Shown: positions 1 to 64,000 of the stretch, one piece after another
Numbering within the stretch: the stretch's first letter is position 1
Layout of the letters: the number at the start of each line of letters is the position of its first letter
Source of the DNA: Pyrodictiaceae archaeon
Lineage (GTDB): Archaea; Thermoproteota; Thermoprotei_A; Sulfolobales; Pyrodictiaceae
Reading direction: 5' to 3'
Assembly (NCBI GenBank): GCA_027036135.1
Contig: JALVSY010000007.1
Location: forward strand, 484,880-548,879
Length of the DNA stretch: 64,000 nucleotides
Notes under the pieces: generated by a model
The model's input: the letters and a program-made list of their open reading frames with translations, nothing else
Database searches by the model: none
What the model was told of the DNA's origin: nothing
Made by a program: the position numbers and the translations under genes

Positions 1-438
1 AGCACTGCTGGGGAACAACTACTAGTACTAGCCGATACCTGTGGCCTCATACTACCCGACTGGAAGAGCTACGCAGACCTCCTAGCACTCGGAGCACTAG
101 AGAAGCTAAGATAATACAGCTACCCCACAGCATGGAGTCTCCACAAAGAGCTGCTCGGGATGTGGAGCCGCAGCGGGTTCCGCGACAAAGCATACGCAGC
201 GACCAGGGCTCTACGAGACCTACAAGCTAGCACTCTACTACTTCCTAGCCAGAGCCCTAAGAGAGAACAACCATGTCACGAAGCGGATACGGGTCCATAT
301 ATGCCGGCTAACCAGGAGAAACGGCGGCGTAGCTATGCACTACGGCGGCTCGCTGAGGAGAGACTCGACGCGAACCTAGAGACCACAGCGCTAACTATAA
401 CTACTCAGATAAATTCCCATGCTCAGCATGGTTTATGA
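1..438 (+). pseudogene. 3' remnant of an uncharacterised archaeal protein, disrupted by a stop and frameshifts
   Basis: Frame 1 reads ...PDWKSYADLLAL..LR*(TAA 112-114)..MWSRSGFRDKAY; a shifted frame continues LYETYKLALYY...NGGVAMHY, then returns to frame 1 for DANLETTAL. Confidence 0.5.
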
Positions 439-670
439 GGAGGATGTATTACCGCTCAGTATAAATGAGCATGACGAGGAAAATATATGGGATACGAGCA
501 GTCTCTAATTCCTCTTCAAGACTAGAAAAATAATAGGAGATAAGGATTAGTTACTTAGTCGAGGCGTTTCTTAGTGTTTTAATGAATCCTTATATTTTGC
601 TGATGGGTGTATGGAGCTATTATAGTAATTTATCTTAATCTTGTACAAAGACTCTATGCGGGGCTAGGTA

Positions 671-1795
671 TTGGTTTTACAAAGATCGGAGAAAGAATGT
701 ATTGCTATGGTACATGTTAACTATATCGTTAGGCCTAGGACTGGCGGAGAGTACGTATATCGTGTTATCCATGATGAGTTGAAAAGACGCGGTTACCGGG
801 TAATCAATGTATCAAAGACCGAGCTCGTGGAGAGACTTTGTAGGTGCAGAGAAAAGAAGTCACCGTATATTAGGAACATAGCCAGCGCAGCAGCAGAGAT
901 ACCGGCCCGACTATACTGCTATCTAGCTAGCATCTATTTTCTTCGGAAAAAGGGGTGCATCGTCATAACTTCCTCGGCGCCTGGCTTTCCCGTCTTAGGC
1001 GATATAACATATCATCAGCCCTTCTCCGGCGTAGGTTTCTGGAGGGAATACATCAAGCCTACGCCGAGAGACATAGTAATGAAGAGCCTTGATGCATTAT
1101 CATCGCCCCTCTGGGAGGTTACTAAGCATCGATTAATACATATCAGTAATAGTAAGTTCACTGCTCGCCTAGTCAAGAAGACATATGGTGTAGACTCTAT
1201 CGTAATTTATCCGCCTGTGCCAGCAAAGAAACTAGTAAGGAGAGTATAAAACGGACAGAGACCTAGGGATTGCATATTAGTGACGAGACTTACCTATGAT
1301 GGAGGAGCACTCCTCCTCCCTCTTATAGCTAGGCATCTTCCGAGAAACATCAAGGTGCGGATAATCGGTAGAATAGATGATACGGGCAGGAATGTGCTAA
1401 GAGAGCTGAAGAGGCTAGACATCAATCATGCTTATCTCGGCTTTGTGGACGAAAATACCAAACAAGAGCTACTAGGTAAGTGTAATGTGTTCCTCCACTT
1501 AGGCGTCAACGAGCCCTTTGGAATAGCTGTCGTAGAGGCCATGGCATCGGGATTAATCCCGATAGCTCATCGAAGCGGAGCCATACCAGAATACATGCCT
1601 AGAGAACTAACATACATTTACCCCGAGGAAGCCGCCCAGAAAATAGCCCAAATCTTAGAGACGAGCCCCACTAGCCTAGACGAGCTGAGAAACAGTCTAC
1701 GCCAACGTGCGCTCAGATTCGACGAGGAGATTTTTAGAGCAAAAATGGCTTACACAATAAAGCTACTCGTTAAAACTAGACAAGAGCAATTATAG
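671..1795 (+). pseudogene. GT4 glycosyltransferase split by an in-frame stop
   Basis: ORFs 671..1249 (SNSKFT, VIYPPV) and 1280..1795 (EPFGIAVVEAMASG) are in the same frame, separated only by TAA 1247-1249 and 10 sense codons. Confidence 0.8.
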
Positions 1796-1903
1796 TAATA
1801 GAATCTCGATATAAGACGGAACCTGGCCGAAAGGCTATAGACTGGACAAATCTATATGATAGCATCCTAGCATTTTGGAGAGGGGTTTACGAGGAGCGAT
1901 AAG

Positions 1904-3040
1904 TTGTCGAGAAGGAAGCGTGCCTGCATAGTGCATAACTCTATGAATATTACTGGCGGCGGCGAGCGCCTAGCAATGGCTGTCCTTGAGGCGTTGAAGG
2001 AGCTGGGGTACCGGGTAACGCTCATAACGACTGAGCCCACGAACTGGGAAAAGGTTGACCGCGTATATGGTGGCCGTGCTCCCCGGCCCGATGAGGAGTT
2101 CAGTGTCCTTCCTTTCCCCGTCCGCACCTTCGGCATATATATGAGGCTCCTCACAGCCCTAGGCCTCCTGGCTAAGAGAAAAGAATGCGACCTAACAATT
2201 AATACTCATGGCGATGTACTCCCTCTGTCAACCGATATAGTCTACATGCACTTCCCGACCTTCGCCGTGCTCCGCGAGAGCCCCAGCAACGCCAAGTACT
2301 CAAAGTCCCTATTCTGGAGGCTTTACTTCGCTCCATACGAGGCAATTCAAGGTTTCCTCGCGAAACGCATGAGCTGGAGAATCCTCCTCACGAACTCTGA
2401 GTATTCGCGCGACGTTATACGCAAATACGTAGGAGCCAACGCGCTAGTAGTCTACCCCCCGGTAAACATAGATGAGTTCCTGGAAGCAAGTAAGACACCG
2501 CCAGAGAAGAGAGAAGATATAGTAGTGGCATGCGGCAGATTCACGCCAGAGAAACGACACGACTTCGTCCTAGAAGTAGCCGAGCATTTGCCGGACGTGG
2601 AGTTCCACATAGTGGGGGCCTCGAGCGGCAAAGTCTCACCACCCTACATCGCAAAACTAAGAAAAATAATAGAGAAGAAACACCTGCGTAACGTAAAGCT
2701 CCACGTAGACTACCCGCGACGAGACCAAGTAAAACTATACTCAAGAGCCAAGGCCTACATACACGCAATGATAGGCGAACACTTCGGAATAGCTGTCGTA
2801 GAGGCCATGGCGGCAGGCCTAGTACCAGTAGTACATATGAGCGGAGGGCCCTGGAACGACATAATATACCACGGCAAATACGGCTACGGATACCATAGCC
2901 TAGAAGAAGCAGGAGCAGCCATAGAAAAAGCCCTCAGGAATTACCAAGCGCTAAGGGAGAAAGTGATTAACAGGGCAAAGGAATTCTCGTACCAAAGATT
3001 CAAAAAACGCATAAAGAGAATAGTAGAAACAATTAATTAG
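1904..3040 (+). CDS. GT4 family glycosyltransferase (ALG11-like)
   Basis: GGGER near N-terminus, NSEYS, VVYPPV, GRFTPEK, EHFGIAVVEAMAAG. Confidence 0.92.
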   Translation: MSRRKRACIVHNSMNITGGGERLAMAVLEALKELGYRVTLITTEPTNWEKVDRVYGGRAPRPDEEFSVLPFPVRTFGIYMRLLTALGLLAKRKECDLTINTHGDVLPLSTDIVYMHFPTFAVLRESPSNAKYSKSLFWRLYFAPYEAIQGFLAKRMSWRILLTNSEYSRDVIRKYVGANALVVYPPVNIDEFLEASKTPPEKREDIVVACGRFTPEKRHDFVLEVAEHLPDVEFHIVGASSGKVSPPYIAKLRKIIEKKHLRNVKLHVDYPRRDQVKLYSRAKAYIHAMIGEHFGIAVVEAMAAGLVPVVHMSGGPWNDIIYHGKYGYGYHSLEEAGAAIEKALRNYQALREKVINRAKEFSYQRFKKRIKRIVETIN

Positions 3041-3057
3041 CGTTCTAGGGGACAAAA

Positions 3058-4167
3058 ATGAAGATAGCTATTATACATCCGGATATCAATGTCATGGGGG
3101 GCGGCGAGCTAGTATGTTTCCTTATGGCAAAGTCATTATTAGAAAAGGGGTATAGTGTAAGTATACTTACAGCCAAAGAACCAGACAAAACAGAGGCATT
3201 TAGAAGATTTGGTATAGACATCGATGAGTTCGATATAATAGTGAAAAGACCTTTTCTTGACAAGTTCTTGGAGATTAGCGGTAAGTTCGTCGGCTACAGA
3301 TGGGCTAGTATCCTTAATGCACTCTTTAAGGAGGCGAAGAACGGGGGGTACGATATAATAATTGATACACAGACAAACATGCTTACAAAAAGCGATATAG
3401 TTTACATTCACTATGTAAGCTCTATCAAGCTTAGACGGGGACTCTTAACCACCTTGTATAATAGTCTTATTAAGAGAAAGCTTGAAAGAATCCTAGGAAA
3501 TCCTAGAGTGCTACTCACTAATAGTAGTTGGACTGCAAGGCAGGTTAGGGAGCGTTTTGGCAGGGATTCGTTGGTTGTTTATCCTCCGGTTGATGTTAAT
3601 TATTATATGAAGGCATGGAGTAATACTAGTAGGGATAGAGTTGTTGTTACGGTATCTAGGCTTGATCCTGTAAAGAGGCTTGATTCCATAGTGGATATAG
3701 CTAGTATGGTGAAGGATTATACCTTTATAATACTTGGTGCTAGTTTTAGGGATCATGAAAGTGTCGTAGCTAAGATCAAAGAGAAGATGGATAGGCTTAG
3801 AGTAAATAATGTAAAGTTGATCATTGATGCTCCGCGCGATGAGAGGCTGGGTATAATGGCGAGGGCGCGGTATTATGTGCATCCACCGTTTCCCGAGCCC
3901 TTTGGAATAGCTGTTGTTGAGGCTATGGCGGCAGGCCTAGTACCGATAATTTACCGGAATAGTGGTACTTGGATTGATGTAGTATCAAAGGTTTCCAGTC
4001 TCTTAGGTTATAATCATGTAAATGAAGTGCCTAAGATAATTAGGACGCTTGATAATAATGACGAGCTTTATCGTGCAATAAGGAATAAGATACAATTAAT
4101 TATAAGAGATTTTAGCTACGAGAGCTTCAGTAAGAAGATACTCAACGTAATAAAAACCTTAGAGTAG
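3058..4167 (+). CDS. GT4 family glycosyltransferase
   Basis: GGGELV, NSSWT, VVYPPV, EPFGIAVVEAMAAG. Confidence 0.92.
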   Translation: MKIAIIHPDINVMGGGELVCFLMAKSLLEKGYSVSILTAKEPDKTEAFRRFGIDIDEFDIIVKRPFLDKFLEISGKFVGYRWASILNALFKEAKNGGYDIIIDTQTNMLTKSDIVYIHYVSSIKLRRGLLTTLYNSLIKRKLERILGNPRVLLTNSSWTARQVRERFGRDSLVVYPPVDVNYYMKAWSNTSRDRVVVTVSRLDPVKRLDSIVDIASMVKDYTFIILGASFRDHESVVAKIKEKMDRLRVNNVKLIIDAPRDERLGIMARARYYVHPPFPEPFGIAVVEAMAAGLVPIIYRNSGTWIDVVSKVSSLLGYNHVNEVPKIIRTLDNNDELYRAIRNKIQLIIRDFSYESFSKKILNVIKTLE

Positions 4168-4271
4168 TCCTTGACTGGTGAATATAAATACCCCTTAGTT
4201 ATGTAGGCATAAAGGGACAAAGTAGCCTATAGCTATGCACGATGACTAATTCCCGGGGCCCAGCCGGAGCC

Positions 4272-4721
4272 ATGACGCTGTTGGCGATTGTTTTGGAGAG
4301 GCTAGGATCGCTATACGCCGAGGCGTCGGAGGGAGCATTGTGTCTTGCTGAGCGTGTGCTGGCTCCGGCTGGGCCTATACCGCGTAGGGCTGTTCGTGGT
4401 CTCTTGGGTCGTGCTCTCCGCAACGGTGCTTGGAGAGCCCTGCCCTGGGAGACCCGGGCCCTCCTCCTAGCCACGGCCCGTGCCCCGGTGCGGGTCTATC
4501 GCTCCCCCGTGTTGCTCGCCCTGCTCCGCCGTGCGTGGCTGCTCGTGGAGCTAGCGACTATGCGTGGGAAAGCCGTGGTAGCAGCACTAACGCACCTCCT
4601 AGCGAGGGGCGTGGCTCAGGGGCTCTACTCGTTGCTCCGGAGAGGCCTAGACAAACTCATAGCTATAGGGATCCAGGTACTAAACAACCCCTGGCTGCAG
4701 AGAATAATCCCCGCGACGTAG
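4272..4721 (+). CDS. hypothetical protein, paralog of 16421..16852
   Basis: Near-identical protein to 16421..16852 (ALRNGAW..LP.ETRALLLA; LIAIGIQVLNNPWL); start placed at the ATG shared by both copies. Confidence 0.7.
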   Translation: MTLLAIVLERLGSLYAEASEGALCLAERVLAPAGPIPRRAVRGLLGRALRNGAWRALPWETRALLLATARAPVRVYRSPVLLALLRRAWLLVELATMRGKAVVAALTHLLARGVAQGLYSLLRRGLDKLIAIGIQVLNNPWLQRIIPAT

Positions 4722-4977
4722 GGCATCCTTGGAGCTAGCCGTCATGGGCCGAGTAATTGTAGTTATTCTCAACAAGGGTTTGGAGCTATAGGGGAGTATA
4801 GGAGTAATAGGGATTGGGCTCCAAAGTAGCATCTCGTGGTAGGCTGGAAGCAAAGATACTGATTACACGTATAATGATGATGGATTTTTGAGGGATTCAT
4901 ATGTATCTTGGCCTAGAGCGAACGAATAGCAAGGCTGGAGGAGGCCCATACGCCTCCCTCTGTAGGAGTGTGATTGT

Positions 4978-5262
4978 GTGCGCATAGTATTTACCGAGCA
5001 TGCTCTCCGGCGCATGGAGGAGCGCGGGGTCACAAGAGAGGACGTCTACGAGGTTCTCGGGGAGCCGGACGAGCTACTACTTGACACCGAGACTGGTCGC
5101 CTCGTCGCGGTAAAGTACGGTGCTGGGCTCTGCGTGGTAGCAGACATCACGGAGGACGTAGCGAAGGTAGTGACGGTGCTAATTAACAGCAACCTAGAAA
5201 GGCTCGTAGAGCGTAGGAAGAGAAAGGGAAGGTGGGCTCCATGGCTGAGGAGACAAGACTGA
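4978..5262 (+). CDS. DUF4258 family putative toxin (RelE/BrnT-like)
   Basis: IVFTEHALRRMEERGVT...KVVTV; overlaps downstream DUF2283 gene. Confidence 0.8.
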   Translation: MRIVFTEHALRRMEERGVTREDVYEVLGEPDELLLDTETGRLVAVKYGAGLCVVADITEDVAKVVTVLINSNLERLVERRKRKGRWAPWLRRQD

Positions 5263-5522
5263 TCGAGTACGACCCTGAAGCCGATGTGCTTACGGTGAAC
5301 CTCCAACCCGGGAAGAGGATAGCTAGAGACATACTGCTTGACAACGACGTGGTAGTCTCGGTTGACGAGAACGGTGAGGCCATACAAGTACAGATCCTGG
5401 ATGCTAGCCGCCGCGGCCTCCTCCAAGCACTAATAAAGCTCTATAGGCACAAGAAAGCCCTATTACAACTACTCATGGAGGCGGAGCGCCGCGAAACAAG
5501 CCGACAAACCAGCACAGGGTAG
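5241..5522 (+). CDS. DUF2283 family putative antitoxin
   Basis: YDPEADVLTV...DENGEAIQVQILDAS. Confidence 0.8.
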   Translation: MAEETRLIEYDPEADVLTVNLQPGKRIARDILLDNDVVVSVDENGEAIQVQILDASRRGLLQALIKLYRHKKALLQLLMEAERRETSRQTSTG

Positions 5523-5694
5523 TAAGCCGAGAGTGCGCTGCCAGCGAGCCAGTAGCTACACTAGCTCATTGATTGCCTCATAGTAGTTATCTCTAATCCT
5601 AAAGCAGGGCAAAGGTCATGGCTAGAGTTATGGGCGAGGCGCCGGGTGCGAGGATCTAATGGTGGATTGTCCTCGTGGCGTACAGAGACGTTGA

Positions 5695-5769
5695 CTAGAC
5701 GTGTTCATAGCTATAGGCGCCCAGGTTCTCAACAATCCCTGGCTACAGAGAATAATCCCGGCGACGTGA
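5695..5769 (+). repeat. 75-bp diverged copy of the 3' end (4647..4721) of the hypothetical gene
   Basis: Translates LDVFIAIGAQVLNNPWLQRIIPAT* versus LDKLIAIGIQVLNNPWLQRIIPAT*. Confidence 0.85.
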
Positions 5770-5824
5770 CTGGTAGGCGTTATTAGGTGCGCAGTAGTCG
5801 AGAGTACCCCTAGGTAGCAAATAA

Positions 5825-6220
5825 GTGGGCAAGTCAGCCTTAGCGCTTCCTTGGGAGAGAAGGGCTATGGGCCATGTCTGGGTTAGAGTCCGAGTAGGCG
5901 ACCCAGAGAAGAGAAGGATAGTGGAAGTCACAGCCCTAGTTGATACAGAAGCAACATTAACTGTGATTCCGCGAGACTTAGCAGAAAAGCTAGGGCTAAG
6001 GGTAACTGGTAAGGTATCGGCTACAACAGCTACTGGTAAGGTGGTGCTTGACCGCACTAGGGTATGGCTAGAGCTAGAGGATCGAGAAGAGATAGTGCCA
6101 GCAGTCATATCTGATACGATAGACAAGGTGCTCATAGGGGTTACTGCCTTAGAGATCCTAGGGCTACAAGTGGACCCCGTTACTGGGAAGCTAAGGGAAT
6201 GGACAATATTGCTGTACTAG
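5825..6220 (+). CDS. clan AA (retroviral-like) aspartyl protease family protein
   Basis: ALVDTEATLTVIP and LIGVTALEILGLQVDP; catalytic DTG reads DTE; true start probably ATG 5867. Confidence 0.8.
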   Translation: MGKSALALPWERRAMGHVWVRVRVGDPEKRRIVEVTALVDTEATLTVIPRDLAEKLGLRVTGKVSATTATGKVVLDRTRVWLELEDREEIVPAVISDTIDKVLIGVTALEILGLQVDPVTGKLREWTILLY

Positions 6221-6296
6221 GCTGCCGAGACGAGGCGTGCATAGGAGAGTATTGGCTAGAAACCCAGGCCCCCTGCCTTCTGGTAGTGTTTGAGTT

Positions 6297-7319
6297 TTGA
6301 AGAGGGTTAGGCTTCGATTCGCTCGCGGCGTTGAGGTAGAGTTTGTGGATCGTGATAGGGCTGTTAGGCAGGTTAGCGGTATTGCTGAGAGGGGTACTAG
6401 GTTCCCTTTGGTGGTCTATGGCCCAGAGGGTTGTGGGAAGACTGCGCTGCTTAGACAAGCTGGCGCTATTTTCGAGGAGCATGGTTACAGCGTTGTGTAT
6501 GTTGATCCCTTGGCGGAGAGTGTAGGTGATGCGCTGCACTACACCGGGCCCCTCCGCGACATTGTCAGAGAGGTGTTGGGGTTATTCCCGGAGCCTTACT
6601 CGAGGATAGTGGACGCAGCGATAAGGATTATTGGCGAGGCGATGAGGAGGCTCCGGAGGCCCCGCGTGGCCCTCTTACTTGATGACTTATTCCAGGCTGT
6701 GGGGCCTGGGGTGGCGGAGAGGTATGTTAAGGCATTGCTTAATCTCATCGAGTACCCGCCCGGGGACTATGAGAGCATAGTAGTCATGGTCTCGTCTAGC
6801 GAGGGGGCTACTAGGAAGACTATAGGGAGGCATAGCTGGGCATCGCCACGGCTACTCTGGAACATGAGCAAAGATGGCTTCGCAGAGCTCTACGACAAAG
6901 TACCAGGCCCCAAGCCTGGCTACGAGGAGGCCTGGAGACTAGCCGGGGGGAACCCTAGGTACCTAGGAAAACTCTACGAAGCCAACTGGGACCCAGCCCC
7001 CGTCATAGACGAGATAGCGAGGACCCGTGGCCTCGAAGCACTAGCCAAGACCCTGGGCACGAGGGAACGGGAACTTCTCCAAGCCATGCTCAGCGACCCG
7101 GACACGTTGTTCGAGAGACTCGGTGAACCAGAGGCCCAGAGACTCGCTGAGAAACTAGTAGAGCTAAACATGATCGTGGAGCTCTGGGATAGGAACGAGT
7201 GGCTCTGGATAGATACCCCGCCACCCGAGAAGGACCCCGGCCTAGGCATAGGTAGGCACTACGCCTGGCAGACACCACTACACAGAGAAGCAATGCGGAA
7301 AGCACTAGGACATGAATAA
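6297..7319 (+). CDS. archaeal ATPase (P-loop, ATPase_2-type)
   Basis: FVDRD, Walker A GPEGCGKT, LLLDD, GGNPR; paralog of 15089..16126. Confidence 0.85.
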   Translation: MKRVRLRFARGVEVEFVDRDRAVRQVSGIAERGTRFPLVVYGPEGCGKTALLRQAGAIFEEHGYSVVYVDPLAESVGDALHYTGPLRDIVREVLGLFPEPYSRIVDAAIRIIGEAMRRLRRPRVALLLDDLFQAVGPGVAERYVKALLNLIEYPPGDYESIVVMVSSSEGATRKTIGRHSWASPRLLWNMSKDGFAELYDKVPGPKPGYEEAWRLAGGNPRYLGKLYEANWDPAPVIDEIARTRGLEALAKTLGTRERELLQAMLSDPDTLFERLGEPEAQRLAEKLVELNMIVELWDRNEWLWIDTPPPEKDPGLGIGRHYAWQTPLHREAMRKALGHE

Positions 7320-7332
7320 CTAGAGACAAGAC

Positions 7333-8127
7333 ATGGTGAATGGGTGGCGGAGGGAGTTCCCTGGCTTGAAGCGTGTGGTCGCAGCCATATTGGCTGGTGG
7401 GGAGGGTCGGAGGTTCCGGCCCTATACAGAGATTATCCCGAAGCCCATGATACCTGTGGGGCCGGAGGAGAAGCCCATCCTCGAGCATATTGTGGTGTGG
7501 CTTGTCCGGCACGGGCTACGGGACATAGTGGTTCTCGCCGGGTATCGGTGGAGGCAGATAAGGAACTATTTCCGCGACGGAGGCTACTGGGGCGCCAGGA
7601 TAAGGTACAGCATAGACACGCCGGAGTACAGCGACACTGGCGGCGCCCTACTAAACGCTTATAGGCAGGGACTCTTCGACGGCGCCGACCACGTACTTGT
7701 CTGGTACGGCGATATACTAGCACCCCTGGATATAAGAGAGCTCCTAGACAAGCACATAGGCATCAACGCTGACGCGACACTAGCCCTCGCCGACCGCTAC
7801 CAAGTCCCAGTAGGCGTGGCGAAGCTAAGAGGAGACGATGTGGTTGAGCTAGTTGAGAAGCCCTGGCTAGACATAAACGTGACAATAGGGATACTCGCGC
7901 TCAGAAAAACCGTGCTCTCCGAGGCCGAGAAGAGCCTCGGCAAGAGCTTCGACATAATGACGCACCTAGTCCCCTGGATGATAAAGAACGGGAAACGAGT
8001 CAAGGCCTATACCTACCGGGGCCCCTGGTACGACGTAGGAAGCATGGAGAGATACGCGAAACTAGACCACAACAACCTAGCAGGATTCCTAGCCCCACAG
8101 AGCGCCACGAATGAGAGGAGAGGATAA
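7333..8127 (+). CDS. sugar-phosphate nucleotidyltransferase (NTP_transferase)
   Basis: ILAGGEGRRFRP..PKPMIPV, DTGGAL, YGD, EKP, WYDVGS. Confidence 0.9.
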   Translation: MVNGWRREFPGLKRVVAAILAGGEGRRFRPYTEIIPKPMIPVGPEEKPILEHIVVWLVRHGLRDIVVLAGYRWRQIRNYFRDGGYWGARIRYSIDTPEYSDTGGALLNAYRQGLFDGADHVLVWYGDILAPLDIRELLDKHIGINADATLALADRYQVPVGVAKLRGDDVVELVEKPWLDINVTIGILALRKTVLSEAEKSLGKSFDIMTHLVPWMIKNGKRVKAYTYRGPWYDVGSMERYAKLDHNNLAGFLAPQSATNERRG

Positions 8128-8338
8128 AGGAACAAAGCGCTATGGCTTTGAAGCAGTACTCGGTGCATAGATGGCCTCGTGAGGCAAAACATAGGCTTAT
8201 TGGTGTAAGCAGGGCTGGCACGGAAACACCGGTGAGCTAGAGTAAGAAGCGAGGAGAACAGTCTTCTGAGCACATACTATAGCTGGGGGCCTGCTGTGAA
8301 GCCTTACTACGGCTGGCTTCTTTCCCGGGTAGGAGTGT

Positions 8339-8590
8339 TTGAGAATACGGTTTACGCGGCATGCACGCGAGAAGATGCAGCTGCTAGCCAGGTACGGCTT
8401 CCACGTCACCGAGGACATGGTGGTTGAGACTATCCGGAGCCCAGCACGTGTAGATCTTAGAGGCGAACAGTTCTTAGCGATCCGGCCAATAGATGGGAAA
8501 TATGCTCTGCGCGTTGTCTACGAGACTCGGGGAAGCGAGATAGTGGTCATAACACTATACCCTGTGCGGAGGGATCGATATGGTGTCTAG
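8339..8590 (+). CDS. DUF4258 family putative toxin
   Basis: IRFTRHAREKM...LRVVYE...VVITLYP. Confidence 0.8.
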   Translation: MRIRFTRHAREKMQLLARYGFHVTEDMVVETIRSPARVDLRGEQFLAIRPIDGKYALRVVYETRGSEIVVITLYPVRRDRYGV

Positions 8591-8807
8591 GCCTACGCGG
8601 ATAGTGAGATACGATCCCGACGCGGACGCCCTGATAATAATCCTACGGCCCCGGGGAAGGCTCAGCTACGCCGAAGAGGAGGACAGTATAGTAATCCACT
8701 ACGACGAGGAAGGCAGGGTACTAGCGATAGAAATACTTGAAGCAAGCAAGATAATTCCTAGGCTAGTAGAGGCACTAGCTAAGAGACAAGCAGCAATACC
8801 GGCATAA
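8580..8807 (+). CDS. DUF2283 family putative antitoxin
   Basis: YDPDADALII...YDEEGRVLAIEILEAS. Confidence 0.85.
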   Translation: MVSRPTRIVRYDPDADALIIILRPRGRLSYAEEEDSIVIHYDEEGRVLAIEILEASKIIPRLVEALAKRQAAIPA

Positions 8808-8887
8808 ACGCTCCTAGAACATGTACGAGACCGATACCTTACCGCGGGGCATAGTAGTAACCAGGGTAGTTTGTGAACTAGCTTCAG

Positions 8888-9487
8888 GTGATCCGTTTGT
8901 CCAAGGACCTCGCCGAGCTACTTGACAAGCCGCTGCCTAGGCCGAGGAGAGATATGTTAGGTTATGCTGCAGCGCGTGTCCTGGAGGCCTTGCTGGAGGC
9001 CCTCATAGCGCTGCGCTTCCTCGAAGAAGGATTAACCAGGAACTCTGCTGGCAAGGCCTTCCTAGCCTGGAGGGCTTTGACGGGGGCACTACTGGCCCTG
9101 GAGAGGGACAGGGTACTTGGGAGACTAGTTGGCGTGGAGCAGAGGAAATGGCTGCTAGAGAGAGCAGTACCCAGGGTGCCGAGTAGCAGGCTCCATGCCC
9201 TAGGCCAGCTACTAGAGGATTCCGGGATTACTGGCTTCTCCGCGTACACAGCTATAGCGCTCCTACTACATGACTACCAGTACCACGGCCCAGACCCCGC
9301 TGGAGAGCTAAGCAAGTATACCACACGGGAAGAAGCAGCAAGAGACATACTCTACCTCCTAGACAAGCTCGTAGAGACCGTGGAGAATCTAAAGCCCCGA
9401 CTAAAAGAAGCTAAGAAATGGACCCAGGACCACGAAGAAGCACTACAAAAACTCCAAGAAAGACTCCGCAAGGCCCAGCAACACTAG
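8888..9487 (+). CDS. PaREP1 family (HEPN-like) protein
   Basis: EALLEALIALRFLEEGLTRNSAGKAFLAW...LHDYQYHGPD. Confidence 0.8.
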   Translation: MIRLSKDLAELLDKPLPRPRRDMLGYAAARVLEALLEALIALRFLEEGLTRNSAGKAFLAWRALTGALLALERDRVLGRLVGVEQRKWLLERAVPRVPSSRLHALGQLLEDSGITGFSAYTAIALLLHDYQYHGPDPAGELSKYTTREEAARDILYLLDKLVETVENLKPRLKEAKKWTQDHEEALQKLQERLRKAQQH

Positions 9488-9741
9488 AGAGAACAGAGGA
9501 TCATCAAAGCGGGGGGAACTAAGAGACAATAGAGCTAGCTCTACAGGGCTTGCCGAGAACCTTGGAACAAGAAAGAGCTGAGAGCGGTTCCTCAAGGCTC
9601 CCCAGAGGGTTCGGCGAGGCATTGACTAGCATAGAGGCTGGAGGTTGAGTGACTACTGTGAACCCAGGGCCCGGGGGTAAGCCATGTCTGCCGTAGCTAT
9701 GCTTATCCCTGTCCTCGCCCTAGTAGTATCTTTGTTGGGGT

Positions 9742-10374
9742 TTGCTGGTAGTGTCCCTGGTTGATAAGCTGTTGGAGGAGCTTCGGGGGAGCCGGGAGAA
9801 GGCCCGGGAGCTAGGGGAGCTCCTCGCCGAGGAAACTGCTAGCGCTGTGGTAGAGGAGCTGCTCCGGAGCCGCAGGCTGCGCCGAGAACTACTCCTAGTA
9901 GTCGCCAAGGAGGCAGCGACAAAGGATGATATAGAGAAGCTGGAAGAGAGGCTGGCAAGGATAGAGCAGGGGATGGTGACCAAGGAGGAGCTACGCGGGG
10001 AGGTAAATAGGCTAGAGGAGAGGATAAGCGGCTTAGAGCAGAAAATAGCAGAGCTAGCAACGAGAGAGGAGCTAGAGAAGCTGAGGCAAGAGGTACAAAG
10101 CCTAGCAAGGAGAGATGAACTGGAGAAGCTGAGACAAGAGATGAAGAGTCTTGCTACCCGGGAGGAGCTTTACCAGCTGAGGGAGGAGCTGCGCGGGGAG
10201 GTAAAGAGGCTGGAGGAGAGAATAGACAGGCTAGAGGAGAGGATAGACCGTGTATACGATGGCCTAAACCAGCGCCTCGACGCCCTGACAAGGTGGATGA
10301 TAGGGCTACTAGCAACCATCTGGGGCACGATAGTAGTGGCGGCGATAGCAGCGCTCAAGATACTGGCGCACTAG
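9742..10374 (+). CDS. coiled-coil repeat protein with C-terminal membrane anchor
   Basis: Repeated ATREEL/RLEERID units, then hydrophobic WMIGLLATIWGTIVVAAIAAL. Confidence 0.75.
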   Translation: MLVVSLVDKLLEELRGSREKARELGELLAEETASAVVEELLRSRRLRRELLLVVAKEAATKDDIEKLEERLARIEQGMVTKEELRGEVNRLEERISGLEQKIAELATREELEKLRQEVQSLARRDELEKLRQEMKSLATREELYQLREELRGEVKRLEERIDRLEERIDRVYDGLNQRLDALTRWMIGLLATIWGTIVVAAIAALKILAH

Positions 10375-10451
10375 GCCCTCCAAGGAGAGCCCCAGGGGTT
10401 GCCCGATCCCTGTTCCACTACAGCCTAGGCACGCTACTAGCCAAGGCCCAG

Positions 10452-10545
10452 GGGTTCACCAGTACACAGTCACTTGGTTGGGTACTTGCTTAGGCAGGGA
10501 GCCAGAGTAGTAGGTATCGATGATTTCTCCGCGGGTAGGTGTGGA
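10452..10545 (+). pseudogene. remnant of an NAD-dependent epimerase N-terminus
   Basis: Manual translation GF..SHLVGYLLRQGARVVGIDDFSAGR resembles the extended-SDR GFIGSHLV..G..V.giDnls.G segment. Confidence 0.55.
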
Positions 10546-10630
10546 GCCTGGGTTACTGGTTCCTGGGCTTTCTCGGCGAGGACATGTCTATATAGCTCTC
10601 CTCATTAGGTGTGTCTGGGCCTAGTGTAGG

Positions 10631-11479
10631 GTGAGTGGTACGGGGCAACAACTAGTAGCCGCCGGCTCCGATAACGCTAGCATGGCTAGGGCTACACGAT
10701 ACTCGCTCAGCGCTAGTGGTCTCTACAAGGGGTTGTGGCACCGGGCTGTTGCCCGGCTTGGCTGTGTCAGTGTGGTTCTCCCGGTTTATCGCGGGGGCGA
10801 GGTTGCCAGGTTCACGGCTAGCCTCGTCTCATTGGTGCTCGAGGAGACCGGTATCCCTGGGTACGAGGTAATAGTTGTTGATGATGGTAGCCCCGATAAT
10901 GGGCATACCTTCCGCGCAGCGGCAGGGGCATACATCGGGCCTCGTGGTAGGCTCCTCGTGCTCCGCTACGAGAGGAACAGGGGCAAGGGCTTCGCCCTAG
11001 CAACCGGTGCCTGGCACTCTACTTGTCCCTATGTAGCGTTCCTCGACGGCGACGGTGATATTGATCCACGCCAGCTCCTCTACGTTCTCGCACCGCTCCA
11101 CCGCTACGACGCGGTGGTCACTTCCAAGTGGCACCCCGAGTCAAGAACCAGTGCCTCGAGGCTCCGCCGCCTACTCAGCAACGGGTTCCGCTCCCTCGTA
11201 TGGCTCCTCACAGGGTTGAGACTCCACGACACACAGACCGGGGCAAAAGCGTTCCGCAGAGACCTCCTCATCGAGGCGCTGCGCAGGATCCACAGCAGGC
11301 GCTACGTATTCGACGTAGAGCTCCTAGCAACACTCAGCTCCCTCGGAGCCCGCATCCTAGAGGTGCCGAGCCTAGCCCCCCTAAGCCTCCACGGGCGCCA
11401 GCGCCCGAGAATAATCATGGAGATGCTCCTAGAGCTAGCAGCCACAGCCTACCGGCAGAGGAACCCCGTCGAGCAGTGA
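10631..11479 (+). CDS. GT2 glycosyltransferase, Dol-P-sugar synthase-like
   Basis: VVDDGSPD, NRGKGFAL, FLDGDGD, DTQTGAKAF, FDVELL. Confidence 0.9.
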   Translation: MSGTGQQLVAAGSDNASMARATRYSLSASGLYKGLWHRAVARLGCVSVVLPVYRGGEVARFTASLVSLVLEETGIPGYEVIVVDDGSPDNGHTFRAAAGAYIGPRGRLLVLRYERNRGKGFALATGAWHSTCPYVAFLDGDGDIDPRQLLYVLAPLHRYDAVVTSKWHPESRTSASRLRRLLSNGFRSLVWLLTGLRLHDTQTGAKAFRRDLLIEALRRIHSRRYVFDVELLATLSSLGARILEVPSLAPLSLHGRQRPRIIMEMLLELAATAYRQRNPVEQ

Positions 11480-11557
11480 CTCGGATCCTAGGCCTCCACG
11501 ACTTAGCCAAGAGAGCCCCCGGAGACAGCTAGGCGCCTGGGAGAGACTAGAGACTTA

Positions 11558-11650
11558 GTCTACGTGGAGGTGTGGCACGCCTCGAGGAGAGGCCTTCTAA
11601 AAACACTAGCAGCCCTAGCAAGGAAGAAAGCAGCCAAGCAGTGCTTGATA
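11558..11650 (+). pseudogene. remnant of a DUF2283 C-terminus
   Basis: VYVEVWHASRRGLLKTLAALARKK resembles IQVQILDASRRGLLQALIKLYRHKK of 5241..5522. Confidence 0.5.
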
Positions 11651-11727
11651 CCGCCATCCCCCTTAATAGGGCTTAGAGCTATAGAAGAGGAAACTAGGCT
11701 AGTAAAGGAATACGGGGTTCCGGGATA

Positions 11728-13167
11728 GTGCCTTCTAGTGGGCCAGCAGCAAAGGTATTAATTACGAGTATAACGGTGGAAAATTTTAAGAGCATACAGA
11801 GGCTTGATCTCAAGCTAAAGCCTGGCCTTAATGTACTTGTAGGGCCTAATGGTAGTGGTAAGAGCAATATTCTAGAAGCATTGTATTTTCTCCGTAAGGC
11901 GCTTGTAGACGAGGTGAACAAGGCACCGTATATGCCCCATGTCCCTGATTACTGGTCACCGCTCGACCTTCTCTATAACCGTGATCCTGCAGCAAGGCTT
12001 ACATACCGTATCAAGATGCTTTATCGTTACCGCTCAAGGCGGGGGGTTCACGAGACTCCCTTAGAGCTACGCGTGGTCTTCGCGGTGACGCGGGGCATCT
12101 CGTCCATCGAGCCGGTGGAGATAGCGCTAAGCTATGGGGACAGTGATACAGTGACAGTGTTTCGCCCGGAAGAGGTGGAGGTACACATCCGTAGTAGCCT
12201 GGCCGACATGTTGCTGGAGAGGCTCAGGAAGAGAGAGCTATTCGTGCCTACCTTTCTGAAAGAGAAGCTGGAGGCTGAGCTGAGGAAAGCACTCAGAGAG
12301 AGCAGAGAATATGCTATCCTAAAAACGCCTAGTGCTTATGCCCCGCTTGATATTATTAGGCTCAGCCGTGTGCGCGGCGCCTGGGCCGAATTCCATGAGG
12401 TGAGGGGAGAGCGGGACGTAGTGCTTGGGGTTATGTTGTCGCCGCTCTTGGTTCCAGTAGCTTATCGTGTGAAGGCGGTGAGCAGTGAGGAGTTCAAAGG
12501 ATACCCTTTGTCGGCCGGCATTAAATTCAAGTTATCATTGAGCACCGTCTTAGGAGTCTTATCTGGCATGATTCTCTTGAAGCATCCTGACGTGGGTAGG
12601 CTTCGTGAGCCCCAGCCGCTCAGGGAGACCAGTAGGCTTGATACAAGGGCCTCTAATCTCGCCGCCGTCCTCTACGCCATCACGGGTAGGAGGGGTGGGC
12701 TCCCCGAGCGTTTCACACACGCTCTCTCGAGGCTGTTTCCCGGTACCCGTTTAAGGTTTGAGACGCTTTATGGCAGGGTGGCTCTCTATGTTGAGGAGGA
12801 TGGTCTCGAGCTCCCGCCGCCAAATATCCCGGATGGCTTGTTTAAGCTTCTCTCGATACTCGCTGCTGTTGAGCTAGGCCCCTCCTTGTTGCTCATAGAC
12901 GAGATAGAGAATAGTATGCATCGCTCCATGATAGAGTATGTTGTTGATACTCTTGATAGCCTCGAGGTACCGGTGCTCGTGGCTACTCACTCTCCTATAG
13001 TAGTGGATCTCGCTGGGCCAGAGAAGACATTGGTTACGGTAAAGGAGCCCGGCAAAGGCACCGCGGTAGAGGCCTTCAGTAGCCCCCGGGAGCTCCTCAG
13101 GAGACTCGATGAGCTAGGAGTAGCTTTCAGCGACTACATATTCCACAAGACATCGATCAAAACCTAG
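11728..13167 (+). CDS. soluble ABC/SMC-type ATPase (AAA_15/AAA_21-like)
   Basis: ENFKSI, Walker A GPNGSGKSN, degenerate signature IPDG, Walker B LLIDEIEN, H-loop ATHS. Confidence 0.88.
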   Translation: MPSSGPAAKVLITSITVENFKSIQRLDLKLKPGLNVLVGPNGSGKSNILEALYFLRKALVDEVNKAPYMPHVPDYWSPLDLLYNRDPAARLTYRIKMLYRYRSRRGVHETPLELRVVFAVTRGISSIEPVEIALSYGDSDTVTVFRPEEVEVHIRSSLADMLLERLRKRELFVPTFLKEKLEAELRKALRESREYAILKTPSAYAPLDIIRLSRVRGAWAEFHEVRGERDVVLGVMLSPLLVPVAYRVKAVSSEEFKGYPLSAGIKFKLSLSTVLGVLSGMILLKHPDVGRLREPQPLRETSRLDTRASNLAAVLYAITGRRGGLPERFTHALSRLFPGTRLRFETLYGRVALYVEEDGLELPPPNIPDGLFKLLSILAAVELGPSLLLIDEIENSMHRSMIEYVVDTLDSLEVPVLVATHSPIVVDLAGPEKTLVTVKEPGKGTAVEAFSSPRELLRRLDELGVAFSDYIFHKTSIKT

Positions 13168-13169
13168 CC

Positions 13170-13727
13170 ATGACGCGGCATCCTAGGCTGGTGCTGGTAG
13201 AGGACACGTACGGCGTCGATTTCCATAGGAGGCTCATAGAGAAGCTGAGACAAGCTAACCTGGTTCAGTTCTCTACAAGCATGCCGAGGGTCGAGAGGCT
13301 ACCAGCAAGGGAATGCAACCCCAAAATCACGAGGAGCGTCAAGGCACTAATAGCCGCCAGCTACGGGGCATCCAGGAAGACCCTTGAGAAGACAAAGATA
13401 GTGGTAGTTGTGGACCAGGAGAACCTCAGCCCCGCCGAGGCCAGGGAGCGAGTAGCGATACACTTTGAGAAGGACAGTGCTCTAAAAGGGAAGGCAAGGA
13501 TAGTAATAGTAGCGCCGAGGCACGGGGCATGGCTCTGCATAGGCCTAGACCCCCGCCACTGTAGGAAAAACCCCGAAGACGCTATAGTGCGCGCGAGGAG
13601 CCTCAAAGCCTACGAGAAGCACCACCTAGCACGCCTAGCAGACCAAATAGACCCAACGCGACTACGAGGACAACCAGACTTCAACGAGTACCTAGAAGCC
13701 CTCCAATGGCTAGAGAAGGACCCCTAG
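13170..13727 (+). CDS. TOPRIM-like partner protein (DUF4276/RloB-like)
   Basis: LVLVED at N-terminus, VVVDQE, HGAWLC; starts 2 nt after the ATPase stop. Confidence 0.55.
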   Translation: MTRHPRLVLVEDTYGVDFHRRLIEKLRQANLVQFSTSMPRVERLPARECNPKITRSVKALIAASYGASRKTLEKTKIVVVVDQENLSPAEARERVAIHFEKDSALKGKARIVIVAPRHGAWLCIGLDPRHCRKNPEDAIVRARSLKAYEKHHLARLADQIDPTRLRGQPDFNEYLEALQWLEKDP

Positions 13728-13908
13728 CAGCCAAATAGCTTGACACAGACTCCTCGGGGACCTGGAAAAGTAAGAGGAAAACCAGGCCACGATGAGGCCC
13801 GGGCTTCATAAAAAGCTTCTCCTGTAGCTACAGAAGCCACCAGGGGAGGATACTGGGTAGCACGGCTCCTAGCAAGCCATGATTTCCTAGGCCCTCCCTA
13901 AGGAGGGT

Positions 13909-15072
13909 GTGAGGCAATGCTCTGCTAGTCTAGCCTTGGGTCTCCGCATCCTCTGGCTCAACTGGAGGGATATTAAGCACCCGTTGGCTGGCGGGGCCGA
14001 GGTCTATACCCACGAGGTCGCTAGGCGCTTAGCGGCTATGGGGCACGAGGTCGTACTGGTGACTAGCCGGGCCCCGGGGCTCCCCGCCGAGGAGGAGATA
14101 GATGGCTACCACGTTGTTAGGGCCGGGGGCAGGCTCAGCGTCTACTACCACGCTTACCGCCTCTACCGCAAAACCCGGAGCGCTTGGCGACCCGACGTGG
14201 TGATCGACGAGATCAATACCCTGCCGTTCCTCACCCCGCTCTACGCCCGGGAGCCCATAGTGGTGCTCATCCACCAACTATGCCGAGACTGCTGGCGCTA
14301 CGCCATTCACCCCCTCGCGCAGCCCCCGGGCTGGCTACTCGAGAAAACCCTTCACAGGGTATACACCAGGGCGGCCAAGAAGGGCAAGATACGAGCAGTG
14401 GTAACGGTCTCAGAGAGCACCAAGAGGGACCTAGTAGAGCTAGGCTACCCCGAGCACCTAGTAACCATTGCCTACAACGGCCTAGACTGGGACAGGTACC
14501 GCGAATGCCCAAGCCTAGCAAAGGAGAAAGAAGACCTAGTAGTCTACGTGGGCAGAATAACCCCTTACAAGAGGCTTCAAGACCTCCTAAAAGCATGGAG
14601 CCTAGTAGAAAAAGAGCACCCCGGCCCGAGACTAGTAATAGCAGGGAGACCCGACCACAAATACCTAGAAAGGCTAAAGAGACTAGCAAACAGGCTAGGG
14701 CTAAGAAGAGCAGAGATCCGCGCCAACATAAGCCACGAGGAAAAACTCCAGCTACTAGCACGCGCCAAGACCCTAGTCTACACATCGACCCGGGAAGGAT
14801 GGGGCCAAACAATACTAGAAGCAGCAGCCTGCCAAACCCCAGCAATAGCCTACAACGTCCCCGGGCTAAGAGACGCAGTCAAGCACATGGAGACCGGGAT
14901 ACTAGTAGAGCCGGGAAACACAGAGCAACTAGCCAATGCGATAAAACTACTATTAATCGATGAGGCTCTGAGGAGAGAGTTGTCCGAGAAAGCGCTCCAG
15001 TACGTGAAGAGGTTTAGCTGGGAGTCCACGGCAATGGTTTTCTATAAGGCGCTCCGGAAGTGTACCGGGTAG
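13909..15072 (+). CDS. GT4 family glycosyltransferase
   Basis: WRDIKHPLAGGAEVY, TVSEST, GRITPYK, EGWGQTILEAAAC. Confidence 0.92.
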   Translation: MRQCSASLALGLRILWLNWRDIKHPLAGGAEVYTHEVARRLAAMGHEVVLVTSRAPGLPAEEEIDGYHVVRAGGRLSVYYHAYRLYRKTRSAWRPDVVIDEINTLPFLTPLYAREPIVVLIHQLCRDCWRYAIHPLAQPPGWLLEKTLHRVYTRAAKKGKIRAVVTVSESTKRDLVELGYPEHLVTIAYNGLDWDRYRECPSLAKEKEDLVVYVGRITPYKRLQDLLKAWSLVEKEHPGPRLVIAGRPDHKYLERLKRLANRLGLRRAEIRANISHEEKLQLLARAKTLVYTSTREGWGQTILEAAACQTPAIAYNVPGLRDAVKHMETGILVEPGNTEQLANAIKLLLIDEALRRELSEKALQYVKRFSWESTAMVFYKALRKCTG

Positions 15073-15088
15073 TGCTAGGTAGCTGGGC

Positions 15089-16126
15089 TTGAGGAGGGTA
15101 AGGCTCAAGTTCGTTGGTGGCCTTGAGATAGAATTCGTGGATAGGGATAAAGCCATTGAGCAGATTAACGAGATTGCTGAGAGGGGTACCTACCCCGTTT
15201 ATGTAGTCTATGGCCCGGAGGGTTGTGGGAAGACAGCGTTATTTAAGCAAGCAAGAGAAATACTCGAGGAGCACAACTATAACGTTATCTATGCTAACCC
15301 GCTCGCGGAGGATAGGGAGGAGCTCCTAGACTATACCCCGGCGATAAGAGACCTTGTCAGGGAGGTGTTGAGGTCCTTCCCGGATCCCTATTCGAGGATA
15401 ATCGATGCCGCTATCAACATTGCTAGCCAGGTAGTGAAGAGGATGAGAAAGCCCAGGGTCGCGGTTCTCATGGATGATGTGTTCCAAGCCGTGGGCCTCG
15501 ACAACGCCGAGAAGTATGTAAAAACGCTGCTCAACTTGATCGAGCACCCTCCCGGCGACTATGAAAACATCGTAGTAATTGTCTCCTCGAGCGAGGGAAT
15601 AACGAGGAAAAGGATTGGGAGGCATAGCTGGGCAACTCTTCGCATCCTCTGGAACATGAGCAGAAAGGGCTTTAGGGAGCTCTATGACAAGCTACCCGGC
15701 ACTAAACCCCGCTTCAGGGACGCCTGGAGAGCCACTGGGGGCAACCCCAGATACCTAGGACTACTCTACAGGGCTAACTGGGACACCGAGTCCCTGGTAA
15801 AGGACATAGTAGAGAGTAAAGATCTCGAAGAACTTGTAAAGGGCCTAAACCCCCTAGAGACCAGGATACTCCAAGAGAGCCTTGAGGACCCCGACACGCT
15901 GTTCGAGAAATACCCGGAGACCAAGACGCTCATCGACAAGCTTGTTGAGAGGAACCTAGTAATAAGGCTCTGGGATAGGAACGAGTGGCTCTGGATTGAT
16001 ACCCCGCCACCAGAGAAGGACCCCGGCCTAGGCATAGGTAGGCACTACGCCTGGCAGACACCGCTGCACCGAGAAGCGGTCAGGAAAGCCCTAGAAACAC
16101 TCCACGGACAAGGAACCAGCCCCTAG
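15089..16126 (+). CDS. archaeal ATPase (P-loop, ATPase_2-type)
   Basis: GPEGCGKT, LMDD, GGNPR; paralog of 6297..7319. Confidence 0.85.
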   Translation: MRRVRLKFVGGLEIEFVDRDKAIEQINEIAERGTYPVYVVYGPEGCGKTALFKQAREILEEHNYNVIYANPLAEDREELLDYTPAIRDLVREVLRSFPDPYSRIIDAAINIASQVVKRMRKPRVAVLMDDVFQAVGLDNAEKYVKTLLNLIEHPPGDYENIVVIVSSSEGITRKRIGRHSWATLRILWNMSRKGFRELYDKLPGTKPRFRDAWRATGGNPRYLGLLYRANWDTESLVKDIVESKDLEELVKGLNPLETRILQESLEDPDTLFEKYPETKTLIDKLVERNLVIRLWDRNEWLWIDTPPPEKDPGLGIGRHYAWQTPLHREAVRKALETLHGQGTSP

Positions 16127-16420
16127 CCAAGAAGCATACAAATCAGCTAGCCCCCGGTCAAGACGAACCAGGTACACCTACACACACCCAGCACTCCATC
16201 CAAAAGGCTAAGACACAGCCCCAGCACGCAGAGAACAGAGTACCAACAGAGCCTAGGCGCACACCCAGGGCACCACGACCAAGACTCTCACAAGCCATTC
16301 TACGCGACACAAGCTCCGCGAGCTCAAGAGAGCCCCCGGTGAACACATAAAACCCCGAACCTCAGAGCCGCCACTAACGGCAACCTTAGCCAGCCAACGA
16401 GAGAGGGCCCAGCCGGAGCC

Positions 16421-16852
16421 ATGACACTATTAGCTGTTGCTTTAGAGAGGCTAGGATCACTATACACTGAGGCGTCGGAGGAGGCGCTACGCCTAGCCGA
16501 GGATATCCTGGCCCCGGCTGGGCCCATACCCCGTAAGACTATTCGTGGTCTCCTGGGCCGCGCTCTCCGCAACGGAGCCTGGAAAACTCTACCACGGGAG
16601 ACCCGGGCCCTCCTCCTAGCGGCTGCTCGCAGCCCTGTACGGGTCTATCGCTCACCGCGTTTGCTCGCGTTGCTTCGCCGTGCGTGGCTACTAGTAGAGC
16701 TAGCCACGATGAGAGGCAAAGCAGTGGTGGCTGCACTAACACATCTCCTCGCGAGGGGCGTGGCTCAGGGGCTCTACTCGTTGCTCCGGAGAGGCCTAGA
16801 CAAGCTCATAGCGATAGGGATCCAGGTACTAAACAACCCCTGGCTACGATAA
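16421..16852 (+). CDS. hypothetical protein, paralog of 4272..4721
   Basis: Near-identical protein and shared upstream GGCCCAGCCGGAGCCATGAC. Confidence 0.7.
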   Translation: MTLLAVALERLGSLYTEASEEALRLAEDILAPAGPIPRKTIRGLLGRALRNGAWKTLPRETRALLLAAARSPVRVYRSPRLLALLRRAWLLVELATMRGKAVVAALTHLLARGVAQGLYSLLRRGLDKLIAIGIQVLNNPWLR

Positions 16853-16859
16853 TCCGGTC

Positions 16860-17681
16860 ATGGCCAGAGAACCCCTCGTCTCAATAGTAATACCCACACT
16901 CAACTCCGAGAAAACCCTGCCACTAACGCTAGAATCCATAAAGAGGCAAACCTACAAAAACATAGAGGTAATAGTAGTTGATAGCTATAGTCAAGACAAT
17001 ACAGTAAAAATAGCAAGAAGATATGGGGCGAAAATTCTGCTAACCCGTGGAGGCTTGCTCTGGGCAAGATATATTGGCCACCTATACGCTAGGGGGAAGA
17101 TAGAACTCCTTCTCGACTCAGACCAAATACTCAGTCCCAAAACCATTGAAATCGGTGTAAATAAGTTATTGGCGGGCTATGACATGTTAATACTTGAGGA
17201 GCAGAGCTACAAGCCTCACACACTTGTACAATGGCTATTCTACATTGATAGAAAACACGTGCACGAAATAATGGATCTGAACCCGTTACACGGTGTGCTC
17301 CTGGCAAGGATGTATAAGTATTCTATCCTAGATAAAGCCTTTAAAAATATAAGACAGAAGCTTCCACTTTCAGTAATGTTTAGGTTAGTGTCTCAAGACC
17401 ATGCAATAATATACTACGAGGCCTGGAATATATCAAACAAAGTAGCATTAGTCAAGAATGCAGTCTACCACATAGAGCCCTCTACGCTAAAAAGCCTAGT
17501 AAGGAAATTCTACAGATATGGTAAAACAGAATATAGAGTGGGTAAGTACTATCACGAACTTGCTAAAAAAAGAACACCCAGAAAGATAGGGTTAACCCCA
17601 CAGTCATGGATTTCACTATTACTATGGTTTTTAAAAGCAGTACCATATATACTTGGAACACTAGCTAGTGTGGAACAATGA
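16860..17681 (+). CDS. GT2 family glycosyltransferase
   Basis: VSIVIPTLN, IVVDSYSQD, LLDSDQ. Confidence 0.9.
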   Translation: MAREPLVSIVIPTLNSEKTLPLTLESIKRQTYKNIEVIVVDSYSQDNTVKIARRYGAKILLTRGGLLWARYIGHLYARGKIELLLDSDQILSPKTIEIGVNKLLAGYDMLILEEQSYKPHTLVQWLFYIDRKHVHEIMDLNPLHGVLLARMYKYSILDKAFKNIRQKLPLSVMFRLVSQDHAIIYYEAWNISNKVALVKNAVYHIEPSTLKSLVRKFYRYGKTEYRVGKYYHELAKKRTPRKIGLTPQSWISLLLWFLKAVPYILGTLASVEQ

Positions 17682-18613
17682 CATATAATGATTATCCGCT
17701 AGTATCAGTAGTTATTCCAACTCATAATAGAAAAGATAAATTGATTAGACTCATAGATTCTCTCTTGAAATCCAATTATCCCAGAAATAAGCTCGAAATA
17801 ATAGTAGTTGACGATGCATCAACAGATGGTACATGCGATACTATTAGGCAATTATATCCGGAGGTGAAACTACGATGCAATGATGAGGAAAAATATGTTG
17901 CGGAGTCGCGTAATATTGGTATCAAGATATCTAGAGGAAAATACATATTTTTAATAGATGATGATAATATTGTAGACCCTAATACGATAAAAGAATTAGT
18001 AGAATTCATGGAAAAAAATCCGTATGTTGGTGTTGCCGCTCCGTTGATGTATTTTCTAAAAGATCCTAGAAGAATATGGTGCGCTGGAGTAAAAAGAAAT
18101 TATTGGTTAACGATTACAAAATATATTGGCTACGGTAAAATAGATGATGGAACAATAACTTCTCCTTATGAATCAGAGGATTTTCCTAATGCTTTTATGG
18201 TTAGGAAGGAAGTTATTGATAAGGTTGGTCTATTTAATTCGAAATTGTTTCCAATACATTATGAGGAGTCAGATTTTTGTCAACGTATACGAAAAGCTGG
18301 ATATAAGGTGATGCTTGTTCCTACCGCAAAAGTTTGGCATGATGTACCTTTACCAAGTACAAGATTTAATAATAGAGATAATAATAATAAATACATGAAT
18401 ATGACAAGAATATATTATACTGTAAGAAACAGAATAATATTTCATAGACTCTATAGTAAAAACATTTTGCAAAAGATAATTTCGGTATTGTCCGCTATAT
18501 CTATAATACTTCTACACTACACCCCTCGTATGTTGAGACATAATAGAAATAAGTTTAAGACATTTAGTACTATCCTGAAGGGTATTATAGATGGACTATT
18601 AATGAAATTATAA
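17678..18613 (+). CDS. GT2 glycosyltransferase (WbbL/rhamnosyltransferase-like)
   Basis: VVDDASTD, LIDDD, YEESDFCQR, KVWH. Confidence 0.9.
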   Translation: MTYNDYPLVSVVIPTHNRKDKLIRLIDSLLKSNYPRNKLEIIVVDDASTDGTCDTIRQLYPEVKLRCNDEEKYVAESRNIGIKISRGKYIFLIDDDNIVDPNTIKELVEFMEKNPYVGVAAPLMYFLKDPRRIWCAGVKRNYWLTITKYIGYGKIDDGTITSPYESEDFPNAFMVRKEVIDKVGLFNSKLFPIHYEESDFCQRIRKAGYKVMLVPTAKVWHDVPLPSTRFNNRDNNNKYMNMTRIYYTVRNRIIFHRLYSKNILQKIISVLSAISIILLHYTPRMLRHNRNKFKTFSTILKGIIDGLLMKL

Positions 18614-18632
18614 TACAAGAATAAGATTAATC

Positions 18633-21311
18633 ATGAAAAGAAATATATTAATTAGCAAATATCATAGCATTATTATCTTGTTATTGATTAGTACTATAGC
18701 TATAATAGTAATTCATTGGAAAGTATTTGAAAGTTATGCTTGGCCTAAAGTAGTACTGATAACAGATAAAATAGGAATATTTACTAAAATAGCGCTAATT
18801 TTAGGAATTAATCCTATAAGATTTAAAGAGATTTTATATATGTTATTTGATTTTATTTCATTATTAATAATTATTTTATCTATTAGAAAATTTAATGTTA
18901 GATTTAATATATTAAGTATTATTACAATGCTGGCTGCTCTGCTCTATTTTGTGTTCTATCCATATAATAGGCTTATGGATGCGTGCTTCAGAGGCTTATA
19001 TGTATTAATGACATTAGGATCTTCATTATCAATTTATGCATTAATATCTATAATAAGCGATAAAAATATAAAACAAACCATAAAGGATTCGTTTATATAT
19101 TCTTTGTTTTTACTTATAGTATTCATTACGGTAGGACAGTGGGATCCTAGGATATTTCTTTATCCATTAATAATTATATTATCTATTACTATAATACAAT
19201 TCATAATACTGATAATCAGTAGATATGTAAAATTCTTTATTAAATCCCTAATATTTATTGTACCTCTTACTATATTGCTTTATGCAGTAGGAAAAATTAG
19301 AATGAAGCTGGCAGAGTCAATATCACCTATAGTACCGTTTAACTTAAATGCATTTCTTGGCTTCTATGATGTATTTCACTTAACTTCAGGAACTTCATGG
19401 ATTTTAGTGAATAAGCCTTCTTTAACTTTAATTCATGTGGCTTCATTATTGCTTACAGTTGATTTATTATTGATCATATTGTTCCTTACAGTAATGCATT
19501 CTGTAGATGAACAAATTTATAATATAAGAGCATATATATATGCTCTTATATTAATATATATAAGTATTATGATATTTGAATTAAATATACATAATGTAGT
19601 CAAATTTTTCTTAATGAATAGAGAAGATGGATTTTTATTTGCTAAATTATCTATTATAAAATATATATTATTAATGTTTAGGGTACCAAGATTTATGGAC
19701 TTTACTAATAAAACAATTATAACAACACTAATTATACTAGCTGGCTACCTAATATCTAAGGTAAACAAAATATCTGAATCAAGTACAAGGATAAATGCTA
19801 TATTAATACTAATTATGATAATATCATTGTCTCTAGCCTTGTGTAATGGATTTATGTTAAGGCCGCTTATAAATAGAGGAGCTATATTTAATCCAAACCC
19901 GAAATCAATAACTTTCTTAGGTATACCTAGCAAGATACTGACCAGGAGCTTTCCTATTGCTGATTGGAATAAGGAGAAAATATTGCTTAACTCTTTCTTA
20001 TTCGGTAAAATAAAGATTGGTTCATTACAGCTCTATGATCATGGGGTAATACCAATAGAGTTTAAGCCATATGCAGATAAATTTATAAGGGCTGGATTTT
20101 TTGTTAAAATTGTGCGCCTACATAAATTTTTTGCTGTTGTGCTGCTTAATAGGACATTGTTATATGGCCGACCAATTCTTATACCGCAGGGACTTTATCT
20201 AGGAAGTATTGTCTGGTCAAAAGGTTATGTACCAATATACCTGGATCAAATAATTCCAAGAAGATATGCTAAGGAACTTATAAATTTGCATTTGCCAATA
20301 GTTATATATAAAAATAAATATATTATAGAAAAGAACTTAGCCGTATGGCTTCTACTAAATAGAGTAGTAGATATTAATAACTCTAACTTGATTATATTGG
20401 TTCCTTCAAAATATACTACATGTTTTATTTCTAGCCTTACCTGTTGGAGTCCGGGCTTTATAGGGGATCCGCATCAAGGAATATTCTATGAACCAGGAAA
20501 CTATGAATATGATTATACGTATAAATTAAATTGGGGAGTTATTCAGGGAAGAGACGTTTATAAACCATTTATTATGCACTTTTTCTCCAAGAGGACAGGT
20601 AACTATATAATATTGTTAAGACTCATGAGTACTGGTAAAGGAATATTAGATATTTATATTGATAATATGAAATATAGTTTAGCTATAAATAGGACAGAAA
20701 CTATTGATTCCCGATTAGGATTTATATGGTTTAATATATCCAATGTTACAATTCAGAAAGGTATACATACTTTAAGAATATACTGGATTTCTAGAAATAA
20801 AAATCATCCAACTATATATATAAATTTAGTATTAATAATTCCGAGAAAATTATGGCAACAAGCATTTGAGTATGCCATGAAGTATATAGAGAAATATGGG
20901 ATTAATATGATAAATTTACAAAAATTCTTTAAAAAATCTCAAATACATATAAAGGAAAGTATAGAAAATTATCCATTTATTGGTAAAAAGATAATTATTA
21001 AAATAACAGTATTTAACGCAAATATTTCTCCAATAGCATTTGATACCAGAATACTATGGGGTTATACCTTAAGAGTGCATGGTAGCGGAACTCGTATCAT
21101 ACTATCAGTTCCTATAGATTACGTAAAAGCAGGTATACTGGTTGTTCCTTATTCAAAGAATTTTAGTATTTACATCGAAGGCTATGAAGGCTACACGACT
21201 CCGAAAGGCTTATTAGAGATACTTTTTGCTGATATTGCAACAGTAGTATTACTTTATTTTATCTTTACAGAAGCTTATAAGATAAAACGGTATTCGATAA
21301 AATATAAGTAG
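18633..21311 (+). CDS. large multipass membrane protein, possible GT-C glycosyltransferase with a beta-rich extracellular domain
   Basis: 892 aa ORF in AT-rich DNA; many hydrophobic segments in the first ~410 aa, FRVPRF motif, beta-rich soluble region, C-terminal TM. Confidence 0.5.
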   Translation: MKRNILISKYHSIIILLLISTIAIIVIHWKVFESYAWPKVVLITDKIGIFTKIALILGINPIRFKEILYMLFDFISLLIIILSIRKFNVRFNILSIITMLAALLYFVFYPYNRLMDACFRGLYVLMTLGSSLSIYALISIISDKNIKQTIKDSFIYSLFLLIVFITVGQWDPRIFLYPLIIILSITIIQFIILIISRYVKFFIKSLIFIVPLTILLYAVGKIRMKLAESISPIVPFNLNAFLGFYDVFHLTSGTSWILVNKPSLTLIHVASLLLTVDLLLIILFLTVMHSVDEQIYNIRAYIYALILIYISIMIFELNIHNVVKFFLMNREDGFLFAKLSIIKYILLMFRVPRFMDFTNKTIITTLIILAGYLISKVNKISESSTRINAILILIMIISLSLALCNGFMLRPLINRGAIFNPNPKSITFLGIPSKILTRSFPIADWNKEKILLNSFLFGKIKIGSLQLYDHGVIPIEFKPYADKFIRAGFFVKIVRLHKFFAVVLLNRTLLYGRPILIPQGLYLGSIVWSKGYVPIYLDQIIPRRYAKELINLHLPIVIYKNKYIIEKNLAVWLLLNRVVDINNSNLIILVPSKYTTCFISSLTCWSPGFIGDPHQGIFYEPGNYEYDYTYKLNWGVIQGRDVYKPFIMHFFSKRTGNYIILLRLMSTGKGILDIYIDNMKYSLAINRTETIDSRLGFIWFNISNVTIQKGIHTLRIYWISRNKNHPTIYINLVLIIPRKLWQQAFEYAMKYIEKYGINMINLQKFFKKSQIHIKESIENYPFIGKKIIIKITVFNANISPIAFDTRILWGYTLRVHGSGTRIILSVPIDYVKAGILVVPYSKNFSIYIEGYEGYTTPKGLLEILFADIATVVLLYFIFTEAYKIKRYSIKYK

Positions 21312-21367
21312 TGTGTGCAAACATGGTTATTAGAATATAAAATATAAAGACGATTAGGATGAAATAG

Positions 21368-22600
21368 ATGATGAGTAGATCGGGTAGAGACGAGAGTTCA
21401 TCAATATGTAGGAGGATGGTGAAGGGTCACCCTATAATTATTTATGTTTCTCCATTTAAGCCTGAACCAGGTTCTGAGTATCACGAGTATTTTGTTAGAA
21501 CACTTAGGAAACATGGAGTGCCAGTAATAGTACTTGCTGGTATACCTAGGTCTGAAGATTATAAAAAGAAATATGGTTCCATTGAAAAATACGGTAATAT
21601 TATAGTTTTTAGATCGTTCTGGGCCCCTAGGATACAGTCGATGAAAACATTTTTTTCAAGTATAAAATATGCCGTGTTATCGTTAAGATCTTTAATAAGG
21701 GTAATAGGTATTGCTAAAAAGCTCTCGTCATCTGTAATAGTTATTTTTAATTATGGAGCTACCAGGGAACCAGGTATTATATTAGGTGAGCACCACCCCT
21801 TAGGTATGCTTCTTGCAAGGCTTGCTGGCGCAAAGGTTGTATGGATTATACATAACTTTCTAACAACTACCCAATTAAAGAGAGAGGTTAGAGAACATGG
21901 CCTTCCTAGGTTAATTAGTCTCTTTGTTATACTTTATTATATTTTTATTAATAAACTTGCGGCCATATCTTCGCATAAAATAGTAGTTCTTGTAAACGGT
22001 CCGAATGCATACATAACGGAGTATTTTAAAGAGATACTAAAAGAAAAGAGAAAGGTTATTGAAGAGGTTCATCCTGTATTTATGGATAATAATATAAATA
22101 TAAATAATAGTGCTAATAGTATATTAAGTAATATATATAATAAAAAGTCTTATATATTAATAGGATGTATAGGATATATAAGACGAGGAAAAGGATATCA
22201 TGTTTTATTAGATTGGCTTAGAAAGCTTAAGAATAAAAATTATGATCTTTATCTTAAATTGAGGGTTCTTATTGCCGGATTTGTTGCAGATAAAAGAGAT
22301 ATAGCTAACTTACAGTATATTATAGAGCTTATAAAAATGAAAAAAAGATATAAATTAAATAATGTTATATTTTTATTAAATAATTTAACTGATGAGGAAT
22401 TTAAAAAGTTAATTAGTATTAGTGATGTAATCTGGTGCGCTTACGAGAAAGATTATGGTCCTAGCGGAATATTAGCATGGGCCAAAGGATACAAGAAAAG
22501 AGTTATTATAAATAACTCTTCAATTTGGGCAGGAGAAGAGCCGACTAAGATCAATACATTTAGTGAGCATGTAAGCAGAATATTAGAGAGCCTTGATTAA
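21368..22600 (+). CDS. GT4-like glycosyltransferase
   Basis: GYIRRGKG, LIAG, SDVI..Y, SGIL. Confidence 0.7.
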   Translation: MMSRSGRDESSSICRRMVKGHPIIIYVSPFKPEPGSEYHEYFVRTLRKHGVPVIVLAGIPRSEDYKKKYGSIEKYGNIIVFRSFWAPRIQSMKTFFSSIKYAVLSLRSLIRVIGIAKKLSSSVIVIFNYGATREPGIILGEHHPLGMLLARLAGAKVVWIIHNFLTTTQLKREVREHGLPRLISLFVILYYIFINKLAAISSHKIVVLVNGPNAYITEYFKEILKEKRKVIEEVHPVFMDNNININNSANSILSNIYNKKSYILIGCIGYIRRGKGYHVLLDWLRKLKNKNYDLYLKLRVLIAGFVADKRDIANLQYIIELIKMKKRYKLNNVIFLLNNLTDEEFKKLISISDVIWCAYEKDYGPSGILAWAKGYKKRVIINNSSIWAGEEPTKINTFSEHVSRILESLD

Positions 22601-23738
22601 ATTTAGGCTTTCAACTTCTTCCTATAATATAAGGATTATTGTGCTTGTTGTTACTTATAATTCTGTGGGTTTTGTTGGAAGGCTTTGTGGCTCTATTCTT
22701 TCCCAGGATTATGATTTGTCGCGTGTCTTGGTCGTTGTTGTTGATAATGGATCTGTTGATGGTACTGTTGAGGAGTTTTTGAGGTGTCTGGAGAAGGGCA
22801 GTGTTAACTATGTTGTTGTTAAGCTTGGTAGGAACTTGGGGTTTACTCCTGCTAATAATGTTGGCTTGGCTCTGGCTAGCAGGGTTTTGGGCGGGTTTGG
22901 TGACAAAGTTGTTCTCTTGTTGAATCCTGATACTTATTTGCTTGATAAAGGGTTTTTCCGCGTAGTTGATAGGGTTTCCAGCGCTTTACCTGTGGTGGGG
23001 TTTGCTACTGTTTCGGGCGAGGGCGGTGAGGTTGTTGATAGTATAGGTATGTTTGTTGATTTTCTTGGGAATCCGCAGGACTTGTTCTGCTGTGTTAGGT
23101 TTACTCCTAGGCTTCGTAGGCTGGTTCTCGATGTTCTTCCTCGGCTTTGCTTGGTCCCGCTTGTTTGTTTCGCGGCTGTTGCTATACGTGGTGATGTTAT
23201 CTCTAGGCTTGGTTTTTTGAGGAATGACTACGTGATGTACTTTGATGATACTGAGTATTGTCTCCGGTTGTGGAGTAGCGGTGTTCCTGTGGCCGTGTAT
23301 AGGGGGTTTATGGTTTGGCATGCTCGTGGGGGGACGCAGAGGAGCCGAGGAGATCCTAGGGGTAGGAGCGACCAAGTATTCATGGACATACCTTATCATT
23401 TCGCGAAGAACAACTTGTTGCTAGTATATGAGTATCTTGGGCCTATTCGCTATTTTCTGCGGCTTCTGCTCTACGGAGTAATAGGAGCCATTTGGCGTAG
23501 GAGATACCTAGCGTTCGCGATCACTGATAGCATAAGACTTATAGTTAAGAGAGGGGTCCGGAGAAGGAGGCTCCCGAGGGGCCTTGTACCATTCAGTCCC
23601 AGGACGTGGACGCTCCTATGGGCGTTGAAATATTTTATAAGGTATCCGGCGAGAGGACTGAGCGAAGCAATATCCTATGGAACCAAGAGGGCCTCACTAG
23701 AATATATAAGGCTTCGTGTCTTGAAAAGACTTCGCTGA
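22593..23738 (+). CDS. GT2 family glycosyltransferase
   Basis: VVTYNS, VVDNGSVD, NLGFTPANN, LLNPD, YFDDTEYCLR. Confidence 0.9.
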   Translation: MIKFRLSTSSYNIRIIVLVVTYNSVGFVGRLCGSILSQDYDLSRVLVVVVDNGSVDGTVEEFLRCLEKGSVNYVVVKLGRNLGFTPANNVGLALASRVLGGFGDKVVLLLNPDTYLLDKGFFRVVDRVSSALPVVGFATVSGEGGEVVDSIGMFVDFLGNPQDLFCCVRFTPRLRRLVLDVLPRLCLVPLVCFAAVAIRGDVISRLGFLRNDYVMYFDDTEYCLRLWSSGVPVAVYRGFMVWHARGGTQRSRGDPRGRSDQVFMDIPYHFAKNNLLLVYEYLGPIRYFLRLLLYGVIGAIWRRRYLAFAITDSIRLIVKRGVRRRRLPRGLVPFSPRTWTLLWALKYFIRYPARGLSEAISYGTKRASLEYIRLRVLKRLR

Positions 23739-24701
23739 AGCCTAGAAGCATTTTATATTATGCTAGTTTACATGTAGACTAATGTATCTTTTGATATATT
23801 TAATACCAATTTAGCGCTGTAAAGACTTGATAAAACAAAAGGTAATAATGAAGAATATATTATGTTTTATCTTTCCATACCCCTATAATAATAATGTACC
23901 TTGTCATACTGATATTATTATTATGATTTTTATTGAAAATAAGAGAAGCAGGTGATATTTTCCCGCCCCCTCTTGTAGCCACTCATAGCAGGGATTCAAG
24001 CTTGTGGGTTTGGAGACCGAGTGTCTCTATTGTGTACTTCTACGTTGTTAAGCATGGGGTATAGTTTTGCTAAACACGGTGATAAAGGTTCTGTCATAGT
24101 TTTATATGTTCGCTGATAACAGAATAGATTAATTAAATGGTAGACAACGTCCTCCACTATTTTTCTTAAGTGGCTTAGCCCGGGGCCGTCTGCTTCTCCT
24201 CGGCAACCACTTTTTAGGAGATGTTCTTAGAGACGTTCTTAAGGATAAGCGGATGCTATCTAGGGCAATTAGTTATGATTATGAGAAGGAGATGTTAACG
24301 AAGAGGAAGTATAAAGTCTCCTGCTCCGAAGTTGATGAAATTCTGTGTAAATACTTGGCTTGGAGAAAGATTCTTGCGAGTATTGCAATAAAACCGATAA
24401 ATATTCATCATCTAATTCTATAATATTGTTTGACTAGGCGAGGGAAGGCGTGTTCAGAGCTTGAGCCTAGAGGAGTCATTCTTAATATCGACCTTATGTA
24501 GAGGTAGGTAAGGACGCGTATCTAAGCGGGAGGGAGTGATTAGTAAGCTGGACGGGGATCTAGTGATGCATGCACGGCTCATGGAGCCTCATACAGCTAC
24601 AGGATACATTTAAAGTAGAAGGGATTATCATGGCTATACAGCTGGCTTTGCAACACTGCTAAAGGGGCCCAGAGGACTCAGGAGGTGGCAAGGATTTAGC
24701 T

Positions 24702-26201
24702 ATGAGCAGGGGACTCGCTACCGCACTACAGAGGATAGTTAAGGGTTCTGGATTAGTGCTTGCCGGGGCTCTCGTAGCCCTAGTTCTTAACTTCTTTAGC
24801 AAGCTTATTCTTGCTAGGGGCTTCTCGGTATCCGATTATGGTGTGTTCAACCTTGCTATAGCTGTTCTTAGCTTCTTGGGCCTCCTTGTTGCTCTGGGTC
24901 TTCCTGAGGGTGTTGCGAGAGAGGTGTCTTATTACAGGGTCAAGGATCCTGGGAGAGTAGAGAGTATTGTATCGATGTCGTTTTTCTTGGCCTTGGTTGC
25001 GGGTGTTGTTGGAGGTGTTTCTCTGTTCTTTACCTCGGGTGTGCTGGCTGGGTTTCTCCGTGTGCCTATGCTCTCGTTTGCGCTTCGTGCTCTCTCGTTT
25101 GCTCTCCCATTCCAGGCCTTGCTTACTTTGGTAGTTTCTGTTGCTAGAGGTTTTGGGAGAGTTAGAGAAAAGATATTCTTTCAAGATATCGGTGTCTCGT
25201 TGTTCTGGCTCTTGGGACTCCTTTTCGTCTATTTTGTTAGTCTTCCCTTCTGCTACGTGTTCGTGGCGTATGTGGCGGCGTATGCTTTGTCCCTTGCTGC
25301 TCTCTTGGCTTATGAGAGGAGCCGGGGGCTGCTGAGCCTTGGTCTTGTATTTGACCCAGGGCTTGCTGCTAGGCTCTTATCGTTCTCCTTGCCTCTCCTC
25401 TTCACGGGTGTCATGGGCTTTGTCATGAACTGGACTGATACCTTGATGCTTGGTTATCTTCGGGGTCCTCGCGTGGTTGGTGTGTATAATGCTGCTGCTC
25501 CTCTTGCTAGGCTTTTAACGGTGCCTATAGGGGTTGCTGGCTTCATGTTTCTCCCCGTGGTTTCCGAGCTGTATGCTCGTGGCGAGATGAGTGAGCTTCG
25601 GAGGGTTTACCAGGTTGTGGCTAAGTGGCTTTTCCTGGTTTCTCTTCCGCTCTTTGCGGCGTATGTGTTGTTCCCTGGGCTCGTTGTATCGGTGGTTTTT
25701 GGTGCTAGGTATATTGGTGGTTCTGTGGCGCTTGTTGTTCTCTCGCTGGGCTTCATATTCCATGTCTTAATGGGTCTTAATGGTATGAGCTTGGTAGCGC
25801 TTGGCGAGACTAGGCTTATAGCTCTCTATAACCTAGTGGCGGCTCTTCTCAACGTGGTACTGAATGCTCTGCTCATACCTGTCTATGGCATTGTTGGTGC
25901 TGCTGCTGCTACGGCGGCCTCATATATATTGGGGAACACGTTGTCAACATTGAGGCTCTATAAAGAGTATAGAGTTCAGCCCTTTTACGCTAGCTATGTG
26001 AAAACCTTGGGGATTGCATTCCTGTTGCTAATTGCGTTGAAGGCACTAAGTATGAGGGCGCCTGGATGGTTAGGTGCAGGCCTCTATATCTCTTTATATA
26101 TGATATTCTTTCTCTTACTCCTTGTGGTCACGAGAAGTATTGATAGAGAGGATGTAGAATTACTTCGAGTATTAAGGGGGGTCTTAGCTCAAAAGTTTTA
26201 G
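24702..26201 (+). CDS. Wzx/MOP-family polysaccharide flippase
   Basis: Hydrophobic throughout; YGVFNLA, WTDTLMLGY, VGVYNAA, LNALLIPVYGIVGAAAAT. Confidence 0.92.
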   Translation: MSRGLATALQRIVKGSGLVLAGALVALVLNFFSKLILARGFSVSDYGVFNLAIAVLSFLGLLVALGLPEGVAREVSYYRVKDPGRVESIVSMSFFLALVAGVVGGVSLFFTSGVLAGFLRVPMLSFALRALSFALPFQALLTLVVSVARGFGRVREKIFFQDIGVSLFWLLGLLFVYFVSLPFCYVFVAYVAAYALSLAALLAYERSRGLLSLGLVFDPGLAARLLSFSLPLLFTGVMGFVMNWTDTLMLGYLRGPRVVGVYNAAAPLARLLTVPIGVAGFMFLPVVSELYARGEMSELRRVYQVVAKWLFLVSLPLFAAYVLFPGLVVSVVFGARYIGGSVALVVLSLGFIFHVLMGLNGMSLVALGETRLIALYNLVAALLNVVLNALLIPVYGIVGAAAATAASYILGNTLSTLRLYKEYRVQPFYASYVKTLGIAFLLLIALKALSMRAPGWLGAGLYISLYMIFFLLLLVVTRSIDREDVELLRVLRGVLAQKF

Positions 26202-26447
26202 TCTCTTCGTTCTTGCAGACAAGCGTGCATAGTGTCGGAGACTGTGAGATGGTGAGACCTTGTTTCACGATTTTATCTTTTGGGAATTATATTGGGTTAT
26301 TTGTGCATTTGTGGCCTTATACTAGGCGTAAAGGTTTTCGGTTGAGGGACGGATTTTTATGCTGTCTTTAATTCTGTGCGGCGGAGGACTTGTATGGGCT
26401 GTTATGTATGTAGTGCTTAGTAGTCTTGGTGCTGGTTTGGTTATGCC

Positions 26448-27668
26448 ATGGGGGGTGGGTTCATGAGGATAGCGCATGTGGTGCAACGCTATAGGCCTGC
26501 TTCCTTAACGGGCTCTGAGCGCTATATAGATGCATTAACAATTTATATGCTGGCTAGGGGTCACAAGGTTGACGTATATACTTCCACGGCTCTAGACTGG
26601 TGCAGGCTTTTCGTCCCCTTCGGGCAAGCACTCCCGCAGGGCGTCGAGGATTATGGTTACTTGAGAATTGTGAGGCTCAAACCCAGCTACTTCAAGCAAC
26701 TCACATCAACGGCGCTCTGCCTCCTATTGAAATTACCTCTCCCCTGTTTTCTCCGCGGCCCTAGGCTATCTAGTCTATCTAGCTTGATGCTAGAGGATTA
26801 CGACATTATTGGAGTAACCCCTGCCCCTTTCCCATATTTACTGGATACGCTGCGGGCTGCGAGGAGAATCGGCGCAGGGCTTGTAGTAATGCCTTTTATG
26901 CACTTTGATCTAAGAGAATACCGTAACCCTTACCTGCTCTCAGTTATTGGTGCAGCCGACGCTGTTATTGCCGCAACTCCCTGCGAGGCAAAAATATTGA
27001 TGCGCGTATATGGCGCTAGGAGGGTCCGGGTTGTTGAGCCTGGTTTATGGATTAGAGAGTGGCTTCAAGGCATGCCGGGTAGAGAGGAGGCAAGGCTCAA
27101 GCTCGGTCTAGGAGAGGACGAATTCGTTATCTTACTTCCCCATAGGGCACGGGCTAAGGGGGCCTACCACGTGCTCGAGGCAGCAACGATCGTTGCGAGG
27201 AAGGGTATTCCAATCAGTGTCCTTGTCTTCGGCTTTGTTAAAGACAAGGGATTCGAGAGGCTAAAACGCCTAGCAACTATTAACGGTGTTAAAGTAAAGG
27301 ATCTCGGAGCCGTTGATGAAGTAACGAAGAAGATCCTATACGCGGCAAGCGATATATTAGCGCAACCATCCATAGCTGATTCCTTCGGAATAGTGTACCT
27401 AGAGGCATGGGCAGCGCGGAAACCAGTAATAGCAGCTGATACCCTTGCCATGAAGTGTGTCGTGAGGCATGGTGTTGATGGTTTCCGCGTACCTTTTGGA
27501 AACGTTAAGGCACTAGCAGAGAAGTTTCTAAGACTAGCACTTGACCCGGGGCTCAGAGAGCAAATGGGTGAAGCAGGCTATAGGAAGGTTATAAGGCGAT
27601 ACGATTGGAGGATAATTGGTAAGAGAATGGAGGAAGTATACTATGAAGTCGCATCCTCGGCTCAATGA
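26448..27668 (+). CDS. GT4 family glycosyltransferase
   Basis: GSERY, DSFGIVYLEAWAARKPVI, YDW near C-terminus. Confidence 0.9.
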   Translation: MGGGFMRIAHVVQRYRPASLTGSERYIDALTIYMLARGHKVDVYTSTALDWCRLFVPFGQALPQGVEDYGYLRIVRLKPSYFKQLTSTALCLLLKLPLPCFLRGPRLSSLSSLMLEDYDIIGVTPAPFPYLLDTLRAARRIGAGLVVMPFMHFDLREYRNPYLLSVIGAADAVIAATPCEAKILMRVYGARRVRVVEPGLWIREWLQGMPGREEARLKLGLGEDEFVILLPHRARAKGAYHVLEAATIVARKGIPISVLVFGFVKDKGFERLKRLATINGVKVKDLGAVDEVTKKILYAASDILAQPSIADSFGIVYLEAWAARKPVIAADTLAMKCVVRHGVDGFRVPFGNVKALAEKFLRLALDPGLREQMGEAGYRKVIRRYDWRIIGKRMEEVYYEVASSAQ

Positions 27669-28809
27669 CGTCATCGGTATGCTTGTAAACGGTGAGCTAA
27701 GAAACACTCTATCCAGTCACTATCATAGCATCCTTCACAGGGTTGCAGAGATTAGTACATCGGCTAAGGGAGCGCGCCACGTACTCCTAGGAATAGCGTA
27801 TCGCATTGCCCGTAGATTAGGGTTGCTTAGCAGCCCTGCTGTCGGCGAATTAACTTGGGAAATGAATCTCCTTGCCTTGCTCGATATCGTGTATCGTGGA
27901 CCCGAATATAAGCCGTTAATCGAGGCGCTCGACAAGGACGGAAAAGAGACATTAGCGCTATATATATCTGGGCTTGCGTGTCAGACTGGTGTCCAGCAGC
28001 TATGCGAAAAAGCGAAGACGCTCTTTGAGGAGAAATGTCGCTTGCTAGAAGCAATAAGAAAAAGAATACATGTCATACGCAAGCTAGGTGTGAGCCATAC
28101 AAGTGGCCGACCAATATTGCTAGTTAGAATATATGACCCTATAGGCCCGCCTCGCCTTCTTACAGACAGTCTTGACATATTAACAGAGAGCATAGCAACT
28201 ATTAAGCCAAACATATTTAAGAAAATTATTAACAATGCAACGTCGCTAGCAGTACTCGACGTTGGAGCATACAATGGCGAGACCAGTACCAGGTATGCAG
28301 CATTAATGCTCCGCGAAGGAATAAAAGGGACTGTATACGCTATCGAGCCTGACCCGGTATCATACAAGCTCCTAGAATATAATGCACGTCTCTTAGGGCA
28401 TCCAATAAGAACCATCCACGCCTTCCTCGCCTCGAATTATGGTTATGAGATGCTCGTTCCACGGGGTCCTTCTTCGTCCATGTCGAGTATTGCAGGGGCG
28501 GCGGGAAAAGTAAGAATCCGGGTTATACCAGCACACGTTATTGTGGAAAGGGCCTTGAACGAGTCAAACGCGGATCATCTGCACGTAAGAATAGATACAG
28601 AAGGCGCAGAGGACCTCATAATAAACGACCTAATCAATACATTTAAGAGGCTCAGAAGCTTTTCAGCTGAAATAGCTGTTTATCACCGCTTAGGGGATCT
28701 TCTTAAATTCTATAACAAACTGAAGGGCATAGCAACTGGTTTTACACTTGTATGGGCCTCATGCGATTTTCGAGACCTTATGCTCGTCGCTTATAGAGCA
28801 GCTCTCTAG
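27643..28809 (+). CDS. FkbM family SAM-dependent methyltransferase
   Basis: VLDVGAYNG, YAIEPD, IDTEGAE, IAVYH. Confidence 0.85.
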   Translation: MKSHPRLNDVIGMLVNGELRNTLSSHYHSILHRVAEISTSAKGARHVLLGIAYRIARRLGLLSSPAVGELTWEMNLLALLDIVYRGPEYKPLIEALDKDGKETLALYISGLACQTGVQQLCEKAKTLFEEKCRLLEAIRKRIHVIRKLGVSHTSGRPILLVRIYDPIGPPRLLTDSLDILTESIATIKPNIFKKIINNATSLAVLDVGAYNGETSTRYAALMLREGIKGTVYAIEPDPVSYKLLEYNARLLGHPIRTIHAFLASNYGYEMLVPRGPSSSMSSIAGAAGKVRIRVIPAHVIVERALNESNADHLHVRIDTEGAEDLIINDLINTFKRLRSFSAEIAVYHRLGDLLKFYNKLKGIATGFTLVWASCDFRDLMLVAYRAAL

Positions 28810-29024
28810 TCATGTGTAGTATATTGTTGTGCTATCTCTTATGGCAAGTAATAGTAGGCCGGAAACGATAGTAAATAAGATAACGATGTCTCATAGCGTA
28901 TAGCTTGGTGCAGCGTCTTAATAAACGATGGTCACATGGTTTACATCTTTCTTTAGCCATGTTCTTTAAATAAAAGGATGACGGGTAGTGCCTGGCTGCC
29001 AACAGTCTTACCGGTTGTCATGCA

Positions 29025-29807
29025 ATGGTCAAGGTTGTTGAGGCTACGAGGCCCCAGGTAGTATTCCACCTAGCAGCATTAACCCCAGTTTCTGAGAGCT
29101 TTTCACCAGCCAGTAACCTATGCAGAGATAAACTATATTGGACAGTAAACCTGCTCGAGGCTCTCCGGAGACACGGCTTTGAGCAACTTCGGCTCTTCGT
29201 ACTAGCTGGCACCACGGAGATGTACGATACCCCGGAACCTATTGAGGATGGCCGGGCTTTTAGCCCAAAGAGCCCCTATGCGGTCAGCAAAGTCGCTGCA
29301 ACGTACTATAACGAGTATATGTGGCATACATACAGGATGCCGACAGTAACAGTTATCCCCACAAATACCTACGGGAGGGCACATGTGGGACAGAGACACT
29401 TCTTCATAGAGAAAATAATTACCAGCATGCTCCTCGGTGCCAAGGAGATAAAACTAGGCAACCCAGAGACCATAAGAGACTGGATGTTCCGCGAAGACCA
29501 CGTCAATGCATACATAAAGGTAATGGAGGCAGCACTTAACGGAAAAGAAGTATTCGGTCAAAGATTCTACTTCGGTACAAGCAAGGACTATATAACCAGA
29601 GAGACGTTCGAAAAAGTTAAGCGGCTCATAGGCTGGGAGGGCCGTGCTATTTGGAACGTATACCTACGCCCAAATGATAGCAAAAGAATAATCGTCAACC
29701 CCGAGAGAGCAAAGAAAGTACTGGGCTGGGCTCCGCGCTACAATCTCGAGGAAGGGCTACGAAGAGCCATAAACGAGTGGAAAGAAGTACTCAGCCTAAC
29801 CTCATAG
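29025..29807 (+). pseudogene. 5'-truncated NDP-sugar dehydratase/epimerase (extended SDR)
   Basis: FHLAA and SPYAVSK present but N-terminal GxxGxxG absent; compensating frameshifts around 29100-29141. Confidence 0.75.
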
Positions 29808-31181
29808 CACTTGTGTTATTATCTTGTCTAGCTCTGGGTGCCTCGCTGACCTAAGATGCCTCAGTAGTAGCTCGCGTAGCCTTTGCGCTATCTCCCTCTC
29901 CTCCTCTACGAGGTTTTGTTTTTCTCCCGGATCCCTGTCTATTTTGAAGAGCTCTCTTTGATCATGGTGCTTTGCGCCGCACCGAGGACATTTCTCTGGC
30001 CGATTGTGCATGAAACTTTCAATATACTTCCATGATCCAGCGATTATGCCGAAAAGCGTATCTAGCCCTGGCTTATCGGCCACCATCCCGAAGTAAAGAA
30101 CTCGGTTCCCATCCATGTCGGGGGCATTGGGCAATGAAAGGTCTAAGCCGTCCCATCTCCTAGAAAGCCTTCTATATAGCTCCTCGTCTATTGCACCAGA
30201 TACACGTAGGATGCCGAAAATTGTTGGCGCGACATCAACTAGTGAGACGCGATTAAGCATGATTGGTTCCTCTCTCCCTGCAGGTTTTATAGCAAGGAAG
30301 GATCTAATTACCTCCTCGTGTACTGTGTGGTGATCGAAGAAGGCGCCGTGTTCTCCTAGCGACTCGCCGTGATCAGAATAGATAATGATTAATGTGTCAT
30401 CGTATAGGCCCGTGTCACGTAACTTGTCTATGAAGAGGCGAAGCGCCTCTCCGACGCTGCATGCTGCTGCCTGGTACCTTTCAATAATGTCTTCGATTGT
30501 GTGGGCTCCCCAGGCTACTAGGTCGCGTAAGTAGCGCCTCCACTGCTCATCTATTACTTTCTCGAGGAGAACCGAGAGCGGTGTACCGGGCCGGCGTTTA
30601 GGGCTACAATGGGTTACGAGATAAGGTGTATGTGTGTCCCAGATATGCACAAATGCTAGGAATGGTTTCTTCGCCCCCTTTAGGCCACGCAATACTTGAC
30701 CAAGAATGGTGATAACGGGAGGATAAGGTGTCGGAGGATTTCGGAAAAATGCATGAGCTATCTTTCGCGAAGCCCGTAGCGCGGCGTGCTTTGCAACGTA
30801 ACTAAGCTTTATCAATCCGTGGCGCAGGGCTGGCAGCTCTATGTATCTTTTGAAGCCTCTACGATGCCAACGTCCAAGAATATCATAGGCCATTGTCTCG
30901 TAGCCATTAGAGGCAAGCACTTCGGGTAGCCAATTATCCCTTGTCCTAAGCCTAAGTAACATTGTCTCGGTTCCTGTAACCCATGGTCCATGGCGTAGGA
31001 TGCCGTGCCTTACCGGGTACATGCCAGTAAAAACCGTTGTAACTACGGGATCCGTTCCGTAGAGAGGTGTGTAGACCTCTTTGTAGACTAGCCAGTCAGA
31101 GCCAAGTGCACTAGAAACGTATCGGGCATAGTCGCTTCGTAACGCATCTATGTGAATAATCAATATATTGGGTCTAGCCAT
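29802..31181 (-). CDS. sulfatase-like AlkP superfamily protein
   Basis: PNILIIHIDALRSD, TDPVVTTVFTG (no CxPxR), WDTHTPY, SDHGE, DPGEKQNL. Confidence 0.85.
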   Translation of the reverse strand: MARPNILIIHIDALRSDYARYVSSALGSDWLVYKEVYTPLYGTDPVVTTVFTGMYPVRHGILRHGPWVTGTETMLLRLRTRDNWLPEVLASNGYETMAYDILGRWHRRGFKRYIELPALRHGLIKLSYVAKHAALRASRKIAHAFFRNPPTPYPPVITILGQVLRGLKGAKKPFLAFVHIWDTHTPYLVTHCSPKRRPGTPLSVLLEKVIDEQWRRYLRDLVAWGAHTIEDIIERYQAAACSVGEALRLFIDKLRDTGLYDDTLIIIYSDHGESLGEHGAFFDHHTVHEEVIRSFLAIKPAGREEPIMLNRVSLVDVAPTIFGILRVSGAIDEELYRRLSRRWDGLDLSLPNAPDMDGNRVLYFGMVADKPGLDTLFGIIAGSWKYIESFMHNRPEKCPRCGAKHHDQRELFKIDRDPGEKQNLVEEEREIAQRLRELLLRHLRSARHPELDKIITQVL

Positions 31182-31495
31182 ATCTTACCCCATTAATCGT
31201 GTCGTATTATCCAAAACATAGCACTTGACTACGTGCCTTCCTTAATATGAGTTGAGTACCTGTAGCTATGTAGCAACGAGCCTAGTATAGTTACGACGGA
31301 GGATATACGAGAGAGGCACTTGCTCCGCCTAGCTATGGCTTAATTAAGGCAATGATTCAATCAAGTCCAGCATGAGGTATCTTTGTTACTAGTGATATTA
31401 GATCCATCATGAAGCTCGCTTTATATTGTGAAATATCCCACCTTAACTATAATGTTGATGACCATGTGACCATGTTGGCCACCTCATCGTCTGCA

Positions 31496-32080
31496 TTATT
31501 GTTTTCTTAGCTCTGCGTATAGCTTGTATAGCTCGTCTATTCTCTTATTTGTCCCGTCAATTCTCTTGTTTATTTCCTCTATCTTGACTAGCAGGGTTTC
31601 TTGAACTCTATCAATCCTCCTATTAGTCTCCTCAATCTTGGCTAGCAAGGCTTCTTGTACCTTGTCGATTCTCCTATTAGTATCGTCTATTCTTCGGTTA
31701 GTCTCCTCGATCTTTGCTAGTAGGGTGGCTTGGACGGAATTTATTCTTGCTGATAGAGTTTCTTGTACCTTGTCTATTCGTTTATTTGTTTCCTCTATCT
31801 TGGCCGATAGCGTCTCATGTACCTTGTCTATTCTCTTGTTAGTCTCATCTATTCTCTTGTTTGTTTCATCTATTCTCTTATTGGTTTCCTTTATTTCGTC
31901 TCCTAGCTCTCTCCTTGTCTCCCGTATCTCTTCCCTTAGCTCCCGTGTCTCCTTATGGGTTAGGTCTAGGTAGAGGAGCAGAATATCCTCTGTGCTAAGC
32001 TTTTGCTTCTTCTCAAGCTTCTCTAGAATCCTCTTAGAAACCTGGCTAAGCACAGTAGACAATACCGCTTCCTCGGCCAA
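31496..32080 (-). CDS. paREP15-like coiled-coil repeat protein, copy 1
   Basis: KLSTEDILLLYLD head then RIDETNK repeats; start set at the TTG GCC GAG shared by all three copies. Confidence 0.8.
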   Translation of the reverse strand: MAEEAVLSTVLSQVSKRILEKLEKKQKLSTEDILLLYLDLTHKETRELREEIRETRRELGDEIKETNKRIDETNKRIDETNKRIDKVHETLSAKIEETNKRIDKVQETLSARINSVQATLLAKIEETNRRIDDTNRRIDKVQEALLAKIEETNRRIDRVQETLLVKIEEINKRIDGTNKRIDELYKLYAELRKQ

Positions 32081-32319
32081 GCGCCTTGCCCCGGGGGTAC
32101 CTATTAGTTGTAGGACCATAATTACTTTATTAGGGGATGCCTCGGCTGGCTTAGGGTTTTTCGTTTTCCTCGGCGGCTCCGAGGGTGTGGTTCCCTAGTG
32201 CTGTTCCTGGCTTTTCTTCCTGGTTCCTGGCTGTGTTCCTGGAGCGGCTGCACGGTGATGGCTGGGCACTATTTTCTACCTCCCGGGTGTTCACCCTAGG
32301 TGGCAGGGGTGGTTCTTGT

Positions 32320-33399
32320 TTGAGGGGTGTCTTGCTTCATGGGGGGCTTGGTACCCGGTTGAGGCCTTTGACTCATACTGGTCCTAAGCAGCTTATCCGT
32401 GTCGCTGGTAAGCCGGTTTCTCAGTGGGTGTTGGAGGATCTCCGTGACGCTGGTGTAAGGGAGATAGGAGTGGTTCTTGGCACAGTGTCTCCTCTCCGTG
32501 TCGTGGAGTACTATGGTGATGGCTCGTGGCTAGGGGTTGAGCTGACCTATATTTATCAAGGATACCCGTATGGCTTGGCTCACGCCGTTTATCTTGCCAG
32601 GGACTTTGTCGGGGATGAGCCCTTCGTGGTGTATCTCGGCGATAATATCCTGGCTGGTGGTATCAGGGAGTACGTGGAGAGGTTCTTGGAGAGCGGCGCC
32701 GACGCCATGGTCTTGCTCGCGGAGGTTGAGGACCCGCGGCGCTTCGGGGTAGCAAAGTTCGATGAAGGGGGCCGTCTCGTTGGGCTTGTCGAGAAGCCCC
32801 GTGTACCGCCGAGCAACTACGCGCTCGTCGGGGTCTACATGTTCCGCCCACCCCATATCTTCCGAGCTATTGAGGGCCTTAGGCCTAGTTGGCGCGGGGA
32901 GCTCGAGATAACCGATGCTATCCAGCGCCTCATTGACTGGGGCCTAAGGGTAGACTACGCCGTCGTGGAGGGGTGGTGGAAGGACACAGGGACTCCCGGT
33001 GACATTCTCGAGGCTAACCGGTTGCTCCTCGACGAGAAGATACCCGGGGCCCGTCTAGAGGGCGTGGTGGAGCCCGGTGCCCGTGTAGAGGGGAGAGTGG
33101 TTGTCGAGGAGGGTGCCCGTGTAGAGAGTGGCGCGGTTGTCCGTGGCCCCGCCTATATTGGCCGGGGGAGCAGGGTTGGGCCGGGCACCTACGTGGGGCC
33201 TTACACGAGTCTGGGCTGGAACACCGTGCTCGAGAACGTGGAGATAGAGAACAGTGTGGTAATGGATGGCGCTAGGCTGGTCAACGCTGGCCGCGTCGTG
33301 GATAGCCTCGTGGGAGCCGAGGCAGAGATAGCCACGAGCACCGGGCTGCCGAGCGGTCACCGGTTCATAGTCGGCGAGAAGGCGAGGATAAGGCTCTAG
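32320..33399 (+). CDS. rmlA: glucose-1-phosphate thymidylyltransferase (long form)
   Basis: GGLGTRLRPLTHTGPKQL, YLGDN, EKP, RGELEITD, WWKDTG, hexapeptide-type tail. Confidence 0.93.
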   Translation: MRGVLLHGGLGTRLRPLTHTGPKQLIRVAGKPVSQWVLEDLRDAGVREIGVVLGTVSPLRVVEYYGDGSWLGVELTYIYQGYPYGLAHAVYLARDFVGDEPFVVYLGDNILAGGIREYVERFLESGADAMVLLAEVEDPRRFGVAKFDEGGRLVGLVEKPRVPPSNYALVGVYMFRPPHIFRAIEGLRPSWRGELEITDAIQRLIDWGLRVDYAVVEGWWKDTGTPGDILEANRLLLDEKIPGARLEGVVEPGARVEGRVVVEEGARVESGAVVRGPAYIGRGSRVGPGTYVGPYTSLGWNTVLENVEIENSVVMDGARLVNAGRVVDSLVGAEAEIATSTGLPSGHRFIVGEKARIRL

Positions 33400-33415
33400 G
33401 AGGGCATGGGTAGCC

Positions 33416-34432
33416 GTGAGGGTGCTGGTTGCTGGCGGCGCGGGGTTCATGGGTAGCAACTTTGTCCGCTACCTCCTAGGGCGCTACCCGGACGCCGAGG
33501 TACTGGTCTATGATAAGCTTACGTATGCTGGCCGCCTGGATAACCTAAGGGACGTGTACTGGGACAAGAGGTTCAGGTTCGTCCTCGGAGACATTGGTGA
33601 CGAGGAGCGACTAATGGAGGTTATAAAGAGCTTTGAACCGGACGTGATAGTTAACTTCGCGGGCGAGACCCACGTAGACCGGAGCATCAATGAGCCAGCC
33701 CCCTTCCTGGAAACCAATGTTGTTGGCGTGTTCCACCTACTCGAGGTTGCTAGGAGGCTCGAGGTGCCCCGCCTAGTACATATAAGCACCGACGAGGTCT
33801 ACGGCGACCGATGGAACCTCCCCCCGGCCAGTGAGGATGATTGTTTCAGGCCGAGTAGCCCCTACTCTGCTAGCAAGGCCTCCGGGGACCTACTATGCCA
33901 AGCTTATTGGAGAACCTATAGACTACCAGTAATTATTCTACGGCCCTCTAACAACTATGGCCCATACCAGTACCCGGAGAAGCTCATACCACGGACAATT
34001 ATCCGCGCACTACACGACAAACCGATACCGCTCTACGGCGGGGGATGGCAGAAACGGGACTGGCTATACGTAATGGACTTCGCGGAGGCCCTGGATACTG
34101 TTATGAGGCGGGGCTCCCCGGGGGAGGCCTACAACGTGCCAGGCTTCAACGAGAAGACCAACCTGGAGGTCGTGAGGGACATACTGAGGCTCATGGGCAA
34201 GCCAGAGACACTGATAAAGACGGTGGAGGATAGGCCTGGTCATGACCGCCGCTACGCAATGAGGGGCGAGAAGATACTCTCCCTGGGCTGGCGCCCAAAG
34301 ACACCGTGGCACAAGGGACTAAGGGAGACCATTGAGTGGTACCTGGGGAATGAGTGGTGGTGGCGCCCCCTCCTAGGCGACGAGTTCTTCGCCGAGGACA
34401 CGCCCTGGGAAACGAGGCGACAAAACGGCTAG
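33416..34432 (+). CDS. rmlB: dTDP-glucose 4,6-dehydratase
   Basis: GGAGFMGSN, DKLTYAG, THVDRSI, STDEVYG, YSASK, DRPGHDRRY. Confidence 0.96.
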   Translation: MRVLVAGGAGFMGSNFVRYLLGRYPDAEVLVYDKLTYAGRLDNLRDVYWDKRFRFVLGDIGDEERLMEVIKSFEPDVIVNFAGETHVDRSINEPAPFLETNVVGVFHLLEVARRLEVPRLVHISTDEVYGDRWNLPPASEDDCFRPSSPYSASKASGDLLCQAYWRTYRLPVIILRPSNNYGPYQYPEKLIPRTIIRALHDKPIPLYGGGWQKRDWLYVMDFAEALDTVMRRGSPGEAYNVPGFNEKTNLEVVRDILRLMGKPETLIKTVEDRPGHDRRYAMRGEKILSLGWRPKTPWHKGLRETIEWYLGNEWWWRPLLGDEFFAEDTPWETRRQNG

Positions 34433-34444
34433 GAGGTGTAACCC

Positions 34445-35347
34445 GTGGCGCGCGTACTCCTGACCGGAGCCGGGGGCCTCCTCGGCCAGAAACTGGTAAA
34501 GGTACTAGCGGATAGGGGCCACGAGGTAGTAGCTGTTTACCGTGTCCACGAGCCCCCAGCGGCCCAAGGCGTTAAGCCGGTTAGGCTGGACGTGACTGAC
34601 TGGGTTAGGCTAGAAGACCTAGTGCTAAAGACCCGGCCAGGCACAATAATACATGCAGCGGCCTACACTGATGTGGATGGCTGCGAGAAGGACAAGCAAT
34701 GGGCGTGGAGAGTAAACGTCGCCGCCACTAGGAGCATAGTAAGGGCAGCAAGGGTCGTCAACGCGCACCTAGTCTACGTCTCCACTGACTACGTGTTTGA
34801 CGGCGAGAAGGGGATGTACAGGGAAACCGATACACCGAGCCCCGTGAACTACTACGGGTTAACAAAGCTCGTAGCAGAGGAGCTTGTGAGGAGCAGCGAG
34901 CTACTATACACAATCGTTAGGCCGAGCGCGATATACGGTATAGGGGGCTCCAAGAAGAGCTTCGCCGAGTACGTAGCAGAAAAACTAGCCCAAGGGGAAC
35001 AAGTCAAGGCACTCACAGACCAATACGTGTCACCGACCCACAACGAGCTATTAGCGGAGGCCCTAGCCGAGATAATAGAGCTCAAGCCACTAGGCACGCT
35101 CCACGTAGCAGGCCCCAGGATGAACCGATACGAGTTCGCCAAGAAAATAGCAGAGACACTAGGCCTACCAACAAGCCTAGTAAAGCCAGCAACCATGGAG
35201 GAGATGCAGGGGAGATGGGTAGCGAGGAGACCCAGGGACTCAAGCCTAGACACGGGCAAGGCGCAAAACCTACTAGAGACACCTTTCAGCGACATAGACG
35301 AGGCAATGAAGAGACTAAAGAGAGACTGGGAGAACAAGGGTAGGTAG
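34445..35347 (+). CDS. rmlD: dTDP-4-dehydrorhamnose reductase
   Basis: GAGGLLG, AAYTDVDGCE, STDYVFDG, YGLTK. Confidence 0.95.
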   Translation: MARVLLTGAGGLLGQKLVKVLADRGHEVVAVYRVHEPPAAQGVKPVRLDVTDWVRLEDLVLKTRPGTIIHAAAYTDVDGCEKDKQWAWRVNVAATRSIVRAARVVNAHLVYVSTDYVFDGEKGMYRETDTPSPVNYYGLTKLVAEELVRSSELLYTIVRPSAIYGIGGSKKSFAEYVAEKLAQGEQVKALTDQYVSPTHNELLAEALAEIIELKPLGTLHVAGPRMNRYEFAKKIAETLGLPTSLVKPATMEEMQGRWVARRPRDSSLDTGKAQNLLETPFSDIDEAMKRLKRDWENKGR

Positions 35348-35349
35348 CG

Positions 35350-35904
35350 ATGCCCTTCGAGTTCCAGAGACTAGAGATACCCGACGTAGTACTGGTAAAG
35401 ATAAAGATGTTTAGCGACGAGCGCGGCTTCTTCGCGGAGCTCTACAAGAGAACACCGTTCCTAGCCAGCGGCATACCCTATGACTTCGTCCAGGTCAACC
35501 TCTCCTACTCCAGGCGGGGCGTGGTTCGGGGGCTTCACTACCAGCTCAAGCCCCACGAGCAGGGCAAACTAGTGTATGTTCTACGGGGCCGGGTAGTGGA
35601 CGTGGCCCTCGACATTAGGAAGGGGAGCCCCTGGTACGGGCGACACGTCATGGTTGAGCTTACGCCGGGTACTGGTCTCTGGGTTCCGCCGGGCTTCGCG
35701 CACGGGTTCCAGGCGCTCGAGGACACGTTGTTCCTCTACCTAGTAACCAAGGAGTATAACAGGGAGGCGGAGAGGTGCATACGCTGGGACGACCCAGGGC
35801 TAGGAATACAGTGGCCCATCAGAGACAACGTGGTGATCAGCGACAAGGACAAACAATGCCCAGGGTTCAGGGAGGCGGAGACAAACTTCGAGTACCCAAT
35901 ATAA
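35350..35904 (+). CDS. rmlC: dTDP-4-dehydrorhamnose 3,5-epimerase
   Basis: DERGFF, RGLHYQ, QGKLV, PGFAHGF, SDKD. Confidence 0.96.
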   Translation: MPFEFQRLEIPDVVLVKIKMFSDERGFFAELYKRTPFLASGIPYDFVQVNLSYSRRGVVRGLHYQLKPHEQGKLVYVLRGRVVDVALDIRKGSPWYGRHVMVELTPGTGLWVPPGFAHGFQALEDTLFLYLVTKEYNREAERCIRWDDPGLGIQWPIRDNVVISDKDKQCPGFREAETNFEYPI

Positions 35905-36316
35905 ACAGTGATACGCGGAACTATGAGACATGCCTTTGGCTAGGCAACTACTCCTCGCCGAGGGTATGGGTTAGCGATTCCCCAAGGGAGCCTATGCTGG
36001 CCAGGGATCAGGGCTTTTTCCCGGGCACTGGCCAGGGCCTAGGCGCGTTATAGCAACGTCTCGCTGTAAAGGATGGTCTCCCCAAGGGTTGGTGCCTAGG
36101 CGTGGAGGCCGTGCTCGGCGGTGGTCTTACTAGCCCGGGGTTGAGCCATAAACCGGGCCGGGGATAGCCACTATGCAGCGCACAGAGTCAATAGGCTCTC
36201 CTCGAGGAGCCCCTGGGCCTCTATGTGTGATTTGGCCAGCGCTCTACAAGTAGGGAGACACTGAGTCACCACACCCTCTCCGCTACGCATCAATTATAGG
36301 TTATAATTTAGTGTTT

Positions 36317-36955
36317 TTACCGCCCTCTTAGCTCTGCGTATAGCTTGTATAGCTCGTCTATTCTCTTATTTGTTTCCTCGATCTTAGCAAGTAGTGTTTC
36401 CTGAACCCTATCAATCCTCCTATTTGTCTCTTCTATTTTTGCTAGTAATGCTTCCCGTACATGATCTATCCTAGCCGATAGAGACGTCTGTATAGAATCT
36501 ATCCTCTTGTTTGTCTCATCTATTCTCTTATTGGTCTCCTCTATTTTTGTTAATAGTGTTTCTTGTACTTTGTCTATTCTTTTATTGGTTTCATCTATGC
36601 GTTTATTTATCTCCTCTATTTTGGCCAAGAGGGTCTCTTGTACGCGGTCTATCCTCTTATTGGTATCGTCTATGCGCTTATTTGATTCATCTATTTTAGC
36701 CAATAATGTCTCCTGCACGTTACCAATTCTCTTGTTCGTCTCGTCGATGCGTTTGTTCGTCTCATCTATTCTCCTATTGACCTCTCTGATCTCTTCCCTT
36801 AGCTCTCTCCTTGTCTCCCTTATCTCCCTATGGGTGAGATCAAGGTACAATAATATCAGATCTTCTGTGCTGAGCTTCTTCCCCTTCTCCAGCTTCTCCA
36901 ATATCTTCTTAGAGACCTGGCTAAGAACAGAAGACAATACAGCCTCCTCGGCCAA
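36317..36955 (-). CDS. paREP15-like coiled-coil repeat protein, copy 2
   Basis: Same head and RIDELYKLYAELR tail as copy 1, with more repeat units. Confidence 0.8.
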   Translation of the reverse strand: MAEEAVLSSVLSQVSKKILEKLEKGKKLSTEDLILLYLDLTHREIRETRRELREEIREVNRRIDETNKRIDETNKRIGNVQETLLAKIDESNKRIDDTNKRIDRVQETLLAKIEEINKRIDETNKRIDKVQETLLTKIEETNKRIDETNKRIDSIQTSLSARIDHVREALLAKIEETNRRIDRVQETLLAKIEETNKRIDELYKLYAELRGR

Positions 36956-37520
36956 AGCCCAGAACCCCGGATACCCTCTTCACTCCCTAAGCCAGGCAAT
37001 ATAGCTACCCCGCGAGGCCCCCTCTCCGGCACAAGTAACCAGGGAAAAGAAGACTGCACTACAGAAGGCACAGGGAAGCACTGCCCTAGTAGAACTGAAC
37101 CCCGGTCTCTTCCTGAGCAATATATGGTAGCAAGCGACGCTATTCCCGAGGCAGGGAACCAAGTACAGCGTATAGAGACGCGACACGGCAGTTACATGAT
37201 GCGTATAGAGAAACGAATAGTGACCCGCTGGAACAGTGCCTCATAATCACCCCGAGAGGCGTGTAATGAGCAAGAACCAGGAGAAGCAATACCAGCGCGC
37301 AAGGGAGAAGAGATGGTCCCCGTCTCTAGGAGCTTTCTTAACTCAGAGAGTACAAGGAGCGATCCTAGTGAGATGCCTCTACTTAGGCGGCAAAAATGCA
37401 GGAGTGTCTCATCCAGATATTAGATAGCATAAACGCGGTAAAGGTTGTCCTGGTTGTGTTTGCTAGAAGTCTCATAGTGTAGACTAGGTTTTAATAATCA
37501 TTAAATAGATCTGGGTACAT

Positions 37521-37886
37521 GTGGGTAAACTGCGCAACGTTTTGCTCACAGCACAAGTAGCTTTGGCTCCCTCTGTGCCTGAGAGGTACTTGGCTCCCAT
37601 TAAGGTGTATTGGGGAAGGAAGCTCGCGATGTCCGTCGCTTTGGAGTTTAACCCTGTGACGATAATTAATAGGGCTGTCGACGAGTTACCTAAAGCTATT
37701 GATGCAGGAGCTGAAGTTTACCGGGTTCTCGAGAAGGGTACTAGGCGGCTTAGGAGCTTCTACGAGCTATTGGTCGGTGGAGCTGATATAGAGGCTGTTG
37801 CCGGCAAGGCCCAGGCACTGAGGCGGGATGAGCTTAGCCGCCTACTCCGCACCGAGATACACCTGCTCTCCGCAGAGCCGGGATGA
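37521..37886 (+). CDS. hypothetical protein
   Basis: ORF after AT-rich TATA-like segment; ATGA overlap with next ORF. Confidence 0.5.
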   Translation: MGKLRNVLLTAQVALAPSVPERYLAPIKVYWGRKLAMSVALEFNPVTIINRAVDELPKAIDAGAEVYRVLEKGTRRLRSFYELLVGGADIEAVAGKAQALRRDELSRLLRTEIHLLSAEPG

Positions 37887-38314
37887 CGAGAATAGTTCAG
37901 AGGCTTGCGGGTAGACAAGCAGTAGCGACGCTGCAAAGGCTCCTATGGAGCGCTACTAGAATCCTACACCTAGCCTACCTCGCTACCGGGAGAAGCGATG
38001 CGAGAGACACGGCAATGCTGCTCTACTCCCTCGAGAAAGTAGCGGGGAGAGAGATGGTCGAGAGGCTTGGCTACTTACTCGCATCAGCTACTCTGATGAC
38101 CCGCGGGAGGAGAGAGGAGGCACTAGCACTGGCAGCATACGCTACCAGAGACCTACTAGTCACCGCGCCCAAGTCGCCGCTGAGAAACACAGAGGCCTGG
38201 AGGAGTGCTCTCCAATTAACATACCTGCTTGAGGTGGGCAGCGACGTGGATGGAAGACTCCTCGAGACGTGGGGCCTCGGCAGGGCCCTAGAACAAGTCT
38301 ACATGGAGGGCTAA
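37883..38314 (+). CDS. hypothetical helical protein
   Basis: Coupled ORF with host-like codon usage. Confidence 0.5.
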   Translation: MTRIVQRLAGRQAVATLQRLLWSATRILHLAYLATGRSDARDTAMLLYSLEKVAGREMVERLGYLLASATLMTRGRREEALALAAYATRDLLVTAPKSPLRNTEAWRSALQLTYLLEVGSDVDGRLLETWGLGRALEQVYMEG

Positions 38315-38994
38315 GGGGGGCAACCGTAGAAGAGACGCTAAGAGTACTCATAGACACTAATATCCTGGCCCACATTTTCGCCAAGGGCTCGGGTAGGCTT
38401 AGCTTCTGGGCTAGAGCCCTCCTAGTAAGAGAACTCCTTGGGAGAAACGACACGATTATTGTGGTATACGAGGAACAAGTAGAGTACGAGATAAGGCGTG
38501 CACTAGACAACATGATAGTAACCGGTGCTATAACAGTTGAGCCAAAGCTCGAAGCCATAAGGAACATTTACAGAGACTACAGTGACCTTATAAATAGCTG
38601 CGTAGAGCTCGGCAAGTGCAAGGTAGCAAAGAGACAAGAAAGCCACATCGCACGAGCGGCAAGCTTAAACAGGTAGCTAGAGGCATGTCGTCTAAGACTA
38701 AGAGGGAACATAGGCAGCGACTTAATACTAATAGCAGCGGCGGAGGAACAAGAAGCGGTAATACTGACTAGCGACGTATCCACAATGTACCGAGCCTACC
38801 GCGAATGCCTACACAAAAGAGTAAGAATACCCTCAATGTACCTACTCGAAGTAGACGAGAACACTAGGACACTGAGGTACCACGTATGTGGACAAACTAT
38901 ATCCCCGCTGGAAGAGGCCCTCAATAATACAGCCAAAAACACTAGGCATAAACCGGGACACAACAATACGAGAGTGCTAGGTGAAACAAACTAA
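38269..38994 (+). pseudogene. PIN-domain protein interrupted by an in-frame TAG
   Basis: VLIDTNIL...VEYE before TAG 38674-38676; the same frame continues SDLILIAAAEEQEAVILTSD into ORF 38785..38994. Confidence 0.7.
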
Positions 38995-39149
38995 CCGTAA
39001 ACAAGTAGACACGATTCTCCTGAAGCCTCTAGAGTAAGAGTATGTTCTTGTTAATGCACTATTATCCTATACCTATAGGTGGTATAAGGAACGTACTGCG
39101 GCTTGGGTAGGCTTATTGGTGGTTATCCGTGGCTCCCTTGATAGAGGGT

Positions 39150-39401
39150 ATGGGCTTGGGTAGTTATGTGACTGTCTCTGTGAAGGTGAGGCGGGAACTT
39201 AAGGATGAAGCTGAGAGACTGGGTATCAAGCTATCTGAGGTTCTTCGACGGGCGCTTGAGGAGGAGGTTGAGAGGCGTAGGCTGGAGATGCTTAAGAAGG
39301 AGCTTGAGGAGCTAAGCGATGCCCTAGAGAGGATAGACGTGGAGCGATTTGTGAAGTATATTAGGGAGGATAGGGAGAATGACCGAGAGGTTATTGTTTG
39401 A
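39150..39401 (+). CDS. VapB-type antitoxin
   Basis: YVTVSVKVRRELK..AERLGIKLSEVLRRALEEEV...IREDRE. Confidence 0.85.
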   Translation: MGLGSYVTVSVKVRRELKDEAERLGIKLSEVLRRALEEEVERRRLEMLKKELEELSDALERIDVERFVKYIREDRENDREVIV

Positions 39402-39790
39402 CGCCTCCTCCCTAATATACGCTCTTAAGCTTAGAAGACTAGATGTACTTCGTGATAACCATGTTCAATGGCTTACAATTTACGAGGCCTTGAACGGGCT
39501 TTGAAGGGAAGCTAGCCTAGTTAAATCAATTAGCGCTGAGAAGGCAGTGGCCCTAGCCAGGGTGTTTGGCAAGGTACTAGGACATATGAGTATTCTTAGC
39601 CCCCGCGGCCTTGAAGAGGAAATCCTAAGGACTGCACTAGAGCATGGAGTAACCGTATACGATGCATCCTATATAGTATTGGCAAGGAAAATGGCCTCAT
39701 ACTCGTAACAGAGGATAAAAAGCTAAGAAACAAAAGCAGCGGAAATAATCACTGTAAAAAGCCTAGAAGAAATCGTCAAGAAATAATAAG
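39379..39790 (+). pseudogene. VapC PIN toxin pseudogene
   Basis: LFDASSL..YEALNGL*(TGA 39502-39504)..TVYDASY, then frameshift to LVTEDKKL. Confidence 0.85.
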
Positions 39791-40103
39791 GTACTAGGTT
39801 CTTGCCAGGGTCTTAAAGAGTACAGAGACTAGTAGAGAGTATGTCATCAATGATAAGGACGTGGCAAGGACACCTCAATGCTTAGCAGCGACACGGGAAC
39901 CTGACGGCTTTAATCGCAGTTGATCTGATGCTGTTCCATATCCCTATGCCTCTAATTGCAGCGATAATTGGAGTTGTTGAAGAGTATCATCTTGTGGTTT
40001 AGGCGGTGGCTGCCTGGGAGCTGGAGGGCTTGGGAGTGATTGGTTGAGGACTTGGCGGCTTTCTTGGCTGTGGATGGGGGCTGCGTTGGTGAACTGGTGG
40101 CTG

Positions 40104-40138
40104 GTAGACCTTATATGTGGTCTACCTATAGGTGGTAT
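40104..40138 (+). promoter_or_regulatory. putative TA promoter/operator
   Basis: Inverted repeat GTAGACC-ttatatgt-GGTCTAC around a TATA-like box; TACCTATAGGTGGTAT also at 39070-39085 upstream of the first vapB. Confidence 0.5.
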
Positions 40139-40151
40139 TTTGGCGGTGGCT

Positions 40152-40380
40152 GTGGGCTATGTTACTGTTTCTGCTAAGATTCCTCGCAAGCTGAAGGAGC
40201 TGTCTTGACATGTATGGGATTAAGCCTGGCCCGGTGATCCGGAAGGCTCTGGAGGAGGAGGTTAGGAAGCGCATGCTTGAGGAGATCGAGGCCCGGGCTA
40301 GGGAGCTGGGCAGCAGGGTCTCCCATATACCTGACGAGGAAATCGCTAAGCTGATACGCGAGGATCGAGGAAAGAGGTAG
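40152..40380 (+). pseudogene. VapB-type antitoxin with +1 frameshift
   Basis: GYVTVSAKIPRKLKEL, then shifted frame LDMYGIKPGPVIRKALEEEV...IREDRGKR*. Confidence 0.8.
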
Positions 40381-40388
40381 GCAGGGGG

Positions 40389-40790
40389 ATGTATTTATTC
40401 GACGCGAGCGCCTTGGTGAACCTGGTTAAGAAGGGCAGGGTTAAACCACTCGCCAAGGGGGCTACACTAGATCTGGCACTCTATGAGTCCCTGAACGCCC
40501 TGTGGAAAGAGTACAGACTGCTGGAGAGGATCGACGAAGAGACAGCACTGAGGTTCGTGGACATTATCAGCGACGTGTTCAGCGTTATAGATGTGTTGTC
40601 GGTGAGGGGCCTTGAGAGAGAAGTCTTTGAGCTAGCAGCTAGGGATGGCTTCACGGTGTACGATGCATCCTACCTATACGTGGCGATGAAGAATGGCTAC
40701 ATGCTCGTAACCGATGACAAGGAGCTTAGAAACAAGGCCTCAAAATACGTAGAGACAGTCTCCAGTAACGAGCTAGCAGATAGACACTAA
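40389..40790 (+). CDS. VapC PIN-domain toxin
   Basis: YLFDASAL, YESLNALW, TVYDASY, LVTDD all intact. Confidence 0.9.
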   Translation: MYLFDASALVNLVKKGRVKPLAKGATLDLALYESLNALWKEYRLLERIDEETALRFVDIISDVFSVIDVLSVRGLEREVFELAARDGFTVYDASYLYVAMKNGYMLVTDDKELRNKASKYVETVSSNELADRH

Positions 40791-41126
40791 GTTTATGGAA
40801 GAGGGGTTCTCGCAGAGCAGCTACACCGCTACCTCCGAGCCCGAGAAGAGATATCTGGGACTTTCTACCCGAAGAGGCAACACTTAGTAGTTAGCGATTT
40901 AGCACTTGTTGTTGCCTGGCTGGGAATGACTTCTCAACGTTTCACGGCCGAGTTTCTTCTTCAATGCCCGGTATAGTGCATGCCGCGGCAACTGCTTTTG
41001 GGCATTGCTGACGCGTTTTAAAGCCTTGCCCCCGGGTCTTGTTTACATGCAATACAATTATAAGTACAGAGGGATACAATCTATAGTTCTCGGTTCTGCT
41101 TCCATCTTGGTTTAAGGTAAGAGGCG

Positions 41127-41678
41127 TTGCCTGTGACGTACAAGGTGCTTGTTCCGAGGAAATTTGTGCTGGAGACCGGTGACGTGGTAGCTCTTACCGA
41201 GAAGGATGCCGAGAGGCTTGCTAGGGATACTGTATTTAGGCTCTGGGTTCCCGACATCGGTTCCGTTCACGAGTATCTTGTAGAGGCCCAGGGCTTTGAA
41301 AAAGCTCTCCCAGCGATGCCGAAGGGAGAGAAGTATAGCCTACGTAGAGCCATAGATAATGCTTGGGAACTCCACCTAAGACTCTATGATGACGGCTTTA
41401 TTGATGCCGAGGTCGAGGTTAGGAGAGAATACATAGAGCACTTGACATCGGGTCAGAGACTCAACATAGTATACGAAGCGTATGACTCGTACAAAGGCGT
41501 ATACGATAAGCTTCACTTATGGTACGCGCCTTCGCGTAGCTGGGTGATAGGCATAATTGATAACTTCAGCCTGGAGTTGCACGAGCCGGGCAGACTGATT
41601 CCCTGGAAACCCATAGTCCTCGGCGTGGCAGCAGGCATACTAGTTACATATAGGTTGTTAAAGCCGCGAAAACACTAG
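41127..41678 (+). CDS. hypothetical protein with C-terminal hydrophobic segment
   Basis: 183 aa ORF, coding-like composition, PIVLGVAAGILV tail. Confidence 0.6.
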   Translation: MPVTYKVLVPRKFVLETGDVVALTEKDAERLARDTVFRLWVPDIGSVHEYLVEAQGFEKALPAMPKGEKYSLRRAIDNAWELHLRLYDDGFIDAEVEVRREYIEHLTSGQRLNIVYEAYDSYKGVYDKLHLWYAPSRSWVIGIIDNFSLELHEPGRLIPWKPIVLGVAAGILVTYRLLKPRKH

Positions 41679-41893
41679 GGTCAATACCCTCCCTTAAGCC
41701 ATGAAGCCTTGTAGAAATGGCTTCCCGTAGAGGATGGTTCCCGGCTCTTCCTATATGGACTCCTTTGGCTAAGTAGTACTGTCTCTGGTAGGCCGGCCTA
41801 CCTAGCTTATGGTAAGTGTTAAAGCAGGGATACCCGGTCCTCGCCGGGAAGAGTGGCGAGGTGAGGGATAGAATTACTGGCTCGAAGCGATCC

Positions 41894-43198
41894 ATGAGGA
41901 ACTTCACGGAGGTTCTTGACTCTGCTAGGTGGGGGCCGCTTCATTGGAGAATATTCGCTGTGATTGCCGACAATTATTTCTTTGACGGTATCCTGTTTTC
42001 TATTGCGCCTCTTCTCCTCTACCTAGTGGCACCGCCAAGCGTTGCCTCGCTAATATTTGCCCTAAACCTGTTAACCGAGTCCCTCGGAGCCATTGTTCTC
42101 GGGAAGCTCTCCGACACGTATGGTAGGCTAAAGATATTCGCCGTCTCAATGGCCCTGGAGGCTGGCAGCCTTGTAGCATTATTCTTCCTCTACAGAGATG
42201 TCGTTGCACTAGCAGTACTTACCAGTATAATAACGTTCAGTATAGGGGGAGAGTTCGGCTCATCCTATGCAATGATGGCCGAGTTGTCACCAGCCAATCA
42301 TAGGGGGAAGGCAATACTCCTAGCAACCAACTTCTGGAACCTAGGTAGCATGCTCATAGCTGCTCTCAGCATACTGTATGCTAGGCTATCCTCCTCGCCA
42401 ATACTACAAGTCAGGTATCTCCTCGTAACCGCCCTAGGCGTCGCGATAGGAGCTGGTCTTGCTAGGCTCCTTTTACCGGAATCGCCTAGGTGGCTCGTGC
42501 TAAGGGGGAGGATAGAGGACGCAGAGAAGGTAGTCAAGAAGATAACTGGCTACAAGGGTGAGATAGGCTTCTACCTCCCAAGGGAAAGCGGAATCGGCGT
42601 CAAAGAGGCGCTTAGCAAGTACCTCTTTAGATTCATAATACTAGCAATCGTTACTATATCAATATACATAACCTACGACATAACAGCGTTTTATATACCT
42701 TATGCTCCTCACTTCAGCTTCGGGGAGAGGATAGTCAGCTATGTTATCCTCTACTCGAACCTGGGCTCATTCATTGGCGCATTTATGCTAGTACCATTAA
42801 TAGATAGGAGTCGGAGGATATCCATAACCTCTAGCCTCCTAGGAGGCCTAGTCACGTCGATATTCCTCCTCATAGCTAATGAGACGAGGAATATACACCT
42901 CTTCTATGCGATGCTTTTCCTCAACATGGTCTTCAATGAGTGGGCCTGGGCCAGCCTAAGCGTCCTTGAGAGCGAGCTATTCCCGACTGGTACGAGATCC
43001 AGCGTCATAGGGCTCCTAGTCGCGCTCCAAGGAATAAGCGGTGCACTAATCGTCTATCTTGGCCTCAGGGCAAACGTCGTGGCTTTATTCGCATCAGTAA
43101 TCACTCTATGGGCTCTAGGCCTAGCAGCATCAATAATGTGGCACATAAAGGGTGTTGAGAGCGCGAGGCGCGGGATAGAGGAACTGGTGAAGCAGTAA
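41894..43198 (+). CDS. MFS transporter
   Basis: GKLSDTYGR, AELSPANHRG, LPESPRWL, ELFPTGTR. Confidence 0.92.
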   Translation: MRNFTEVLDSARWGPLHWRIFAVIADNYFFDGILFSIAPLLLYLVAPPSVASLIFALNLLTESLGAIVLGKLSDTYGRLKIFAVSMALEAGSLVALFFLYRDVVALAVLTSIITFSIGGEFGSSYAMMAELSPANHRGKAILLATNFWNLGSMLIAALSILYARLSSSPILQVRYLLVTALGVAIGAGLARLLLPESPRWLVLRGRIEDAEKVVKKITGYKGEIGFYLPRESGIGVKEALSKYLFRFIILAIVTISIYITYDITAFYIPYAPHFSFGERIVSYVILYSNLGSFIGAFMLVPLIDRSRRISITSSLLGGLVTSIFLLIANETRNIHLFYAMLFLNMVFNEWAWASLSVLESELFPTGTRSSVIGLLVALQGISGALIVYLGLRANVVALFASVITLWALGLAASIMWHIKGVESARRGIEELVKQ

Positions 43199-43230
43199 TG
43201 AAAATCCTTCCACGCACTAAGAACAGAGAG

Positions 43231-43440
43231 CTATATATAGCCTAGCGCTCTTAGTCTCTCCTTCACCTTTTCTTCGTCCTCTTTGCTCATTTCAGGGGTT
43301 TCTTCCTCTGTTCCAAGGGCTTCCTGTAGTAGGAACTCTACTAGCTCCTCTACCGTGTTAAAGCCTCCCTGTTCCTCTATGAATTGCTTTGCTTTCTCGT
43401 AAAGCTCCTTGCTTATAGCTATGGTTACTTTCTCGGCCAT
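43231..43440 (-). CDS. CopG/RHH protein with ERLRALGY tail
   Basis: VTIAISKELYEK...FNTVEELVEFLL...KVKERLRALGYI. Confidence 0.85.
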   Translation of the reverse strand: MAEKVTIAISKELYEKAKQFIEEQGGFNTVEELVEFLLQEALGTEEETPEMSKEDEEKVKERLRALGYI

Positions 43441-43460
43441 GTCTCGTTCCCTGGTCTTGG

Positions 43461-44819
43461 TTATTTGTGCTGGGTTATTATTTGTTCTAGGTGACTTCTT
43501 ATCTTCTCTATCCTTATCTCGCCACGGTTACCCTTCTCTAGGGTCTCCTCTGGGTCGTAGACTGTGTAGACGCCATGCCAATCATGCACCGCGTCGTCTG
43601 GTCCTCGGTCGTTCTCCTCTAGGTAGTTGGTTGGCCAGCCCAGGGTCCCGGCTGGGCGCCACCATAGGTCGTCTAGGTAGAGCATGAGGTCTGGCGGATC
43701 CCCATTGACCTCGGGGTATATCTCGGCTGGGCGGTAGGCCTTGTTTAGCCATTGCTCGTTGCTTGGGCCCTTGATTTTCTCTAGGTCTCTGCGTAGCTGC
43801 TCTAGTGTCTCCTCGTAATACTTGGGCTCAACGGCGCCCTTTTTCTCCCTGCCCTTGAGGTTTATGAATACTCTGCTATAGTATCCTCCCCACGCCCAAG
43901 CAATAGTATGCTCCCAGTCCACCATGTCCTCGCGTAAGTCGGTGCCCGGTTTCAGCCCAGCCGGGTCTACTTTTAGCTTGAGGTAGCCTTGCTCGATTAG
44001 CCACTGATTTAGGAGGAAGGCCCCCTTCATTGCCTTTATCCCGTGGTCGCTCACTATAACGATTACCGTGTCTCTTGGCAGTTTCCTGTGTAGTTTCTCG
44101 AACCACTCGTCTATCCTTCGGTAAACCTCTGGTACTACCTTGCTGTATTCGGGGTGGTGCTCGTACCTTGGGTGGGTTTTGTCAAAGTATCTCCAGAAAG
44201 CGTGGTGGGCGCGGTCAACGCTTATCTCTACGTGGATGAATATGTCCCATTGCTTCCTCGTAGCAAGGTACTCTACTTGGCGCAAGTGGTTGTCAAGCAT
44301 CTGTAGTAGCTCTCTAGCCACCCGGGACTTGTCGTGGCTCCGATAAACTATGTCGAACCTTGTCGGCCCAGTCGCGGCCTCTAACTCCTTTCTCAGCCAT
44401 GGGGGGAAGGTGTAAGGCTTCTCCGGCCCAGGCGTAGTGAAGTCCGTGACCATGAAGCCATGGACAGGCTTCGGAGGGTAAGTCGGGGGTACTCCGTAGA
44501 GGCCTACTCTTAGACCCCTCTTCCCCGCCCAGTCCCAGATGGTCTCGGCCCGTATGCTCCTGCTATTCACTATATAGTAGCTGAACTCCCCTGGGCGGCG
44601 GTGTCTGAACCCGTAGACGCCTAGCTCTCCCGGCGTCTTGCCCGTGAACATGGTCATCCAGGCGGGAACCGTTATGGGTGGGTGGCAGCTCCTCATAATG
44701 TATCTCTGCGACTCTGCTACTAGGCCAGAGATGTAGGGGAAGTAGCGCTCACCAAGCTCGGTATAAAGCACGCTAGGAGGCAACGAGTCCAGCCCGAGGA
44801 CGAAGACTCTTCTAGTCAT
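43461..44819 (-). CDS. AlkP superfamily (type I phosphodiesterase-like) protein
   Basis: VLGLDS, PPITVPAWMTMFTG, DRAHH, VSDHG, GPDDAVH. Confidence 0.9.
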   Translation of the reverse strand: MTRRVFVLGLDSLPPSVLYTELGERYFPYISGLVAESQRYIMRSCHPPITVPAWMTMFTGKTPGELGVYGFRHRRPGEFSYYIVNSRSIRAETIWDWAGKRGLRVGLYGVPPTYPPKPVHGFMVTDFTTPGPEKPYTFPPWLRKELEAATGPTRFDIVYRSHDKSRVARELLQMLDNHLRQVEYLATRKQWDIFIHVEISVDRAHHAFWRYFDKTHPRYEHHPEYSKVVPEVYRRIDEWFEKLHRKLPRDTVIVIVSDHGIKAMKGAFLLNQWLIEQGYLKLKVDPAGLKPGTDLREDMVDWEHTIAWAWGGYYSRVFINLKGREKKGAVEPKYYEETLEQLRRDLEKIKGPSNEQWLNKAYRPAEIYPEVNGDPPDLMLYLDDLWWRPAGTLGWPTNYLEENDRGPDDAVHDWHGVYTVYDPEETLEKGNRGEIRIEKIRSHLEQIITQHK

Positions 44820-44907
44820 CTTGGTTAATACACCCCGCAGGACAACAACCTGGTGAGGAGCCCTAGGACTGGATAATAAATTGAGAAGATGTCTTGACTC
44901 TACGCCT

Positions 44908-45465
44908 CTACTTGCTTACATAGTTTATCTTCTCAAGTATTAAGCCTAGGAGCTTCTCAGTGTTCTCCTCAACGGTATTGTTAACAGTGTCTAGGACTAT
45001 GTCCGGGTTCTCGGGTGGCTCGTAGGGGTCGCTTATCCCGGTGAAATGCTTAATCTCCCCCCTCAGCGCCTTCTTGTACAAGCCCTTCGGGTCCCGTTTG
45101 ATGCACTCTTCCAGGGGGCACTTAACATAGGCCTCTATGAAGGGAGCCTCCTCCTCAACAATCCTCCTAACCTCTGCCCGGACATCGCGGTAGGGCGAGA
45201 CGAAGCTACACAGGACTATCACGCCGTTCCTAGCCAGTAGCCTGGCTATCCACGCGACTCGTAGGAGGTGTCTTCGGCGCTCCTCCCTGGTATAGCCGGC
45301 ATCGGGGTTAATGGTTCTCCTAACCCAGTCGCCGTCAAGAACCTCTACGCGGTACCCCATGGCTCTCAGCTTGTCGGCAACTCTAGTAGCTATTGTGGTC
45401 TTCCCGCTACCGGGCAGCCCAGTGAGCCAGACAACGAGGCCACGGTCAAGGCACTTAGCAGGCAT
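44908..45465 (-). CDS. cysC: adenylyl-sulfate kinase
   Basis: WLTGLPGSGKTT, LDGD, SFVSPY, RDPKGLY, FTGISDPYE. Confidence 0.96.
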   Translation of the reverse strand: MPAKCLDRGLVVWLTGLPGSGKTTIATRVADKLRAMGYRVEVLDGDWVRRTINPDAGYTREERRRHLLRVAWIARLLARNGVIVLCSFVSPYRDVRAEVRRIVEEEAPFIEAYVKCPLEECIKRDPKGLYKKALRGEIKHFTGISDPYEPPENPDIVLDTVNNTVEENTEKLLGLILEKINYVSK

Positions 45466-45537
45466 GTCTTAGCAACCCCTCCAACTATGCACTTCCAAAG
45501 GGGACTAAGTATCCATTGCTCACTGTTAGAGGCCTCT

Positions 45538-46326
45538 TTATAGCCCTGCCAGCACCTGGGCTATCTTCATGAGCGCAACTATTACCATGGTTGCTGCCAG
45601 CGCCCTTTGCGCTAGTACTGTCCGTGTCCTTCGGAGCAAGTGGGCTGCGAGAGGCGTAGCTACGAGAGCACCAAGGGCAAGTACAAGGGCCATTAATGGG
45701 TCTAGGTGCCCTGATAGTGTGTATACGAGGGCTACGAGCACAAATGCCGGAAGCTTGACCAGTGGTGTAACGGCTATAGCGCTTCGGAGATCAAGGCCTA
45801 TTTTCCTCTGAGCAAGCACTACTACCGCGCTGTAGCCCCCGCCTATGAGCGCCTTGTATGCCCCGGCGAGCACGCCATAGAACACTGCTACCCAGCTCAT
45901 ACTCGTCGGTGAGGGGTCTTCTCTGTGACTATGTATGCTCATGTACAGCATCGTTGCTAGGGCTAAGAGGAGTACAGAATATGATGAGACCACTACGCTA
46001 CGAGGGAGCTTGGCAGCTATGGTAGAGAGCCCTAGTGCTGCTATGAGCGACGCGGACGCGAATAACGCTAGTGCTCTTCTAGCCTCGATTGCTTTAGGGG
46101 AAATATTGCCTAGCCTATGATGCATAGCTAGCACCGGCAACGCGGAAACAACTTGTGCTAATGCGGCGGCGCCAGCCACGCTGCGCGGATCATAGCCCAG
46201 TACACCGCAGAGGACTAGGCTAGCTACTAGCCCGAACCCCGCGGCAAAGGAGTAATCGAGGAGCGCTGCCACGAACCCTGTGACGAGCCAAAGCGTTACC
46301 GAGGCATAGCTCATTACTAGTTTCAC
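45538..46326 (-). CDS. TauE/SafE (TSUP) family membrane transporter
   Basis: Hydrophobic two-repeat protein with Gly-rich loops, next to cysC. Confidence 0.7.
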   Translation of the reverse strand: MKLVMSYASVTLWLVTGFVAALLDYSFAAGFGLVASLVLCGVLGYDPRSVAGAAALAQVVSALPVLAMHHRLGNISPKAIEARRALALFASASLIAALGLSTIAAKLPRSVVVSSYSVLLLALATMLYMSIHSHREDPSPTSMSWVAVFYGVLAGAYKALIGGGYSAVVVLAQRKIGLDLRSAIAVTPLVKLPAFVLVALVYTLSGHLDPLMALVLALGALVATPLAAHLLRRTRTVLAQRALAATMVIVALMKIAQVLAGL

Positions 46327-46336
46327 CGGAGTAGTT

Positions 46337-46401
46337 ATTAATTAGATTTAATTATGTCTCCCTACGTGGCCTAAGAGGCAGGCATTAATAAGATTTAATT
46401 A
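46337..46401. promoter_or_regulatory. divergent promoter with an 18-bp direct repeat
   Basis: ATTAATTAGATTTAATTA (46337-46354) and ATTAATAAGATTTAATTA (46384-46401) between divergent operons. Confidence 0.55.
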
Positions 46402-46441
46402 ATCAGCTACGTATTGCTCCCTTCCCGGGGCGCTAGGAGAC

Positions 46442-46678
46442 ATGGGCGAGCAGGCTAGGCGCGCCAAGTACACCACTGTCTCGATACCTGTCACTCTCTA
46501 TGAGAGGATTAAGCGCCTCATAGAGGGAACAGGCTTCACGAGCGTATCCCAGTTCGTCGCCTATGTTTTGAGAGAAGTTGTCGCGGAGATGGAGGAGGAG
46601 AAGTTAAGGAGCGAGACTGTTACCGAGGAGGAGAAAAGGGCTATTATTGAGAGGCTTAAGCGCCTAGGCTACCTCTAA
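46442..46678 (+). CDS. CopG/RHH protein with ERLKRLGY tail
   Basis: YTTVSIPVTLYERIK..TGFTSVSQFVAYVLRE...IIERLKRLGYL. Confidence 0.88.
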   Translation: MGEQARRAKYTTVSIPVTLYERIKRLIEGTGFTSVSQFVAYVLREVVAEMEEEKLRSETVTEEEKRAIIERLKRLGYL

Positions 46679-46710
46679 TCCCAAGGGTTATAAGCAAGGG
46701 GTGAACTGCC

Positions 46711-47871
46711 GTGGTGTCCAGACCCCATGGCGGGAAACTAGTTGACCGGACAGTCTCTCCTCGCCGAGCCGAGAGGCTAAGGGAAGAGGCAAAGGAACTC
46801 CCAAGGATAGAGCTCGGCTCCGGGCTAGCAGCCGATGTAGCCAACATCGCTCACGGAGTCTATAGCCCGCTTGAAGGCTTCCTCGTACAAGAGGACTATC
46901 TGAGCGTCCTCGACGATATGAGGTTGAGCAACGACTTGCCCTGGACAATACCGATAGTCCTAGACGTTGACCCAGGAGAGATAAGCGGGGTCAAGGAGGG
47001 AGATGATGTGGCACTCTATTACCGGGGCGAGCCCCTTGCACTAATGCGCGTTGAAGAGATATATGGCTGGGACAAGAAGGAATACGCCCAAAAAGTCTTC
47101 AAGACAACCGACCCTCGTCACCCCGGTGTGAAGAAGACCTTTGTACGGAAAGAGCTACTAGTAGGAGGCCCAATAGACCTAGTGGGAGAGATGCCGGAGC
47201 CCTTCGAGAAGTACCGGCTATGGCCCAAGGAGACAAGGGTACTGTTCGGGGCACGTGGCTGGAAGACCATAGCAGCGTTTCAGACGAGGAATGTGCCTCA
47301 CCTAGGCCACGAGTACGTCCAGAAGGCCGCTCTAACGTTTACAGATGGCTTGTTCATAAACCCGCTCGTGGGGTGGAAGAAGCCAGGCGACTACCGCGAC
47401 GAAGTCATAGTAGAGGCCTACCAGGCACTAATCAAGCACTACTACCCACGGGACAGCGTTGTCTTCAGCGTACTCCGCATGGAGATGAGGTACGCGGGGC
47501 CAAGAGAAGCGATACACCATGCAATAGTTAGGAAGAACTTCGGAGCAACACACTTCATAGTAGGCAGAGACCACGCAGGAGTCGGGAACTACTACGGCCC
47601 CTATGAGGCATGGGACTTGTTCAAAGAGTTCCCAGACCTGGGCATCACGCCGCTCTTCGTCCGCGAAGCCTTCTACTGCAAAAAGTGCGGCCAAATGGTA
47701 AACGAGAAAATATGCCCTCACAGCGAGGAATACCGAGTAAGAATAAGCGGGACAAAGCTACGCGCGATGATAAAACGAGGAGAAAAACCACCAGAGTACA
47801 TGATGCGACCAGAAGTCGCAGAAGTAATCCTAAGACACCCTAACCCCTTCATATCAGAGGATGAACTATAG
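46711..47871 (+). CDS. sat: sulfate adenylyltransferase
   Basis: PHGGKL, YSPLEGF, FQTRNVPHLGHE, YAGPREA, FIVGRDHAG, ISGT. Confidence 0.97.
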   Translation: MVSRPHGGKLVDRTVSPRRAERLREEAKELPRIELGSGLAADVANIAHGVYSPLEGFLVQEDYLSVLDDMRLSNDLPWTIPIVLDVDPGEISGVKEGDDVALYYRGEPLALMRVEEIYGWDKKEYAQKVFKTTDPRHPGVKKTFVRKELLVGGPIDLVGEMPEPFEKYRLWPKETRVLFGARGWKTIAAFQTRNVPHLGHEYVQKAALTFTDGLFINPLVGWKKPGDYRDEVIVEAYQALIKHYYPRDSVVFSVLRMEMRYAGPREAIHHAIVRKNFGATHFIVGRDHAGVGNYYGPYEAWDLFKEFPDLGITPLFVREAFYCKKCGQMVNEKICPHSEEYRVRISGTKLRAMIKRGEKPPEYMMRPEVAEVILRHPNPFISEDEL

Positions 47872-47934
47872 TAGATAATATGGCCGGATCTGCGACGGTG
47901 CCAGGTCACGACGCCTAAAGAAAGATAACACATG

Positions 47935-48402
47935 TTATTGTTTTCTTAGCTCTGCGTACAGCTTGTATAGCTCGTCTATTCGTTTGTTTGTCTCCTCTAT
48001 TTTAGCCAAGAGAGTCTCCTGCACCTTATCTATCCTAGTCGATAGGGATTCCCGCACCTCATCAATTCTTCTATTAGTCTCCTCTATCTTTGCTAATAGG
48101 GTAGCTTGTACAGAATCTATTCTAGCTGATAGAGTCTCTTGTACTTTATCGATTCTCTTATTGGCCTCATCTATTTTTGTTAGCAAAGTTTCTTTTATCT
48201 TGTCTATCCTCTTATTAGTATCGTCTATTCTCTTGTTTGTCTCTTTTATCTCTTCTCTTATTTCCCTCATTTCTTTGTGCACGAGGTCAAGATACAATAG
48301 CATCAAGTCCTCTGTGCTTAGCCGCTTTCCCTTCTCAAGCTTCTCCAAGATCCTCTTCGATACCTGGCTAAGCACCGTAGATAGTACTGCTTCCTCGGCC
48401 AA
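47935..48402 (-). CDS. paREP15-like coiled-coil repeat protein, copy 3
   Basis: Same head and tail as copies 1 and 2, fewest repeat units. Confidence 0.8.
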   Translation of the reverse strand: MAEEAVLSTVLSQVSKRILEKLEKGKRLSTEDLMLLYLDLVHKEMREIREEIKETNKRIDDTNKRIDKIKETLLTKIDEANKRIDKVQETLSARIDSVQATLLAKIEETNRRIDEVRESLSTRIDKVQETLLAKIEETNKRIDELYKLYAELRKQ

Positions 48403-48551
48403 ACCCGCAGAGCCCAAGTACTTACTAGCACTAAGTAACCATTATTACTTTATGAGAGCATTGGCTCCTGAAAAAGAAGCGATCTTTCTTAACAAGGCAT
48501 ATTGATTAATCTTATTCAGAAAGGCTTGAGGCTGGGCTACTTTTTCATAGA

Positions 48552-48662
48552 ATGTGGGACGACCTAGTAATAGCGGTGCAGATACGGAGGCTAGGGATAA
48601 GCGAAATATACTCAAACGACCGAGATTTCGACAAAGTGTCTCATATACGTAGGCTTTTCTAG
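48552..48662 (+). pseudogene. VapC/PIN C-terminal remnant
   Basis: WDDLVIAVQIRRLGISEIYSNDRDFDKVSHIRRLF*. Confidence 0.7.
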
Positions 48663-48779
48663 GGTCTTGGAGCGAAGCACTGAGATAGCGCTATGCTTAT
48701 CTCTAAGTCGACTCCTCGTTCATTAGAAACAAGGTTTCCCTGAATTAAATTGTTAGGGTCAGAGGCCCGGCTCTAGTAT

Positions 48780-49835
48780 GTGGGAGGGTGGTGCTATGTG
48801 CATATATGCACAGAGGTAGCGGAGAAGCTACTACGTATACCTAGGCTCTATGTTGTCTATCACTGGGATGCTGATGGTGTTGCCTCGGCTGCGCTCGTCC
48901 TGCGCCACTTGGGCTCAAGGGTTAGGGGGCTTGGGGTGCCACGTATAGGCGTCTATGCTGCTGACGCAGTTCCCTTACCCGGTAGCGGTGCTGCATTGTT
49001 GGTGCTTGATTATGGTCTCCCGGGCTCTGTGTACGAGGAGCTTGCCCGGAGACATGGTGGGGAAGTACTGGTTATTGATCATCACAGGGTGGCTCCTCCT
49101 AGTGGGGGAGGCGTTGTTTATTGTAACCCGGTTGCAGTGGGTCTTGGCGGGGAGGAGGACTATCCTGCTAACAGTGTCCTCGTTTACAGGCTCCTCAAGT
49201 CACCACGTGACCCGGGTGACCGTGTCCTAGCGGCTCTAGGTGTGGCTGGCGACTTGGCGCCGTACATCGATGCTGGGAGGCCTCATCCTGGGCTCCGAGT
49301 TGCCTCGGAGCTGCTAAGGGGCACTGGGATCTCCCTTAGAGAGCTCCGCCGCGTAGCGGAGTCTATTGATTCTTGTTACCGCTTACTGGACGAGGACTGT
49401 CTACGCTATGCTCCGCGGAGGGCAGCAGAGGACCCCGCTGGGCTAGTGAGTGATGAAAGGCTGCTCGGGGCCCGGGAGAGGGCTGAGAGGCTCGTGGAGG
49501 AGGCCATGGAGAGGGCTCAGCTGCTCTCGGAGACCGGGAAGGTACTGGTCTACTTCCTTGAGATGGATGCCTATGTTACGAGCGCTGTTGGTAGGAGACT
49601 AGCGGCTAGGAACCCGGACAAGGTGGTTGTATTGGTGCATAGCTTGCCTAGCCAGGGCCGGGGCACTATATATGCGAGGAGTATATCCCATGGGCTCAGC
49701 AGCGTGGCTGATCTGCTGAGGGCTAGGGATGTGAGGGTCGCGGGTAAGACAAACGTACTCGTAATAGAGTACAGCGGCGAGGAGTACGAGGAGCCACTAA
49801 GGATTCTCCTCGAAGCGATTAAGGTGGCACTATAA
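48780..49835 (+). CDS. DHH family phosphoesterase
   Basis: HWDADGVASA, VLD, VIDHH, GVAGD. Confidence 0.88.
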   Translation: MGGWCYVHICTEVAEKLLRIPRLYVVYHWDADGVASAALVLRHLGSRVRGLGVPRIGVYAADAVPLPGSGAALLVLDYGLPGSVYEELARRHGGEVLVIDHHRVAPPSGGGVVYCNPVAVGLGGEEDYPANSVLVYRLLKSPRDPGDRVLAALGVAGDLAPYIDAGRPHPGLRVASELLRGTGISLRELRRVAESIDSCYRLLDEDCLRYAPRRAAEDPAGLVSDERLLGARERAERLVEEAMERAQLLSETGKVLVYFLEMDAYVTSAVGRRLAARNPDKVVVLVHSLPSQGRGTIYARSISHGLSSVADLLRARDVRVAGKTNVLVIEYSGEEYEEPLRILLEAIKVAL

Positions 49836-49971
49836 TTCCTTCCATGATATCTTCATACCCCCGTATCATTTTATATACAAGTTATTATCTATGTAATAAT
49901 CTAGGAACAACTCTTCCAGAGCAATTCTATCGGGTACAATCAAGACTAATGCTGCCTAGGTGTAGCTCGCT

Positions 49972-50589
49972 ATGGCTAGGAGGCGTAGAAGGAAGGAGAG
50001 AGAGTGGTGGGAGTATTATAGCCCGAGGCCCGAGGAGTACGAAGTAGTCGGCCGCCCCGGCAAGCTCGTTGAGAAGCCTAGTCACCTCTACCTAAAAGGC
50101 GGTCTTGCCAGGTTTCGGCGCGTGGAGCGCATCTGCACAAACTTTGGTATCTACCAGGGGTTTCCGCCGCGTAATGCCTTGGAGAGGATGCTTGTCGAGA
50201 TGCTCGTCCTTGTTCCCGCGGAGTATGTTCTCCCGGGTAGTGGTTCCCGGTTCTGGCTAGTACGCCTAGTCTTCACCAGGGTTCCCGTGAACTGGCGCTA
50301 CCGCATACCAGCATGGCGCGCAGAGCCCTGCTACACGGGTGACGAGTGGATACTGCGCCTATGTTTAACCGATAAGGAGGCATGGCTACTGGCCCGTAGC
50401 GCTAGGAGCGTTGCTCATTGTGTAGAACCCCTAATAGCCCATGCAAAGATCTATGCCGGCGTAGAGCTCCTGGATAAGAGGCTCCAACTAGTAGCCCCAC
50501 TACAAGTACTAAAGAGGAGTGTGAAGGGCTATAGGCTGGTATACGAGAAGCCCTACCCCTGGTACTACAAAATAGAGAAACTAATCTAA
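49972..50589 (+). CDS. hypothetical protein
   Basis: 205 aa ORF with host-like codon usage; no motif recognised. Confidence 0.55.
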   Translation: MARRRRRKEREWWEYYSPRPEEYEVVGRPGKLVEKPSHLYLKGGLARFRRVERICTNFGIYQGFPPRNALERMLVEMLVLVPAEYVLPGSGSRFWLVRLVFTRVPVNWRYRIPAWRAEPCYTGDEWILRLCLTDKEAWLLARSARSVAHCVEPLIAHAKIYAGVELLDKRLQLVAPLQVLKRSVKGYRLVYEKPYPWYYKIEKLI

Positions 50590-50680
50590 TTCTTTAAATC
50601 TAAGAAATGAATATAAAATTTTAACATTAAATATGTAATAAAAAATATTTATTAAAATCTATGTACTAATGCTGAGCAGA

Positions 50681-51802
50681 TTAAGTGCTCGTTATCCCCC
50701 TTCTAGTCCTCCTTCCAAGGCCTATACTTTCAGCGCTTTTCTCCACCCTAGTCTTATAAACTATGTATGATACCGCCCACGTTATAGCGAACGTGAATAC
50801 TATTATAATGCCTATATTGGTCCAAGCAGATTCTCCGTTAATCTCAGCTATCCAGTTCCAGAAGGCACCCTTAAGATTAAATTCTGATTGGATAAGCCCT
50901 AGTAATTCCATAGTACCCACAGCATAGGCAACCATTACCGATATTAGTGTCATTGTCAAGTTGTACCAAAGCTTCCTGATAGGGCTTCCAAGAAAGGCCC
51001 AGTTATAGGCAGTGTTCATGAAGAAGCCATCAGTGGTATCTAGTAATGTCATTCCCGCTGTGAAGAGGAAGGGGAATACCAGTAGCTCCCAGAAAGGTAT
51101 CTTCATGAACACGCCAGCAGCTGCTGCAGATATAGCTAGTAGAGCTGTTTCCGAAGCTGTGTCAAAGCCTAGGCCGAAGAGGAATCCTATCGGGTACATG
51201 TAGTATTGATTATCAATTATCTTAAATAATTTCCTAAAGTATCTGCTCATGAATCCTCTTTCTAGTAATGCTTTTTCCAGTCTTTTTTCATCTAGGTTTC
51301 TTTCCTTGGAAAATTGTTTATATATTTCATATATCTCGAGTAATACGAAGAAATTTAAGGCACCTATGAGGTAAAGGAAGCCACCACTAACAAGTGTACC
51401 CACTATTGTGCCTATATTCTCTAACGTAGGAAGGCTTGACACGACCTTCCTTGTAGCAACCATTAAAGCTATTGCTAACAGTATAACTACCGTGGAATGT
51501 CCTAGTGAGAAGAATAAGCCCGTAAAATATGCAGGTTTTCCTTCTTGAACTAATTTCCTTGTTGAATTATCTATGGCTGCCAAGTGATCAGCATCAAGTG
51601 CGTGTCTCAAACCAAAGACATATGCAAGGACGCCCAGAGTGAGAAAAGTTGCCGCAACATGGAGATCTTTAACACGTATCATATAATTACCTACTGCCCT
51701 TGACGCTGAGAAGAGCCAGTAAAAAAGCAAGGCAGTAATTACGGCTTCAGCACTATAGAATAAGATTATTTTCCGCTTAGGTATTGGGCCTTTCTCGGCC
51801 AA
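50681..51802 (-). CDS. HoxN/HupN/NixA (NiCoT) nickel/cobalt permease
   Basis: GLRHALDADHLAAIDN, FFSLGHSTVV, GFLFGLGFDTASE. Confidence 0.95.
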   Translation of the reverse strand: MAEKGPIPKRKIILFYSAEAVITALLFYWLFSASRAVGNYMIRVKDLHVAATFLTLGVLAYVFGLRHALDADHLAAIDNSTRKLVQEGKPAYFTGLFFSLGHSTVVILLAIALMVATRKVVSSLPTLENIGTIVGTLVSGGFLYLIGALNFFVLLEIYEIYKQFSKERNLDEKRLEKALLERGFMSRYFRKLFKIIDNQYYMYPIGFLFGLGFDTASETALLAISAAAAGVFMKIPFWELLVFPFLFTAGMTLLDTTDGFFMNTAYNWAFLGSPIRKLWYNLTMTLISVMVAYAVGTMELLGLIQSEFNLKGAFWNWIAEINGESAWTNIGIIIVFTFAITWAVSYIVYKTRVEKSAESIGLGRRTRRGITST

Positions 51803-52426
51803 TAAAAATCACCTCTTTGGTGCACCGAGAAAGGTAATAAAGTGCACCTTTATAAGAGTTTCTATTATGTGAAGATAAATAATCTGAAATAATAATTAAT
51901 GAGGAGAACAAGTTCTAATAAACACGATACATTGAGCACATTAGTGTTTATACATCTTTATAAGAGTTCTAAGAAGTTGTCGTCCAAGAAGCCAAGAGTA
52001 CAAGTCAAGGAGGCTAGGAAAAGGTTCAAATAATTAAACTCAGTAATTGGTCTTGTAGCCGACAGAATCCGTGAGCTTCCCGCCGATGCTGCCCGCTTAG
52101 CTGGCTATCTCTAGGAGAGTATTCCTAGAAGGCTTTGGGCTAGATGGAAGTATATGTGAGTGCTGAACCTGGCCAGACTCATTATTAAGCTGAGCCGCGA
52201 GGCAGGAGTTGATTCCTACTCTGTTGACTGAGCCAAGGAGCTAGACTGGAGCCTGAATTACAGCGAGCTTAAAGACTATGTATCTAAGAGGCTTGTGGTG
52301 AAGACAGCTCTTGAGCTTAAGGGGGTTAAAGTATACATGGAGTATCTTGAGGAGTCGGCTGCTCCCGTAGTGGGGCTTCCCGGGGGACGGGTTACAAAGA
52401 CTCTGCGAGGAGTCCGTGAGGTAGGT

Positions 52427-52972
52427 CTACGCGCTCCAGAGTAGCCCGTATTGCTTGGCCTTCTTCTTTACCCAGTCTATTAGGCTTCGTATTATCTCCG
52501 CAGCCGTTTTCTCGCTTATCTCTGCTATGTCGGGGCCGTGGTAGAAGAATACGTGCAAAAGCGCGGCTTGTGCCCTCCTCTCCGCTATCTCTCTGTCACT
52601 TGTAGCCTCCACCACCTTCTCTACGATGGTGTCGAGCTTCTGTCTCGTTGAGGGTATCAAGAGCCCTTGTGTTATCCACCACTCTATGTACTCCCCGGCT
52701 TTCTCAGCGCCCTTCTTCTCTGCTATCCTTTTTGCCTCCTCCTCTATTACTGGTAGCAGCTTCTTAGCCACTAGGAGGCCTAGTAGGCTCTTGTATGCTG
52801 CCCAGGCCTTCTCAGCAGCATCCCTCACATCATCTTTGGAGAGAAGTCTTAGAGCCTCTTCAGTAAACAATAAGAGGTTCTCATGGTGAACCCTCCCAGC
52901 AACCTCTGCGGCGGCCCTCAGCCTAGCAAGAAGCTCCTCCAACGATACAGCTACAGCAGCCACCAAGGGCAC
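52427..52972 (-). CDS. PaREP1 family (HEPN-like) protein
   Basis: EEALRLL..DVRDAAEKAWAA...LHVFFYHG. Confidence 0.75.
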   Translation of the reverse strand: MPLVAAVAVSLEELLARLRAAAEVAGRVHHENLLLFTEEALRLLSKDDVRDAAEKAWAAYKSLLGLLVAKKLLPVIEEEAKRIAEKKGAEKAGEYIEWWITQGLLIPSTRQKLDTIVEKVVEATSDREIAERRAQAALLHVFFYHGPDIAEISEKTAAEIIRSLIDWVKKKAKQYGLLWSA

Positions 52973-53115
52973 TCCTAGTGGCTTAGAAAATGGCTCCAGG
53001 GTATTAAGGACTAGAGAATCGTTATTCGGAACTAATTGCGTTCCCTTAAGGTGCTCCTTGTAGAGCGGGATAGGCTCTACTAGCTCGTTGCTCCTGGGCT
53101 CAGGAGTAACTATTG

Positions 53116-53202
53116 TGGCGCCGGGGGCGGGATTTGAACCCGCGCGGCCGTGCGGCCACCGGCTCTCCAGGCCGGCCCCTTAGACCGCTCGGGCACCCCG
53201 GC
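53116..53202 (-). tRNA. tRNA-Ser(GGA), CCA encoded
   Basis: Reverse complement GCCGGGG...CCGGC-CTGGAGA-GCCGG, long variable arm, GGTTCAAATCC, CCCCGGCGCCA. Confidence 0.96.
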
Positions 53203-53311
53203 GCCCAGGACACTCCCGGAACAGCTTAGGAGAGTCCCCTGGGGCCCTATATTCCCTTGTATCCCGAGAGAAGAACGTATCACCTAGTACCCGTTACCTA
53301 TACTCTACGAG

Positions 53312-53836
53312 GTGTGTTCCTCCGTGTTGTTTCGTAGGCGCCGAGAATACGTAGTGAGACGCGGCGTGGAGTTCGTTCTCCGCTCACCGAGCTTCGAGAA
53401 CGGAGCCCGTATACCAGTTCGTCATACGTGTGACGGCGAGGATGTATCACCCCGGCTTGAGTGGAGCAACGCGCCCCACGGAGCCAAGTCTTATGCATTG
53501 ATAATGTTTGACCCGGACGCCCCGGTTGGCACCTTTATTCACTGGGTGCTATACGATATACCTGGTAACCGGAGCTACATAGACGAGAACGTCCCCAGGG
53601 CTCCGCGTGTCCCTGGCCTAGGCCTCCAGGGTGTCAATGACTTCGGGTTCCACGGCTACGGCGGTCCCTGCCCACCGCCAGGGCACGGGGAGCATCGGTA
53701 CTTCTTCGCGCTACACGCCCTCGATATAGACGATGTAGGGCTTGGGCCAGGAGCCAGAGCAACACAGCTTATAGATAGGATAAAAGACCACGTAATAGGC
53801 TACGCCGTGCTCATGGCTCGGTATAGCAGAGGATAA
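53312..53836 (+). CDS. YbhB/YbcL (PEBP) family protein
   Basis: TCDGEDVSP, DPDAP, HWVLYDIP, YGGPCPP, HRYFF. Confidence 0.93.
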   Translation: MCSSVLFRRRREYVVRRGVEFVLRSPSFENGARIPVRHTCDGEDVSPRLEWSNAPHGAKSYALIMFDPDAPVGTFIHWVLYDIPGNRSYIDENVPRAPRVPGLGLQGVNDFGFHGYGGPCPPPGHGEHRYFFALHALDIDDVGLGPGARATQLIDRIKDHVIGYAVLMARYSRG

Positions 53837-53879
53837 TAAGGCAAAATAGCCACGCTAACCTAGCTACATTTGTCCTAAT

Positions 53880-54373
53880 ATACTCGCGGCTCCTTGGCCC
53901 CGTTACACGGTGCTTCGGGGCTCTCATGGACTCGCTCCACACTTCTTTCTAGAACCCGTCCCTGTCTAGGGCCTCCATCTCCTCAACTTACCTTACTAGC
54001 GCGGCTAATAGGACGTGATGCAGCTTCTCATCCTCTAGTACTGCTTCTAGGGGAAGGACCAGCCTGGGATTACTTGTCTCCTCAAGGAGCCTTGTTACTA
54101 GCTCTATCGTTTTCTCCTCCTCTATTGAGTGCTTATCTTCTTAAGCTCCGTTAGCTCCTCTCTGGTCAATAAGCCTTGCTTTCCAGAGGCTATCTCGGCG
54201 GCAGCGATGTAGAATCAAGCCATGCTTCCTCAAGTCACCCGCTATCCCCCCTTATTATTGCGTGGAGTATTGGTGAGGAAGCTTCTCAGCTAACTATTCT
54301 AGTTCCTCAGTGTAGCGCTTCTCATCGGATGAGGCATTCAAAAAGGCATCTATGAGCCCCTCTGGCAAAACAC
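53880..54373 (-). pseudogene. ferritin/rubrerythrin-like protein pseudogene
   Basis: Manual translation across stops and frameshifts: DEKRYTEELE*..GIAGDLRKHG..KHSIEEEK..EDEKLHH. Confidence 0.6.
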
Positions 54374-54495
54374 TTTCTCCCCGCTCTCGTAGTATTTTGT
54401 GGCCAGGTACTTCAGCTAGGTGTTGAAAATAAGCTATTGAGTAGCTATTCCTGGGTAAGAGAGAAAGACCCCAGGGTCTTCTTCCTCACTGCTAG

Positions 54496-55602
54496 GTGGT
54501 GAGGATAGGCTTGAGTCGCGCAGCGCTCTTCCTCGTAACGGCCCTCGTCATACTTGTGATAATAGGCGCAATAATCTACTATGGTTACACCCATATCGGG
54601 AAGGAGACAGCCACACCCACAGTAACAGGTGCAGCGGCGAGCGCATCACCGGTCTCCACGACAACCCGGACGGCTGCAGCGAGCACAACTACTCAGCAGG
54701 CCCAGAGCGTGATAAAGATAGGCACACTGAGGGGCGGCGTATCGAGTCTAGACGTGATATTAGCCAAGCACCTTGACTCCGTGAACGGGTTCAGAGTCAA
54801 GCCCTTGTTCTTCACCACTACCCTTGACCTAGCAAACGCTATTGCGCATGGAGACATAGACGTAGCGATTATACCCGCGGAGTTCGTGGCTAAGCTGAGG
54901 GAACAAGGTTCGGACGTAGTAATAATAGCTGTTGACTTCTACCAGAACCAGGCAATAGTGGTGCAAGGAAAGGAGAACATAACGAGTATTGAGCAACTAA
55001 GGGGCAAGAAGGTAGCAGTATTCAAGCCGACAGGTACCTACGCTATGTTCAAGGCATACATGGAGGCAGTGTACGGTATTGATCCCGAGAAGGACTTCGT
55101 ATTGGTGAACGCGCCGCCTCCGCAGATAGTGCAGGCCTTCGCGCGGGGCGATGTTGACGCGGCTGTTATCTGGGAGCCTTTTGTCTCAAAACTAGTAGCT
55201 GATTATGGGGGTAAGATACTAGTAACATATCAGGAGCTGTGGAGGAAGTGGAGCGGGCACGTAGGCGATAACGGTGTGATGATAGTCTATGCTGCCCGGG
55301 CCAAGTGGGCCCAGAAGCACCCGGGCCTAGTGGAGAAACTATTAACGGCTAGGAGTATGGCAGCAAAGCTCTGGGACGAGAACGAGACGCTCGCGGAGAA
55401 GATACTCGAGAAGAACTATGGCCTAAGCCCAGAGGCGGCGAAGCTTTGCTGGAAGAGACTAAGAATGGAGACGGCCAAGACCCTAGACGAGCAACTAGTA
55501 AGGAACATACTGGCGGTATGGGAGCTGGCCCGGGAGGGAGGCTACATATCCTCGAGTCCGGAGTCCCTAGCAAAGGGCGCATTCTGGCAGGCTGGGCGAT
55601 AG
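54496..55602 (+). CDS. ABC transporter substrate-binding protein (NMT1/SsuA/TauA-like)
   Basis: N-terminal TM, Thr-rich linker, LRGKKVAV, GDVDAAVIWEP. Confidence 0.88.
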   Translation: MVRIGLSRAALFLVTALVILVIIGAIIYYGYTHIGKETATPTVTGAAASASPVSTTTRTAAASTTTQQAQSVIKIGTLRGGVSSLDVILAKHLDSVNGFRVKPLFFTTTLDLANAIAHGDIDVAIIPAEFVAKLREQGSDVVIIAVDFYQNQAIVVQGKENITSIEQLRGKKVAVFKPTGTYAMFKAYMEAVYGIDPEKDFVLVNAPPPQIVQAFARGDVDAAVIWEPFVSKLVADYGGKILVTYQELWRKWSGHVGDNGVMIVYAARAKWAQKHPGLVEKLLTARSMAAKLWDENETLAEKILEKNYGLSPEAAKLCWKRLRMETAKTLDEQLVRNILAVWELAREGGYISSSPESLAKGAFWQAGR

Positions 55603-56318
55603 CCCTCCTAGCGATACTTGTCACCTGGTATGCCTTACACCTGGTTTTTCCCCGCCAGATACCTGGCATAGTAGCTACAATGGCTTTCATAGCAGAGGAG
55701 GGCCCCGAGAAGATCCTCTACAATACGGGATTGACGCTCGCGAGGAGCACACTAGGCTTCTTAATAGGGTTCCTATGCGCTCTTCTCCTAGGCTTTCTCT
55801 ATACCCTTCACCCAGTGCTTCGGGAAGCTGTAAGGGCTCTTAACACGATTCTCCAGAGTATATCGGTTCTCATCTGGATAGTTGTGCTCGTAATGGTGTT
55901 CGGTGTTCTAAGCCCATTGCCACCAGTCCTCGTTGCTAGCCTAGTGGCTCTCCCAATAGTATTGGCGGCGGTTGTGGCAGGGCTTGATTCTTCCAGCAGG
56001 AAGCTAGCAGAGCTGGCAACGATGCTCGGGGCGAACAAGCTCCAATACTACCGGGACTTCTTGTTACCGAGCCTGGCTCCCTCTCTAGCTGGTGCTACTC
56101 GCTCGGCGCTTGGAGCAGCTCTGAGGATAAGCGTCGTAGCCGAGGCCTTTGGGAGTAGTGGGGGCATAGGATACATGATAGCCAATTACTATAACTTGGC
56201 GGAGCCGCGCGGGGTATTTGCTTGGGGAACCATACTAGTCATAGTGATGATTCTCGTGGATAAGCTGTTGCTAGAGCCCTTGGAGAAGAGGGCTGCGAGA
56301 TGGAGCATAGAGGCATAG
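55518..56318 (+). CDS. ABC transporter permease (SsuC/TauC-like)
   Basis: EAA-like loop ELATMLGA, VVAE..SSGGIGY; start uncertain. Confidence 0.85.
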   Translation: MGAGPGGRLHILESGVPSKGRILAGWAIALLAILVTWYALHLVFPRQIPGIVATMAFIAEEGPEKILYNTGLTLARSTLGFLIGFLCALLLGFLYTLHPVLREAVRALNTILQSISVLIWIVVLVMVFGVLSPLPPVLVASLVALPIVLAAVVAGLDSSSRKLAELATMLGANKLQYYRDFLLPSLAPSLAGATRSALGAALRISVVAEAFGSSGGIGYMIANYYNLAEPRGVFAWGTILVIVMILVDKLLLEPLEKRAARWSIEA

Positions 56319-57050
56319 CGCTTCGGGCAATGAGTATCTACAAGAGCTTCGGCGACCGCCTCGTCCTCAGCGGCGTTAGCATAGAGGCTTACAGGGGGGA
56401 AGTAGTGGCTATTGTTGGGCCCAATGGTAGCGGGAAGACAACACTGCTACGAATAATAGCTGGGCTCGAGAAACCCGACAAGGGCCGAGTAGATCTCCGT
56501 GGCAGAGCTCTTCTTGTTTTCCAGGAGAACCTCCTGCTTCCCTGGAAAAAGCTAAGAGACAACATAGCCCTAGGTCTTGTCTATGCTGGGCTGCCTCGCA
56601 GGGAAATAGAGAGGAGGGTGAGCGAGGCAGCTAGGCTACTAGGACTTACAGAGTATCTTGACAAGTATCCTTGGCAGGTAAGCGGGGGGCACTGCGAGAA
56701 AAGCCGCGATAGCGAGGATACTCGTTCTTGACCCTGATATCCTTCTCTTAGATGAGCCACTAGCAGGCCTCGATACTAGGACGCGGCGCGCATTACTGGA
56801 GAGAATCGTGACAATAGCGCACGAGAGGGGCAAGACAGTGATACTTGTCGACCACAGTGTTGAGGCTGTGGCGCCCTACGCTGACAGGATATACATTATG
56901 AGCTACCCGCCTACACGGGTAGAAGCGAGCATTGACTTAAGAAAAACCGAGCCGGGGAAACGCCTCTCCCTAGTATATAGTATCTTGAGCGAGCTAGGCC
57001 GTAGAGAAGCCCTGGGCGCTACCCGGGGAGAGCCTGGGACGGGTACGTAG
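56300..57050 (+). pseudogene. ABC transporter ATP-binding protein with frameshift in a G6 run
   Basis: GPNGSGKT; removing one G at 56684-56689 restores SGGTARKAAIAR..LLLDEPLAGLD and joins ORF 56808..57050. Confidence 0.85.
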
Positions 57051-57466
57051 TCTCCGCCTATGGCGGGGCACTTGCTCCTTTACGTACACGGCGAGGTAGG
57101 CGTGAACAAGCCCGGCCAGCTGGGAGGCCTTCTCGGGCTCGTCTCGTAAGAGCTCGTAGAAGTCCTTACCGTGCCTCTTGGCCGAGAGAGCTGTGAGCAC
57201 GGAGTAGTTACCCGCGCCTATCCTCTGCGTACACGGTTTTTTGCATAGAAGGGGCCTTGTACCGAGACTTATCACCCCTTAGGAGTAGCCAAGAGGCCAT
57301 GAAGGGGTATTACTGTTCTTAAGTGTTTTCCTAATACCTTTTCCCGTGTTATGGAGTGTTATTCCCGGAACCGTACCATATATAGTTGCTAGGCGCCCAG
57401 AACCGATGACTGGGGGACGGGATCAGCACCACTCCCTGCGAGTAATACTGTGGAGAAGGAGAGGCC

Positions 57467-58927
57467 TTGCCTGCTCCCCGAAGCCTAAGAGAGTACCTAG
57501 ACAAGCTAGAGCAGGAAAATATGCTGAGGAAGATAAGTACACCTCTAAGCCCGGTTCTCGAGATACCAGCTGTGCTCCGCCATGCTATGAGGGCTCGTGG
57601 CCCCGCCCTGCTCTTCACGAACGTGAAGGGCTATCCTGGGTGGAGGGTAGCTGGCAACCTCTTCGGCTCCCTTGAGAGGGTAAAGCTAGCCCTGGGGACA
57701 GAGAGGCTTGAGGAGATAGGTGAGAGACTAGTCTCGTTTGCCTGGAACCCGCCACCCTTGGGGCTTGGGGAGAAGATCCGGGGACTTCGCCAAGTACTCG
57801 ATATGGCCCGCTATGCTCCTCGTAAGACAAGGAGGGCTGGTTTCGAGGAAAACGTGCTAGAGAGCGACGAGGCGGTGCTAGATAAACTACCGTTGTTCAA
57901 GACCTGGCCGCGTGACGGGGGCCGCTACATAACCTTTGGCCAAGTATACGTGAGGGATCCCGAGACTGGTGTCACTAATATAGGCGTGTACAGGGTCATG
58001 GAGAAGGCCCCCCGCGAGGCAGTTATTCACTGGCAGCTCCACAAGAGGGGGAGACATGCCTACCTATCGGCGCTGGAGAAGGGGGAGCCCCTGCCAGTAG
58101 CCATTGTTATCGGGGCTGAGCCAGCAGCGATGCTCGTAGGAGTCATGCCTATTCCTTACCCGCTTGATAAGCTCTTATTCGCTGGGATAATGGCTGGCCG
58201 CGGCATAGAGGTCTACGAGCTGCCTAGCGGCTTGCTGGTCCCGGCCTCCGCAGAGATAGTAGTGGAGGGAGTGATTGAGCCCGGCAGGGAGTCAGAGGAG
58301 GGCCCCTTCGGCGATCACTGGGGCTACTACGATAAACCCGTTCACCGCTTCCCGGTTATGCGTATTGAGAGGATATGGGTGAGAAGGAACCCAGTCTACG
58401 TTGGAACCGTTGTCGGCAAGCCGGTCATGGAGGACGCGTATATAGGTAAGGCTGTTGAGAGGATATTTCTCCCTGTTCTCCGAACCCTTCTCCCAGAGAT
58501 AGTCGATATAAACTTCCCGGTGCACGGCATGTTCCAGGGCCTAGCAATAGTCTCTATAAGGAAGACCTACCCGGGCCAGGCAAAGAAAGTAATGATGGCG
58601 CTATGGGGCCTCGGCCAGACCTCCCTAACAAAGATAATCATAGTCGTTGACCACGACATCGATGTCCACGACATGGACCAGGTAATATGGGCGGTCTCGG
58701 CCAATGTTGATCCTCAGAGAGACGTAGTAGTGGTTCCTGGCACGCATACAGACCACCTTGACCCCGCGACGCCGGTTCCTGGCTATGGTAGCAAGCTCGG
58801 GATAGACGCTACGCGTAAACTACCAGAGGAGAATAACTGGCAAGAATGGCCAGAGGAGCTAGAGGAGCCACCCGAGCTAGCCAAGCTCGCGGAGACGGTG
58901 CTGCGGAGAGAAGGGGTGCTGCAATGA
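57467..58927 (+). CDS. UbiD family decarboxylase (menaquinone-type)
   Basis: DGGRYIT, NIGVYR, EGPFGDHWGYY, KLGIDAT. Confidence 0.93.
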   Translation: MPAPRSLREYLDKLEQENMLRKISTPLSPVLEIPAVLRHAMRARGPALLFTNVKGYPGWRVAGNLFGSLERVKLALGTERLEEIGERLVSFAWNPPPLGLGEKIRGLRQVLDMARYAPRKTRRAGFEENVLESDEAVLDKLPLFKTWPRDGGRYITFGQVYVRDPETGVTNIGVYRVMEKAPREAVIHWQLHKRGRHAYLSALEKGEPLPVAIVIGAEPAAMLVGVMPIPYPLDKLLFAGIMAGRGIEVYELPSGLLVPASAEIVVEGVIEPGRESEEGPFGDHWGYYDKPVHRFPVMRIERIWVRRNPVYVGTVVGKPVMEDAYIGKAVERIFLPVLRTLLPEIVDINFPVHGMFQGLAIVSIRKTYPGQAKKVMMALWGLGQTSLTKIIIVVDHDIDVHDMDQVIWAVSANVDPQRDVVVVPGTHTDHLDPATPVPGYGSKLGIDATRKLPEENNWQEWPEELEEPPELAKLAETVLRREGVLQ

Positions 58928-59847
58928 CAGAGGCTAAGCCCTACTGGGACCCAGGGAGGGTATCGCGCTATACCCGGTTCTCTGCCCTAATGCGCCTAGT
59001 ACGCATAGAGCACACCTTGTTCAGCCTCCCCTTCGCCTATGCTGGCGCAGTCCTAGCCTACGCGGCGGGGCTTGGATGGTGGCAAGCACTCTGGATAGGC
59101 CTCGCGGTCCTCGGGCTCCGGACAGCCGCTATGAGCTTCAACAACATAGCCGACCTAGACATTGACCGGCTTAATCCCCGCACAGCTAAGCGCCCCCTCG
59201 TAACCGGGGCTGTTAGGCTACGCGACGCCTGGCTCCTCGTGATAATCGGTAGCCTGCTCTACTACGCCTCGGCAGCGGCTCTGAACAGGTACGCGCTCGT
59301 CCTTAGCCCAGTACTATGGCTACTAGCCATGACGTATCCCTATGCTAAGCGGGTTCACTGGCTCCCACACATCCACCTAGGCCTAGTACTTGGATTCGTT
59401 GTGTTCGGCGGCGCAGTCGCGACCTATGGCGCGGTGGCGAGGAGCCTCGGCGATGTCCTCGCCCACATTCCGTGGGTCTATGTTGTCGCTGTTGCTCTCT
59501 GGGTGGCTGGCTTCGACACCTACTACGCAATAATGGACATGGACTTCGACAAGAGGATGGGGCTCGGAAGCATACCGGCAAGACTTGGCGCGAGAGGGGC
59601 TCTCTGGGCTAGCCGAGTAATGCACCTAGTCACAGCAGTGCTACTAGTAGCGAGTATACCACTATACCGCCTAGGAGCGATAGGCGCAGCAGGCATAGCG
59701 ATCGGCGTACTGCTCCTCATGTACCAGCACGTTCTCCTAGCACGCGGAGGCCTAGAAGCAATACCTAGGGCCTTTAACACGAACCTTGCCCTGGGCCTCG
59801 TGATAGGCCTGAGCGTGCTCATTGATAAGCTACTACTAATTCTCTAG
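58924..59847 (+). CDS. UbiA family polyprenyltransferase (MqnP-like)
   Basis: EHTLFSLPFAY, NNIADLDIDRLNPRT..RP, YPYAKR, FDTYYAIMD..FD. Confidence 0.92.
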   Translation: MTEAKPYWDPGRVSRYTRFSALMRLVRIEHTLFSLPFAYAGAVLAYAAGLGWWQALWIGLAVLGLRTAAMSFNNIADLDIDRLNPRTAKRPLVTGAVRLRDAWLLVIIGSLLYYASAAALNRYALVLSPVLWLLAMTYPYAKRVHWLPHIHLGLVLGFVVFGGAVATYGAVARSLGDVLAHIPWVYVVAVALWVAGFDTYYAIMDMDFDKRMGLGSIPARLGARGALWASRVMHLVTAVLLVASIPLYRLGAIGAAGIAIGVLLLMYQHVLLARGGLEAIPRAFNTNLALGLVIGLSVLIDKLLLIL

Positions 59848-59893
59848 CTCAACGACATCCAGCTATATTAGGCAAGGGCTCCTCTTCTAACAA

Positions 59894-61024
59894 GTGCCCG
59901 GGATAAGCACCTTGGCGGATCCTCGTGCATCTAGGCTGGCTCGCCTCATAGCAGAGTACTGTGTCTCCATAAGGAAGGGTGATGAGGTAGTAATAAACGC
60001 GGGGCTAGAGGCGCTCCCGCTAGTGAGAGAAGTATACAGAGAAGTCGTTACACGTGGTGGCTATCCGCTCCTAGTGAACCTGGGCGATGAGGTACTGGAT
60101 GAGATAATGTATCGCTACGCGCCCGACGATGTATTGGAGCACGTTAGCCCGGTAGAGGAGGAGCTAGTCAAGCGCATAGACGTGACGATAAACATACTGG
60201 CGCCGAGCCACACAAAGCACCTCACCGGCGTAAACCCTGAGAGAATAGCGAAGAGGAGCAAGGCGAGATTCAACCTAACAAGGATATTCATGGAGAGAAG
60301 CGCTAAGGGGGAGCTACGCTGGACAATAGCGCCTTACCCGACCCGGGCTCTCGCACAGGAAGCAGGTATGAGTATCCTTGAGTACGAGGAATTCGTCTAC
60401 CACGCGACAATGGTTGACCGAGAGGACCCTGTCAAGGCCTGGCAGGAGCAAGCAAAGTGGCAGCAGCGCATAGCGGACTTCCTAAACCGGGTGCACGAGC
60501 TACGCTACCAGGGCCCAGGCATAGACTTCTACATAAGAGTTGATGGCAGGAAGTGGATAAACGATGATGGTCGCTACAATATGCCGGGAGGAGAGGTCTT
60601 CACAGGGCCAATAGAGGATAGTGCAGAGGGCTACATAGAGTTCGACTACCCAGCTATATGGAGAGGCCACGAGGTGGAGGGCGTCAAGCTAGTATTCAAG
60701 AAAGGCGTCGTTGTGGAAGCCCATGCCCGCCGCGGAGAGGACTTCCTCCGCAAAATGCTCGAGACAGACGAGGGGGCAAAGAGGCTAGGAGAGCTAGCAT
60801 TCGGCCTAAACTACAACATAACAAGATTCACTAAGGAGATACTATTCGATGAGAAAATAGGCGGAACAATGCACATTGCCCTTGGAGCATCCTATCCAGA
60901 GACAGGTGGAAAGAACCAGTCAAGCATACACTGGGATATGATAAAGAGCCTACGAAGCCACAAAGTCTACGCAGACGGCGACCTAATATATGAGAACGGC
61001 AAATTCATCGAGGACGTTATATAG
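59894..61024 (+). CDS. M29 (AmpS/AmpT) aminopeptidase
   Basis: NMPGGEVFTGP, LGELAFG, LFDEKIGG.MHIALG, SSIHWDM. Confidence 0.93.
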   Translation: MPGISTLADPRASRLARLIAEYCVSIRKGDEVVINAGLEALPLVREVYREVVTRGGYPLLVNLGDEVLDEIMYRYAPDDVLEHVSPVEEELVKRIDVTINILAPSHTKHLTGVNPERIAKRSKARFNLTRIFMERSAKGELRWTIAPYPTRALAQEAGMSILEYEEFVYHATMVDREDPVKAWQEQAKWQQRIADFLNRVHELRYQGPGIDFYIRVDGRKWINDDGRYNMPGGEVFTGPIEDSAEGYIEFDYPAIWRGHEVEGVKLVFKKGVVVEAHARRGEDFLRKMLETDEGAKRLGELAFGLNYNITRFTKEILFDEKIGGTMHIALGASYPETGGKNQSSIHWDMIKSLRSHKVYADGDLIYENGKFIEDVI

Positions 61025-61290
61025 TCTTGTTAACTAAAAAATCTTTATAAATAACAACACTTTTCTTTCCTTCTTAAGGCCTCTAACCCCATATATTTCT
61101 GGCCTAGGGGGCTCAGAGAAAGCGTTATCAAGGAAGGACATGGCTTCAGTAAACACGTAGCCTAGCACTATCCCATGAATGGCCCCGGACGCGGCTACTG
61201 GTTCCCGGGGCTCCACTAGCTACAGCTTACCCGTCCCGGCCACGTGGCTGGCTAATGATTGGTAATACTCATGAAGGTGTACTATAGGAG

Positions 61291-62091
61291 GTGAGAGGAA
61301 TGTCGGCTATAAAGGTGTCACAAAGCCTTATAGAGAAGTATATAGAGAGTTCTCCCCTCTTGCTTAAGGCCTATAGATTGCTTGAGGAGGATGAGGAGGT
61401 CAACGAGTTACTAAGGGTTAGTAACATAATGGCTGTTGGTAGGCTAAAGTACAATGATCATGGCATTGTACATGCAAGGATAGTATCTGGTACAGCTCTT
61501 CACCTCCTCGACCTCTTGGTGAAGGCTGGTAGGGAGCCATCAACCCTTCGCGACGGTACCGCTAAGAGCATGGATGATGTAAGGCTCATAGTGTTGTTCT
61601 CTGCTTATCTACACGATATTGGCAATTCTGTCCACAGAACGTTTCACGAGTACCTCGGCGCCCTCCTCGCCAAGGATATACTGAATAGGTTGTTACCTGA
61701 GCTGGGTATCCGTGGTAGGAGACTCTATGATATAAGACAAGAGGTCATGCACACGATATTCGCTACAGAGTACAATACTCGCTGCTTAACAATGGAGTGC
61801 GGCATAGTAAAGATAAGCGATGGACTGGACATGGCTGAGGGAAGAGCCCGCGTACCATACAAGATGGGCAAGCTCGATATGCACGCAGTCTCAGCGATAA
61901 GCATTAAGAAGGTAGAGGTTGAGCCCGGAGAGAAGCCAATAAAGATAACAGTGTATATGAGCGATATGGCTGGCCTCTTCCAGGTAGAACAGGTATTAAT
62001 GCCCAAGATAGTGACTAGCTCAATAGACGGCGACGTAGAGGTATACATAAACGTGGATGGCAAGACCCGGAAATACTATCCCAAGGACTAA
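61291..62091 (+). CDS. HD-domain phosphohydrolase
   Basis: NDHGIVH, YLHDIGN, SDGLDM. Confidence 0.88.
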   Translation: MRGMSAIKVSQSLIEKYIESSPLLLKAYRLLEEDEEVNELLRVSNIMAVGRLKYNDHGIVHARIVSGTALHLLDLLVKAGREPSTLRDGTAKSMDDVRLIVLFSAYLHDIGNSVHRTFHEYLGALLAKDILNRLLPELGIRGRRLYDIRQEVMHTIFATEYNTRCLTMECGIVKISDGLDMAEGRARVPYKMGKLDMHAVSAISIKKVEVEPGEKPIKITVYMSDMAGLFQVEQVLMPKIVTSSIDGDVEVYINVDGKTRKYYPKD

Positions 62092-62147
62092 GCTCCCCAC
62101 CACCAACACCTAGCTCTCTGAAGGAACAACAGCTGGTACAAGGGGCT

Positions 62148-62831
62148 ATGAAGAAGCTCAGAATAGTCCTGGTAGAGTCGCCGCTTGAGCTAGTACCCCG
62201 GGAGATATGGAGTCATCCACAGGTAAGGAGATATGCTAAGCGATTCGAGATAGAGCCAGGCGAGACCCTGCTAGACAAGACCTACCATTATTACGCTATG
62301 GCCGGGCTAGAGGAGAAATGGAAGCGCGGTAGACCCGACATAGTGCACTTCTCCCTACTCCTGCTACAGGATAGCCTGCTCAACCAGAGAGGCCTCCTAG
62401 AGACCTATGTACACGTGAGGGATGGACGTGTCTACTACGTTAGGCCCGAGACCAGGCTACCAAAACACTACGATAGGTTCAAGGGGCTCATGGCCCAGCT
62501 ACTAATCCACGACAAGCTCCCACCCGGTAGCGAGGAGCCACTCATAGAGAAAACCGCTGATAACCTAGAGGAGCTAACGAGACGCCTAGGAGGCCTCATA
62601 CTACTCTGGGAGAGAGGCGAGCCAAAGCCCCTCAGCCACATAGTAGAAGAGGCAATTCAGGAAGAACTCCCCATAGGCGTGGGGATGTTCCCGCGAGGAG
62701 ACTTCAGCAAGAAAGCGCTCAGGCTCGCCACGCGCAGGTACCGGCTAAGGGTAAACATGTCCCTCAAGGCATGGAGTGTGCTCCACTACGTCCTCTGCGA
62801 GGCAGAGAAGCAACTAGGAATAAGGCTATGA
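62148..62831 (+). CDS. nep1: Nep1/Emg1 SSU rRNA methyltransferase
   Basis: LELVP, RGRPDIVH, RLPKHYDRFKGLM, GMFPRGDF. Confidence 0.92.
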   Translation: MKKLRIVLVESPLELVPREIWSHPQVRRYAKRFEIEPGETLLDKTYHYYAMAGLEEKWKRGRPDIVHFSLLLLQDSLLNQRGLLETYVHVRDGRVYYVRPETRLPKHYDRFKGLMAQLLIHDKLPPGSEEPLIEKTADNLEELTRRLGGLILLWERGEPKPLSHIVEEAIQEELPIGVGMFPRGDFSKKALRLATRRYRLRVNMSLKAWSVLHYVLCEAEKQLGIRL

Positions 62832-62852
62832 CAGAGACAATAAGGAACCCAG

Positions 62853-63080
62853 TTATACAACGACAGGTATCCGGGCCCTTCTCAGCAGCTCGCGGAACTC
62901 TTCCAGGGAGAGGCCAGCGAGCCTAGCAGCAGTTCTTATATCGCCCTTCTCTATGTAGTATTTGAGTGCTTCTTTTATCCTTGGTGGCTGCTTCTCTATG
63001 AAGTCCCAGTCGGCCATACTCCTCCTAATCCTCCTAGCTTCTTCCTCTTCCTCGAGAATTTCTGCTAGCTCTGCTTGCAT
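62853..63080 (-). CDS. small HTH antitoxin-like protein (UPF0175-like), copy 2
   Basis: AARLAGLSLEEFRELLRRARIP; overlaps the PIN gene end. Confidence 0.7.
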   Translation of the reverse strand: MQAELAEILEEEEEARRIRRSMADWDFIEKQPPRIKEALKYYIEKGDIRTAARLAGLSLEEFRELLRRARIPVVV

Positions 63081-63803
63081 AGCTTCTCTACCTCCTCTAC
63101 TGCTTTGTTTAGCGCCTTAGAGGGGAATATGTGTAGCGTATCATTGCTATACTCGTCGAAAATGCTGCGAGGGTTATCGCAATCCGGTCGTAGTATTCCT
63201 CGCTTTGTTGCCTCCAGGAGTATCTCTAATGCCCTCCACACCTTTACGCCTCTTAATTCTCGTAGAAGCCGTGGCGCTAATAGGGCTGCACGATTCTCGG
63301 TCAATACTATGTAGCCTCTCCTTCTTCCAATAACTAGGCATAGGGCCTCCGGGAGATCCATTGACGGCATTTGTGGGTGGAGGTGGCTCAGCTCGATGAG
63401 TCTACGCGCTTCCTCGATCTCGTCGGGCGAGGGTGTGTAGAGTGCTAGGGCTCCCTGTGCAAGCCCATGCGCAATCCATGCTATTGTGTTTTCGGATTTA
63501 ACCTCGTTCAGTACCTGCTCCGGGACGAATACTGCACGGAAGAGTTGGAAGAGAATGTCTCTACGCCTATAGCGGGCCCAGTCTATAAGGAAGCAAGTAT
63601 CTGCTATCGCGAACATGTTACGCGACATTAGGTATCCTCGCCTTTATGCGTAGCTCGTTGAACTCCTCTATGGTCAGGCCAGCTATGCGGGATGCTACGT
63701 AGAGATCACCGGTCTCTATGTAGTATTTGAGTGCTTCTTTTATCCTTGGTGGCTGCTTCTCTATGAAGTCCCAGTCGGCCATACTCCTCCTAATCCTCCT
63801 AGC
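62948..63803. repeat. identical 91-bp direct repeat (62948..63038 and 63713..63803)
   Basis: Direct base-by-base comparison; encodes ARRIRRSMADWDFIEKQPPRIKEALKYYIE in both small genes. Confidence 0.9.
63065..63628 (-). CDS. PIN-domain protein (DUF3368-like)
   Basis: IADTCFLI, VPEQVLNEV, DLPEAL, VLTEN. Confidence 0.85.
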   Translation of the reverse strand: MSRNMFAIADTCFLIDWARYRRRDILFQLFRAVFVPEQVLNEVKSENTIAWIAHGLAQGALALYTPSPDEIEEARRLIELSHLHPQMPSMDLPEALCLVIGRRRGYIVLTENRAALLAPRLLRELRGVKVWRALEILLEATKRGILRPDCDNPRSIFDEYSNDTLHIFPSKALNKAVEEVEKLCKQS

Positions 63804-63845
63804 CTCCTCGGCGCTAACCACGTAGACGTTCTCTGAAGCAGACAC
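63618..63845 (-). CDS. small HTH antitoxin-like protein, copy 1
   Basis: ASRIAGLTIEEFNELRIKARIP; overlaps the PIN gene start. Confidence 0.7.
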   Translation of the reverse strand: MSASENVYVVSAEEARRIRRSMADWDFIEKQPPRIKEALKYYIETGDLYVASRIAGLTIEEFNELRIKARIPNVA

Positions 63846-64000
63846 GCTTGCCCCCTAACTTGTTTAAGAACCTTGTAGCGGGTTTTAGCCTTATAGCGGA
63901 AAAGGAAGGAGCCATGCTCTGCTTGGGCATCGCTGTGGTTTACTAGGTTCTTGTATGCTATGGCCTTAGTCTGGGTACTCTCGTGGCTAGCTCGGAAAGA

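Follow-up and report, generated by a model that had tools for sequence, protein, structure and literature searches.

The window, a stretch of 64,000 nt, codes for a set of sulfate-activation proteins together with two small ribbon-helix-helix (RHH)-like proteins that end in a similar tail, and for two proteins of the AlkP type that do not. The features considered below are the following:

29802..31181, minus strand: AlkP2, a tail-less protein matching PF00884 (E 1.9e-21) and ending ...LDKIITQVL
43231..43440, minus strand: RHH1, a 69-aa ribbon-helix-helix-like ORF with a C-terminal tail
43234..43305, minus strand: the RHH1 tail, its 24 C-terminal residues (an acidic stretch, then an amphipathic helix, then LGYI; profile E 9.1e-12)
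43461..44819, minus strand: AlkP1, a tail-less PF01663 (NPP-type) protein (E 3.5e-46) ending ...LEQIITQHK
44908..45465, minus strand: cysC, APS kinase (PF01583, E 3.1e-61), tail-less here
45538..46326, minus strand: TauE/SafE-family anion permease (PF01925, E 4.7e-20), the first gene of the minus-strand operon
46338..46355, no strand assigned: distal operator-like box, with 2 mismatches to the palindrome TTAATTAAATTTAATTAA
46385..46402, no strand assigned: proximal operator-like box, situated ~40 nt before the start of RHH2
46442..46678, plus strand: RHH2, a 78-aa ribbon-helix-helix-like ORF with a tail, directly upstream of sat
46604..46675, plus strand: the RHH2 tail, the last 24 residues (profile E 8.7e-12)
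46711..47871, plus strand: sat, ATP sulfurylase, with the Pfam PUA_2 and ATP-sulfurylase domains
48780..49835, plus strand: DHH-family protein (PF01368, E 8.7e-7)

Judging by their sequences, RHH1 and RHH2 are paralogous ribbon-helix-helix proteins (33% identity, E 3e-11) and putative DNA binders. Both score below the curated Pfam cut-offs: RHH2 matches RHH_1 with E 0.0011 and 19.3 bits (cut-off 20.5), and the sole match of RHH1 is to DUF6364 (22.7 bits, cut-off 27.3). Their homologs are named CopG or Arc/MetJ-type in the source annotations, and longer RHH variants possess an additional RHH_10 domain. In the AF2 model of the RHH2 monomer (pLDDT 79.7), predicted helices at residues 17–26, 35–56 and 62–75 follow an extended stretch at residues 10–16, modeled in a monomer, where strand pairing is impossible. 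The best Foldseek matches of RHH2 are RHH proteins (NikR, MazE6, PrpA, ORF56, omega and Arc) at a non-significant level (E ~1), and the structure search found no close solved structure. The initial annotation raised a possible heterodimer; some lineages retain just one of the two paralogs.

The tail is located outside the DNA-binding fold, beyond a flexible linker. It opens with a cap made of a hydrophobic residue and S/T; next come an acidic turn and then an amphipathic helix, and it ends in LGY[ILF]. According to the ORF translations, RHH1 terminates with ...EKVKERLRALGYI and RHH2 with ...IIERLKRLGYL, while AlkP1 and AlkP2 both end without the tail, just as the initial annotation had noted. 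The same annotation placed one RHH gene 20 nt past an AlkP stop codon, and the coordinates agree: with the AlkP1 stop codon ending at 43461 and the RHH1 start at 43440, exactly 20 nt lie between them.

The tail is strongly conserved. The terminal LGY[ILF] is exact in all 120 best homologs of RHH2 as well as in all 120 best homologs of RHH1, and the tail is the best-conserved block of the RHH1 alignment; RHH1 orthologs in three related loci (L043, L044 and L049) end in LGYID or LGYLD. It is also rare, in a pattern that exceeds chance. Among 11,658 six-frame ORFs of at least 40 aa in the 2.2-Mb genome of origin, five end in LGY[ILVMF] followed by 0–3 residues. Of these five, only RHH1 and RHH2 combine an acidic linker with the RLxxLGY motif, and they are the sole real ORFs in the genome that end in ...RLxxLGY[IL]. 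A 24-column profile derived from archaeal RHH tails detects their two sites alone (E ~9e-12, with the next match at 0.03). Searched against 401 Thermoproteota genomes, this profile matches almost exclusively ORFs of 65–100 aa, which frequently come in pairs. A homology search for the RHH1 tail region on longer proteins gave 37 candidates, none of them scored. The residue spacing rules out a PIP-box. A literature search at the title and abstract level found neither the tail motif nor any report on LGYL with sulfatases or on RHH proteins with sat.

The enzyme encoded next to RHH1 is a clear member of the PF01663 family (158.8 bits; cut-off 23). Across 35 sequences D11, D202, H206, D258, H259 and H412 of AlkP1 are invariant and T50 is nearly so; we take these residues to be the NPP metal ligands and the Thr nucleophile. 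The model of an AlkP1 relative matches ENPP1 and PhnA (E 1e-16), and members of the family occur as fusions with Sat, APS kinase, a GT2 glycosyltransferase or a nucleotidyltransferase. No close solved structure for AlkP1 was found in the structure search, nor did the title- and abstract-level literature search find an AlkP-superfamily sulfotransferase. We regard AlkP1 as a possible PAPS or APS user and, from the comparisons described below, as a candidate receptor of the tail. For AlkP2, no link to the RHH genes was seen in the window.

RHH1, RHH2, sat, AlkP1 and cysC make up a module that is conserved throughout Thermoproteota; DHH and TauE may or may not be part of it. No more than 50 nt separate RHH2 from sat in 18 of the 20 loci from the same class and in 13 of the 20 from the phylum, and AlkP1 and cysC belong to the same operons. 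TauE is present in some of the related loci. A DHH homolog adjoins sat in 7/20 class loci and elsewhere is frequently situated between sat and AlkP1; from gene context alone, the DHH protein is possibly a pAp phosphatase. A search for the PAPS reductase family in the genome of origin returned five PF01507 matches.

The region between tauE and RHH2 contains both operator-like boxes. Allowing up to two mismatches, the palindrome TTAATTAA-N2-TTAATTAA has just two sites in 2.2 Mb, both of them in this intergenic region. A box is present upstream of RHH2 in 15 of the 20 related loci with a canonical RHH2 and in none of the five loci that do not have one. Because the boxes are conserved and unique in the genome, RHH2 is probably a local repressor, predicted to bind this operator and to autoregulate the sat operon.

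The initial annotation stated that the motif commonly terminates sulfatase and AlkP-like proteins, and this turned out to be right. Of the top 150 representatives of the AlkP1 family, 17 terminate in an acidic linker and RLxxLGYh followed by 0–1 residue, and two more have variants of it. The same ~20-residue module terminates PF01663 AlkPs, sulfatases, APS kinases, CysC-AlkP fusions and, in sat/cysC/AlkP clusters, bacterial RHH proteins; the cysC counterparts in bacterial sat-AlkP1-cysC operons carry it. AlkP homologs served as seeds for the bacterial loci, so that AlkP is present in them by design; six tail-bearing AlkP sequences were used to search for related loci, and the tail profile was iterated locally. 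In 80 such loci all 63 profile matches (E<0.01) fall within three residues of the C-terminus. Their carriers include 21 AlkP1-type proteins, 14 CysC, 5 CysC-AlkP fusions, 8 sulfatase-type and ~12 small RHH-like proteins; a DUF2061 protein carries the tail as well. Many bacterial tails have 1–2 residues past LGYh (LGYID, LGYLE, LGYIS). For one tail-bearing AlkP, AF2 models the helix of the tail with higher confidence (pLDDT ~87) than its linker (~66). Two apparent fusions, a 643-aa AlkP-RHH-tail protein (L133) and a 912-aa AlkP1-sulfatase protein (L129), proved to be artefacts of ORF calling in high-GC DNA, and no RHH-AlkP fusion was found otherwise. The tail module is real and portable, and RHH proteins share it with AlkP-family enzymes.

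Comparative genomics favours an AlkP1-family enzyme as the putative partner of the tail. The initial annotation had proposed that a fused tail and another tail gene should be anticorrelated, and in 79 bacterial loci, which are AlkP-seeded and include non-independent relatives, a tail-bearing neighbour accompanies 1 of the 16 self-tailed AlkP1-type proteins versus 35 of the 63 tail-less ones. In about 28 of the 79, a tail-less AlkP1 has no tail-bearing neighbour inside the locus. None of the 23 archaeal AlkP1 orthologs located beside tail-bearing RHH genes is itself tailed. An AlkP1-like gene is present in 51 of the 53 Thermoproteota genomes that have a tail match (E<=1e-5). No AlkP was found in two tail-bearing genomes, G246 and G260, both fragmented assemblies. 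Another genome (G113; 96% complete, 90 contigs) has a perfect tail and Sat, and no PF01663 gene was found in it. In favour of an AlkP partner, G061 has Sat, lacks a PF01663 gene and possesses a degenerate tail ending in KGYL. The proposal that the RHH proteins supply AlkP in trans with a docking tail is partly supported, by the portability of the module, the tail-less state of the archaeal AlkP1 orthologs, the cis/trans anticorrelation and the co-occurrence. What goes against it in its original form is that the tail is not specific to AlkP: it is also present on APS kinases, sulfatases, the DUF2061 protein and bacterial RHH proteins.

The socket might instead be Sat, serving as the centre of a PAPS metabolon into which CysC, AlkP, sulfatase and RHH proteins plug, with the repressors sensing Sat occupancy. 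Sat is the sole core member never found with the tail (0/31 archaeal and 0/17 bacterial Sat ORFs), and RHH2 nearly always immediately precedes sat. Moreover, Sat-AlkP fusions (P0261, P0309; 861–863-aa proteins of Anaerolineae) are tail-less and followed by a tail-bearing CysC, while CysC-AlkP fusions, which do not include Sat, retain the tail. However, 10 of the 53 tail-bearing Thermoproteota genomes have no Sat (PF01747). In seven of these ten, all 93–99% complete, a tail gene and an AlkP gene are no more than 2 kb apart. One Sat-less genome (G098) has a perfect-tail RHH1 that adjoins an AlkP paralog, and many bacterial loci with a tail-bearing AlkP or sulfatase have no sat within 8 kb. We regard Sat as an unlikely socket. 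A structure prediction for the complex of AlkP1, Sat and residues 36–69 of RHH1, run without controls, scored 0.02 and 0.00 (mark 0.32) and speaks neither for nor against binding.

Our preferred reading, in which we place middling confidence, is that RHH1 and RHH2 act as repressors of an ancient sulfate-activation module and that their tail is a portable docking peptide, most likely received by AlkP1. The two proteins would be fixed members of a module for sulfate activation and use, in which Sat would produce APS, CysC would convert it into PAPS, and the NPP-type AlkP1 would be the likely consumer; the DHH phosphatase and the TauE permease would be frequent additional members. RHH2, perhaps together with RHH1, would occupy both TTAATTAA-N2-TTAATTAA boxes and repress the divergent tauE and RHH2 operons. 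The peptide on these repressors would be the one that other lineages fuse to AlkP, APS kinase or sulfatase, and its socket would most likely reside on the AlkP1-family enzyme. Where AlkP1 has no tail of its own, a neighbour may provide one in trans, and at this locus the suppliers would be RHH1 and RHH2. AlkP1, whether free or occupied, could in this way titrate the repressors, so that transcription of the cluster would be tied to the state of the enzyme.

Several known systems resemble parts of this arrangement. One parallel in logic is provided by Bacillus GlnR and TnrA, transcription factors whose C-terminal tail binds glutamine synthetase. RHH1 and RHH2 are likewise small, have a short C-terminal peptide outside the DNA-binding fold, and their proposed partner is an enzyme of the regulated pathway. 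Unlike the MerR-type GlnR and TnrA, they have a putative RHH fold, their tail is also found fused to pathway enzymes, and the docking is a proposal. In PutA, a trigger enzyme, an RHH domain is fused to proline-catabolic enzymes. An RHH module would here too be coupled with an enzyme of the controlled operon, but the coupling in PutA is covalent, whereas the RHH proteins at this locus are separate and would join via a detachable tail. Type II antitoxins of the RHH class (ParD, CcdA, RelB and CopG-like VapB) similarly combine an N-terminal RHH domain with a flexible C-terminal partner-binding region, the latter role being only proposed for our proteins, and share with them an adjacent partner gene and probable autoregulation. 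In contrast to antitoxins, the neighbours of RHH1 and RHH2 are metabolic enzymes, the tail is kept across phyla and is common to enzymes, and no toxin family occurs in the conserved module (AlkP1, sat, cysC, tauE, DHH). With MetJ, Arc, Mnt, CopG and NikR the two proteins share size, a strand-helix-helix pattern (predicted in our case) and palindromic repeat operators (candidate ones in our case); they differ by their sub-cut-off Pfam scores, by a helix 2 that is extra long and by their conserved tail. Finally, a direct interaction of PAPSS2 with SULT2A1 is the subject of one paper (PMC6016456). As in such PAPS synthase-sulfotransferase complexes and in Sat-CysC fusions, makers and users of APS and PAPS may be held together here, and Sat-AlkP and CysC-AlkP fusions do occur. 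The proposed arrangement differs in that the tether would be a short portable tail, the consumer would belong to the AlkP superfamily rather than to the classical sulfotransferases, and repressors would have the same tether.

It might also be argued that the tail is a self-association helix, joining RHH dimers into higher oligomers that bind the two boxes cooperatively; on the enzymes it would be a plain oligomerisation device, without any contact between enzyme and repressor. The C-terminal domain of the Mnt repressor plays this role, and an amphipathic helix past a flexible linker, the two boxes and the usual two tail-bearing RHH paralogs would all fit, as would the single tail-bearing protein of some loci. 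A generic helix, however, would not be expected to be confined to one functional cluster across Archaea and Bacteria, to occur in near-identical sequence on unrelated folds, or to show anticorrelation between AlkP1 and its neighbours, and we find this explanation improbable. The proteins could also be ordinary local repressors in which the tail, together with the RHH core, binds a small effector (such as APS, PAPS or pAp) or does no more than determine stability, the enzyme tails being convergent or unrelated. There is precedent in MetJ and NikR, RHH regulators with small-molecule co-repressors, and the operator-like boxes do lie at the promoter. Yet a helix of 14–18 residues would by itself be an unlikely ligand pocket, and convergence would have to account for the same cap, acidic turn and LGYh in a ~20-residue module that is found on five different families and is C-terminal in 63/63 cases, a pattern hard to account for unless there is a common partner; we find this view still less probable. 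Least credible, and in our opinion very improbable, is a signal for shared machinery. Encapsulation peptides, used for cargo loading, are likewise short C-terminal helices past a flexible linker, and the genome of origin has an encapsulin gene on a different contig, but PF04454 (the family-1 shells searched for) has no match in 4/5 complete tail-bearing genomes, none of the loci has a conserved shell gene, and a DNA-binding repressor would be odd cargo; a proteasome-docking HbYX end, suggested by the penultimate tyrosine of most archaeal tails, was rejected because the 1–2 residues past LGYh in many tails (also LGYLD) leave the tyrosine without a fixed place.

A broader version of the docking-peptide reading is more tentative, with a modest chance of being right. 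According to it, the tail is an exchangeable plug for a single socket on a so far unrecognised class of PAPS/APS-using AlkP-superfamily enzymes. In Bacteria and Archaea alike it would have been moved among APS kinase, sulfatases, RHH repressors and the C-terminus of the socket enzyme itself. Such a plug would assemble a sulfation metabolon, and in Thermoproteota and Latescibacterota the repressors would compete for the socket, so that transcription would read the number of free sockets.

That the two putative repressors carry a tail which other microbes place on the enzymes of the cluster points to a plug-in peptide coupling gene control with an enzyme complex. If the tail is indeed a docking peptide, it would represent a simple and widespread way of wiring a pathway: one short movable peptide would keep the makers and users of activated sulfate together, and, on a repressor, the same peptide would put the genes of the enzyme complex under that complex's own control. 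The AlkP1 family, too, emerges as a partner of sulfate activation that is uncharacterised and may represent a new type of enzyme for sulfuryl transfer or APS/PAPS cleavage.

Both small ribbon-helix-helix-like (RHH) proteins of the window end in the same tail, an acidic linker followed by RLxxLGYh (~20 residues), which is missing from the two AlkP proteins encoded nearby:

43231..43440, minus strand: RHH1, 69 aa, ending in ...KERLRALGYI after an acidic stretch
46442..46678, plus strand: RHH2, 78 aa, ending in ...IERLKRLGYL after an acidic stretch
43461..44819, minus strand: AlkP1 (PF01663), without a tail-type end
29802..31181: AlkP2 (PF00884), without a tail-type end

The ORF ends thus agree with the initial annotation on all of these points, and RHH1 does start 20 nt past the AlkP1 stop. 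An LGY[ILVMF] end followed by 0-3 residues occurs in 5 of the 11,658 six-frame ORFs of the whole 2.2-Mb genome, and among these five the full motif in plausible genes is confined to RHH1 and RHH2. A 24-column tail profile likewise matched only the RHH1 and RHH2 sites (E ~9e-12; next match 0.03). RHH1 and RHH2 are paralogous, with 33% sequence identity (E 3e-11). An LGY[ILF] end is present in 120/120 of the best RHH2 homologs and in 120/120 of the best RHH1 homologs, and the tail is the best-conserved block of RHH1.

The locus consists of two divergent operons, tauE, cysC (APS kinase), AlkP1 and RHH1 on the minus strand and RHH2 and sat (ATP sulfurylase) on the plus strand, with a DHH-family gene further downstream of sat on the plus strand. 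By their names, the homologs put the source organism in the Pyrodictiaceae/Desulfurococcales. We compared the locus with 20 loci from its own class. In 18 of them sat follows RHH2 at a distance of no more than 50 nt, and in the remaining two the genes are within 0.8 kb of each other. RHH1 was found in 19 (one copy carries a frameshift, and one contig breaks off), cysC in 16 and an AlkP1 ortholog in 12, while a DHH homolog adjoins sat in seven. Five genomes with an AlkP1-less locus encode AlkP1 elsewhere, three of them on the same contig, 17-20 kb from the RHH pair. In a 151-genome class sample RHH2 was matched in 51 genomes, AlkP1 (E<=1e-20) in 44 and Sat in 66; in two families, more distant Sat genes are accompanied by neither RHH nor AlkP1. 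Another 20 loci, outside this class but in the same phylum, show the recurring order RHH1-RHH2-sat-(DHH)-AlkP1-cysC, with RHH2 directly before sat in 13. Among the enzymes of the archaeal loci, AlkP1, Sat and CysC never carry the tail (0/23 AlkP1 orthologs, 0/31 Sat, 0/21 CysC). Either a sequencing error or pseudogene formation could account for the frameshift-split RHH1 ortholog (locus L033 of genome G010, 10800-10975); the RHH2, sat, AlkP1 and cysC genes next to it are intact. Three RHH2 orthologs are 213-236 aa long (L071 12099-12740, L077 314-1003, L080 2507-3217); an extra N-terminal RHH domain (RHH_10/CopG) precedes the RHH2 core and the tail, and they may represent single-chain tandem RHH proteins.

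Several other features were observed around the cluster and in the genome. Three coiled-coil paralogs are encoded on the minus strand of the window (31496-32119, 36317-36955 and 47935-48417), one of them between sat and the DHH gene. The first and the third have almost the same N-terminal stretch, tandem heptad repeats of the 'ETNKRID' type, and weak HSBP1 and DUF1664 matches. A PIN-domain protein (PF01850; 40389-40790, plus strand) is encoded a few kb from the cluster, with no link to the RHH pair seen. An encapsulin (Linocin_M18) gene is found on contig C16 of the same genome (471223-471891, within a 352-aa open frame).

The tail is also found beyond the RHH proteins. A HMMER scan with AlkP1 returned 11,262 relatives, and we inspected the ends of the best 150 representatives. 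Although absent from the closest relatives of AlkP1, the acidic linker with RLxxLGYh and 0-1 further residue ends 17 of these 150, and variants end two more. This bears out the statement of the initial annotation that the motif commonly terminates sulfatase/AlkP-like proteins. A species-genome scan seeded with six tail-bearing AlkPs yielded 80 bacterial loci (Desulfomonilaceae, Syntrophaceae, Anaerolineae, Latescibacterota, Krumholzibacteriia, Chthoniobacterales, Gaiellaceae, Planctomycetes, Acidobacteriota and others). Against their 8,578 ORFs, a tail profile built from archaeal RHH tails only, and then iterated once, gave 63 matches at E<0.01, all 63 within three residues of the C-terminus.

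Tail carriers in the bacterial loci
AlkP1-type proteins: 21
APS kinases of ~200 aa, in sat-AlkP1-cysC operons: 14
CysC-AlkP fusions: 5
Sulfatase-type proteins: 8 (PF00884 confirmed for one)
Small RHH-like proteins: about 12
Unclassified ORFs: 3 (one a DUF2061 protein)

In Latescibacterota and Krumholzibacteriia, 72-aa RHH2-like tail genes lie directly upstream of sat. The DUF2061 protein (98 aa, predicted membrane; locus L131 of an Anaerolineae MAG, 3423-3719) is encoded between sat and AlkP1. The tail finding is real and broader than initially supposed. Since its carriers span AlkP1, CysC, sulfatase-type and RHH-like proteins, the tail is a portable module found at C-termini in the sulfate-activation clusters of Archaea and Bacteria, and AlkP is not its sole carrier family. 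At the level of titles and abstracts, no description of such a motif or module was found in the literature.

Which protein might receive the tail? Three lines of comparative evidence (cis/trans alternation, co-occurrence and single cases) favour the AlkP1 family. First, the expected anticorrelation between a fused AlkP tail and a tail-bearing neighbour is borne out. Among 79 bacterial loci, seeded on AlkP and with four variant-tail seeds scored as tail-less, another tail-bearing gene accompanies 1 of 16 AlkP1-type proteins with their own tail, as against 35 of 63 without one (Fisher p 4e-4, ignoring kinship among relatives). Second, in a phylum sample of 401 genomes, 53 have a tail match at E<=1e-5. 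An AlkP1-like match is present in 51 of the 53 and a PF01747 Sat match in 42, and one more has part of a Sat gene where a contig ends. In seven of the 10 Sat-less tail genomes an AlkP gene is no more than 2 kb from the tail gene (within 15 nt in two). Third, genome G098, which is without Sat, encodes in a glycosyltransferase cluster a perfect-tail RHH1 adjoining an AlkP paralog, and in the complete genome G061 Sat is present, a PF01663 gene is absent and the tail has decayed to ...KGYL. Counting against AlkP1 as the partner are genome G113 (96% complete), in which a perfect tail coexists with Sat and no AlkP was found, and ~28 bacterial loci without any tail. The less likely alternative of Sat as the hub into which the tail docks draws on the fact that Sat, alone among the core members, was never found with a tail (0/17 in the bacterial loci). 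For a tail-bearing AlkP, AF2 predicts the tail helix with higher confidence (~87) than the linker (~66). Overall, the comparative data are best read as a putative docking peptide supplied in trans, as the initial annotation proposed. This interpretation is partly supported. APS kinases, sulfatases and bacterial RHH proteins carry the tail as well.

A DNA-binding role of the RHH proteins is suggested less by their fold than by a putative operator. Pfam matches of both are below threshold. In the AF2 model of RHH2 (pLDDT 79.7), the N-terminus is extended and is followed by two helices and, at 62-75, by the tail helix; RHH proteins rank first among the fold matches of this model, at nonsignificant values. 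Stronger evidence comes from a candidate box, an 18-base palindrome (two TTAATTAA octamers 10 bp apart). At <=2 mismatches it has only two sites in 2.2 Mb, 46338-46355 and 46385-46402, both inside the 115-bp tauE/RHH2 intergenic region. At <=3 mismatches, 15 of the 20 class loci have the box immediately ahead of RHH2, and one further locus has it upstream of the first gene of the operon; loci without a canonical RHH2 lack it (0/5). Because of this uniqueness and conservation, we consider RHH2 a putative repressor that controls the cluster and its own gene. Bacterial RHH2-like genes are preceded by a conserved inverted repeat of another kind, which overlaps a TATAAT element. In seven loci (L113, L115, L118, L133, L139, L140, L144) a conserved sequence of the TATAATACT...AGTA type, whose inverted-repeat arms overlap a -10-like element, precedes the tail-bearing 72-aa RHH2-like genes by 20-60 nt. 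This candidate operator is distinct from the archaeal box.

As for AlkP1 itself, it keeps the residues expected in an active NPP-type enzyme, which we take to be the NPP catalytic residues. No close relative was found among solved structures; the predicted model of an AlkP1 relative has the ENPP1/PhnA fold. Family members are fused to Sat (P0261, P0309 and 861-863-aa Anaerolineae proteins), to APS kinase (P0270, P0391) and to a GT2 glycosyltransferase, a nucleotidyltransferase, a methyltransferase or a pyruvate-kinase barrel; fusions also occur in P0246, P0326 and P0373 and in loci L088, L098, L100 and L102. A glycan-synthesis island (27616-35904) adjoins the sulfate-activation cluster, encoding an FkbM-type methyltransferase, an epimerase, the sulfatase-like AlkP2 and a full RmlA/B/D/C-like dTDP-rhamnose set. 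The fusion partners link the AlkP1 family with APS or PAPS and with glycan-related functions. The family looks like an uncharacterised PAPS-pathway enzyme, and the neighbouring glycan island would fit glycan sulfation as a possible function of the cluster.

Follow-up and report, generated by a model that had tools for sequence, protein, structure and literature searches.

What uses the PAPS that a small sulfate-activation locus of a Pyrodictiaceae archaeon would produce? The window analysed here is a stretch of 64,000 nucleotides from a genome that is 99.6% complete. An earlier note had described divergent operons tauE-cysC-AlkP-RHH and RHH-sat with a DHH phosphoesterase downstream, and the ORF list confirmed the six-gene set and DHH at positions 43231-49835. 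Sat (46711-47871, plus strand, 386 aa) is an ATP sulfurylase, forming APS from sulfate and ATP (PF01747, E 2.3e-95; PUA_2, E 2.2e-56; NF003166, 550.3 bits against a cut-off of 387). CysC (44908-45465, minus strand, 185 aa) is an APS kinase that converts APS to PAPS (PF01583, E 3.1e-61; TIGR00455, 217.8 bits against a cut-off of 138.7), and its translation shows the P-loop GLPGSGKTT. These roles were assigned because both proteins exceed equivalog cut-offs and the chemistry of the two families is well established. TauE (45538-46326, minus strand, 262 aa) is a TauE/TSUP-family permease (PF01925, 72.7 bits against a cut-off of 32.6). The candidate PAPS user is AlkP (43461-44819, minus strand, 452 aa), an NPP-type enzyme of the alkaline phosphatase superfamily. 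We propose that the locus as a whole is a self-contained module for sulfate activation and sulfation.

Two small proteins accompany these genes. RHH1 (43231-43440, minus strand, 69 aa), which is CopG/RHH-like, is the final gene of the tauE-cysC-AlkP operon, and RHH2 (46442-46678, plus strand, 78 aa) opens the RHH-sat operon. They are paralogues with 33% identity and can be described as RHH-like, but the firmer family label in the earlier note goes too far, both scores being under the Pfam cut-offs (DUF6364, 22.7 against 27.3 bits for RHH1; RHH_1, 19.3 against 20.5 bits for RHH2). They are presumed regulators, and would control the divergent operons. The 115-nt region between tauE and RHH2 (46327-46441) carries an AT-rich element twice, with a possible role as promoter or operator, and the inverted repeat I7, with arms of 18 nt each (46337-46354 and 46386-46403) that are 83% complementary. 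DHH (48780-49835, plus strand, 351 aa) is present, although not just downstream of sat, since a multi-copy coiled-coil gene (47935-48417, minus strand) intervenes. The module had also been placed inside a surface-glycan island. However, the island spans approximately 16860-35904 and the module begins 7.3 kb beyond it, with a coiled-coil gene, a CcdA/PIN pair, an ORF without assignment and an MFS transporter in the gap. On the other side, 50-64 kb of the window yielded no glycan genes. The module is therefore adjacent to the island.

AlkP matches PF01663 with 158.8 bits against a cut-off of 23 (E 3.5e-46) and has no match in NCBIfam. Its AlphaFold2 model (pLDDT 95.8) is closest in fold to Xac NPP (Z 28.7), ENPP6, ENPP4, ENPP7 and PhnA (Z 26.4). 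Among 30 sequences, D11, D202, H206, D258, H259 and H412 are invariant, and T50, the alignment counterpart of the nucleophilic Thr in PhnA and Xac NPP, is kept in 29, the remaining one having Ser. As judged from these alignments, the NPP-type site of AlkP is complete, Thr50 occupying the place of the nucleophile. There is no signal peptide in AlkP, in agreement with its apparently cytoplasmic location.

Conventional consumers of PAPS were sought throughout the source genome. The search for PF00685 and PF13469 sulfotransferases that had been proposed gave no match at E<=1, and PF03567 and PF17784 gave none at E<=0.1. PF00685 was not found in any of 41 relatives, and four complete relatives (G004, G009, G012 and G014) have no match to PF13469, PF00685, PF03567, PF17784, or PF00884 besides AlkP. 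A Sulfotransfer_3 gene lies directly after AlkP-RHH in two other relatives, G023 and G018 (36.0 and 35.1 bits against a Pfam cut-off of 27), and G006 has fragments of such genes close to its module. Of 30 carrier genomes belonging to other phyla, 9 contain PF13469. In some carriers, then, PAPS has a conventional consumer. The window itself harbors no P-loop sulfotransferase, as had been claimed, but it does contain, in the glycan island next to the module, a sulfatase-like ORF (29802-31181, minus strand, 459 aa) of a superfamily with published sulfotransferases. The idea that AlkP stands in place of a canonical sulfotransferase thus does not hold in general. This ORF matches PF00884 (77.1 bits against a cut-off of 25), its closest PDB sequences are S1 sulfatases, and it is predicted to be cytoplasmic, with no signal peptide found. 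Sulfatases carry C/S-x-P-x-R, whereas this ORF has YGTDPVV at that position. It is a second candidate sulfate-handling enzyme, either a sulfotransferase or a sulfatase; among 40 relatives an orthologue turned up in a single one, G021, and this genome also has the module.

The distribution of AlkP is closely tied to that of Sat and CysC. Among 28 near-complete relatives, the same 16 have an AlkP orthologue, Sat and CysC, while 12 have none of the three, exceptions being confined to genomes that are 60-86% complete. The recurrent families in 17 related loci (+-10 kb) number only six: AlkP (17), Sat (16), RHH (14), CysC (12), DHH (11) and TauE (7). The neighbourhood was also followed in a distant set made up of the best 80 of 582 related loci, which span numerous phyla of Archaea and Bacteria. 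Within 10 kb of AlkP, CysC is found in 60 and Sat in 53 of these 80, usually separated by tens to hundreds of bases and in the order RHH-Sat-AlkP-CysC, with AlkP directly after sat in most of them. In the same best 80 of 582, tblastn detected RHH-type ORFs in 36-47 loci, the upper figure being for RHH2, typically immediately 5' of sat, while clustering placed TauE in 10; RHH1 follows AlkP in most relatives. AlkP is not a local oddity, and a module that recurs in 16 of 28 near-complete relatives, as well as in 53-60 of the best 80 of 582 loci, is hardly a product of chance.

AlkP is also fused to Sat, CysC, a GT2 glycosyltransferase, a nucleotidyltransferase (NTP_transferase, P0206) or a methyltransferase. 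Its most common partner is Sat rather than CysC, a Sat-AlkP fusion being seen in all 120 of the best 120 among 131 long relatives. In 401 genomes of Thermoproteota, AlkP is present in 77, 66 of which have Sat and CysC; for the 53 genomes with strong orthologues the figure is 51. Of 36 genomes that have Sat and lack CysC, just 3 carry AlkP, as does 1 of the 50 that have CysC and lack Sat. The three Sat-only genomes that carry it may reflect assembly gaps. Where CysC is not adjacent to AlkP, it is located elsewhere (5 of 5 such genomes). In loci of Archaeoglobaceae and Thermoplasmata, CysC and at times DHH accompany AlkP and Sat is missing from the surrounding 10 kb; Sat was located elsewhere in 4 of 5 tested genomes with loci of this kind. 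This pattern of co-occurrence ties AlkP to PAPS and not to Sat alone. AlkP requires Sat and CysC, but these two also occur without it in 70 genomes, so it marks one particular use of PAPS.

DHH is a likely phosphatase of PAP (3'-phosphoadenosine 5'-phosphate), as had been suggested. It matches PF01368 (29.7 bits against a cut-off of 28.1), and in the PDB it is best matched by 8a8k, a PAP phosphatase from M. thermolithotrophicus (E 4.8e-09, residues 21-342), an essentially full-length alignment that keeps the HWDxDG, LD, DHH and GD metal-binding motifs. MtPAPP is described as a solved and biochemically tested archaeal PAP phosphatase (PMC10322725). DHH is found in 14 of 16 near-complete genomes with the module versus 2 of 12 without it, and in 7 of the 17 related loci it has Sat on one side and AlkP on the other. 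A DHH/MtPAPP homologue lies within the same operon in 11 of 17 related and 11 of the best 80 of 582 distant loci, that is, 22 of the 97 loci examined, and the slot for a PAP phosphatase is already filled there. It is absent near AlkP in 72 (tblastn) or 69 (clustering) of those 80 distant loci, leaving the slot open.

We favour, tentatively and at a little short of even confidence, the reading of AlkP as a PAPS-consuming sulfotransferase. TauE would import sulfate, which Sat would convert to APS and CysC to PAPS. The Zn-activated Thr50 of AlkP may then take the sulfuryl group, or pass it directly, to a common acceptor, the best candidates being nucleotide sugars and early glycan intermediates, with release of PAP, which DHH would hydrolyse to AMP and phosphate by homology to MtPAPP. 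We infer that AlkP uses PAPS, that it transfers rather than hydrolyses, and that a covalent intermediate and an acceptor take part. Its assignment as PAPS consumer, made in the earlier note, has been strengthened by the strict co-occurrence, the fusions, the paralogues in glycan regions, the rarity of AlkP where only Sat or only CysC is present, and the failure to find a known sulfotransferase family in the four complete relatives. The link is one of association, drawn from gene identities, an intact site, conservation, synteny, fusions and phyletic pattern.

The main rival explanation, which we consider unlikely but serious, is that AlkP is a hydrolase tidying the PAPS cycle, either as a PAP 3'-phosphatase or as an APS/PAPS phosphodiesterase limiting the pool. 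The true sulfotransferases would then be the sulfatase-like ORF, the Sulfotransfer_3 genes or unrecognised enzymes, and such genes do adjoin the module in G018, G023 and G006 and occur among distant carriers. Most members of the superfamily are hydrolases, NPP-type enzymes usually attack phosphorus, and the fold and site of AlkP are those of the NPP and PhnA hydrolases; its conserved Arg72 and Arg74 belong to a loop whose aligned counterpart in Xac NPP is the Asn111 loop. The identity of 40-47% between archaeal and bacterial orthologues suits a universal small substrate, such as a nucleotide, better than a variable glycan acceptor, and an enzyme disposing of a by-product would likewise be in keeping with Sat as the commonest fusion partner. 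A second PAP phosphatase might find its place in the distant loci without DHH, but would be redundant where AlkP and DHH share an operon or a genome. With a hydrolase of PAPS or APS encoded between sat and cysC, the pathway would run as a futile cycle, and neither the fusions to GT2, nucleotidyltransferase and methyltransferase nor the tandem paralogues in glycan regions are expected of a housekeeping hydrolase. Seventy genomes with Sat and CysC also do without AlkP. The four complete relatives without any known sulfotransferase family count against it as well.

An improbable explanation is that AlkP is a dedicated pyrophosphatase pulling the unfavourable Sat reaction forward. Fusions of ATP sulfurylase, APS kinase and pyrophosphatase are known in some algae, the Sat-AlkP fusion is the dominant long architecture, the nucleotidyltransferase fused in P0206 is another PPi-releasing enzyme, and AlkP immediately follows sat in most loci. 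However, AlkP is rare in Sat-only genomes, it stays with CysC away from Sat in Archaeoglobaceae and Thermoplasmata, it is fused to CysC and GT2, and hydrolysis of PPi would hardly call for a 450-aa enzyme that includes a large cap domain. Still less credible is that the module feeds sulfate reduction through one of the five PF01507 paralogues, AlkP being incidental. The PAPS reductase of M. thermolithotrophicus is of the AprAB-like type. All five paralogues are far under the cysH/PAPS-reductase cut-offs and fit 'hypothetical protein' models better, although only one (L002) clears the cut-off of such a model (PRK08576, 365.6 against 290). PF01507 is found in 8 of 12 near-complete relatives without Sat and CysC and thus does not track PAPS. 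None of the five lies in the window, as the earlier note had stated for reductases, and siroheme sulfite reductase (PF01077) has no match in the whole genome; the sulfite-reductase contrast was drawn on 5 + 5 hand-picked genomes. The view that Sat and CysC together make PAPS without supplying any recognisable reduction pathway is supported, and sulfate reduction would not explain why AlkP is so strictly linked to the module. In Pyrodictium delaneyi Hulk, for which growth with sulfate as electron acceptor is described, Sat, CysC and PF01507 proteins annotated as 'PAPS reductase' were assigned to this pathway (PMC5556600). Equally hard to credit is a nucleotidyl transferase attacking the phosphorus of PAPS, so that sulfate is freed and 3'-phospho-AMP passes to an acceptor. 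This would be normal chemistry for the NPP fold, would account for the CysC requirement and would let DHH trim the 3'-phosphate. The idea is speculative, we know of no product class that fits the transfer, and the recycling of sulfate would leave a dedicated TauE permease without purpose.

For AlkP as a sulfotransferase there is precedent within the superfamily. Agl30 and Agl31 of Halobacterium salinarum were described in 2025, on genetic evidence, as N-glycan sulfotransferases (PMC11980604); they are sulfatase-type, whereas AlkP is NPP-type. We found no published description of a PAPS-dependent sulfotransferase with an NPP-type fold. AlkP may represent a new kind of sulfate-transferring enzyme. 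Two things alone connect the sulfatase-like ORF with the module, its proximity and the precedent of Agl30 and Agl31 (PMC11980604). Among the best 80 of 582 distant loci, NAD-dependent epimerase/dehydratase genes are found in 23 and UDP-sugar dehydrogenase genes in 9, often right after CysC, and both families, together with glycosyltransferases, recur near the module in relatives. Several AlkP paralogues stand side by side in loci L049, L080, L088 and L094, and AlkP paralogues cluster in glycan regions.

The PAPS module at 43231-49835 is real and conserved, and it is not wired to reduction. It consists of two divergent gene sets with a 115-nt AT-rich spacer between them. On the minus strand are tauE (45538-46326), cysC (44908-45465), the gene for the 452-aa protein AlkP (43461-44819) and a first RHH-like gene (43231-43440), with gaps of 72, 88 and 20 nt in this order. 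The plus strand carries a second RHH-like gene (46442-46678), sat (46711-47871) and the DHH gene (48780-49835). The family assignments of TauE, CysC, AlkP and Sat are firm, and Sat and CysC score above NCBIfam cut-offs (NF003166, 550.3 vs 387; TIGR00339, 412.9 vs 322.95; TIGR00455, 217.8 vs 138.7). DHH is barely over its family cut-off, and no NCBIfam model matched AlkP, TauE or the RHH proteins. The gene orders tauE-cysC-AlkP-RHH and RHH-sat read in the earlier note are correct, but both RHH labels fall below cut-off. DHH, placed there just downstream of sat, lies on the same strand, but a coiled-coil gene (47935-48417, minus strand) intervenes. This gene looks inserted between sat and DHH, because in G004, a genome of the same genus, the order is RHH-Sat-DHH-AlkP-RHH without it. 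Further copies of its family, also on the minus strand, are found at 31496-32119 and 36317-36955; the family has HSBP1-like matches and 87-nt internal repeats. At least eight paralogues with 55-70% identity are dispersed in the genome, and the family may be mobile. In the spacer between tauE and the second RHH-like gene, the AT-rich element AGATTTAATTA occurs twice, 47 nt apart (46337-46354 and 46386-46403), and either TATA boxes or operators for the RHH proteins are candidate roles for its copies. The sequencing runs listed as containing the 6.6-kb module stretch were DNA metagenomes only, with no RNA run among them.

AlkP accompanies sat and cysC well beyond this genome. Searches covered 41 relatives. 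Among the near-complete genomes, the same 16 of 28 have a strong AlkP orthologue, Sat and CysC, and none of the three is present in the other 12; the mismatches all occur in genomes that are 60-86% complete. As related genomes are not independent, we offer this co-occurrence as a descriptive pattern, not a test of association. The only genes that recur widely in 17 loci (10 kb on either side) encode AlkP, Sat, RHH, CysC, DHH and TauE. The next commonest neighbours are NAD-dependent epimerase/dehydratases, UDP-sugar dehydrogenases, RmlC and glycosyltransferases, the last being one of the associations for which the earlier note had proposed a neighbourhood analysis. The association with sat and cysC, also proposed there, was found in a more distant scan with one genome per species, in which the best 80 of 582 related loci were used. 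These 80 come from Thermoproteota, Bathyarchaeia, Nitrososphaeria, Thermoplasmata, Archaeoglobaceae, Thermococcus, Hadarchaeota, Methanomethylicota and several Asgard groups, and from bacteria including Aminicenantes, Omnitrophota, Armatimonadota and Latescibacterota. Within 10 kb of AlkP, tblastn detected CysC in 60 of the best 80 loci, Sat in 53, RHH2 in 47, DHH in 8 and TauE in 2, and clustering placed DHH in 11 and TauE in 10; these counts are lower bounds, because some contigs are just 2-5 kb long. The prevailing order is RHH-Sat-AlkP-CysC. An epimerase/dehydratase gene is often next (23 of the best 80 loci), UDP-sugar dehydrogenases are sometimes present (9), and PF00884 sulfatase-like genes occur in 5. 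AlkP is thus a conserved companion of sat and cysC across phyla, often fused to Sat. All 120 listed of the 131 long AlkP relatives (at least 792 aa) are Sat-AlkP fusions, and the representative proteins include Sat, CysC, nucleotidyltransferase, GT2 and methyltransferase fusions to AlkP (Sat+AlkP, CysC+AlkP, nucleotidyltransferase+AlkP, AlkP+GT2, AlkP+methyltransferase) as well as a double AlkP. One representative of 1151 aa (P0189) combines AlkP, a pyruvate-kinase barrel and Sat in one protein, and may be a sulfate activation enzyme with built-in ATP regeneration or a gene-calling read-through. The Sat gene of genome G040 (C6:6456-7607) has one in-frame TAG, and may be a pseudogene or reflect a sequencing error.

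The dependence of AlkP on its partners was seen in 401 Thermoproteota genomes with at least 90% completeness, which were searched for AlkP (E<=1e-60), CysC and Sat. Altogether, 77 of them gave an AlkP match: 66 of the 136 genomes with both Sat and CysC, 3 of 36 with Sat and no CysC, 1 of 50 with CysC and no Sat, and 7 of 179 with neither. These last seven matches are weak (35-41% identity), save one in G281 that was counted as strong (51%). Both Sat and CysC are present in 51 of the 53 genomes with a strong AlkP orthologue (E<=1e-130). The 70 genomes in which both partners occur without AlkP belong mostly to a single family, f15. One unpublished genome (G430) has Sat and neither CysC nor AlkP, and leaving it out makes no change. 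Where AlkP has no adjacent CysC, CysC is encoded elsewhere in 5/5 genomes, and where the AlkP-CysC pair has no adjacent Sat, Sat is encoded elsewhere in 4/5. Therefore, AlkP needs the whole PAPS route, but the PAPS route does not need AlkP. This shows that the conserved partner gene of sat and cysC follows PAPS, not APS or PPi, and that AlkP marks one use of PAPS.

AlkP is an NPP-type protein. It scores 158.8 bits on PF01663 (cut-off 23), along the whole profile (positions 1-342 of 342), and 18 bits on PF00884, under the cut-off of 25; no other family was found in the Pfam scan, and it has no P-loop sulfotransferase domain. Its homologues in Pyrofollis japonicus (82% identity), Pyrodictium delaneyi (78%) and Hyperthermus butylicus (75%) point to the Pyrodictiaceae as the lineage. 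There is no signal peptide, and the first strand bears the metal ligand Asp11, which bears out the earlier view of an apparently cytoplasmic protein. In an alignment of 30 AlkP sequences D11, D202, H206, D258, H259 and H412 are invariant, as are R203, N271, N320, R324 and D408, and a GGYYxRxFxNxxGRE motif is conserved; T50 is present in 29 and replaced by Ser in one. A profile search aligned Thr50 with the nucleophile of the solved hydrolases PhnA and Xac NPP, and SDHG with SDHG. Like the NPPs and PhnA, AlkP has the ligands of a two-metal site and Thr as the nucleophile in these alignments. PhnA and NPP were reached by profile only, and a PDB search with the AlkP sequence alone gave nothing at E<=0.01. 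In the AlphaFold2 model (pLDDT 95.8) the predicted fold is likewise that of the NPPs (Xac NPP, ENPP1/3/4/6/7) and PhnA, and not that of a sulfotransferase, with 331-353 residues superposed at rmsd 3.1-3.4 and a Foldseek E of 2e-19. The nearest structures are Xac NPP (Z 28.7; 332 residues, rmsd 3.3), ENPP6, ENPP4, ENPP7 and PhnA (Z 26.4); PafA (Z 22.2) and S1 sulfatases (Z <=21.2) are more distant. However, AlkP differs from these enzymes in its low sequence identity to them (12-16%), its cytoplasmic location without signal peptide, its TVPAW in place of the TFPNH of Xac NPP, its genomic partners Sat and CysC, and some 100-120 residues that do not align with them, including the GGYYxRxFxNxxGRE motif. 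In the profile sequence alignment, Phe71, followed by Arg72 and Arg74, stands at the position of Asn111 of Xac NPP, which we take to be the residue that contacts a phosphoryl oxygen. AlkP could act like a sulfotransferase, yet it belongs to no canonical family of PAPS-dependent sulfotransferases. A second, short PF01663-type protein of about 280 aa, with PHTPSAW and SDHG motifs, is encoded elsewhere in the genome (C30:9154-9999, minus strand); it gave no tblastn match to AlkP at E<=0.001.

The source genome (99.6% complete) has no match to PF00685 or PF13469 at E<=1, the search that the earlier note had called for, and none to PF03567 or PF17784 at E<=0.1. A tblastn match of a sulfotransferase from G023 to window positions 28432-28773 (E 0.011) was rejected as spurious, as it lies in an FkbM-type methyltransferase. 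Four other module-bearing genomes (G004, G009, G012 and G014) also have no PF13469, PF00685, PF03567 or PF17784 match, and none to PF00884 except a weak one within AlkP itself. The proposal that AlkP stands in place of a canonical sulfotransferase fits these four genomes, but not every carrier: in G023 and G018 the gene directly after AlkP-RHH passes the Sulfotransfer_3 cut-off of 27 bits (36.0 and 35.1), PF13469 is present in 9 of 30 AlkP-carrying genomes of other phyla, of unknown completeness, and the window itself has a sulfatase-like cytoplasmic ORF (29802-31181). In G006, Sulfotransfer_3 fragments lie near the module.

Bacterial sulfation operons of the nodPQ-nodH and raxPQ-raxST type combine the genes for PAPS synthesis with that of an enzyme using PAPS for one specific product. 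This enzyme is a P-loop sulfotransferase, and AlkP has no such domain. A reductive fate is known from Methanothermococcus thermolithotrophicus (Jespersen et al. 2023, PMC10322725). One locus there encodes Sat, CysC and a DHH-type PAP phosphatase, as here, and PAPS goes to an AprAB-like reductase, after which an F420-dependent sulfite reductase acts. In the window, AlkP occupies the slot of this PAPS reductase, and no PF01077 sulfite reductase was found in the source genome. The search for PAPS reductases of the PF01507 type returned five paralogues (C7:559824-561194, C7:757764-759212, C16:363836-364903, C16:235979-237238 and C16:357357-358676), none of which reaches a cysH cut-off; the best scores were 80.9 vs 154 (NF002537), 54.1 vs 165.1 (TIGR00434) and 34 vs 254.2 (TIGR02057). 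They fit 'hypothetical protein' models better, and only one of them, L002, passes a cut-off (PRK08576). All have long N-terminal extensions and a RIGCxxCP-type motif, presumably standing where the cysH C-terminus would be. PF01507 proteins are also found in 8 of 12 near-complete relatives that have neither Sat nor CysC, and therefore do not track PAPS. In a small, author-chosen sample of 5 + 5 genomes, PF01077 was present in 1/5 AlkP carriers (not the source genome) vs 4/5 genomes in which Sat and CysC occur without AlkP. The PF01507 and PF01077 results argue against the sulfate reduction annotated for Pyrodictium delaneyi strain Hulk (PMC5556600), and a module that feeds sulfate reduction here is very improbable.

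Removal of PAP is probably the task of another gene. The best solved relative of DHH is 8a8k, the PAP phosphatase MtPAPP of M. thermolithotrophicus (E 4.8e-09 over the full length, residues 21-342 vs 19-327), and the HWDxDG, LD, IDHH and GD metal-binding motifs of the two align. PAP-specific hydrolysis by MtPAPP has been demonstrated, its gene lies beside those of ATPS and APSK, and 168 archaeal homologues are listed (PMC10322725). DHH is thus probably of the pAp-hydrolysing type, as had been proposed. It lies between Sat and AlkP in 7 of 17 related loci and adjoins Sat in three more, and searches located it in 14 of the 16 near-complete genomes that carry the module vs 2 of the 12 that do not.

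AlkP is placed more readily at a PAPS-consuming step than at the removal of PPi or PAP. That it is a PAPS-consuming sulfotransferase, with sulfate transfer, the Thr intermediate and the acceptor all inferred, is the reading we prefer, at a little under even chances. Its resemblance to solved hydrolases would also suit an enzyme that hydrolyzes PAP, PAPS or APS; with a likely PAP phosphatase already encoded by DHH, we consider this distinctly less probable. A role as a pyrophosphatase is improbable, since AlkP follows PAPS and not PPi across genomes. A nucleotidyl transferase is very improbable, as is a role of the module in sulfate reduction.

The idea of a glycan sulfotransferase with the AlkP fold in archaea is already published. 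Agl30 (VNG1056C) and Agl31 (VNG1057C), sulfatase-like proteins of the AlkP superfamily, act in N-glycan sulfation in Halobacterium salinarum, as deletion and heterologous expression in Haloferax volcanii have shown (Zaretsky et al. 2025, PMC11980604). They have the alkaline-phosphatase-like core in common with AlkP, Agl31 is also cytoplasmic, the substrate is a glycan in a host for which no canonical sulfotransferase of that step has been described, and the genes are grouped with glycosylation genes. However, Agl30 and Agl31 are of the sulfatase/arylsulfatase type and AlkP is of the NPP type, and only AlkP is tied to CysC. PAPS has 0 occurrences in that paper, and the Haloferax volcanii genome, used as a control, showed neither a PF01583 APS kinase nor a PF01747 Sat-type ATP sulfurylase. 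Since Agl30 and Agl31 are active in a host in which neither enzyme was seen, we infer that their sulfate donor may not be PAPS. In the literature we found no PF01663/AlkP-family protein tied to sat, cysC or PAPS. PF01663-type AlkP may represent a third structural class of PAPS-dependent sulfotransferase, besides the P-loop enzymes and the sulfatase-like Agl30/Agl31, a proposal that we hold tentatively and as somewhat less probable than the sulfotransferase role itself. Such a class would be ancient and spread across Archaea and Bacteria, and its gene would normally lie between those of Sat and CysC or be joined to that of Sat. AlkP would make a common sulfated precursor, such as a sulfated nucleotide sugar, for use by glycosyltransferases, and its paralogues would form a family of sulfotransferases, each specific for one position.

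Many archaea and anaerobic bacteria have Sat and CysC without a recognisable use of PAPS, and genome papers tend to annotate 'sulfate reduction' in such cases. A third class, if true, would explain how PAPS is spent in many prokaryotes without a known sulfotransferase or PAPS reductase. If AlkP is a sulfotransferase, glycan or lipid sulfation in archaea and bacteria would be opened to direct study and those annotations corrected; thermostable PAPS-coupled sulfation enzymes would become available, and the Sat-AlkP fusions found in nature would be of practical interest. As a hydrolase, AlkP would still be a standard part of PAPS metabolism that has so far gone unrecognised.

The earlier note had placed the module inside a surface-glycan island. 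The island extends over about 16860-35904 and encodes three GT2, a GT1 and a GT4 glycosyltransferase, a flippase, an FkbM methyltransferase, a dehydratase fragment, a sulfatase-like protein and rmlA, B, D and C. Its core (18000-24000) has a G+C content of 27-38% vs about 50-57% around it and includes an 892-aa ORF (18633-21311) that matches no Pfam family. This core was probably acquired horizontally as a strain-specific glycan cassette. The module begins 7.3 kb beyond the island, after a coiled-coil gene, a CcdA/PIN pair, one unassigned ORF and an MFS transporter, and the genes at 50-64 kb are unrelated (nickel transporter, PaREP1, PEBP, ABC transporter, UbiD/UbiA, peptidase and EMG1). The module is thus a neighbour of the island rather than a part of it.

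The sulfatase-like gene of the island (29802-31181, minus strand) encodes a cytoplasmic protein of 459 aa that scores 77.1 bits on PF00884 (cut-off 25) and is nearer to Agl31 than AlkP is, by family assignment. It qualifies the earlier statement that no sulfotransferase lies in the window, which holds for the P-loop type. The ORF reads YGTDPVV at the sulfatase motif position, which we take to be that of the C/S-x-P-x-R motif with its formylglycine Cys/Ser, here Thr instead. An orthologue was found in only 1 of 40 relatives (G021), as expected if the enzyme decorates glycans in a strain-specific way. Either an Agl31-like sulfotransferase or a sulfatase may be encoded here. The CcdA-like/PIN toxin-antitoxin pair between island and module lies at 39129-39401 and 40389-40790, and its relatives in G004 (L036; clusters c8 and c15) are located between tauE and cysC.
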